Notes: generated from the sequence alone by a model not told the origin. A DNA stretch of 32,209 nucleotides from Candidatus Woesearchaeota archaeon (GCA_016185685.1 JACPNC010000023.1:1-32209), one strand, 5' to 3'; counted from the stretch's first letter, positions 1 through 32,209 are shown. Numbers and translations: made by a program.

Positions 1-1
1 G

Positions 2-295
2 CAGGAAATGAATATTTTCTCTCTGCTGAATGAGAAATATGGTCAAGGAGAAAATCTAGTGTTTGATTTTAACGGAGTAGTTATGGGGATTTGTATCTAC
101 CAAAGCGCTTCTGGAGTAAAACAATTATTTCCAAAAGCAAAAGTGAATGTAATTGCTGATGCATGCACTCATTTAGTGTTTGCTCCGCTGGGAATTGAGA
201 ATGAGGCAATGGGAAATGATGTTGCAAAAAGAATGTGCCAGCAGATTGGAATTAATTATGTTACAACAAAAGAGTTTTTGGGGGTTAAAGAATGA
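2..295 (+). CDS. 3' end of a CDS probably starting upstream of the window (or a 95-aa ORF from ATG 8); product unknown
   Basis: The frame is open from base 2. The stop overlaps the next start (ATGA at 292-295), implying translational coupling with the GNAT gene. I recognise no diagnostic motif. Confidence 0.4.
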   Translation, partial: QEMNIFSLLNEKYGQGENLVFDFNGVVMGICIYQSASGVKQLFPKAKVNVIADACTHLVFAPLGIENEAMGNDVAKRMCQQIGINYVTTKEFLGVKE

Positions 296-861
296 CAGAA
301 GTAACCCTGCGTCTTTTAGACATTAATCGTGACTTAGAACACATCATGAGCTGGATAAATGATTCAAACATTGTTAGCAACTTTGGATGGTTTGACGCGA
401 AAGTAACTCTGGAAAGTGAACGTGCCTATTTAGAGAAAATGCTCGCGAGCAAAAGCGATAAACTTTACTCTGTTTTTGACGAACAAAATCGTTACATTGG
501 ACAGACAGGAATTCACGAAATTGATTATCGCAATAAACATGCCAGGTTTGGCTTGATTATTGCAAGCAAAGAAGAATGGGGAAGAGGATACGGAAAAAAA
601 GTAGTTGAGGGCCTGCTTGATAAAGCTTTTAGTGAATTGAACTTGCACAAAGTTTGGGGTATGTTTGTCCAACAAAATCAAAAAGCACATCACCTCTTTG
701 TAGAAAAATGTGGTTTCAGAGTTGAAGGAGTGTTACAAGAAGAATATTTTCGTGACGGCAAATACCTTCCCATGGTACGTATTGGCATGACGGAAGAAGA
801 GTATGTTAAAGCTGGATGGAGAAAAGTACTGGAACAAAAAGATGGGCAAGAGGTTTCCTAA
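292..861 (+). CDS. GNAT family N-acetyltransferase (RimJ/RimL-like)
   Basis: The 189-aa ORF has a GNAT core reading ...ARFGLIIASKEEWGRGYGKKVVEGLLDKAF..LNLHKVWGMFVQQNQKAHHLFVEKCGFRVEGVL.., which matches the R/QxxGxG/A acetyl-CoA loop and the C-terminal beta-strands typical of RimL-type enzymes. Confidence 0.85.
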   Translation: MTEVTLRLLDINRDLEHIMSWINDSNIVSNFGWFDAKVTLESERAYLEKMLASKSDKLYSVFDEQNRYIGQTGIHEIDYRNKHARFGLIIASKEEWGRGYGKKVVEGLLDKAFSELNLHKVWGMFVQQNQKAHHLFVEKCGFRVEGVLQEEYFRDGKYLPMVRIGMTEEEYVKAGWRKVLEQKDGQEVS

Positions 862-863
862 GC

Positions 864-2984
864 ATGGCAACCGTAGTAAGTGAAACTTCAGAAAACGGTT
901 TAGAAACACTTATAAAAAAAGAATCACGAGGAAAAAACACTATGAAAGATCTCCCTAACATGAAAATAGCTTTAGCCCAGATGGAAGTTATTCCCGGACA
1001 AGCTCGAAAAAACATAGCAAAAATGCTCAGCATGATTAAAGAAGCAAAACAAGCAGGGGTTAACCTCATTGCCTTTCCTGAACTATGTGTAAGTGGCTAT
1101 TTGGTAGGAGATAAATTTCTGGAAGATGCTTTCTGCACAGATATGATGGAATATGATGAAGTACTGCGAAAAGCAAGTGCACCTGATGAAGTAACTGGAA
1201 AATCAGGAATTGCAATCGCCTATGGAAATATTTTTGTCGATAAAATACAAGAAGGGCATCATCCTAATGAAGACGGAAGAAGCAGAAAATATAATGCAGT
1301 ACGAATTTTTCAAAATGGAACAGCAGCATCAAGAACAAAAAAAATATCTTTCCTTCCTGAAGGCGTGCAGCCAAAAACTCTCTTGCCAAATTACCGTTTC
1401 TTTGACGATGAGAGATACTTCTCTTCTACTGAAAATACAGCAAAAGACTTCGGAGTTTCATTACGGGAACTTCTCCAACCATTTATGATCAGAGTTGACG
1501 ACAAGGAAATTCCGGTTGGTTTTGAAGTGTGTGAAGATCTCTGGTGTGAAGATTATCGTAAAGATGGCCAATCGCTCAATCCTACCAAGATGCTGATTCA
1601 AAATGGTGCAGAACTTATTGTGAACATTTCTGCCTCTCCTTGGACCTTCGGAAAAAATAATTCACGAGATAAACGCCTTACTTTCCTTAGAAAAGATTGT
1701 GGTGAAAAGTTTGTGCCTTTTTTATATGTAAATAATATCGGCGCGCAGAATAACGGTAAAAATATTGTTACTTTTGATGGCGGTTCTACAGTATATAATG
1801 CTGATGCAAAACCGATTGCTTTGTGTAAAGAAGCATATAGGGAAGAATTGCTTTTGGTAGAAACTGAAAAAATCGCGAGGAGTTCTGTTCTAGCAAGAGC
1901 AGAAAAACCGTACATTGCCCAGAAACTTGATGCTATCATTACAGGTATTCGTCATCTTAAAAATATTCAAGGTCGCGAAGAACATCCTAAATTCTTATTG
2001 GGCATGAGCGGAGGAGTAGATAGCAGTGTTGTAGCAGCGCTTCTCGTAATGGCAGTGGGTGCTGAAAAAGCTTTAGGGATAAATATTCCCACAGAATTTA
2101 ACTCAGAAGCAACAAAGTCTGCTGCGAAATATGTAGCAGAACAATTAGGTATTGCAGATATGGTACTTCCCATTTCTGAACTTACTGCAGTCAATGAAAA
2201 ACTTCTACAAATGTATACTCCTGACGGAAAGCCAAGAAAATTAACTGCCGTGCAGAAAGGCAACATTGCAGCGAAGATTAGGGGGACTAACATCCTTTCA
2301 AATCTCTCGCCCATGTACGGCGCGTTGTTTACAAATAATGGAAACAAGCTGGAAGTTGCATTGGGTTATGCTACATTGTACGGCGATGTCAATGGTGCGA
2401 TTGCCCCTCTTGCTGATTTAACCAAAACTGAAGTGTATGAACTTGCGAGATATCTCAATGAATCTTTCTTTGGCAGAGAAGTAATCCCTTGGAAATTAAT
2501 CCCTGATAGACTGCATCGCTTTAAAAAAGATGACATCATACCTTCTGCAGAATTAGAATTCAATCAAATTGATCCTATGAAATTCGGCTACCATGATGCT
2601 TTGCTGATGATGCTTACTGACTATCAAATCAAAACAGGAGAAGATTTTCTCCAATATTTCCTTGACGGAAATCTCGGGTTAAAAATAGAGCAAACACTTG
2701 GACAAATTCATCCGATAGAAGAAGGATTTGGTTATCAGTTGATGCAACGCTGGGGTGTGCATGATGCAAAAACATTCGTGGAAGATTTAGATTGGTTCCT
2801 GCCTTTGGTCACAACAAGCATTTTCAAGCGTGTACAAGCACCACCTATTATCATCACCAGCAAAACTGCTTTTGGGTATGATCGACGAGAAAGTATGCTC
2901 CCTTGGGTTCCTACACGGGCATACGAGAGATTGAAAGAAGAAATTTTAAAATTGGGAGAATATCAGCCATTAAAACTCTTATAA
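864..2984 (+). CDS. nadE: Glutamine-dependent NAD+ synthetase (N-terminal CN-hydrolase/glutaminase domain plus C-terminal PP-loop synthetase domain)
   Basis: CN-hydrolase motifs are present (AFPELCVSGY and GFEVCEDLW), as is the PP-loop (GMSGGVDSSV). The ORF-track start at 816 overlaps the GNAT gene. ATG 864 lies just after the GNAT stop, and ATG 942 (MKDLPNMKIALAQ) is an equally plausible start. Confidence 0.9.
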   Translation: MATVVSETSENGLETLIKKESRGKNTMKDLPNMKIALAQMEVIPGQARKNIAKMLSMIKEAKQAGVNLIAFPELCVSGYLVGDKFLEDAFCTDMMEYDEVLRKASAPDEVTGKSGIAIAYGNIFVDKIQEGHHPNEDGRSRKYNAVRIFQNGTAASRTKKISFLPEGVQPKTLLPNYRFFDDERYFSSTENTAKDFGVSLRELLQPFMIRVDDKEIPVGFEVCEDLWCEDYRKDGQSLNPTKMLIQNGAELIVNISASPWTFGKNNSRDKRLTFLRKDCGEKFVPFLYVNNIGAQNNGKNIVTFDGGSTVYNADAKPIALCKEAYREELLLVETEKIARSSVLARAEKPYIAQKLDAIITGIRHLKNIQGREEHPKFLLGMSGGVDSSVVAALLVMAVGAEKALGINIPTEFNSEATKSAAKYVAEQLGIADMVLPISELTAVNEKLLQMYTPDGKPRKLTAVQKGNIAAKIRGTNILSNLSPMYGALFTNNGNKLEVALGYATLYGDVNGAIAPLADLTKTEVYELARYLNESFFGREVIPWKLIPDRLHRFKKDDIIPSAELEFNQIDPMKFGYHDALLMMLTDYQIKTGEDFLQYFLDGNLGLKIEQTLGQIHPIEEGFGYQLMQRWGVHDAKTFVEDLDWFLPLVTTSIFKRVQAPPIIITSKTAFGYDRRESMLPWVPTRAYERLKEEILKLGEYQPLKLL

Positions 2985-3364
2985 AAAGCAAGTGATAGTT
3001 TAGTCAAATATGCGGGATTTCGTAGGACCGTAGTAAGGTGAATTATTCACTATCAAAATAGATTTTTCTTTTCCATTATACGACGCATGCGTTGCCAACG
3101 GAATTAACTACACTATTTTCTTGCTAATGGCAACAACCATCTCAGCAGCGGTATCAGGCGTCTTGTCTAGGTAGCGCCGGAGCTTTCCATAGGAAAGTCA
3201 CGAACGGAGCAGGGTGGAGTAAGTGAAAAAGAACAGCAACAAGCTGTGGATTTTCTTTAAAGAGACATTTTGCAAAAAAAAATAGATACAAAACTGTTGT
3301 TCTACTCTTGAAGTTTTTTTCTTTTTTTTTGTTATTTTTTTGTATTTCTCCAAAATATTTCTTT
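2985..3364. other. 380-nt non-coding gap with a GC-rich (about 55%) core at 3128-3235; candidate structured RNA of undetermined identity and strand
   Basis: No ORF longer than about 10 codons occurs in the GC-rich core. There is a 7-bp stem gttgcca (3091-3097) / tggcaac (3128-3134) and a hairpin gctttcc-ata-ggaaagt (3182-3198). AGGAAAGTC (3191-3199) followed by GCAGGGTG (3209-3216) recalls RNase P RNA CR-I, but I found no matching CR-V/P4 partner. Confidence 0.3.
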
Positions 3365-3685
3365 TCAGATAGTCACGCCTTCCTTCAAAATCATCTTCAT
3401 ATAACTGTTCTCTTTTTTCTTCAGAGCAAATTCCTGAGGAGTATAACAAAACATCTCCAGAGGAGGTTTATATTTCCATCCTTTAGAGCTTAGATACATT
3501 CGCTCTAGAAAAGGAACGTCTTGAAAATATTTAGACACAAGTAATACATCAACATCGCTATGCTTCAACGCATCACCTCGTGCACGGCTGCCATAAAGAA
3601 TCATTTTTTCTACTTTCATTTTTTTGGAAAGGATGACCTTGAAACTCTTCAATTGTTTTACAATTCCAATTTCTGCTTTACCCAT
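3365..3685 (-). CDS. Minimal nucleotidyltransferase (MNT), antitoxin-type partner of the HEPN protein
   Basis: The motif LYGSRARGDALKHSDVDVLLVS fits the Pol-beta-fold NTase signature G-S-x(9-13)-D-x-D. The gene overlaps the upstream HEPN gene by 28 nt. Confidence 0.85.
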   Translation of the reverse strand: MGKAEIGIVKQLKSFKVILSKKMKVEKMILYGSRARGDALKHSDVDVLLVSKYFQDVPFLERMYLSSKGWKYKPPLEMFCYTPQEFALKKKENSYMKMILKEGVTI

Positions 3686-4038
3686 GCAATAACCTCCACT
3701 GCTTTTCTTAGGTGTGTAGAAGAAGTACTTTCTGTATGAACTTCTGCAGGAACTCCGGAAGCAGCATCAGGATAGCGAGAAACAGCGTATTCAGGATTAA
3801 GCAGGGCACAAGCATCAAATATTTCTCTTGGCGCTTTTGCATCTTTTGCAAAATAAATTAAACTGTGGCCTAACGCAGGTTCTTTGTGCGTATGCAAATA
3901 TAATGCTTTTAGAGCTTTCTCTGCTGCTTGTTGCGACCAAAAAGAGCAAGCATAATACTTTTTATTCTTGAGATCTACCTTAGCTGTTTCTAAGTCTTCA
4001 ACAGCTTGTTTCCACCAATCAAGTGCTTCTTTGCGCAT
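3658..4038 (-). CDS. HEPN domain protein (HEPN-MNT module)
   Basis: The 126-aa helical protein has a typical HEPN N-terminus (A..WWKQAVEDLETAK..L....Y.ACSFWSQQAAEKALKALYL). Its position immediately 5' of an MNT gene, with overlap, supports the call. Confidence 0.8.
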   Translation of the reverse strand: MRKEALDWWKQAVEDLETAKVDLKNKKYYACSFWSQQAAEKALKALYLHTHKEPALGHSLIYFAKDAKAPREIFDACALLNPEYAVSRYPDAASGVPAEVHTESTSSTHLRKAVEVIAWVKQKLEL

Positions 4039-4320
4039 AGATTTCAGATGTCAAACTTCTTTAAATAACTTTCTAAATAATTCTTTGTCCAAAATGTAAA
4101 TCTAATAAGATTACAAAAAAAGGCTTTCGCCATAACATTGTCAAAAATAAAAAATCATCTTCACCAGCATGATAATATCAAAGCACCACAATATTTATAT
4201 ATAAGTGTGTATCTTACACTAAGTATTAAAAAAGTAGAAAAACAAAAAGAGAAGAAAAAGAGATTAAAAAAAACAAAAATAAAAAAGATTAGAAATAAAC
4301 AAAATTTAGAGAGGCAGAGC

Positions 4321-4767
4321 ATGACTCAAAAACATCGACCACAAAATCATCTTACTACAGACATAATTTATCATCATAATTCTACGCCAGGAATTGTTCT
4401 CATCACCAGAAAAAATCCTCCTTACGGAATAGCTATCCCGGGAGGTTTTCTTGAAGAAGATGTAACTCTGGCAGAAAATGCCATGAAAGAACTTCAGGAA
4501 GAAACAGGTATAGTTGCGCTGATAACTAAAAAGAATCTTTTTAACATTTATGATACCCCTAACCGTGATCCACGAGGAAGGATGGTAAGCCACGTGTATG
4601 CGATTGAGGGAAATGCTTTACCTACTGCTGGAGATGATGCAGCAACTGCTAGAGTATACAGCATTGCAGAGATAGTTTCTTCTTTACAGCAAAACAAATT
4701 TGCTTTTGATCATGAAAAAATCTTGTGCGATTATCTGAAAGAAAAAAGATATCTCAAACAGATGTGA
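4321..4767 (+). CDS. Nudix hydrolase, ADP-ribose pyrophosphatase-like (resembles the Nudix half of NadM-Nudix proteins)
   Basis: The Nudix box is GGFLEEDVTLAENAMKELQEETGI, and RDPRGRMVS and FAFDHEKIL motifs follow. Start chosen at ATG 4321 (MTQKHRP), preceded by gagagg. The ORF-track start at 4138 only adds a Lys-rich translation of an A-rich spacer. Confidence 0.8.
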   Translation: MTQKHRPQNHLTTDIIYHHNSTPGIVLITRKNPPYGIAIPGGFLEEDVTLAENAMKELQEETGIVALITKKNLFNIYDTPNRDPRGRMVSHVYAIEGNALPTAGDDAATARVYSIAEIVSSLQQNKFAFDHEKILCDYLKEKRYLKQM

Positions 4768-4771
4768 AACT

Positions 4772-5398
4772 ATGACTAAACCCTACCAACGCCTCGGCGT
4801 AATTGGAAGATTTAAACCTTTACATAAAGGGGGAGCAGTGATGCTAGAAACACTTTGTGAAAAAGCAGACCATGTCATCATCGGCATTGGCAGTAGTAAT
4901 AAGTACAATGTGAGAAATCCATTTACAGCGGAAGAATCTCAAGCCATGGTGGAAGCATTCTTATCTTCTCGTTTTAATAATTATGAAATTCTTTATGTGC
5001 CTGATTTTGCTCATATTTCAGGATATGAAGATGGGCAACAATGGCGCGTATATGTGAAAGAACATTTTGGAAAATTGGATGCTTTTGTCTCTGGAAATTC
5101 CTACGTGGGCGATTTGTTAAAAGAAGACTATCCTATTATTCACCCTGCAGATTTAATCTCTGCTGATAAAAAAATAATGATGCGAGGAAGTGCGGTGCGT
5201 TTAGAAATGGCCCGTGGGGGAGATGCTTGGAAAGAAATGGTTCCAGAAAACGTTGCAAAATACCTAGTTGAAAATAAACTTATTAATCGTTTTAGAAAAG
5301 AGTTTGGATTGCAAACCTTAATTGCGCTTGTAGATGGTGTAGAATATACACGTTCAGAAACAGAAGAAGAAGAAAAAGAACATCCAAAAGAAGAATAA
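4772..5398 (+). CDS. nadM: Archaeal-type nicotinamide/nicotinate mononucleotide adenylyltransferase (NadM family) with a variant HxGH motif
   Basis: GVIGRFKPLHKGG..HVIIGIGSSNKYNVRNPFTAEE parallels archaeal NMNAT (GRFQPFHKGH...IIGIGSAQ....NPFTAGER). The C-terminal GSAVRLEM..G..W.EMVPENVAKYL parallels the ISGTEIR region. Confidence 0.8.
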   Translation: MTKPYQRLGVIGRFKPLHKGGAVMLETLCEKADHVIIGIGSSNKYNVRNPFTAEESQAMVEAFLSSRFNNYEILYVPDFAHISGYEDGQQWRVYVKEHFGKLDAFVSGNSYVGDLLKEDYPIIHPADLISADKKIMMRGSAVRLEMARGGDAWKEMVPENVAKYLVENKLINRFRKEFGLQTLIALVDGVEYTRSETEEEEKEHPKEE

Positions 5399-5449
5399 AA
5401 ATTAAGATTCAAATAAAAAAAATCAAAAACACAAAACAACAAACAAACC

Positions 5450-6229
5450 ATGACAACTATCGGCAATTATAAAATTGTACGAGAAATCGCTGAAGGCGGA
5501 TTTGGTAGAACATACGAAGCGCGCCATCTTCTACTTGATGAAAAAGCCTGCTTAAAACAAAACTTAAAAGTAACTCCTGAAGATGAAAAACTTCTGCGCC
5601 AAGAAGCAAAATTGTTATGGAATATCCAACATTATTCTCTCCCAGCAATGCGCGATTATTTTAAGATTTCTGATGGGAGTTTTATTATGGCCATGAGTTT
5701 TGTAGAAGGAAAAACTCTTGAACACAGTGTAAAAAAACATACTGCCATCCATCCTGAAGATGTCTGTTGGATTTCACAACGAGTATTAAACGCATTAAAT
5801 TACTTGCATTATCATGGAATTATTCATGGAGATGTAAAACCAGCAAATATCATCGTTCAGCCGCAGTTACATAATGCATTTCTTGTTGATTATGGTCTTT
5901 CCAGCTTGCGACCAAAACGGTACTCTGCTACTATCGGGTATACCCCAGTATTTGCTGCGCCGGAATTTACCCAAGGAAAAACGCCCTTGCCCTCATCAGA
6001 TTTGTATTCACTTGGTCTTACCATGATATACGCTTTAGGAGGAGATCCTATTGCAAAAAGTATGCCAAATCACGTTCCACAACCCATTCAAGATTTTTTC
6101 AAACAGTTTGTTGTTTATGATCCATTGGATAGACCAGATTGGCAGAAAAAAGATTTGGTAGAACGGTTGTCAGACATTCGCTATGAAGTTTTTGGACGCA
6201 GACACGTAGCTGAATCAACAAAGAAGTGA
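5450..6229 (+). CDS. Hanks-type Ser/Thr protein kinase (cytoplasmic, kinase domain only)
   Basis: All core kinase elements are present: G-loop AEGGFGRTY, catalytic-Lys region ACLKQ, catalytic loop HGDVKPANIIV, DYG (DFG equivalent) and FAAPE. Confidence 0.85.
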   Translation: MTTIGNYKIVREIAEGGFGRTYEARHLLLDEKACLKQNLKVTPEDEKLLRQEAKLLWNIQHYSLPAMRDYFKISDGSFIMAMSFVEGKTLEHSVKKHTAIHPEDVCWISQRVLNALNYLHYHGIIHGDVKPANIIVQPQLHNAFLVDYGLSSLRPKRYSATIGYTPVFAAPEFTQGKTPLPSSDLYSLGLTMIYALGGDPIAKSMPNHVPQPIQDFFKQFVVYDPLDRPDWQKKDLVERLSDIRYEVFGRRHVAESTKK

Positions 6230-6332
6230 ATTACTAAAAAAAGTAAAACTACGATTAAAAAAGTAAATTTAAAACAAATTTGTAAAAAAATTGAGCTAGC
6301 GGATGCTCTCAAAAAATACCGCGGAGGAAAAC

Positions 6333-7304
6333 ATGTACAGCTGGGGATCAGACGATACAGCCGGATGGAAAAATCCGGGAGGGTACAAGTACGACGAAGC
6401 AAAAGCACCATATTTAGAAGATTTGGCTAAAAAAGCTGAAAAAGAAGGACCAAGAACTTATCTAAAAAAGAGAGAACCAGACATGAAACAGGTGGATCCG
6501 AAAGGAAAAACTATTTCCACTCAAAGCAAAAATCCCATCATTTTTGGAATTGATGGCACCGGCTCAATGCAGAAATGGCCGGCAGAATTTTTTGACCGCG
6601 CACCATTGTTGTACCAAACATTGTCGCAATATCGTGATGATGTGGAAATCTCTTTTTCAGTCATCGGTGATGCTATAGCAGATGATTTCCCTCTACAGGT
6701 GGCAGACTTTGACAAAGGAGTTGCTTTGGATGCAAAACTAAAAGCATTGCATGGCGAAGGCAGAGGAGGACCAGGAATTCGTGAAAGTTATGAGCTCTTT
6801 GCTTATTTTATGCTGGAACATGCAGAAACGCCAAAAGCAGAAAAGCCATTCTTATTTATTCTTGGCGATGAAAAATTTTACGATGCCGTAAACCCTGCAC
6901 AAGTAGAGAAATACATTGGCGATAAACCTCAAGAGATGTCTTCCATAAAAGTATGGCAGGAATTAGCAAAAAGATACGACATTCGCCTTTTGCATAAAGA
7001 ATATCCAGGAAGAGATGAAGAAGTCCTAACACAGTGGCGTGAGGCAATAGGAACGCAGAACATTGTTCCCATCTATGATTCTTTGCGGGTCGTGGATGTA
7101 GCTATGGGTTTAGTTGCAAAAAGCTGGGGACATTTTGATGATTTTGAAAAGAATCTAGGTGCGCGTCAGGATGAAGAAGGAGTAAGTACAGTGATGCAAT
7201 CAGTACGTGCTGCTCCAGAGTTTGCAGAAGGAATTAAATCCATCTACAAAGGAGCTGTTGCCATTGGCAAGAGCAATAAAAGTAAAAGCCTTATTAAAAA
7301 GTAA
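6333..7304 (+). CDS. von Willebrand factor A (vWA)-like domain protein
   Basis: A MIDAS-like motif IIFGIDGTGSM is followed by alternating hydrophobic strands (ISFSVIGD, FLFILGDE). Start chosen at ATG 6333, preceded by GGAGG (6323-6327). The ORF track starts at 6303. Confidence 0.65.
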   Translation: MYSWGSDDTAGWKNPGGYKYDEAKAPYLEDLAKKAEKEGPRTYLKKREPDMKQVDPKGKTISTQSKNPIIFGIDGTGSMQKWPAEFFDRAPLLYQTLSQYRDDVEISFSVIGDAIADDFPLQVADFDKGVALDAKLKALHGEGRGGPGIRESYELFAYFMLEHAETPKAEKPFLFILGDEKFYDAVNPAQVEKYIGDKPQEMSSIKVWQELAKRYDIRLLHKEYPGRDEEVLTQWREAIGTQNIVPIYDSLRVVDVAMGLVAKSWGHFDDFEKNLGARQDEEGVSTVMQSVRAAPEFAEGIKSIYKGAVAIGKSNKSKSLIKK

Positions 7305-7383
7305 ATAAGGATAAAAAAACAAATAAAAAACAAAATAATTTGAAAAACTGAATGAAATGAAGTTTTTCAAAAGGAGGAAAAAA

Positions 7384-8256
7384 ATGGTAACTAAAAAAAT
7401 ATACGATACAACGGGAAAAATTTTTGAACAAGCGAGTAAATTGTACCAGCCCGGACTACTGGAAGATCTCAAACGTATTGAGCCGGGAGAAATTGTAGTT
7501 GTACGTGGGGAATATGATCACGTTGAAGTCTTGCTAGATACATTAAAAATTCCCTACGAAACAATCGGCAAAGAAGAACTGGGAAGCAACAATAGCGGTA
7601 GAGTACTGCTTGCAAATTGTGCAACCTATAGTTCAGTGCCAAAAGAAGTCAAGGAAGGAGTAGAAGCTTTTGTCGCTGACGGAGGAAGATTAGTAAGTAC
7701 GGATTGGTCTTTGGGATTAGTAACAAAAGTCTTTCCAGGTAAGCTAACAATGACAAAAAAAACTGGTGACGATGTAGTAGAGATAGAATGCCCGACAGAT
7801 ATCGCCAGAAGATTCATTGGCATGAATTACGCCCAATGCAAACCTCAATGGTGGTTGGAAAGTAGTAGTGATGTGTACGACATCGGTGAGGGAGTTACAC
7901 CGATAATAACCAGCGAAGAAATGGAAACAAAATATGGCAAACCTTATGTTGCGGTTGGTTTTCCTCATGGTAAAGGGGAAGTTTTCCATTTCATTAGCCA
8001 TTTGGAATTGCAGAGGACTCGACAGAAAACTAAAGAACAGTCAGGTAACCTGGATGATTTCCTCAAGAAGATGAAAGTAGAAAAGACAGCTGAGATGGAT
8101 GACGCAACCGTTGCAGAATTAGAAGCGGCATATAGTACTTTAAGTACGGTTGCTTATCTTTGTCTGAGAACTCCCGTGCTCAATAGCGAAGGGAAGAGTG
8201 TGTACTTGGGAGCTTCCAAGAAAAGTGAAGGGCCAAAAAGCATGAAATTGGCATAA
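7384..8256 (+). CDS. Conserved-looking hypothetical protein, third gene of the kinase-vWA cluster
   Basis: Long ORF. AGGAGG (7372-7377) lies 6 nt before ATG 7384, whereas the ORF track starts at 7357. I recognise no motif. The alpha/beta-like N-terminal half (VVVRGEYDHVEVLL...VLLANC...AFVADGGRLVSTDW) is vaguely reminiscent of GATase1/ThuA-like folds, which is a weak impression only. Confidence 0.55.
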   Translation: MVTKKIYDTTGKIFEQASKLYQPGLLEDLKRIEPGEIVVVRGEYDHVEVLLDTLKIPYETIGKEELGSNNSGRVLLANCATYSSVPKEVKEGVEAFVADGGRLVSTDWSLGLVTKVFPGKLTMTKKTGDDVVEIECPTDIARRFIGMNYAQCKPQWWLESSSDVYDIGEGVTPIITSEEMETKYGKPYVAVGFPHGKGEVFHFISHLELQRTRQKTKEQSGNLDDFLKKMKVEKTAEMDDATVAELEAAYSTLSTVAYLCLRTPVLNSEGKSVYLGASKKSEGPKSMKLA

Positions 8257-8280
8257 AGTAGAAACAAAGCAGGCAAAAAG

Positions 8281-8309
8281 TTGTTTTTTTATTTTTTTAT
8301 TTTATTTTT
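8281..8309 (+). terminator. Oligo-T tract, likely archaeal transcription terminator for the 7384-8256 gene
   Basis: The sequence ttgtttttttatttttttattttattttt begins 25 nt after the stop codon. Archaeal RNA polymerase terminates at oligo-T runs. Confidence 0.45.
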
Positions 8310-8320
8310 AAGAGAGTTAT

Positions 8321-8361
8321 AGTAATTGTGAAATATTTCCGAACATTTGTTCACAATTACT
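8321..8361. repeat. Perfect 12-bp inverted repeat (hairpin 1) with a 17-nt spacer
   Basis: agtaattgtgaa (8321-8332) is the exact reverse complement of ttcacaattact (8350-8361). Confidence 0.9.
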
Positions 8362-8363
8362 AA

Positions 8364-8408
8364 TAGCAAATGTGTGATAAAAATATTCGATACTTAACAC
8401 ATTTGCTA
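8364..8408. repeat. Perfect 12-bp inverted repeat (hairpin 2) with a 21-nt spacer, abutting the TATA-like region of the next gene
   Basis: tagcaaatgtgt (8364-8375) is the exact reverse complement of acacatttgcta (8397-8408). The sequence ctatatg follows immediately. Confidence 0.9.
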
Positions 8409-8468
8409 TATGAAAGAAATTAAAAAAAAATACTTGAAATACAGACAAAAAAATCAGAGAGGCAAAAT

Positions 8469-9461
8469 ATGACACTGATGAATAAAACAGCAACAGAAGA
8501 AAACAAAGAACTTAAGGGAAAAACACTAGAGAAAACAATAACAGAACCAAAAGCAATCGTGACCGTTCCACCTTATGCTCCATTTATTGATGAGATAGTA
8601 GAACATCCGCTCGTTAGTGGGATTCGTTTAAATATAGTCATGCCTCTCAAAGGTAGTAGAAGAGATAACCTCAAACGATTACAAGATCTCGCCGGCTATA
8701 AAGATCTCTGGATAGATTTAAAATGCCGTCAATTACGAATAAAAACGTATGGTGTTCCGCCATTTACTGAAGTAGAGTTGTCGCATATTATTGGCGTAAA
8801 TACTCCAACAACCGCATATTTTACGGGAGGAAAAGAAGGAAAAATACCAGTAACTGTGCTTGCTGTTGAAGGAAACAAACTAATAATGCAAGATGGACCC
8901 CATCGTGTAGTTGGACCGGGAGAAAGTATAAACATCCCAGATTCTTCATTAAAGATTGAAGGATATTTTACAGAGACCGATTTACAATATATCACTGCTG
9001 CAAAAGAAATAGGTTTGCATCGCTACATGCTTTCATTTGTAGAAAAAAAAGAAGACATAGATGCCTTGCGTGGATTTGATAAAAATGCAAAAATAATTGC
9101 AAAGATTGAATCACAAAAGGGATTAGGATATGTTGCAAAAGAGTGGAATAAAAATCAGGAAACTCGCTTAATGGCTGCACGGGGAGATTTGTATATGGAA
9201 GTGAAAAAACCGCATGAAATCTTAGATGCTGTAGAAGGAATTGTTGCAAAAGATCCATCGGCCATTGCCGCGTCAAGAATTTTAGATTCTTTTGCAGATT
9301 CATTAGAACCTACCTGTCAAGACATCAGTGATATTGATAACCTCTTGCGCATGGGTTATCGTACCTTTATGCTTGGAGATGAAGTCTGTTTACGAAGAGA
9401 ATCCGTGCTTAGTGCATTAAATTTATTAAACGCAGTGTGTGAGAGGTATAAAGGAAAGTAA
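8469..9461 (+). CDS. Pyruvate kinase-like TIM-barrel protein lacking the C-terminal allosteric domain
   Basis: Pyruvate kinase (PK) landmarks occur in order: IRLNIVMPLKG (vs NFSHG), WIDLKCRQLR (vs LDTKGPEIR), IIAKIESQKGL (vs KIENxEG), MAARGDLYMEV (vs MVARGDLGVEI), AASRILDSF (vs ATQMLESM) and MLGDEV (vs MLSGET). The protein is only 330 aa, against about 470 for canonical PK. Confidence 0.65.
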   Translation: MTLMNKTATEENKELKGKTLEKTITEPKAIVTVPPYAPFIDEIVEHPLVSGIRLNIVMPLKGSRRDNLKRLQDLAGYKDLWIDLKCRQLRIKTYGVPPFTEVELSHIIGVNTPTTAYFTGGKEGKIPVTVLAVEGNKLIMQDGPHRVVGPGESINIPDSSLKIEGYFTETDLQYITAAKEIGLHRYMLSFVEKKEDIDALRGFDKNAKIIAKIESQKGLGYVAKEWNKNQETRLMAARGDLYMEVKKPHEILDAVEGIVAKDPSAIAASRILDSFADSLEPTCQDISDIDNLLRMGYRTFMLGDEVCLRRESVLSALNLLNAVCERYKGK

Positions 9462-9492
9462 GAGATAAGTAAATTTGCCAGAAAGACTTAAA

Positions 9493-9514
9493 TATAACCT
9501 TAATTAAGGTTATA
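9493..9514. promoter_or_regulatory. Perfect 22-bp palindrome, candidate operator in the mntA promoter region
   Basis: tataaccttaattaaggttata is its own reverse complement and lies 22-43 nt upstream of ATG 9536. A third half-site, aaggtta, sits at 9527-9533. Confidence 0.5.
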
Positions 9515-9535
9515 ATAACCCCAATAAAGGTTAAA

Positions 9536-10045
9536 ATGAACCTCATAACATTTTTACAGAACAATGAAAATTCACGAAAGGTTTTTGGAAAGCGTGAGCT
9601 CAAGATTATTGAAAAACAACTTTTAGGCATTTCGCTCACCCAATCTGAAGCAAATAGACTCTCGCGAGACATCAGGAGAAAATTTTTGTTTATCAAAGAG
9701 TGCTCTCATTTTGAACGGGATTTTCCTCTTAAAAAAGGAGCAGAGATTAAAAAACAGATCTCTGAAATTAAAGAAACAATCTTAAAGGACGTATCATCGC
9801 CAAGAATTACAAAAATAGTTCTCTTTGGGTCTACTGTAGAAAATAAACTCACTTCCCGCTCAGATATAGACGTTGCAGTTATTTTTGAGCAAATAAACTT
9901 ACAAGAAGCCACATTATTTAGAAAGCGGATTCTCGGAAAATCCCCGAGTCGCGCTGATATTCAGGTGTATAATATTCTCCCCACTAAAATAAAAAAAGAG
10001 ATAAATCTCAAAGGAAAAACACTTTATGAGCGCGCAAAAAATTAA
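9536..10045 (+). CDS. mntA: MntA-type nucleotidyltransferase with an N-terminal HTH-like extension
   Basis: The C-terminal half carries VLFGSTVENKLTSRSDIDVAVIF (GS...DxD NTase motif). The N-terminal ~85 aa contain an HTH-like segment (GKRELKIIEKQLLGISLTQSEANRLSRDIRRK). Confidence 0.8.
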   Translation: MNLITFLQNNENSRKVFGKRELKIIEKQLLGISLTQSEANRLSRDIRRKFLFIKECSHFERDFPLKKGAEIKKQISEIKETILKDVSSPRITKIVLFGSTVENKLTSRSDIDVAVIFEQINLQEATLFRKRILGKSPSRADIQVYNILPTKIKKEINLKGKTLYERAKN

Positions 10046-10123
10046 AGAAAATCCTGAAAAATGGCTATCCCCTACCATGAATGGTGGGGATTTACGCCAT
10101 TTTTCCTAGACGGATTTTCTAAA

Positions 10124-10190
10124 ATGAAAAGTAGCGAAATCTCAGCATTCATCTCCAACTATTAATAGTGGAGATTTCTGCTCTTTTCAT
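10124..10190. repeat. 67-nt imperfect palindrome (possible MITE-like insertion) lying in the hepT reading frame
   Basis: The outer arms atgaaaagtagcgaaatctc (10124-10143) and gagatttctgctcttttcat (10171-10190) are reverse complements apart from a 4-nt internal stretch. The inner arms are ctcca/tggag, and the centre is the palindrome ctattaatag, which supplies in-frame TAA-TAG (10163-10168). Confidence 0.7.
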
Positions 10191-10276
10191 TTAAAGATAA
10201 AATTGAAGAAGTAGAACAATATTTAGAAGAACTTACTACTTTTCTTCCTGATGATTTTGAAGTATACGAACATAAT

Positions 10277-10600
10277 GTGGAAAAAAAAGCGGCTTGTGAA
10301 CGTTATTTTGAAAAAATCGTGGAGAGCTTAGTTGATATTTCTTTTCTTGTTCTAAAAGAAGAAGGAGGGAGAATTCCAGAAGAAGACACACAGGCATTTG
10401 ATCTGTTGAGTAAAAAAGAAATAATTCTAGAAGCTCTCTCCACACGCTTAAAAGAAGCAAAAGGCATGCGAAATATATTGGCTCATGAATATGGAATTGT
10501 TGATGACCGGATTGTTTTTGAATCTATAACTTCAGAGCTTGTTGAAGATACAAAAACATTTTTAAATGCAATAAAAAAATATCTCAGAGGTAAAAAATGA
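10277..10600 (+). CDS. hepT: HepT (DUF86) HEPN-family RNase toxin homolog; the N-terminus appears truncated or interrupted
   Basis: The RX4HXY-type motif GMRNILAHEYGIVD is present. The ORF-track start is a GTG, but DUF86-like sequence (FKDKIEEVEQYLEELTTFLPDDFEVYEHN) continues in frame upstream to the TAA-TAG at 10163-10168, with no ATG in between. Confidence 0.75.
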   Translation: MEKKAACERYFEKIVESLVDISFLVLKEEGGRIPEEDTQAFDLLSKKEIILEALSTRLKEAKGMRNILAHEYGIVDDRIVFESITSELVEDTKTFLNAIKKYLRGKK

Positions 10601-11655
10601 CTGCAAAAAGCACAATAGAACACTATCAATCCGTATTTTTAGGCTGCGCTATCGGTGACGCTTTAGGCATGCCAGTGGAAGGAATGAAACCTACACAGAT
10701 TCAGAAATATGTAGGAAGGATAACTGAATTTATTGATCCAGTAGAAGTGCGAAATGATAAAGGCGCTTTAATCTGTATAGATGAATTTGGCAAATTGGGA
10801 TATTACAACATTAAATTATTTGCAGGAGAATATACGGACGATACTATTCGCACCATTGCTTTGGCAGAATCATTGATTCATTGCAAAGAAATAAATTTAG
10901 AAGATATTGCTCAAAGACAGCTTGCAGAATATACAAAACGACTGCGAAAAGACGGAACAGTCAAAGGAGGTTTTGGAGGAACCACCATAGCAGGATTCAA
11001 AAATCTTCAAGCAGGAAAATCATACCAAGAATCAGGAGTTATTGGAGGACCAGGAAATGCTCCGGGTATGATGATGCATCCTCTTGGTTTGTATATGGAT
11101 ACGAAACAAGTAACTGAAGGAATTGAAAAGATTTTACAAGCGGCAATTGCTATAGGAAAAATTACTCATCTCGATCCACGTTCGCTCGCTTCTGGTGTTG
11201 TGCAAGCACATGCTATTTATGGAATTTTAAATGGCAATACACGGGAAGATTTCTTGTCTGCAGCAGAAGCGGTGTGCAGAAGATTTGAACAGCCAGCAAC
11301 ACAAGAATTTTCTTTAGCAGAGCAAGGAAGTTTATTGGAGCGACTAGAATGGACCACTTCACATCAAGATGTTTCTACTGAAGAAGCGCATCAGCACTTA
11401 GGGTCGGGAAGTAAAGTATATTCTTCTTATCCCTTTGCTTTGTTCATGATGCAGAAATACTGGGATGATCCCGTTGAAGGATTGATTGCAACGGTGAATT
11501 ACGGCGGCGATTGCGATACTACCGGGGCAATCTTTGGTGCGCTTGCAGGAGCGCGGCATGGACTGTGCTGGCCAAAAGAGTGGATGGAAACAGTGCAGAA
11601 TGGTGAGTATTTGAAAAAACTTGGAAGCAAGATGTGGGAGATGAAAAGAGAGTAA
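10597..11655 (+). CDS. ADP-ribosylglycohydrolase family protein (ARH/DraG-like)
   Basis: The N-terminal signature FLGCAIGDALGMPVEG and the C-terminal signature NYGGDCDTTGAIFGALAGA match the two metal-binding motifs of the family. The start overlaps the hepT stop (ATGA). Confidence 0.9.
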   Translation: MTAKSTIEHYQSVFLGCAIGDALGMPVEGMKPTQIQKYVGRITEFIDPVEVRNDKGALICIDEFGKLGYYNIKLFAGEYTDDTIRTIALAESLIHCKEINLEDIAQRQLAEYTKRLRKDGTVKGGFGGTTIAGFKNLQAGKSYQESGVIGGPGNAPGMMMHPLGLYMDTKQVTEGIEKILQAAIAIGKITHLDPRSLASGVVQAHAIYGILNGNTREDFLSAAEAVCRRFEQPATQEFSLAEQGSLLERLEWTTSHQDVSTEEAHQHLGSGSKVYSSYPFALFMMQKYWDDPVEGLIATVNYGGDCDTTGAIFGALAGARHGLCWPKEWMETVQNGEYLKKLGSKMWEMKRE

Positions 11656-11657
11656 AC

Positions 11658-11978
11658 ATGGACAAAAAAAAATGCTCTCCTAAAAAACTTCGACATTTCT
11701 TTGTAGAAATTTCACCAGAATATCCTTTTAAAAAAGCATTTCTTTTTGGTTCACGAGCGTGGGGAAAGCCGCGGTATGATAGTGATGTGGACTTATTGCT
11801 AGTTTCTGAAAAATTTAGGAAAAAAGAGAGGTTAGACCGTTCTCCTCCCCTTTATTTAAAATGGAATCTCGAGTATCCGGTAGATTTTCTTTGTTTAACA
11901 CCTGAAGAATTTGAGCATAAGAAGAAACTTATCGGCATTGTTCAAACTGCGGCTAAGGAAGGAATCAGAATAGTTTAG
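11658..11978 (+). CDS. Minimal nucleotidyltransferase (MNT), paralog of the 3365-3685 gene
   Basis: The motif is FLFGSRAWGKPRYDSDVDLLLVS. The C-terminal ..DFLCLTPEEFEHKKK......AKEGIRI parallels ..EMFCYTPQEFALKKK......LKEGVTI of the first MNT. ATG 11658 lies 2 nt after the ARH stop, and an alternative GTG at 11634 overlaps ARH. Confidence 0.8.
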   Translation: MDKKKCSPKKLRHFFVEISPEYPFKKAFLFGSRAWGKPRYDSDVDLLLVSEKFRKKERLDRSPPLYLKWNLEYPVDFLCLTPEEFEHKKKLIGIVQTAAKEGIRIV

Positions 11979-12000
11979 AGTTATTACTTTTCAAGAGTAA

Positions 12001-12012
12001 AGTATATAAATA
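12001..12012 (+). promoter_or_regulatory. TATA-box-like element upstream of the 12033 gene
   Basis: agtatataaata lies 21-32 nt upstream of the ATG, a spacing typical of archaeal short-leader or leaderless promoters. It is nearly identical to the box at 19654-19663 (atataaataag). Confidence 0.4.
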
Positions 12013-12032
12013 AGACGCTAAAAGAAGCTTCT

Positions 12033-12755
12033 ATGAAACACCCCATTACCGCTTTAGACGAAATTATACTTGCACAATTTCAGAAAGTTACCGATAAAGC
12101 CGCAAAGTGTGGATATAGTAAGTATGATTTGAAAACTCCAATTGATTATATCTCTGGAATTAGTATGAGTAGTACTGGCTGTTACATAATTGGAGCAGCA
12201 GTTTCTTCAGAAATTTCTAGTGGAAGTATTTTTGCTGTCGGATTTGGAACTTTATATGCACTTGCAGGAATTGGAATTACATTAATCATAGGTAGAGCCA
12301 ATACAAAAAATGAAAATAAAGAATTAGAAAAAATGATAAAAACAGGCGCCGCCCAACTCCCAGAATTAGATATCGGAAGTATATTTTATCGACTTTCTTG
12401 CCTTGGATTTGGAAGTCGCGCAATTTATAATGGCGCTTGTCAATTAACTCAAGCAGTGCCAACCATGGATAATTTCCAAGACCACATTTATGGTGGACTG
12501 ATTATTGCTTCTTTAGGGATTGCAGCAGTAACAATGGGCATCGGAAACTATCTCAAAAACACCACCATGATTCCTCCAAGAACCAAAAAGCTCCACCAGC
12601 GATTGTATGAAAAAGCAAAAGATTTTTTATCTCCTGCTCCGCAATTACAACCGGTGAGAGTTCCTGTAAACAACAATCTTGAAAATTCTCTTCAAAGTGC
12701 TTTTGAAAATTCTTTTGAAAAACATCTTGAAGATTATTCTGGGAGTTACTCATGA
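12033..12755 (+). CDS. Integral membrane protein, function unknown
   Basis: There are at least three Gly/Ala-rich hydrophobic segments (CYIIGAAVSS, IFAVGFGTLYALAGIGITLIIG, GGLIIASLGIAAVTMGIG). The stop overlaps the nadK start (ATGA). Confidence 0.6.
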   Translation: MKHPITALDEIILAQFQKVTDKAAKCGYSKYDLKTPIDYISGISMSSTGCYIIGAAVSSEISSGSIFAVGFGTLYALAGIGITLIIGRANTKNENKELEKMIKTGAAQLPELDIGSIFYRLSCLGFGSRAIYNGACQLTQAVPTMDNFQDHIYGGLIIASLGIAAVTMGIGNYLKNTTMIPPRTKKLHQRLYEKAKDFLSPAPQLQPVRVPVNNNLENSLQSAFENSFEKHLEDYSGSYS

Positions 12756-13735
12756 ACCCCCTCATCGTTTACAAAAAAAGCGTGTACGAACTCTACAAAG
12801 ACTCCCCTGACCCAGAAGTACGTGCCTATGCTCAGGAAAACGAAATAAAGTTAAAGAAAGGATCAGAAGAACAAAAAAGGACTCTAGAAACGATCACCTC
12901 AGCAGTACAACACTTAGGAATGAGTTATAAAGAATTATATCGCGCAGAACTACAGAATTTATCTCCAGAAGATTTTGCTAAACATGATTTGATTATTAGC
13001 GTTGGTGGAGATGGCACTTTCTTAGAAGTTTCTCACTACCTTCATCAAGCAGATGTGCCGTTACTGGGAGTAAATTCTGATCCAAATAGTAGCGTAGGTT
13101 TTTTCTGCTCTGCTTATAGAGAAAATTTTGCTGAGATACTAGAGAATATAGGAACTCTGCCCCGCACACAACTTCCCCGTTTGCAACTGATCAGAAACGA
13201 TATATCTTTACCAGAGCTTGTTTTAAATGACGTTCTTTTTGCGCATCATAATCCGGCTTCTAACACCCGATTTGTCTTAGAAGTGAGTAAAGAGCCCATT
13301 AGCAACCAAGAAAAAAAAGACATTAGCAATGAAGACAACAAAGAAAAAAAAAATAAAAAAGAAAAAGAATTTGAACCTTCAATTTCCTATCGCGGTAGCA
13401 ACGGAATTTTAGCGTGTACTTCTTCTGGTTCGACCGCTTGGATGTACCAGTTGGGTGAAGAACCATTTGACTTTTCCTGTTCGCTTCTTAAGTATCGTGT
13501 ACGTGATGCACGTGGGGAGCAAGGACGTTTTGCTCAGGAATTAAAAATAACTTCCCAAACAAGGGAAGGAAAAATTTGGATTGATGGTGCGCATTTAAGT
13601 TATGATTTGGGTTTAGGCGGAGTACTAGAAATCCAGCCAGGAACTCCATTGCTGGTAGTAGGAGATTTGCAGGAGAAAAGAAAAAAATGGCTGAAGAAAC
13701 AAAAGGCTAAAGAAACAAAAGAAGTGAAACTATGA
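12752..13735 (+). CDS. nadK: NAD+ kinase
   Basis: The GGDG motif (DLIISVGGDGTFL), the NDV motif (LVLNDVLF) and a TSSGSTAWMYQLG region (equivalent to PTGSTAY) are present. A Lys/Glu/Asn-rich insertion (SNQEKKDISNEDNKEKKNKKEKEFEP) lies between conserved blocks. Confidence 0.85.
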   Translation: MNPLIVYKKSVYELYKDSPDPEVRAYAQENEIKLKKGSEEQKRTLETITSAVQHLGMSYKELYRAELQNLSPEDFAKHDLIISVGGDGTFLEVSHYLHQADVPLLGVNSDPNSSVGFFCSAYRENFAEILENIGTLPRTQLPRLQLIRNDISLPELVLNDVLFAHHNPASNTRFVLEVSKEPISNQEKKDISNEDNKEKKNKKEKEFEPSISYRGSNGILACTSSGSTAWMYQLGEEPFDFSCSLLKYRVRDARGEQGRFAQELKITSQTREGKIWIDGAHLSYDLGLGGVLEIQPGTPLLVVGDLQEKRKKWLKKQKAKETKEVKL

Positions 13736-15264
13736 ACCATCACTCTGAATTAGAGAAACTCGTACATCTCAAACGATTAAGAGAGAAAGAACAAGAAGAA
13801 AAAAGAAGTAGAGAAGAACAAAGCCAAGAACAAAGCTTTCAAACTCAAACCACTACTTCTACCGCTTCTCAAGATTCCCCTCATCACTCTCTCTATCCTC
13901 TTTTACAGCAAGGACAAACTATCTCTCCTGAAAGCCATTCTCCATACACCATTCAACAACTTCTATATCAAGCTCCTGAGCGCCAAACTTATCTTGCTAG
14001 ACATCAAGGAGAAGAAGTAACTCTAAAAGTTGTTACTTTACTTAATCGTTCCGCAGTAGAAGAAGTACAGCGCCTTCAAGAGCGCCTGACACAAGTTAAT
14101 GCCGTTCTTGATCGCGAATGTAAAGTATTTGCTCTCAATTCCTTGCAATATGCTGTTGCGAGCACCTATCTTCCGGGAGATGACCTAAAGCAAGTTATTG
14201 AAAAAAGAAAAAAAGCATTTACAGAAGAAGAAACCATTGATTTTCTTGTCCAAATGCTGGAAGGAGATTTGGGAACTCTGCATGGAAAGAATTCTGTAAA
14301 AGGAGACGGCTGGACACATGGAGATATTAAGCCAAGAAATATTGTATTAACCACTGGAAAAAATGAATCTGGAGAAAATGAGACAGAAAAAAAATATTCA
14401 TTGATTGATTTTGGAAATATTCACAGAGATAATGCAGAAAGAACGCTCACTTTACGTGATTTAGAAGGCAGTTGGAATTACCGCAAATCATGGAAGAGCA
14501 CCTATGAAAAAGAAGACGATTATTTTTCCCTTGCGCGCGTAGGATACTTTTTACTCACGGGAAATGATCCTGCCTTGCTGTTAAGCGGTACTGACAGCAT
14601 GCAGCAGCGCGTTGATAAAGAGCAGTTCAGAGCATTACCAGTGCGTAAAGAATTGCAGGATATCTTGCTAAGGATGCAAGGATATGGAAAACAGTATCAT
14701 GGGATTGAAGGGATGGTGGAGGAGTTAAAAGGATTAGGAAAAGAAAAAATTGAGCAAGATCTAAAAGTTGGATTGAATGAAGAAATACACTGCGGAATAG
14801 AAAAATTCGCCATAATTGCAAGTATTGGTACATTAATTGGAGCAGGAGTATTTTTAGTAACAGCACTTTTAAGTTCTTCTGAACAAAATACTTCAATTTA
14901 TTCACAGCCGCCAGCACAAATTGAAACTGTACGAGAAAAATCTTCACCCCCCTGTTTTATTACCACAGGAAGAGGACAGACAAGCAGGTCAAACTTAGAT
15001 GCAAACTGCGATGGCATCATTGACAATAGTTTTGAAGAAAAAATAAAAGGAGTAGAAGGCACAGTAAAAGATTTTTGGATGACAGAAGGAGAAATCCACA
15101 TAAACAATGATGTTTTTTCGGTGTCAGGTCCTTCAGAGTATATAATCCTTCCAGAAGAAGGGAGATGTGAAAAAAACGATGATACTTGTGATAGTAGGGT
15201 TGACTATTATGCTCCGAATGGTCCAAACGGTCTTGGAGGAAAAGGATATTCCTATCCTTACTGA
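13732..15264 (+). CDS. Membrane-anchored Hanks-type Ser/Thr kinase-like protein with an extracytoplasmic Cys-containing C-terminal region
   Basis: Kinase elements present are VTLKVV, HGDIKPRNIVL and IDFGN. The G-loop is poor. One TM segment follows (FAIIASIGTLIGAGVFLVTALL), then a C-terminal region with several Cys. The start overlaps the nadK stop (ATGA). Confidence 0.75.
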   Translation: MNHHSELEKLVHLKRLREKEQEEKRSREEQSQEQSFQTQTTTSTASQDSPHHSLYPLLQQGQTISPESHSPYTIQQLLYQAPERQTYLARHQGEEVTLKVVTLLNRSAVEEVQRLQERLTQVNAVLDRECKVFALNSLQYAVASTYLPGDDLKQVIEKRKKAFTEEETIDFLVQMLEGDLGTLHGKNSVKGDGWTHGDIKPRNIVLTTGKNESGENETEKKYSLIDFGNIHRDNAERTLTLRDLEGSWNYRKSWKSTYEKEDDYFSLARVGYFLLTGNDPALLLSGTDSMQQRVDKEQFRALPVRKELQDILLRMQGYGKQYHGIEGMVEELKGLGKEKIEQDLKVGLNEEIHCGIEKFAIIASIGTLIGAGVFLVTALLSSSEQNTSIYSQPPAQIETVREKSSPPCFITTGRGQTSRSNLDANCDGIIDNSFEEKIKGVEGTVKDFWMTEGEIHINNDVFSVSGPSEYIILPEEGRCEKNDDTCDSRVDYYAPNGPNGLGGKGYSYPY

Positions 15265-17077
15265 TACCCACAAATCCATCGGAGAAGAGCAATCCGGACA
15301 TAACTCCGGGGTAGATCACAGCAGGTATCAACATCACCCCAAGTCTCTCAAGTCTTGTCTGCGAGGAAGATCACCTATTTCTCTGAAAAATTTTTGCGCA
15401 GAGTATGGCATCCACTACAAAACTGTTGGAAAATTGGTTGTCGCTATGAACGACGCGCAGGTTTTGGAACTGCTAAAATATAGAGAAAATGCAGATGCCG
15501 CAGGCAGGGAAACAGGAATTTCTATCACCACAGAAATTCTTAGCAAGGGAGATGTAAAAAAATTAGAACCCAATATTTATTGTGAAGCAGCATTGCACAC
15601 TCCAAATACAGGAATTGTAGATGCCGCGGCATATGTTAGAACTCTTGCTGATCTTGCTGAACAGCAGGGAGTTAATCTCCTTAAAAACGCGCCCGTTACT
15701 AATGTAAAGCAAGATGGCAGTGGTTTTATCTTGCAAGTAAAACAGGGAGAACAAGAATACGAATTTCATGCGGAGGTAGTTATTAATGCCGCAGGACTTT
15801 ATGGAGATACTATCGCTAAAATGGTGAATCCAGAATTTCCTTACACTATTCGTCCTTTGCGTGGAGAATACATGAAATTCAACACTCGCGCGCGCGCAGA
15901 ATTAAGCATGAGCGGCAAATGCGTGTATCCCGTACCTACGATTATTGAAGGAATGTTTGATGAATATGGTCAGGCAAAGAAAGCTGCAGGAAATCATCTT
16001 ACACCCATTTTTAATGCGGAAGGAAATATCAGTAATTGGGTGTGGGTGGGACCGTTGCATAAAGTTGTAGAGAGGAAAGACGACTATTGGACTGAGCGTA
16101 TGTCTGCAAAAGATTTTGTTTTGAATCTTCCCTTCTTTCCTCAACTCTTAGAAACAGATTTGCAAGAAGAACAAACAGGGATTCAAGTAAAAATTCCCGG
16201 ATATGATGATTGGATTATTCAGCGTGACTCTAAATATCCAAACTTAGTGCACTATATTGAAGATTCTCCCGGCATGAGCGGAAGTTTAGATTCTTCACAG
16301 TATTTAGTGGAAACTGTTCTCAAATATCTTTTTCAAAGCAGGGAATTGTTTGCAGATGATCTCAAAGTACATATCCCTCCTGATTTTGCTGAACAAATTG
16401 CTCCGCATCTTGAAGCATTTGAATACTTTTCAAAATTTCCCTACGAGTCATGGAAACCCAATCAAACACGGGTTGATTTCGTTACTCGTTACGCTTCCAG
16501 CGAACGCTTATTAGACATTGCCTGCGGTGGACACCCCGTAACAGCAGAGATACAAATTCCTTACAAAGCAGGGATGGACATTTCTCCCAAAGCAGCAGTA
16601 ATGGCAAAAGATACCTTTGATGACTTTTATTTATGCGATTTTTCAGCAACTACCACAGAATATCTCCAGCAATTAGGAACATTTGATACCATTGTTTGTT
16701 CAGAATTCTTGGAACACACTCGAGATTCTTCTGCAGTAATTCAAAAAATGCTGCCTCTTTTAAATCCTGATGGAAAATTAATTATCACTGTCCCTAGCGG
16801 AGAAAGTATGGCCATGCGCTTGGACAAATATCTTCACCATGGAGAATGGAAACGCTTTGAATGGTTCCACAAAACACACTTTAATCTTCTTTCTTTGCCA
16901 GAGTGGAAAGAAATATTTGTAGAAGCAAGATTAGTAGAGAAAGTTTTTGATTTCCGCCCTTCGGATTTGGTAGAAGGATTTCCTAAAGAGAATTTTCCTG
17001 GATGGAAGCAAGTGTGCGCGCTAGCGCCAAGATATTTAGGCCATCAGTATTTTTTTGTGTTGGAAAAGAAGAATTAG
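15167..17077 (+). CDS. Fusion protein: L-2-hydroxyglutarate oxidase/DAO-family FAD oxidoreductase-like domain (degenerate dinucleotide motif) plus a C-terminal class I SAM-dependent methyltransferase domain
   Basis: LhgO-like blocks are SGHNSGV, GKLVVA, NTGIVDAAAYVRTLA, VINAAGLYGDTIAKM and IRPLRGEYMKF. The N-terminal beta-alpha-beta reads VIVGLTIML instead of GxGxxG. MTase motif I is LLDIACGG, followed by IVCSEFLEH and LNPDGKLIITVP. The 5' 98 nt overlap the kinase gene. Confidence 0.7.
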   Translation: MKKTMILVIVGLTIMLRMVQTVLEEKDIPILTDTHKSIGEEQSGHNSGVDHSRYQHHPKSLKSCLRGRSPISLKNFCAEYGIHYKTVGKLVVAMNDAQVLELLKYRENADAAGRETGISITTEILSKGDVKKLEPNIYCEAALHTPNTGIVDAAAYVRTLADLAEQQGVNLLKNAPVTNVKQDGSGFILQVKQGEQEYEFHAEVVINAAGLYGDTIAKMVNPEFPYTIRPLRGEYMKFNTRARAELSMSGKCVYPVPTIIEGMFDEYGQAKKAAGNHLTPIFNAEGNISNWVWVGPLHKVVERKDDYWTERMSAKDFVLNLPFFPQLLETDLQEEQTGIQVKIPGYDDWIIQRDSKYPNLVHYIEDSPGMSGSLDSSQYLVETVLKYLFQSRELFADDLKVHIPPDFAEQIAPHLEAFEYFSKFPYESWKPNQTRVDFVTRYASSERLLDIACGGHPVTAEIQIPYKAGMDISPKAAVMAKDTFDDFYLCDFSATTTEYLQQLGTFDTIVCSEFLEHTRDSSAVIQKMLPLLNPDGKLIITVPSGESMAMRLDKYLHHGEWKRFEWFHKTHFNLLSLPEWKEIFVEARLVEKVFDFRPSDLVEGFPKENFPGWKQVCALAPRYLGHQYFFVLEKKN

Positions 17078-17168
17078 AAAGAAAATTAGGATAATCAATA
17101 CCCCCAACTCTCTTAAGATATAATCTATATTCACAACATTTTAATATTCATCCTCAATTTACAAAGCC

Positions 17169-17816
17169 GTGAAGAAAGACCACTCTAAAAATCCAATTAA
17201 TACTATCCGTCAAGGTAACGGGCAATGGGATTTCACAAATTTCATGCCACGAATTTCTGAGCCAGAAACTCCAAAAGATAAATTCACCCAAGCATTTCAC
17301 TCATTAGATCATGCCCTCCGCAATAACGAAATACGAGAGAAAACACGCCTTCCCTACTACATCCATACCCAAGAAGAAAAACAAGGAATTTTTCGCATAG
17401 GTGAAAGAGAAATAAATGTACGCGAATGCCCATTTGAATTAGAAGGTCTTCCCGTTACACCTCATCAAAAAGAATATATGCATAACTACACAAGAGAACT
17501 ACGAAAATTTGTTGAAAAAGCCATGTCTAGAAATTTTACACCTACCAATAGATATTTTGCAACGGTCACTCTTGAGCCAAATAATTTAGCCCACCCTTTA
17601 TATGTTGCTTTAGCTGCATCTATGGATTTTAACGGCTGGTGCAGTGGAGTGATAATTCCTTTGCAAGACATACATCAGCGAGTACTGTATCAGATAATAG
17701 ACGAAGACGATACAAGTAAGTTTGACAAAAAAGACATGTTAGGAACAGGATTCATGTATCTTGACAAAAAAAAAGAAATAGCTTTTCATGAAATCACTCC
17801 ATTAGAAATGCTTTAA
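17169..17816 (+). CDS. Hypothetical protein, paralog A of a tandem pair (GTG start)
   Basis: The 215-aa ORF shares blocks with the next gene: IR.GN..DFTNFMP..SE, QGIFRI, PF, FVEK, LYQI.D.D and G.GF.Y. Confidence 0.6.
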   Translation: MKKDHSKNPINTIRQGNGQWDFTNFMPRISEPETPKDKFTQAFHSLDHALRNNEIREKTRLPYYIHTQEEKQGIFRIGEREINVRECPFELEGLPVTPHQKEYMHNYTRELRKFVEKAMSRNFTPTNRYFATVTLEPNNLAHPLYVALAASMDFNGWCSGVIIPLQDIHQRVLYQIIDEDDTSKFDKKDMLGTGFMYLDKKKEIAFHEITPLEML

Positions 17817-17825
17817 ATTTCAAAA

Positions 17826-18476
17826 ATGACAGCTGACGATGAATTCATAAATGAAATCCGTTTAGGAAATTCCTATTACGATTTTACCAATTTTATGCCC
17901 AAATTTTCAGAACACAAATCAAATTCACTAAAACCAAATGATAGATTTGCTGATGCATTTTACCATTTAAGTCAAGCACTCCATCAAGCAGAAGAAAGAA
18001 GAAAAAAGTACTCTGTTTCAGAAAAACACCAAGAAAATATAACGTATCCTTTCGAAACAGGAGAAGAACAACAAGGCATTTTCAGAATAGAAGGACAGGC
18101 AGTTAATCTCTGCAAATTTCCGTTCACTACGGTGGGCATGATTTCACAAAATTCTCCTTACAATTTTCTATTCCCTTACACTAAATTCTTGGAAGCATTT
18201 GTAGAAAAATCATTCCAAAGAAAATACGAAGAAAGAGTAAATTATTATTCAGCAGTCAAAGTATACCATGGAGAGCTACCAGAGGTAATCGTTCCTAAAG
18301 CCGCCGATATTAGCTTTGATCGTATGTACCGTGCATGCTTAATTCAGCCAGCAAAAGGAAAAGAAAGAATTTTATATCAAATAACCGATGGAGATTACCA
18401 AGAAGTCTTCGGTGCCGGTTTTTTATATAAACATAAAGAAAAAAATCTCCAAATACAAGAGATAAAGAGACTATAA
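17826..18476 (+). CDS. Hypothetical protein, paralog B of a tandem pair
   Basis: The 216-aa ORF starts 9 nt after paralog A and is colinear with it, at roughly 30% identity by eye. Confidence 0.6.
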   Translation: MTADDEFINEIRLGNSYYDFTNFMPKFSEHKSNSLKPNDRFADAFYHLSQALHQAEERRKKYSVSEKHQENITYPFETGEEQQGIFRIEGQAVNLCKFPFTTVGMISQNSPYNFLFPYTKFLEAFVEKSFQRKYEERVNYYSAVKVYHGELPEVIVPKAADISFDRMYRACLIQPAKGKERILYQITDGDYQEVFGAGFLYKHKEKNLQIQEIKRL

Positions 18477-18651
18477 AAAAAATCTATTTTTTATCCTGAA
18501 AAAAGCGAGATACATCTATCGCATTCAAGATAAGCTTTTATTCAAGAAAAACCCCTGTTCTGAACTATATATCTGTACTCTACTATAACAATGCTTAAAT
18601 ACCCTCTTTTCCAGCATATTCTCAGTAGAAAAAATAATAAAATAAACTAAA

Positions 18652-18822
18652 ATGGTAACTATCCGTACACAAGTAAAAGATCTTTTAAAACAGTTAGGAG
18701 TAGATAATATGTCCGGCGATTTCCAGAATAAGTTGGATGAAAAAGTGAAACAAGTACTTCTTGATGCCTGTAAGCGCGCGCAAGAAAATGGCAGAAGGAC
18801 AGTGATGGGAAGAGACATTTGA
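18652..18822 (+). CDS. Small (56 aa) histone-fold-like protein (DUF1931-like); below the ORF-track size cutoff
   Basis: ATG 18652 to TGA 18820-18822 encodes MVTIRTQVKDLLKQLGVDNMSGDFQNKLDEKVKQVLLDACKRAQENGRRTVMGRDI. The ending ..A..RA..NGR+TV...DI is characteristic of histone-fold proteins. An A/T-rich box (aaaataataaaata) lies about 10-20 nt upstream. Confidence 0.55.
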   Translation: MVTIRTQVKDLLKQLGVDNMSGDFQNKLDEKVKQVLLDACKRAQENGRRTVMGRDI

Positions 18823-18834
18823 TTTCTTTTAAAC

Positions 18835-19545
18835 CTATCTCAATTCCCCATTAAATAATTGACACAAATACATTACTTCCCGTTCTAAATCTAACTGCTG
18901 GCAAACTTTTTCCGGCCAATACTCACAACTTTCATTTAAAGCCCATTCTGTCGTAACATACTTTTTAAAATCTGCTTGAGTAAGATGTCGAGAAGCTACA
19001 TCTTCCAAAGTGCCATAAACACTCATAGTAATCTCCGGATAATAAATACCAATCATTAACCCATTTCTTACTGGTTGTAAAAAACTGGTCCGGGAATTGC
19101 TTACTCCTTTTTCCAAATCCACCCTATCCTGCTTCACTGCTGAATTATGTTGCTCATAACATTTCTCATCAAGTGAATTCCTAGCGACTATAAATAAGAT
19201 TGTTTTTTTTTCTGCTCCTTTTTCAATTTCAAAAGAGATCATTTTTTCATGACACGCTTCACGATTTTCGCCATTTGGCCGTAAGAGAGTTCCTTCAGTG
19301 ATGATGACATAATGAATAAATCCTACTTTTTGCTGAAAATTAAGTTCGGAGCAGAAGTATGGCGGAGATTGTTCTTTTTCATGCGGAATATTTTGTTCAG
19401 GAAATTCTTCTTGTTGAAGACCAGAGAGAGAAGGTTGTTTTTCTGAAAGATACTCTTTATTCTGAGAACACGCTCCAAGACTTACAGCCAAAGCCAAACT
19501 TAAAAAAGTGTTATTGACCATTTTTGTGATTAAATTCAAAATCAT
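18835..19545 (-). CDS. Putative secreted lipoprotein, function unknown
   Basis: The N-terminal signal with a lipobox-like sequence is FLSLALAVSLGAC. The alternative start Met9 (19521) fits the TATA-like tttataaa at 19546-19553 better, implying a leaderless mRNA. Confidence 0.6.
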   Translation of the reverse strand: MILNLITKMVNNTFLSLALAVSLGACSQNKEYLSEKQPSLSGLQQEEFPEQNIPHEKEQSPPYFCSELNFQQKVGFIHYVIITEGTLLRPNGENREACHEKMISFEIEKGAEKKTILFIVARNSLDEKCYEQHNSAVKQDRVDLEKGVSNSRTSFLQPVRNGLMIGIYYPEITMSVYGTLEDVASRHLTQADFKKYVTTEWALNESCEYWPEKVCQQLDLEREVMYLCQLFNGELR

Positions 19546-19653
19546 TTATAAAGTCGCCTTTTGTACTTCATACCAAAATACCATAAATCCCGAACAAATA
19601 ATGTTATTTTGGATACATGAAATTAAAGAAATAGTACAAATAAGTTCAACAAG

Positions 19654-19663
19654 AATATAAATA
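19654..19663 (+). promoter_or_regulatory. TATA-box-like element upstream of the HD-domain gene
   Basis: aatataaata lies 24-33 nt upstream of ATG 19687 and shares atataaataag with the 12001 box. Confidence 0.4.
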
Positions 19664-19686
19664 AGAGAACACATTTTCTAATTCTT

Positions 19687-20403
19687 ATGAAAAGTAAAGA
19701 ACACTCTGCCTTACCAGACTGGAATGACCCTACTCTTGAAGATAAATTAACTTCTGCTTATAAGATTACATCAATCAGCGAAAAAGAAAAAAAGATTGTC
19801 CAAGAACTTCTTGCGCCGCTGAAAGAAACACACCCCATTACCGCATTTCACTATCAACATAGCATAAGGGTAGGCCTCTATGCTCAAAAAATTGCCTCTT
19901 GGCTCCATCTTGATCAAAGAGAACTTTTTCTAGGTGGATTACTGCACGATATCGGAAAATCCTGCGTTCCGCTGGAACTACTTGCAAAGACAGACCTTCG
20001 CTTGAATAATAAAAACAGCAGATGGACTGCGAAAGATAAAAAAAGAATGGAAGTACATGTGATGGAAGGATATCACAGGATAAAAGAAAAAGCACAAGAA
20101 TATCTTCCGTTAGAGATTATTGCTGATATCGTCGTGCGACATCATCGCTATCAACCCAATCCGTATCCTGAGCAACTTCCACCATTTCCCCATCAGTACA
20201 ATAATGATACAAAAGAAAGAATTCAACTCTACGCGCAATTAGTTGCTTTAGCAGATAAATACGACGCACTGCATCGTATCACTAAAATCCCTCCTTTTAC
20301 TGCAGAAGAGATAAAAGAGAAAATGCATCATCTTACTCCAGAAACAAGGCTTTTAGTAGACGCATTGTATCAAGTACGGGAATTTAAATCATTTTTACAT
20401 TGA
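19687..20403 (+). CDS. HD-GYP-like HD-domain phosphohydrolase
   Basis: The sequence H..R.. ...LFLGGLLHDIGKSCVPLELLAK....W...E...M..H...G...... IVVRHHRYQPNPYP follows the HD-GYP layout (HDIGK, HHE..DGSGYP), but the GYP region is degenerate (NPYP). Confidence 0.7.
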   Translation: MKSKEHSALPDWNDPTLEDKLTSAYKITSISEKEKKIVQELLAPLKETHPITAFHYQHSIRVGLYAQKIASWLHLDQRELFLGGLLHDIGKSCVPLELLAKTDLRLNNKNSRWTAKDKKRMEVHVMEGYHRIKEKAQEYLPLEIIADIVVRHHRYQPNPYPEQLPPFPHQYNNDTKERIQLYAQLVALADKYDALHRITKIPPFTAEEIKEKMHHLTPETRLLVDALYQVREFKSFLH

Positions 20404-20860
20404 ATTCATCATTCTTATATCGTTTTAAAACAATATGTTCTGCCCAATCTGTCACGGGAATTTCTAAGAACATTTTCTTATTAAGAAATTCTTCAAAATG
20501 CTCATTGTCATTAAAAAAACCGATACAAACAATAGAATATTCACCAGAACATCGGTAAACTTTTGTAAACTCGTGGTAGTCTGACAATTTTTTCAAAGAA
20601 GAGGCAAGCGAATCAGGTCTTACATTAATAGAAAAGACAACCTGAATATTCTTTCCAAAGCGTGATGAAGATAATTTAGGATAGTATCCTTTAAGGTATC
20701 CCCTTATCTTTAGACGTTCCATTCTGTAACGGATTGCATTTTCAGTAAGTTTTAATTGCCTTGCTACCGTAGCGATTGGAACTCTCGCATCAACATCTAA
20801 CATCCGCAAAAAAGCAAGGTCTTTTTTATCCAATTTTTTATCCGATTTTTTATTCATCAT
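20384..20860 (-). CDS. Lrp/AsnC family transcriptional regulator
   Basis: An N-terminal wHTH (LDKKDLAFLRMLDVDARVPIATVARQLKLTENAIRYRMERLKIRGYL) is followed by a C-terminal RAM-like alpha/beta domain. The 3' end overlaps the convergent HD gene by 20 nt. Confidence 0.85.
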   Translation of the reverse strand: MMNKKSDKKLDKKDLAFLRMLDVDARVPIATVARQLKLTENAIRYRMERLKIRGYLKGYYPKLSSSRFGKNIQVVFSINVRPDSLASSLKKLSDYHEFTKVYRCSGEYSIVCIGFFNDNEHFEEFLNKKMFLEIPVTDWAEHIVLKRYKNDEFNVKMI

Positions 20861-21017
20861 TTAAGATAATATACTTTCTTTTAAATATTTTTCTGATTCA
20901 TCAATGGCATTGTTTATTTATTTCATTTTCATCAAGAAGCGTTAATATACCGTCCACTCCCACATTTTATTATGATTCAAAATATAAGATGATGCAAAAT
21001 ATAAGATGGTTTGATAT

Positions 21018-21797
21018 ATGAAAAACATACACCCCCATTTCTCAAAAATTGCTCACAGGTACAGGAATTTAAGAACGACCGATGTAGAACCAATTCTCTT
21101 TATTAAGAAGAAGCTGCAAAAGAATCAAAAAATAGTGGCCGTAGATATTGGTTGCGGAGCAGGCAGATACGATTTAAAGCTGTTCCAATATCTCGGTAAA
21201 AAAATATTTCTCTATTGTTGTGATGCAAATCTGGCGATGCTAAAAGAATTAAAAAAATTTTTAGAAAAACATGAGATTCGGAATTTCAAAACAATAAAAA
21301 CGCTTGCAAATAAAATACCGCTTAAAAATAATTCTTTAGACTGCATATTTACATTTAATGCCATTCATCATTTTGAAGTTTCCCAATTCTTGAGAAAGTC
21401 TTCATCTATCCTCAAAAAAGGAGGGTACTTATTTATTTATACACGATTGAAAAGCCAAAATCAAAGGAATATCTGGGGGAAATATTTTCCTCTTTTTAAT
21501 AAAAAAGAGACCAGACTTTATGGATTAAATGAACTAAAGAATTTGCTGAAGAAAACGCCGCTGTTAAAAATAAAAAATATAGAATATTTCAAGTATAACC
21601 GGCTCTCTTCGTTGGATCGGCTTCTAGAACAGGCACAGAAACACCACTACTCAACATTTTATTTATACAATAAAAAAGAATTTGAAAACTCAGTGGAGAG
21701 ATTTAAAAAAAATATTCAATTGAATTTTAAAAATTTAAATAAGATTAATTGGGTTGACGAAAATATCCTATTAGTTCTACAAAAGGAGGTAAACTAA
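21018..21797 (+). CDS. Class I SAM-dependent methyltransferase
   Basis: Motif I is VAVDIGCGAGRY. Post-I/II motifs are LYCCDAN and LDCIFTFNAIHHF, and motif III is LKKGGYLFIY. The protein is very Lys/Asn-rich. Confidence 0.8.
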   Translation: MKNIHPHFSKIAHRYRNLRTTDVEPILFIKKKLQKNQKIVAVDIGCGAGRYDLKLFQYLGKKIFLYCCDANLAMLKELKKFLEKHEIRNFKTIKTLANKIPLKNNSLDCIFTFNAIHHFEVSQFLRKSSSILKKGGYLFIYTRLKSQNQRNIWGKYFPLFNKKETRLYGLNELKNLLKKTPLLKIKNIEYFKYNRLSSLDRLLEQAQKHHYSTFYLYNKKEFENSVERFKKNIQLNFKNLNKINWVDENILLVLQKEVN

Positions 21798-21798
21798 C

Positions 21799-21897
21799 AT
21801 GGCAAAATGTGAAAAATGCGGTAAAGAGTTCCCAGAAGGTACCGAACATGTTTGTTCTTCATCAGAGGAACAAAAACCAGAAACGGGCACGTCTTAA
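21799..21897 (+). CDS. Possible 32-aa zinc-ribbon-like small protein (below the ORF-track cutoff)
   Basis: It encodes MAKCEKCGKEFPEGTEHVCSSSEEQKPETGTS. A strong GGAGG (21785-21789) lies 9 nt before the ATG, and the start is 1 nt after the MTase stop. The CxxC...HxC spacing supports a zinc-ribbon reading. Confidence 0.35.
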   Translation: MAKCEKCGKEFPEGTEHVCSSSEEQKPETGTS

Positions 21898-21946
21898 GAA
21901 AGAAAATCAACGCCTGAATATAAACTTTATTTTTTTTATTTTGTTT

Positions 21947-22762
21947 TCACTCTTCTTTCTTAATCCTCACTTTCGGTGGAGGAGGAACAGGAAATAATTG
22001 TTCTATCCCTTCATCTAACTTACCCTCAGAGGTCCCTGCTGAATGCGGTTCAAACATGAAAGTGTGCTTCACTGAAGGATTCACAGAAGGATTGACAGAA
22101 GGAACAGTACCGGAAGCCACTACTGGCGAATTATTCTCAGAAAATGATCCTAACGATGGTTCTTTTACCTCAGGATGTTTTTTCAGAAACAGTTGCAATT
22201 GCATTTCCCACTGTCGCATCTGCTGATCTAAAATATGAATTTTGCGTGGATCTTTTTCTAATAATTTCATAATTTCTAACTGCCGTTTTAATGCTTCTAA
22301 TTTTGTCCGTAATAATCGTGCTCGCTGCAAGCGAGAATGCACTCCTTTTTTTTGCATATTCTGCATCTGCATATTCTGCTGCGACATCAATTCACGGGCA
22401 ACTCCCCGTTTCGCTAAAGATTCTCCCAGTAAATGAACTAACTTGTCCACTCTTTTTGCCATATCTTTATCTGCCGCTGCAGAAAGTTTTTTCTTTAAAA
22501 GAGCAACTTCTTTTTTCAATGTTGTTATTTTAAGAGAATCTTGCTGTTTAATATGTTCTTCCATTTCCAACAGGCGGGAAACTTTATGTTCTAAATGGAG
22601 AATTTCTTTACGTAAACTTAACTTGGGAACTTTTTTCTGCGCTGAAAGATATTTAATCTCATTTAATTTCTTAGTGATTTCTATTCGAGAAAAAGTTTGC
22701 CTTTGCTTCTGATCAACTTTTGCAGCAGTTACTAAGAATTGAAATGCCTGAAGGGAAGTCAT
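21947..22762 (-). CDS. Coiled-coil protein with a proline-rich basic C-terminal tail, function unknown
   Basis: The 271-aa protein has long heptad-like K/E/L/Q-rich helices and a short repeat (VNPSVNPSV). The C-terminus reads LFPVPPPPKVRIKKEE. Confidence 0.55.
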   Translation of the reverse strand: MTSLQAFQFLVTAAKVDQKQRQTFSRIEITKKLNEIKYLSAQKKVPKLSLRKEILHLEHKVSRLLEMEEHIKQQDSLKITTLKKEVALLKKKLSAAADKDMAKRVDKLVHLLGESLAKRGVARELMSQQNMQMQNMQKKGVHSRLQRARLLRTKLEALKRQLEIMKLLEKDPRKIHILDQQMRQWEMQLQLFLKKHPEVKEPSLGSFSENNSPVVASGTVPSVNPSVNPSVKHTFMFEPHSAGTSEGKLDEGIEQLFPVPPPPKVRIKKEE

Positions 22763-22786
22763 GATAAATTTTTTCTCGCCCCCTTC

Positions 22787-23419
22787 CTAAAAAAGCCCTT
22801 TTCGTTTCATACCAGATGGAGGAGCAGGAGGGAGAGGCAAATCAGAAACAGGAGACAATGATGATCCTGAAAAAGAAGAAGAAGAAGACGAAGCCATAGG
22901 CATTCCAGAAAATCCTGAAGGCCCACCCATCGGTCGAGGAGCCATCCGCGGTCCTGGAAGAGAAGGCATACCCATTTGATGCTGCATTCCTTGCATTCCT
23001 CCAGCAGATGGCGGTGAATTTGGTGAAGAAAAACTTCCGGTTGAAGAATTAACCGATCCTGGGGAAGATCCTAAAGAAAATCCAGTTCCTCTCTTTCCTT
23101 GCATGAAATCGTCTAGTTTATCTGAAATAGTTAATAAAGCTCTGGCGATAGTCTCATTTTGCTGAACTACATTCTCTATCTTTTGCCGTAACCCGCTGAT
23201 TGTTTGACCAACATCCTCTCCTTTAGTTTGCTCAAGTGCTTTATGAAAAACTTCCTGAAGATCTCGTAATGAATCTTTCAGAGATTCCATTTCCAATACT
23301 AATTCTTGTGTTTTACTATCAGGTTGAGTAAGTTTCTTTTTCAACTCTTCAACATCATACTTTAAATCTTCCAGTAATTGGTGAGGGAGAACTTCATATT
23401 CATTATTTTCATCTGCCAT
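22787..23419 (-). CDS. Coiled-coil protein with a Gly/Ser/Pro/Met-rich low-complexity C-terminal half and a proline-rich basic tail
   Basis: About 110 aa of N-terminal helical sequence are followed by a disordered region. The tail reads DLPLPPAPPSGMKRKGLF. Start taken at the MADENN Met (23419); the ORF track starts 2 codons earlier (23425). Confidence 0.55.
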   Translation of the reverse strand: MADENNEYEVLPHQLLEDLKYDVEELKKKLTQPDSKTQELVLEMESLKDSLRDLQEVFHKALEQTKGEDVGQTISGLRQKIENVVQQNETIARALLTISDKLDDFMQGKRGTGFSLGSSPGSVNSSTGSFSSPNSPPSAGGMQGMQHQMGMPSLPGPRMAPRPMGGPSGFSGMPMASSSSSSFSGSSLSPVSDLPLPPAPPSGMKRKGLF

Positions 23420-23503
23420 ACACATTTCACCTTATTGTATTATAACTTAACATATTTTACTTTATCAATATTCACCTTATTTTTGAGAAAGGAAGCTTCT
23501 CTG

Positions 23504-23514
23504 CTATATAAATC
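23504..23514 (+). promoter_or_regulatory. TATA-box-like element upstream of the CYTH gene
   Basis: ctatataaatc lies about 35-45 nt upstream of ATG 23549, in the divergent intergenic region. Confidence 0.35.
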
Positions 23515-23548
23515 TTTTTAAGCCTTAGCGTAAATCAAATGACTAATT

Positions 23549-24211
23549 ATGACTGCTAAACGTGAAATTGAATCAAAATTTGAACTTCCCATAGGAAAAG
23601 ATATCCTTCTTTGTACTACGGAAATTCTAGAACAAATAGCACAAAAAGGATGGAATCTTACTGCAACCAATCTGGAACCATTACACTTTGTCTATTACGA
23701 TACGCCTCAACTAGACTTATATCAACAAGGTGCCACCCTCAGAAGAATTTCTGGCTACCCAACAACTTCAAAACCAAAAGCAGCATATAGATATGATTAC
23801 AAAACTGGTTCTTTAGAGAATCGCATGGAATCAACTCTTTGGTCACGATGGGAATGGAATCCAGAAAAAATAATAAAAAAATTAGCTCCAGAATTAGAAT
23901 ATACTAAATTAGAAGAGGTAGCAAAAACAGACACCTTCTCATTCAAACTTTATTACAAAAAGTGGTTTACGCAAGTAGAAGTTTCAGTTGACGCCGTCTC
24001 TCTCGTACCTGAACATCCCGAAAAAAAGAAAATAAATTATTTTGGCGGAGACGGGCCGCAAAAATTCAGAGAATTAGAGATAGAGCTTTTGCGCGGCAGT
24101 GAAAAACGCTACGAAAAATTAGTCCATCAGTTACAAGAGAAATTACAATTTACCCCGATAAACGAACAGAAATACGGAAGAGTGATAGGAATGAAAAAAG
24201 GAAACGTATAA
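23549..24211 (+). CDS. CYTH-domain protein (triphosphate tunnel metalloenzyme family)
   Basis: The N-terminal ExExK signature is REIESKFEL, followed by alternating charged beta-strand patterns (LRRI, YRYDYK, FRELEIEL). Confidence 0.7.
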   Translation: MTAKREIESKFELPIGKDILLCTTEILEQIAQKGWNLTATNLEPLHFVYYDTPQLDLYQQGATLRRISGYPTTSKPKAAYRYDYKTGSLENRMESTLWSRWEWNPEKIIKKLAPELEYTKLEEVAKTDTFSFKLYYKKWFTQVEVSVDAVSLVPEHPEKKKINYFGGDGPQKFRELEIELLRGSEKRYEKLVHQLQEKLQFTPINEQKYGRVIGMKKGNV

Positions 24212-24261
24212 ACGACACCCCCACTCCATCATACATTTAAAAAATAATACGAGGTAAAAAA

Positions 24262-24627
24262 ATGGCAAATATATCAGTAAAAGTTTCAGGACCACTAGGT
24301 CTTATCGCTTTCGGAGCAGGCGCATATCATGGTTTTATGGACGGACAAGGTCTTCCATTACCAAAAGAAAATTTGGAAAACATATTGACTTACGGACCTA
24401 CTATGGCTTCTGGAGCTCTGGGTGGGCTAGTTGGAGGAATGATCGGACTAGTAGGCGGCGCTGCTGTAGGCGGCAGCGAATATGGAGCAAAAGGCGCAGC
24501 TGCCGGAGGAGTGGTTGGTGCTGCTAGTATTGGAATAGTTGCAGGTAGTTTGGGCACTGTTTCAGGAGCTCTTGGAACACTGATAGGGTATGGTTGCGGT
24601 TATGCTACGGGATATCTGCTGAAATAA
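24262..24627 (+). CDS. Glycine-zipper small membrane protein
   Basis: GxxxG-rich hydrophobic repeats are present (GALGGLVGGMIGLVGGAAVGG, GGVVGAASIGIVAGSLGTVSGALGTLIGYG). A GAGGT RBS lies 8 nt upstream. Confidence 0.6.
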   Translation: MANISVKVSGPLGLIAFGAGAYHGFMDGQGLPLPKENLENILTYGPTMASGALGGLVGGMIGLVGGAAVGGSEYGAKGAAAGGVVGAASIGIVAGSLGTVSGALGTLIGYGCGYATGYLLK

Positions 24628-24683
24628 AGTTATAATTTTCTCATTATTAGTTATTTTTTATTTTTACTTTTTCCAAAATTCTT
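24628..24683. terminator. A/T-rich spacer with oligo-T runs between convergent genes (likely bidirectional terminator)
   Basis: ttattttttatttttacttttt lies between the stops of the 24262-24627 (+) and ftsY (-) genes. Confidence 0.35.
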
Positions 24684-26132
24684 TCACAACCCCAATCTCT
24701 CCAACACTTTATCTTTATCAAACGGCTCTAAATCCTCATATCTCTGCCCGACACCAAAGAACAAAATGGGTTTCTTCAAAATATAACTGATAGATAACGC
24801 TGCACCGCCTTTTTCATCCACATCAGCTTTAGTTAAAATAACTCCATCTAAATTTACTAATTCCTGAAATTTCTTTGCCTGTTCAATACAATCATTTCCC
24901 GTAATACTCTCACCCACAAACAACTTCAAATCTGGCTTCGCTACACGAATAATTTTATCCAGTTCTGCCATAAGATTAACATTACTATGCAATCTTCCTG
25001 CCGTATCAATCAGCACCACTTCAATACTGTTCTTTTCCGCATACTTGACAGCATCAAAAGCAACAGCCGCAGCATCTGCGCCATAATCATGCTTAATGGT
25101 TTTTACACTCAGTCGCTGGGCGTGTTCTTCCAACTGCTGGATTGCTGCTGCGCGAAAAGTATCGCTCGCCGCCCAAACCACTGAATGCTTATTTCTTAGC
25201 AAATAAGAGGTCAGTTTAGCAAGAGAAGTAGTTTTTCCCGCCCCATTGATCCCAAATAAAGCAATAACGTACGGTCTTTTCTCTTTCTGAAGAATATTCT
25301 CTTCTTTTCTTTTTTTAATTTCAATAAGAATATTTTTTCCCTGCAAAGAAAGAATTTCCTGTAGTGTTTGTTTGAGTGTTTCCGTAATTTTTCCTTCAAC
25401 ATCTCTTGGCAGAGGTTTGTCAACAAGTTCCAATTTAAGGTCTACTTTTATTTTTTCAATAACTTCCACCGCCATATTATTCTCTAATAACAATAATTCT
25501 AAATCCCAAAAAAGTTCTTCAAATTTTTCTGCAGAAATAGTTTTAGTAGTAATTGCTTGTTTAAGTTTGCCAAAAAAACCTCTTTCTTCAGTTGGTTCTA
25601 TTTTCTTTTCGTTAACAATTTCTTTTTTCTTTACTTCTTTTGGTAGGTCTTCGCCTGCTTTTTCTTTCTGATGTTCTTCTGAAACATGGAATTCCTCTTT
25701 TTTCTGGGATTCTTCTTTTTTCTGAAATTTTTCTTTGATTTTTGATAAAAATGACTTTTTTTCTGATTCTTCAGTTATGTTTATTTTATTTTTAGGGGAT
25801 GGCTCTACTTCAAAAACCGCCGTATTTTCATCTTTTATCTTTTCAACAAACTCAGTTCCATCTTCCGCTTCTTTCTTTATTTTTTCTTTTTTTTCTGGTA
25901 TGTTTTTAATAGTTGGCTTTGCTTCTTTTTTTGTCTTGATTTCTTTAACTATTTCTTTCTTTACTACTTTCTCTTCAATGACTTTCTCTTTAATATCTTT
26001 AATATCTTTTACTTCTTTTACTTCTTTTACTTCTTTTACTTCTTTTACTTCTTTTACTTCTGCTTCAGCTTCCGTCTTCTTAGAAAAGATACTTAATGCT
26101 CCTTTCAATTTTTCTTTAAGTTTGCCAAACAT
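24684..26132 (-). CDS. ftsY: Signal recognition particle receptor FtsY with a long Lys/Glu-rich repetitive N-terminal domain
   Basis: The SRP-GTPase NG domain is recognisable: G1 LFGINGAGKTTS, G3 DTAGR and G4 TKADVD, with the closing GVGQRYEDLEPF. Confidence 0.92.
   Translation of the reverse strand: MFGKLKEKLKGALSIFSKKTEAEAEVKEVKEVKEVKEVKEVKDIKDIKEKVIEEKVVKKEIVKEIKTKKEAKPTIKNIPEKKEKIKKEAEDGTEFVEKIKDENTAVFEVEPSPKNKINITEESEKKSFLSKIKEKFQKKEESQKKEEFHVSEEHQKEKAGEDLPKEVKKKEIVNEKKIEPTEERGFFGKLKQAITTKTISAEKFEELFWDLELLLLENNMAVEVIEKIKVDLKLELVDKPLPRDVEGKITETLKQTLQEILSLQGKNILIEIKKRKEENILQKEKRPYVIALFGINGAGKTTSLAKLTSYLLRNKHSVVWAASDTFRAAAIQQLEEHAQRLSVKTIKHDYGADAAAVAFDAVKYAEKNSIEVVLIDTAGRLHSNVNLMAELDKIIRVAKPDLKLFVGESITGNDCIEQAKKFQELVNLDGVILTKADVDEKGGAALSISYILKKPILFFGVGQRYEDLEPFDKDKVLERLGL
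25992..26060. repeat. 9-nt tandem repeats inside ftsY: (aatatcttt)x2 then (acttctttt)x5 plus a partial copy
   Basis: Read directly from the sequence. On the coding strand the repeats encode (EVK)5(DIK)2. Confidence 0.9.
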
Positions 26133-26153
26133 GATTTTTGCCCCTTTTTTTGC

Positions 26154-26681
26154 TCATCCACTCTGTAAATGCGGCTCAATTTCTTTGTAAATTTTCATAA
26201 CTTCTTGCTGCAGCTGCTCCAAAACAGCTTCGCCTTCAATCATACGCACGGTCATTTCCTGTTTTTGGTTCTCCAAAATATTGCGTACATCAGAAATGTT
26301 TTTTTCTACCGATGCATTTGCTCCTACGTTAAGAATGACTTTAGTATTGTCCTGCAACCGCACTTTCATAAACAACCCTTCAGCAATAGGAGCTAGAATT
26401 TCCTTATTTAGAGCAGATTTTCCGATTTCATCAACCGCTTCTTTTGCGGCATCAAGTTCTGAATATTGCTGTCTCATCAGCTGCACCTGCTGAGCAATCT
26501 GTTCCAACTGCTGCTGCAAAAATTTAAAATGCATATATTTCTGCTGAAGTTGTTGTTGCTGTTGATGTTGTTGCGCTTGTTCATGTTGTTGTTCCTGTTG
26601 CTGATGTAAAGCTGAGGCTGCCTCTGAGTGGCGTGAAACCGTATCTTCAACTTGAAGTTTTTTTGAATGCATGTAATCCAT
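26154..26681 (-). CDS. pfdA: Prefoldin alpha subunit with a Gln-rich N-terminal extension
   Basis: The central beta-hairpin region ILAPIAEGLFMKVRLQDNTKVILNVGANASVEKNISDV parallels archaeal PfdA (LVPVGAGSFIKA.L.D...V...VGAGV..E). Coiled coils flank it, and the ftsY neighbourhood is classical in archaea. The TATA-like ccttatataaaat (26691-26703, - strand) favours a leaderless start at Met4 (26672). Confidence 0.8.
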   Translation of the reverse strand: MDYMHSKKLQVEDTVSRHSEAASALHQQQEQQHEQAQQHQQQQQLQQKYMHFKFLQQQLEQIAQQVQLMRQQYSELDAAKEAVDEIGKSALNKEILAPIAEGLFMKVRLQDNTKVILNVGANASVEKNISDVRNILENQKQEMTVRMIEGEAVLEQLQQEVMKIYKEIEPHLQSG

Positions 26682-26786
26682 AAACAGGGTATTTTATATA
26701 AGGATTTTGGTAAGAAAACACCATTTGAAACACTTCTTTTGCACACCACAAATCCTTAAAAACCACATTTCCAGTTAAGATAAAGA

Positions 26787-28184
26787 ATGTCATTCTATCA
26801 TCATCAGGCAAAATATAACCTTGGTGAAAGAGAATTACAACCTCAGGAACGCCTCGTCATTGGCACAAGAAAAAATCCGCAAGAACCCATGCGTGTTGCC
26901 CAACATTTAGGCCTTTCTCCCAGCCATCCCGATGCCCTTATTCTCCATAGAGTTTGGGATGATGGAGAATATCTCGCTACATTTCAAACTAAACAACATG
27001 ACAGATTTTCTGCTAATTATATGTTACCAGACGGTACACAACGCTTTGGGTACGGCTTAGAAGGAAAAACAGTATATTTAACCCATACACTCAGCAGAGA
27101 ATACACTTCGCAAGACTTAGTAACACGATTAGGACAACTTGCTTGGACAGCAAAATATAATGGTGCAGACAATGTAGTCCTTCTTGCCTATACTTTAAAT
27201 TATGGCGCACAAGAAAGAGGTGTACATGATACGGAACATCAAAGAATGCAAACACTTTCAGCACAAGAAAAATTTGATGGACAAGCTCCAACAGCACAAT
27301 GGCATTTGCTTCAGTTAGCACAATCCGGCGTAGATGCGATCATTACCCCTCATACCCATTCTCCGGAAGATATGCAACGCATTTGCAAAGAAGTAAATGA
27401 AGAATTATTGCCATTACATGAATTGGCAAAAACAAAAAATCACACGCTTCGTTATCATGTAAAATATCATAATATTGATCTCTCACCCGTCATAGGCACA
27501 CTTTTTGCAGATATCGGAGAAACAAAATTATCTTTAGATACCTCAAATCAGGGAAAGAATATTCTTTTTGTAGCAGTAGATAATGGAATTACCCCTTTTG
27601 TGCGTAACTGCCGACAGTATTCAGGATTGGTAAATTCTGCTTTTGCAGCTATGCATAAAAAAAGAGCAAAAGATGGAGTAGATATTGACTGCTTAGAATT
27701 AGTTGATGCAGAAAATCTTGATCCTAAACGAGGAATTGAAGGGATGCAAGTAGTGGTTCTTGATGACATGATCCGCAGCGGATCTACTATGGACATGAAC
27801 ATCCGTGTACTTGGCGGGCAAGATATTGACGGAATAAAACGCAGCGACCTCATTTTTGGAAAACCAGAACGAGTAATAGTTTACGCAACAAGAACGATAT
27901 GTAATAGCCAGGCAATTGATATTTTATCAAAAAATAAAATGGTAAAAGATGTTTTGGTAACTAATGCAGACTCGCGGGTAAAATATAACTTAGGCCAACT
28001 AGCAACAAAAACACAAATTCTGTGGATAAATTTTGTGATGGGTGCTGCAGCAAAAGCTGTTGAGCACGGGGAAGATCCCAATATGGTTTTAACACCGGCA
28101 TATATTCGCAAGCATCAATTACTCCATTTGCAGCGGCCGCATGAGCATTACCGTAACACCGGAGAAGCCGAAGGGATAATTTGA
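26787..28184 (+). CDS. Divergent ribose-phosphate pyrophosphokinase (Prs)-family protein, 465 aa with insertions
   Basis: Prs landmarks occur in order: NVVLLAYTLNYGAQERG (vs VIPYxGYARQDR), ILFVAVDNGI (vs IVSPDxGG), the PRPP-binding loop VVVLDDMIRSGSTM (vs ILIDDIIDTAGT) and VIVYATRTI...VKDVLVTNA (vs VYACCTHPV...ELVVTNS). It is about 150 aa longer than canonical Prs. Confidence 0.65.
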   Translation: MSFYHHQAKYNLGERELQPQERLVIGTRKNPQEPMRVAQHLGLSPSHPDALILHRVWDDGEYLATFQTKQHDRFSANYMLPDGTQRFGYGLEGKTVYLTHTLSREYTSQDLVTRLGQLAWTAKYNGADNVVLLAYTLNYGAQERGVHDTEHQRMQTLSAQEKFDGQAPTAQWHLLQLAQSGVDAIITPHTHSPEDMQRICKEVNEELLPLHELAKTKNHTLRYHVKYHNIDLSPVIGTLFADIGETKLSLDTSNQGKNILFVAVDNGITPFVRNCRQYSGLVNSAFAAMHKKRAKDGVDIDCLELVDAENLDPKRGIEGMQVVVLDDMIRSGSTMDMNIRVLGGQDIDGIKRSDLIFGKPERVIVYATRTICNSQAIDILSKNKMVKDVLVTNADSRVKYNLGQLATKTQILWINFVMGAAAKAVEHGEDPNMVLTPAYIRKHQLLHLQRPHEHYRNTGEAEGII

Positions 28185-28227
28185 ACAAGAGGAATTCCGC
28201 CACCATAATTTTGATTTTTGTGTAGAG

Positions 28228-28288
28228 AACTTTGCATTTAAAATGTCAACTATGCAAAGTTTTCTGTAGTTTATTTTTTGATTTTTTC
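28228..28288 (+). terminator. Hairpin plus oligo-T tract downstream of the Prs-like gene
   Basis: A perfect 10-bp inverted repeat aactttgcat (28228-28237) / atgcaaagtt (28252-28261) extends imperfectly to 17 nt. The sequence ttctgtagtttattttttgattttttc follows. Confidence 0.45.
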
Positions 28289-28586
28289 TGTTATTATCTT
28301 ACTGTATTTCAGCTTCAGCTTTTTTCACATTTCGCACTGCTCTGATAATTTCATACTGAGAACTATCTCCGCAATAAACATTTTTATGCCGAGGCTATCC
28401 CTATCGCAGCAAGCTGCGGGGTATTAAACCCAGACTGGAATAAAAACGGCTTTTGGAAAGTATATTATTGTCTTTGAGTACTACTATAATAACCATGAAT
28501 GCGGATGGTAAAAAAATAAATATCAAACAGTTTGAACAGAATTTACCACCACAAAATTCATAAAGAATCTCCTCATTAAACATACC

Positions 28587-29657
28587 ATGACCGTAGCCGA
28601 ACAACTTGTCGTACTCGACCAACATTTCCAAAAAAGAAACGATGACCAAACTATTGAATACCTCGCAAGACGCGATAAAATTCAACGCATTCTGGAATTG
28701 AAAGAACAAAAGAATGTCCTCATCCTCGGCCATAACTACATGGCTCCGCTCGTGTACAATCTCTCAGGTGAGGGACAGCGTGGTGATTCATTGCAACTAG
28801 CAAAATATGCCGCACAGTGCGAACAACCTATCATCCTCTTTGATGGCGTGCGCTTTATGGCAGAGACTGCAAAAATTCTCAACCCTTCAAAAAAAGTATT
28901 GATTGCAGATCTTAAAGCGGGATGCAGTTTAGCTGATCCCTGCCGGGCAGATAAAGTAAAATGGTACAAACAGCAATATCCAGGATTACCGGTAGTGATT
29001 TACATTAATTCTTATGCAGATGCCAAAGCCGAATCAGATTATTGCTGTACGTCATCTAACGGTCTTGCAGTAGTTGAACACGTAGCAAAGGAATACAAAA
29101 AAAACAGAGTAATTTTCCTTCCTGACTCGCTCATGGGAGCAAATATTGAAGAAGAATTGCAGGAAAAAGGAAGCAAGATAGAATTAATTTATCCTGGAAA
29201 ATATGATAAAGAACATGGCTCCTGCGAAGTGCATGAACAAATTTCTGTAGAGATGGTGAAGAATATCAGAAAACAATTTAATTTGCCGAAATTGATAGAA
29301 GAAGAAAAAAATCCTGAAACGGCGGTTATCGTGCATTGGGAATGCCTTCCGGAAGTAAGGAAAGAAGCAGATTTCTGCAGCAGCACATCAAAGATGATAA
29401 GTTATATCAAAGAACATCCCTCACTGCAAAGAGTCTTTTTAGGCACGGAGTGTGAAATGACTGCCAATTTGCAGGCAGAATTTCCCCAGATAGATTTTGT
29501 AAAGACTTGCGGTATCGCTTGCCAGCACATGGCAAGAATTACTATTGATAAAATTTTGGAAACATTGGAAACAGAACAGCCTGAAGTTACCGTTCCTGAA
29601 GATATTCGTGTACGTGCTTTAGTACCTATAGAAAGGATGTTAAAGATGAGAAAGTAG
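28587..29657 (+). CDS. nadA: Quinolinate synthase
   Basis: LILGHNYMAP...GDSLQLAKYAA...ILFDGVRFMAETAKILNPSKKVLIADLKAGCSLAD matches the NadA N-terminal block. Conserved Cys residues that could ligate the Fe-S cluster follow (CCTSSN, HWECLPEV). Confidence 0.9.
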   Translation: MTVAEQLVVLDQHFQKRNDDQTIEYLARRDKIQRILELKEQKNVLILGHNYMAPLVYNLSGEGQRGDSLQLAKYAAQCEQPIILFDGVRFMAETAKILNPSKKVLIADLKAGCSLADPCRADKVKWYKQQYPGLPVVIYINSYADAKAESDYCCTSSNGLAVVEHVAKEYKKNRVIFLPDSLMGANIEEELQEKGSKIELIYPGKYDKEHGSCEVHEQISVEMVKNIRKQFNLPKLIEEEKNPETAVIVHWECLPEVRKEADFCSSTSKMISYIKEHPSLQRVFLGTECEMTANLQAEFPQIDFVKTCGIACQHMARITIDKILETLETEQPEVTVPEDIRVRALVPIERMLKMRK

Positions 29658-29669
29658 AAGATAAAAAAT

Positions 29670-30260
29670 ATGAAACCATACACATTTTGTCCTCATTGTG
29701 CACAAAAACTTGAGAGTTACCAAGATCATCCCGGTTGCAATCCTGCAACAGGCGGCTGTGGATTCGTACACTGGAATAATCCCATTCCAGTTGCAGCAAC
29801 ATTGATTGTTTTTCCTTCAGGAAATTACATGAAAGAAGTAGAAAGAGAATTTTATACACAGATGGATAAAGGATTCTTAACCCTTGTAAGAGCCGAAACG
29901 CGAGAATATACTGGTATAGTTACAGTTAAAAGAAAATGTGAGCCTAGTGCTGGAGAGTGGTGTCTGCCCGGCGGTTTTGTAAATGAAAATGAAGACACAG
30001 CAGCAGCAGCAATAAGAGAAGCCAAAGAAGAAAGTGGTTTAGTGGTAGAGTTACTTTCAGATCAACCGCATATGTATAACATTCCGGATCGTAATCAAAC
30101 CATGCATTTCTATATGGGCAGACCGATTGGGGGAGAATTACGTGCAGGGGATGATGCAGTAGAAGTGAGAATTTTTACTTTAAAAGATCTTCCTCAACTG
30201 TGTTTTTATTCACATCAAGATATGGCAAAAAAATGGTATAATGGAGAGTTGAGAGTGTGA
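29670..30260 (+). CDS. Nudix hydrolase with an N-terminal zinc ribbon (NudC/NADH pyrophosphatase-like architecture)
   Basis: The zinc ribbon CPHC...(13)...C..(5)..GC is followed by the Nudix box GGFVNENEDTAAAAIREAKEESGL. A ~45-aa insertion lies between the first strand (AATLIVF) and the box. Confidence 0.7.
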   Translation: MKPYTFCPHCAQKLESYQDHPGCNPATGGCGFVHWNNPIPVAATLIVFPSGNYMKEVEREFYTQMDKGFLTLVRAETREYTGIVTVKRKCEPSAGEWCLPGGFVNENEDTAAAAIREAKEESGLVVELLSDQPHMYNIPDRNQTMHFYMGRPIGGELRAGDDAVEVRIFTLKDLPQLCFYSHQDMAKKWYNGELRV

Positions 30261-30279
30261 ATGAGAGTTGAAAAAAAAT

Positions 30280-31509
30280 CTACTTAGTTATAACTAATTT
30301 TTCTTCTATCTCCTCCTTTTCTTCCTTCCCAGCATAAAATTCCATCTCTTCCGTTTTCTCATCTACAAACTTATACGCTTCTTCTCCATACGAACTCAAT
30401 TCTTTCTTTTCCGCTAAAAATCTTTTACGCTTCTCCTCCGGCATACTATCTAATGAACCTTTACCGCTCAATCCTACCTGCGGAGTTTTACGCAAAAAGT
30501 CCATAGAGGTAAACAGTTTTCCTTCCGGATCATTATTTACAAGCTCATGCCACTTTTCAAAATCAATCCACGTATGCCAGACACCATTAATTTTAAATTT
30601 CTTTTTGGCAAACATCACTACATGCGAAGAAACATGCTCAGAAACAATCTCCCAGTCAGGCAAATGTTTCACCAACGCTTTTGAAAAAGAAATAATCTCT
30701 TCATGCAAAGGCATATTTTCTTGAGTTAACCGTTCTCTGCTTGGTCCAACATGCATGTAAGCTTTTGCTTCGATAAAATCTGGATTACCTCGTTTAATCA
30801 GTTCAGCATATTTATCCAACAACACATCATTTTCTCCTTTCACTACTGTTAACCGCACACAAGTTCTTTGTTTTTTCTGTGCAAGATAATCTAATGACAA
30901 CAGTAAACGTTCCCAATAATCTTTGAACAAAGGCTTATCAACCTCTTTTAACATTTCTTTCGTCGGAGCATCTACACTCACATATAACTGTGTGACCGGT
31001 TTAAGATCACGAATTTGTTCAGGATACTGTGCATTTGTTACTAAAAAAGTTGAAACCCCATCACGATTAAAAAGAGCAAGTGATTCATTGATTCGGGGAT
31101 AAAAAATAGGCTCGCCCGTGAGAGAAAGAGCAACGTGTTTAATCTCTTTTGATTTCGCATAAGCTGCCTGATTTGCCGTTGGACTTCCACCAAATCCTAC
31201 TAACAACTGATGATGCGCATGCATCGCTCCGGCATGAATATCTTCCGGAGTATCAACCTCCCATTTCCATTCCTTGCTTACCGGAGCTTTATATCCTCTC
31301 CAGCAAAAAGTACATCGATTTGCACAACTGATAGAGGTAGTCATCTGCATACACTGGTTGCTCATGATGCCATAGAATTTTAATTTATAACACCCGCCTT
31401 CTCCGCGAATCATATTCTTCGTCCATCCGCAGGTTTTTACAGCACTATGACTGCCAACGATACGATATCCTTGTTTTTCCAGTTCTAGTTTAGATGCCGG
31501 AGTGAGCAT
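30280..31509 (-). CDS. taw1: tRNA 4-demethylwyosine synthase (Taw1/TYW1), radical SAM
   Basis: LEKQGYRIVGSHSAVKTCGWTK...CYKLKFYGI.S..C.QM and the radical-SAM CANRCTFCWR (CxxxCxxC) are present. Start chosen at MLTPASK (31509), since the ORF-track N-terminal 23 aa are Phe/Leu-rich and unlikely. There is an acidic C-terminal extension. Confidence 0.9.
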   Translation of the reverse strand: MLTPASKLELEKQGYRIVGSHSAVKTCGWTKNMIRGEGGCYKLKFYGIMSNQCMQMTTSISCANRCTFCWRGYKAPVSKEWKWEVDTPEDIHAGAMHAHHQLLVGFGGSPTANQAAYAKSKEIKHVALSLTGEPIFYPRINESLALFNRDGVSTFLVTNAQYPEQIRDLKPVTQLYVSVDAPTKEMLKEVDKPLFKDYWERLLLSLDYLAQKKQRTCVRLTVVKGENDVLLDKYAELIKRGNPDFIEAKAYMHVGPSRERLTQENMPLHEEIISFSKALVKHLPDWEIVSEHVSSHVVMFAKKKFKINGVWHTWIDFEKWHELVNNDPEGKLFTSMDFLRKTPQVGLSGKGSLDSMPEEKRKRFLAEKKELSSYGEEAYKFVDEKTEEMEFYAGKEEKEEIEEKLVITK

Positions 31510-31703
31510 GAAAGAAGAAAATAGAGCGTTTTTTAAAAGACTTTGGGAGAAGAAAAATAATACCAAAAAAAAATACATACCAGAACACTTATTTTCTTGT
31601 CACCTTAAAAAGAGCAAATCTCCAGTAACATTTAAAAATAACCCCCCTTTTTAAGCATAAAGTACGTACCTCAGTAAAATGAGACGTAGTGGAGGAATTA
31701 AAA

Positions 31704-32009
31704 ATGGAAGGAAAAGTAAAGTTCTTTAACAGAACAAAAGGATTTGGTTTTATTGTTGGCGATGATGGTCGCGATTACTTCGTGCATCATTCTGCTCTCA
31801 ATAGAGGAACGTTCCTGCGAGAAAATGACAAAGTTTCATTTGACGCAGCAGAAACAGAACGTGGTTGGCAGGCAAGAAATGTAACTTTGCTGCAGAAAGG
31901 CTCTGAACTTGCTGGAGCACCTCAAGGATCACAAGATCAAGCTTCTGAAGGATCCAATGAAGAATCAGCTGAAGAACCTGCAGCTGAAGAAGAAGAACAA
32001 GAAGCATAA
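31704..32009 (+). CDS. Cold-shock domain protein with an acidic C-terminal tail
   Basis: GKVKFFNRTKGFGFI (RNP1-like) and DYFVHHS (RNP2-like) are present. GGAGG (31691-31695) lies 8 nt before ATG 31704. The tail is Glu/Ala/Ser-rich. Confidence 0.85.
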   Translation: MEGKVKFFNRTKGFGFIVGDDGRDYFVHHSALNRGTFLRENDKVSFDAAETERGWQARNVTLLQKGSELAGAPQGSQDQASEGSNEESAEEPAAEEEEQEA

Positions 32010-32089
32010 GCTTTTTGTTTTGATTTAAAAGTCTGATTTAAATTTTTCTTATTTTTTTACTATTTTTTAGTAATTATTTAGCTTTCAGA

Positions 32090-32209
32090 AGTGCCACCAT
32101 CATTAAGTCGAGCTTCTTCAATATCCATATCGAGCTGACAAGGGGGTTGTCCAATCCGGGGAACGTCAGCCATCGATATAAACGACGAAAGCGAGAAGAT
32201 GGTGGCACT
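32090..32209. other. About 120-nt GC-enriched element closed by a perfect 12-bp inverted repeat and ending exactly at the window edge; either a structured RNA or the 3' end of a minus-strand CDS
   Basis: agtgccaccatc (32090-32101) pairs with gatggtggcact (32198-32209). The inner helix is atatcga-g-ctgac (32127-32139) / gtcag-cca-tcgatat (32165-32179). A minus-strand frame is open from the window edge to a stop at 32078-32080, with a Met at 32173 (MADVPRIGQPPCQLDMDIEEARLNDGGTSES). Confidence 0.35.

What the first reader, a model, noticed from the sequence alone, without database searches (positions are those of the whole stretch)
5450..8256. Hanks kinase - vWA - unknown protein cassette (TerY-P-like triad without a phosphatase)
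Three co-directional, closely spaced genes encode a soluble Ser/Thr kinase, a vWA/MIDAS protein (DGTGSM) and a 290-aa protein of unrecognised family. The last two have strong GGAGG sites. Kinase plus vWA plus PP2C phosphatase triads (TerY-P type) are known from comparative genomics as stress or conflict modules. Here the third position is filled by an uncharacterised protein instead of a phosphatase, in a genome that otherwise looks streamlined.
Basis: partly seen in the sequence, partly recalled or inferred. Interest (0 to 1): 0.6.

Follow-up and report, generated by a model that had tools for sequence, protein, structure and literature searches.

The report
Kinase, vWA, amidotransferase-like, mini-pyruvate-kinase module
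The three flagged genes are real, but they belong to a four-gene unit (protein kinase, metal-site adaptor, unstudied hydrolase-like protein, shortened pyruvate-kinase-like enzyme) inside the NAD-recycling operon of a tiny DPANN archaeon; it is probably a phosphorylation-controlled enzyme complex, not a TerY-type defence triad.

Summary
All three genes exist as described. They are an active-looking Hanks kinase (5450-6229), a vWA/MIDAS protein seen only by fold (6333-7304) and a 290-aa protein (P3, 7384-8256).

P3 has a class-I glutamine-amidotransferase-like fold with Asp, not Cys, at the nucleophile elbow. It belongs to a large unannotated family (1677 clusters) whose longer members are often fused to FHA, PBZ or kinase domains.

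The unit is larger than flagged. In about 30 Woesearchaeal loci the order kinase-vWA-P3-PK-like barrel never varies, and in 22 of 25 it sits directly after NMNAT in an NAD salvage cluster. Variants lack P3 or vWA, so the constant part is the PK-like enzyme plus a protein carrying the vWA N-terminal motif. A huge phage carries kinase-vWA-PK-like; Bixzunavirus phages carry kinase-vWA-PurA-like.

vWA and P3 share a disordered C-terminal tail ([MG]KS...KSxxL). This tail is absent from the two modules that lack a kinase.

TerY-P membership fails: there is no PP2C, no zinc ribbon or OB fold on the kinase, and no TerY HMM match.

My best reading is a kinase-controlled, scaffolded mini-PK complex serving nucleotide/NAD metabolism, with P3 as an accessory hydrolase-like subunit. 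The mechanism is inferred. I found no publication describing it.

The parts
4324..4767 (+). Nudix hydrolase, NAD-cluster neighbour (ADP-ribose pyrophosphatase type by context)
   Evidence: Pfam NUDIX 2.7e-14. Found upstream of NMNAT in most related loci. The start at ATG 4324 is inferred from the length of the orthologues.
4772..5398 (+). NMN/NaMN adenylyltransferase-like gene (cytidylyltransferase fold), directly upstream of the kinase
   Evidence: Pfam CTP_transf_like 3.3e-7. Directly upstream of the kinase in 22 of 25 loci with enough flank, and also in L039, L040, L050 and L051.
5450..6229 (+). Hanks-type Ser/Thr protein kinase: 259 aa, kinase domain only, non-RD (HGD)
   Evidence: Pkinase 9e-33. 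Catalytic residues K36, E52, D128, N133, D147, T165 and APE are conserved in 32 orthologues.
6333..7304 (+). vWA-fold protein with MIDAS (D74xT76xS78), 323 aa. It has a conserved N-terminal motif MYSWGxDxxxW..GxYxYxxAxxxY (residues 1-28, nt 6333-6416) and a disordered C-terminal KS...KSKSL tail (about nt 7221-7304).
   Evidence: AF2 pLDDT 88.7. Foldseek vWA/integrin beta-I 3.5e-6. Invariant columns. phrog_2971 5e-23. N-motif shared with P3'. Tail statistics.
7384..8256 (+). P3: 290-aa protein with a class-I glutamine-amidotransferase-like fold. Asp107 sits at the nucleophile-elbow position. D45, C79, D107, H202 and H206 are invariant across the family. The disordered C-terminal tail is GKSV...KSMKLA (about nt 8185-8256).
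   Evidence: AF2 pLDDT 88.9. Foldseek GH42 trimerisation domain 2e-8, GATase PH1346 1e-7, and the STM3548/3rht GATase1-like proteins. Invariant residues. Family of 1677 clusters.
8319..8412 (.). Double-hairpin repeat element (MITE-like) inserted between P3 and the PK-like gene
   Evidence: At least 10 copies at 85-96% identity on other contigs of the same genome. Fold z-score -4.2. In relatives the P3-PKb spacer is 0-100 nt or the genes overlap.
8469..9461 (+). PKb: pyruvate-kinase-like barrel without the C-terminal regulatory domain. It is the fourth and most constant gene of the module.
   Evidence: Pfam PK 7e-15, over the cut-off. It aligns to E. coli PykF 127-334 and keeps KIE (K212, E214) and RGD (D240). 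R53, N55, D83, K85, R87, R90, K212, E214, D240, S269, R270 and D304 are invariant in 34 sequences. It follows P3 or vWA in every locus.
816..2984 (+). Glutamine-dependent NAD synthetase (CN-hydrolase + NAD_synthase), the upstream part of the NAD cluster
   Evidence: Pfam. Syntenic in L010, L011, L013, L019, L020, L022 and L024.
10597..11655 (+). ADP-ribosylglycohydrolase, downstream member of the NAD cluster
   Evidence: Pfam 1.8e-59. Downstream of PKb in L005-L007, L010, L011 and L020, and near the cassette of a huge phage.
12752..13735 (+). NAD kinase-like gene, downstream member of the NAD cluster
   Evidence: Pfam NAD_kinase 2.3e-11. Downstream of PKb in L010, L015, L018, L020, L022, L031 and L032.

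Best explanation
The flagged genes are three of the four genes of a portable module: Hanks kinase, vWA adaptor, P3 and a C-domain-less pyruvate-kinase-like enzyme (PKb). In this Woesearchaeal lineage the module is built into the NAD salvage operon, directly after NMNAT.

Proposed mechanism. Items 1 and 2 are largely shown; items 3 to 5 are inferred.

1. PKb is the catalytic effector. It is probably a PEP-dependent phosphotransferase acting on ADP, other NDPs or a nucleotide intermediate. It keeps the PK Mg/PEP/catalytic-Lys residues but has lost the allosteric C domain.

2. PKb always comes with a partner that carries the N-terminal YSWG...W...Y.Y..A...Y motif. That partner is either the vWA protein or, in vWA-less modules, a P3 paralogue with the motif fused on.

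3. vWA (through its MIDAS) and P3 act as trans-acting regulatory or scaffold subunits that replace the lost C domain.

4. The kinase controls the assembly by phosphorylating or docking on the shared, disordered bipartite Ser tail ([MG]KS...KSxxL) of vWA and P3. This would resemble the way ArnC-type kinases phosphorylate the C-terminus of the vWA protein ArnB in Sulfolobus.

5. P3 has conserved Asp/Cys/Asp/His/His residues in the canonical amidotransferase cleft, and its family is repeatedly fused to FHA, PBZ and kinase domains. It is most likely a hydrolase-like or ligand-binding subunit recruited to signalling marks.

The net role would be to couple PEP-driven nucleotide phosphorylation to NAD(P) resynthesis under phospho-control.
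For: Synteny: STK-vWA-P3-PKb is invariant in L001-L033 wherever the flank allows. NMNAT lies directly upstream in 22 of 25 loci, and NadE, Nudix, ARH and NadK lie around it.

Variants: STK-vWA-PKb without P3 (L039, L040, L045, L046, L048, L050, L051). J-domain-STK-PKb-P3' without vWA (L041, L042). vWA-PKb without STK (L047, L049).

Shared N-motif between vWA and P3': blastp 3e-6.

Shared tail: 87 of 98 P3 and 71 of 120 vWA, against 1 of 120 PKb and 5 of 123 non-archaeal P3-family proteins. The tail is kept in the huge-phage vWA and is absent in the two STK-less modules.

Catalytic residues of the kinase and of PKb are conserved.

PKb co-exists with a canonical PK in 7 of 12 PKb-positive genomes, so it is not simply the housekeeping PK.

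Genome co-occurrence among 61 relatives: P3 with NadE p=8e-4, PKb with NadE p=5e-5, P3 with PKb p=1e-4.

P3 fold and cleft residues. P3-family fusions: FHA in 11 of 44 long members, PBZ, Pkinase, and P3-FHA in the Woesearchaeal loci L043 and L044.

Fusion and neighbours: PKb'-QueC fusion with ThyA-like, Ham1, NrdD-like and AAA_28 neighbours.

Phages: STK-vWA-PKb plus ARH in phage LR745208.1, and STK-vWA-PurA-like in Bixzunavirus.

ArnA/ArnB precedent: PMC6509490 and PMC12852372.
Against: No physical interaction, phosphorylation or enzyme activity has been shown; all of this is inference from sequence, fold and gene context.

The link between the tail and the kinase rests on only two STK-less modules.

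The module is patchy: P3 in 1 of 201 and PKb-type in 4 of 201 class-level genomes, and 7 of 61 and 12 of 61 relatives. It occurs as several paralogous copies per genome and in phages. This fits an accessory or conflict role as well as a metabolic one.

Paralogous copies are not NAD-linked.

The AF2 model packs the vWA N-terminal motif against the vWA domain with fair confidence, so it may be structural rather than a docking peptide.

The substrate of PKb is unknown. The K+-site Ser/Thr of PK look replaced; I read this by eye and it is not a tool result.

This genome has no FHA reader.
Confidence: 0.45

Rival explanations
1. This is a conflict module (defence, or viral counter-defence) centred on NAD or nucleotides. 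Kinase plus vWA would sense infection or NAD depletion and switch on the PK-like or P3 effector. This is TerY-P-like in logic though not in membership.
For: Distribution is patchy, with several paralogous copies per 1-1.7 Mb genome. The cassette is present in a 485-kb phage and in about 200 mycobacteriophages. The kinase scores against PADLOC kinase models. Toxin-antitoxin pairs flank the cluster in the window. NAD is a known battleground; this last point is from my own knowledge.
Against: The PADLOC kinase hits are generic Hanks-domain matches, and vWA, P3 and PKb match no PADLOC model. The cassette holds no PP2C, nuclease, pore or other toxic effector. It sits at a fixed position inside a biosynthetic NAD operon in 22 of 25 loci. 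P3 is absent from phages. The TA pairs are absent from relatives at those positions.
Confidence: 0.2
2. P3 is the functional replacement for the missing phosphatase. It would be a metal-dependent 'eraser' hydrolase on an amidotransferase-like scaffold that resets the kinase-written marks on the vWA and P3 tails.
For: D45, C79, D107, H202 and H206 are invariant and lie at the canonical catalytic cleft positions. Fusions to FHA (a pThr reader), to a kinase and to PBZ (a poly-ADP-ribose reader) suit an enzyme recruited to modification marks. No PP2C_2 is found in this genome.
Against: I know of no phosphatase with this fold; that is from my own knowledge, not a test. Most cassettes work without P3, so it is not an obligatory eraser. 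Only one PP2C Pfam family was searched. The spatial clustering of the residues could not be measured because no model coordinates were available.
Confidence: 0.15
3. P3 is a glutaminase or amide-donor subunit for NAD synthetase, which is a housekeeping role in NAD synthesis.
For: It has a class-I amidotransferase-like fold and is always in genomes with NadE. Some relatives (L001, L002) have a short, ammonia-type NadE.
Against: The window's own NadE already carries a CN-hydrolase glutaminase domain. The elbow nucleophile is Asp, not Cys. P3 always lies between vWA and PKb, never next to NadE. Bacterial and rotifer family members have unrelated contexts and FHA or PBZ fusions.
Confidence: 0.04
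4. The shared C-terminal tails are targeting peptides (for example for a protein compartment, secretion or degradation) rather than kinase substrates.
For: Two different proteins of one operon end in the same short motif after a disordered linker. That is the usual layout of cargo-loading or sorting peptides; this is from my own knowledge.
Against: The motif is absent exactly where the kinase is absent. I saw no shell or translocon gene in about 40 loci, but I ran no dedicated search for one. Invariant Ser residues preceded by Lys look like phospho-acceptors.
Confidence: 0.06

Closest known systems
TerY-P triad (TerY-like vWA + PP2C phosphatase + Ser/Thr kinase with C-terminal zinc ribbon or OB fold; Anantharaman et al. 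2012 as summarised in PMC11090510)
   Same: A Hanks-type kinase is encoded next to a MIDAS-bearing vWA protein as a compact, mobile cassette. A metal- or phospho-dependent switch is the plausible logic in both.
   Different: There is no PP2C and no zinc ribbon or OB fold on the kinase. The vWA is not recognised by any vWA or TerY HMM. The constant third partner is a PK-like (or PurA-like) nucleotide enzyme. The setting is a biosynthetic NAD operon.
Sulfolobus ArnA/ArnB/ArnC-ArnD archaellum regulatory module (PMC6509490, PMC12852372)
   Same: It is an archaeal Hanks kinase plus a vWA protein whose C-terminus carries the phosphorylation sites, which in turn control partner binding. Here vWA and P3 have conserved Ser-bearing disordered C-termini, and P3 paralogues in related archaea are fused to FHA domains.
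   Different: There is no FHA/zinc-finger ArnA partner in this genome. The vWA model shows no beta-sandwich domain. There is no detectable sequence similarity to any PDB chain. The output is an enzyme, not a transcription or motility response.
Canonical pyruvate kinase (PykF/PKM: PF00224 barrel + PF02887 C-terminal domain)
   Same: PKb matches PF00224 above the cut-off and keeps the catalytic Lys and the Mg-binding Glu and Asp, together with the N-terminal Arg/Asn/Asp/Lys/Arg residues.
   Different: The whole allosteric C domain is missing (about 300 aa against 470). The T278 equivalent is Ser. The K+-site Ser/Thr appear replaced. PKb co-exists with a canonical PK in 7 of 12 genomes and is fused to QueC in one lineage.
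Class-I glutamine-amidotransferase-like domains without glutaminase activity (GH42 trimerisation domain, ThuA/DUF4350-type, STM3548 2gk3, Planctomyces 3rht)
   Same: Same fold (Foldseek 2e-8 to 2e-6). Weak Pfam hits of family members to Glyco_hydro_42M, ThuA and DUF4350.
   Different: P3 has its own invariant set, D45, N78-C79, D107-W108, E159 and H202xxSH206, which those families lack. It also has an N-terminal helical extension, a KS tail, and FHA, PBZ and kinase fusions.
Kinase / hypothetical protein / PurA-like gene trio of Bixzunavirus mycobacteriophages (e.g. phage Colt gp251-253), and the kinase-vWA-PK-like trio of uncultured huge phage LR745208.1
   Same: They share the vWA family (phrog_2971; tblastn 1e-17 to 8e-26) downstream of a Ser/Thr kinase and upstream of a nucleotide-metabolism enzyme.
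   Different: The phages have no P3. In Bixzunavirus the enzyme is PurA-like. The mycobacteriophage vWA lacks the KS tail.

Membership tests
TerY-P triad | vWA protein of the TerY type with a MIDAS motif | tested here: inconclusive
   The vWA fold and DxTxS MIDAS are present. No Pfam, NCBIfam or PADLOC vWA or TerY model matches, so the fold criterion is met but family membership is not shown.
TerY-P triad | PP2C-type phosphatase encoded in the cassette | tested here: not met
   None of the genes from 292 to 17077 matches a PP2C model. PF13672 has no hit in the whole 1.0-Mb assembly. PF00481 and PF07228 were not searched genome-wide.
TerY-P triad | Ser/Thr kinase fused at its C-terminus to a zinc ribbon or OB fold | tested here: not met
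   The kinase is 259 aa, and the Pkinase match together with the conserved subdomain XI covers the whole protein. Paralogues carry an N-terminal J domain instead.
ArnA/ArnB/ArnC-type phospho-switch | vWA protein phosphorylated on its C-terminus by a Hanks kinase | not testable with these tools
   The only evidence is indirect: a conserved Ser-bearing disordered tail that co-varies with the presence of the kinase.
ArnA/ArnB/ArnC-type phospho-switch | FHA-domain partner that reads the phosphorylated tail | tested here: not met
   PF00498 has no hit in this genome. P3-FHA fusions do exist in related genomes (L043, L044).
Class-I glutamine amidotransferase | GATase1 fold | tested here: met
   Foldseek against PDB: PH1346 1e-7, the GMP-synthetase GATase subunits, and the GH42 trimerisation domain 2e-8.
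Class-I glutamine amidotransferase | Catalytic Cys at the nucleophile elbow with a His/Glu dyad | tested here: not met
   The strand 102-106 / helix 107-116 junction carries the invariant D107. H202 and H206 follow the last strand. C79 lies after strand 3, not at the elbow. I assigned these positions from the DSSP string, not from a structural superposition.
Pyruvate kinase | PK barrel domain with catalytic Lys and Mg-binding Glu/Asp | tested here: met
   PF00224 scores 55.4 bits against a cut-off of 30. The alignment to PykF keeps KIE and RGD. These residues are invariant in 34 sequences.
Pyruvate kinase | C-terminal alpha/beta regulatory domain (PF02887) | tested here: not met
   The protein ends at the position equivalent to PykF residue 334 of 470. 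Orthologues are about 300 aa. No PK_C hit.

The most novel reading that the evidence does not exclude
P3 founds a new enzyme family: a metal-dependent 'eraser' or processing hydrolase on an amidotransferase-like scaffold, with Asp at the elbow and an HxxxH motif. Cells in all three domains of life would bring it to phospho-Thr or poly-ADP-ribose marks through FHA, PBZ or kinase fusions. In Woesearchaeota it would work with a kinase and a vWA adaptor to switch a regulatory-domain-less pyruvate-kinase-like enzyme that feeds NAD/nucleotide synthesis. That would be a previously unknown way of controlling a central phosphotransfer enzyme in trans.
Probability: 0.15. Interest if true: 0.8.

Novelty: new variant of a known kind. 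Interest (0 to 1): 0.6.

Why it matters
DPANN archaea have minimal genomes, and how they manage cofactors and energy is poorly understood. If this reading is right, a subset of them keep a tightly conserved four-protein device (55-65% identity across genera) inside their NAD recycling operon. It joins a protein kinase to a stripped-down pyruvate-kinase-like enzyme through two unannotated protein families.

It would be an example of allosteric control being replaced by a separately encoded, phosphorylation-driven scaffold. It would also give a first functional handle on two things. One is a large orphan domain family (1677 clusters at 50% identity, spanning archaea, bacteria and a rotifer). The other is a vWA family that is also carried by about 200 mycobacteriophages and by a huge phage. 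Its presence in phages suggests that viruses use the same device to manipulate host nucleotide or NAD supply.

Tried and rejected
1. HMM searches of vWA and P3 against Pfam, NCBIfam and PADLOC found nothing usable. P3 also has no PHROG match.

2. Profile searches of both families against PDB sequences found nothing.

3. I rejected the idea that P3 supplies glutaminase to NadE. The window's NadE has its own CN-hydrolase domain and the elbow residue is Asp.

4. I rejected the idea that PKb is simply the housekeeping pyruvate kinase. Canonical PKs co-exist with it in 7 of 12 genomes.

5. I asked whether the two hairpins at 8321-8408 are an operator of the NAD regulator NrtR. The genome has no NrtR winged-helix match, and the hairpins are a dispersed repeat with at least 10 copies, so I read them as a MITE-like insertion.

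6. The bacterial P3 homologues whose contexts I looked at (L004, L035, L036, L037) are not next to vWA or NAD genes. The vWA-P3 pairing is therefore specific to the Woesearchaeal module.

7. Literature searches for this cassette returned nothing relevant.

9. Model coordinates are not exposed, so I could not measure whether the conserved P3 residues cluster in space.
Full report
**Observation.** The window holds three co-directional ORFs at 5450-6229, 6333-7304 (an alternative upstream ATG lies at 6303) and 7384-8256 (alternative at 7357). GGAGG boxes lie 7-8 nt before the ATGs at 6333 and 7384. All orthologues of gene 2 start with MYSWG, which fixes that start.

Gene 1 is a 259-aa Hanks-type kinase (Pkinase 9e-33). 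Across 32 orthologues the Gly loop, K36, E52, the HGD128-x-K-P-x-N133 loop, D147-Y-G, GYT165 and the APE motif are conserved. It therefore looks active, is of the non-RD type, and has no sensor or nucleic-acid-binding domain.

Gene 2 matches nothing in Pfam, NCBIfam or PADLOC and nothing in PDB by sequence profile. Its AlphaFold2 model (pLDDT 88.7) is a vWA domain (integrin beta-I and vWF-A3, Foldseek 3.5e-6, prob 1.0). D74-x-T76-x-S78 is invariant in 38 homologues.

Gene 3 (P3) has no family match either.

**What P3 is.** Its model (pLDDT 88.9, pTM 0.86) has a class-I glutamine-amidotransferase-like fold. The best PDB matches are the GH42 'trimerisation' domain (2e-8), the Pyrococcus GATase PH1346 (1e-7), GMP-synthetase GATase subunits and the uncharacterised GATase1-like proteins STM3548 and 3rht.

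The strand-to-helix junction where amidotransferases carry the nucleophilic Cys (strand 102-106, helix 107-116) carries the invariant D107-W108. C79 follows strand 3. H202 and H206 (HFISH) follow the last strand. I assigned these positions from the secondary-structure string, so this is inference. D45, C79, D107, H202 and H206 stay invariant even in an alignment of 44 distant, multi-domain family members. This points to a catalytic or metal/ligand site rather than a purely structural domain.

The family is large. A profile search of 1.84 billion representatives found 1677 clusters at E<=1e-3 and 268 at <=1e-30, including bacterial members and one from a rotifer. Among the 44 long members, 11 carry an FHA domain, 2 carry PBZ (poly-ADP-ribose-binding) zinc fingers and 1 carries an N-terminal Ser/Thr kinase; others carry HEAT, SH3 or GGACT. 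P3-FHA fusions also occur in Woesearchaeal genomes (L043, L044; FHA 1.6e-18 and 2.8e-16). P3 domains are thus repeatedly wired to readers and writers of phospho-Thr and ADP-ribose marks.

**The unit is larger than flagged.** Homologues of vWA and P3 come from Woesearchaeota/Nanoarchaeia (DPANN) metagenome bins and are adjacent in NCBI locus tags. I fetched 3 contigs plus 29 loci from species-representative genomes and mapped the window's proteins onto them.

- The order kinase-vWA-P3-PK-like barrel (PKb, window 8469-9461) is invariant wherever the flank allows.
- NMNAT lies directly upstream of the kinase in 22 of 25 loci with enough flank.
- Nudix and NadE lie before NMNAT, and ADP-ribosylglycohydrolase and NAD kinase often lie after PKb.
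- NAPRTase, nicotinamidase and an NrtR-type regulator flank the cluster in L001 and L002.
- The window has the same layout: GNAT, glutamine-dependent NadE, Nudix, NMNAT, kinase, vWA, P3, PKb, ARH, NadK. It is interrupted by two HEPN/MNT toxin-antitoxin pairs that relatives lack at those positions.

In this genome P3 and PKb are 212 nt apart. That spacer holds an oligo-T run and a double hairpin (8319-8412). The hairpin is a dispersed repeat with at least 10 copies at 85-96% identity on other contigs. In relatives the two genes are 0-100 nt apart or overlap.

**Which parts are constant.** Further loci from relatives show several variants.

- Kinase-vWA-PKb without P3: L039 and L040 are NAD-linked; L045, L046 and L048 are not; L050 and L051, from other lineages of the class, are NAD-linked.
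- J-domain-kinase-PKb-P3' without vWA: L041 and L042.
- vWA-PKb without a detectable kinase: L047 and L049.

The constant element is therefore PKb plus one partner. In the vWA-less modules the P3 paralogue carries, through a low-complexity linker, the N-terminal motif of the vWA protein (MSYSWGxDxxxxW...GGFxYxSAKAxY; blastp 3e-6). So the partner can be defined as 'a protein bearing this N-terminal motif'.

In L049, PKb is fused to a QueC-like PP-loop domain. In L047 and L049 the pair sits among ThyA-like, Ham1, QueC-like, NrdD-like, AAA_28 and AAA_5 genes. The J-domain-kinase paralogous modules (L041, L042, L046) lie next to an AbrB-PhoU-type regulator gene; L047, which has no detectable kinase, has a similar ORF that I recognised only by eye and did not scan.

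The vWA family is also found in phages. tblastn hits 203 phage records, and the protein matches phrog_2971 at 5e-23. The 485-kb uncultured phage LR745208.1 encodes kinase (40% identity), vWA (34%) and PKb (36%) in a row, with an ARH gene 4 kb downstream. In Bixzunavirus mycobacteriophages (for example Colt gp251-253) the order is kinase, vWA homologue, PurA-like adenylosuccinate synthetase. P3 has no phage homologue. The general architecture is kinase - vWA - nucleotide-metabolism enzyme, and P3 is a lineage-specific addition.

**A shared tail.** Both AF2 models end in a disordered segment (pLDDT<50). In the two different proteins these segments carry the same bipartite motif, [MG]KS[VISK] then 8-14 residues then KSxxL:

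- P3: ...GKSVYLGASKKSEGPKSMKLA
- vWA: ...GIKSIYKGAVAIGKSNKSKSLIKK

A C-terminal [KRTV]Sxx[LIVF] occurs in 87 of 98 archaeal P3 and 71 of 120 vWA homologues. It occurs in only 1 of 120 PKb homologues and 5 of 123 other P3-family representatives. The tail is present in vWA proteins of P3-less modules and in the huge-phage vWA. It is missing from the vWA proteins of the two kinase-less modules (L047, L049) and from the mycobacteriophage homologue. The simplest reading is that the tail is the kinase's substrate or docking site. The sample of kinase-less modules is only two.

**PKb.** It matches PF00224 above the cut-off and aligns to E. coli PykF residues 127-334 with the catalytic KIE and RGD motifs intact. 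R53, N55, D83, K85, R87, R90, K212, E214, D240, S269, R270 and D304 are invariant in 34 orthologues and paralogues. The whole C-terminal regulatory domain is absent, and orthologues are about 300 aa. Among 61 related genomes, 12 have a PKb-type gene, and 7 of those also have a canonical PK. PKb is therefore not merely the cell's pyruvate kinase.

**Distribution.** P3 was found in 1 of 201 genomes sampled across the class and in 7 of 61 close relatives. PKb-type genes were found in 4 of 201 and 12 of 61. All 7 P3-positive genomes have a strong NadE match, against 17 of 54 others (Fisher p=8e-4). PKb tracks NadE (p=5e-5) and P3 tracks PKb (p=1e-4). This is a patchy accessory module tied to genomes that can make NAD.

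**Interpretation.** I read the cassette as a kinase-controlled, scaffolded mini-PK complex serving nucleotide/NAD metabolism. PKb is the effector. vWA (through its MIDAS) and P3 are trans-acting partners that stand in for the lost allosteric domain. The kinase acts on their shared Ser tails.

The nearest experimentally studied logic is the Sulfolobus Arn module, where Hanks kinases phosphorylate the C-terminus of the vWA protein ArnB and thereby control binding of the FHA protein ArnA (PMC6509490, PMC12852372).

Membership in TerY-P, as defined in PMC11090510, fails on three counts. There is no PP2C in the cassette and no PF13672 match in the genome. The kinase has no zinc ribbon or OB fold. 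The vWA matches no TerY or vWA HMM.

A conflict-system reading remains possible because of the patchiness, the paralogy and the phage copies. P3 as a phosphatase-like eraser is an attractive but untested sub-hypothesis. P3 as a NadE glutaminase and P3 as an unrelated housekeeping gene are both unlikely.

**Earlier notes of this scan.** Notes from other genomes independently describe the kinase-vWA-mini-PK cassette in other DPANN NAD operons, in bacteria and in large phages, as well as a PurA-like variant. I treated them as leads. I confirmed the huge-phage and Bixzunavirus cases myself. I did not test the bacterial claim.

The P3-specific results are new here: the fold with Asp at the elbow, the FHA, PBZ and kinase fusions, the N-motif swap between vWA and P3', the shared KS tail and its co-variation with the kinase, the PKb-QueC fusion, and the repeat-element insertion.

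Noticed in passing
window 8319-8412 (spacer 8257-8468): The double perfect hairpin between P3 and the PK-like gene is a dispersed repeat. At least 10 copies at 85-96% identity lie on other contigs of the same about 1-Mb genome, so it is a MITE-like element and not a locus-specific operator. Its 3' end supplies the TATA-like 'ctatatg' in front of the PK-like gene.
   Followed up: partly
window 12752-13735 and 13732-15264: An NAD-kinase-like gene overlaps by 4 nt a second, 510-aa protein with a weak Hanks-kinase domain (Pkinase 1.1e-10). This puts a second kinase in the same NAD cluster, apparently translationally coupled to NadK.
   Followed up: no
L041 10187-11191 (-), L046 4161-5231 (+); by N-terminal sequence also L042 and L048: Paralogous copies of the module use a kinase with an N-terminal DnaJ (J) domain carrying the HPD motif (PF00226 8e-14 and 1.6e-8 in L041 and L046; L042 and L048 show the same N-terminus by eye). 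In L041, L042 and L046 the module lies next to an AbrB/MazE-PhoU-type regulator gene.
   Followed up: partly
L049 5497-7212 (-); L047 7019-12544: In another order of the class the PK-like barrel is fused to a QueC-like PP-loop domain (571 aa). Its neighbours are a short ThyA-like protein, an AAA_28 kinase-like protein and an NrdD-like protein. L047 has vWA'-PKb'-Ham1-ThyA-like-QueC-like-...-AAA_5. This is a second, non-NAD nucleotide context for the vWA-PKb pair.
   Followed up: partly
L043 8034-9194, L044 6937-8145: Stand-alone P3-FHA fusion proteins (386 and 402 aa) occur in Woesearchaeal genomes, away from any kinase/vWA/PK-like module.
   Followed up: partly
P0267 (Rotaria sordida CAF0906928.1): A bdelloid-rotifer protein joins three PBZ (poly-ADP-ribose-binding) zinc fingers to a C-terminal P3-family domain. 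It is a eukaryotic member of the family, possibly acquired horizontally.
   Followed up: no
L052 (Mycobacterium phage Colt 153316-156786): About 200 cluster-C (Bixzunavirus) mycobacteriophages encode a Ser/Thr kinase, a homologue of this vWA protein (annotated as hypothetical) and a PurA-like adenylosuccinate synthetase, in a row near the genome end.
   Followed up: partly
window 3365-4038 (-) and 9536-10600 (+): Two MNT/HEPN-type toxin-antitoxin pairs are inserted into the NAD cluster at positions where related genomes have none.
   Followed up: no
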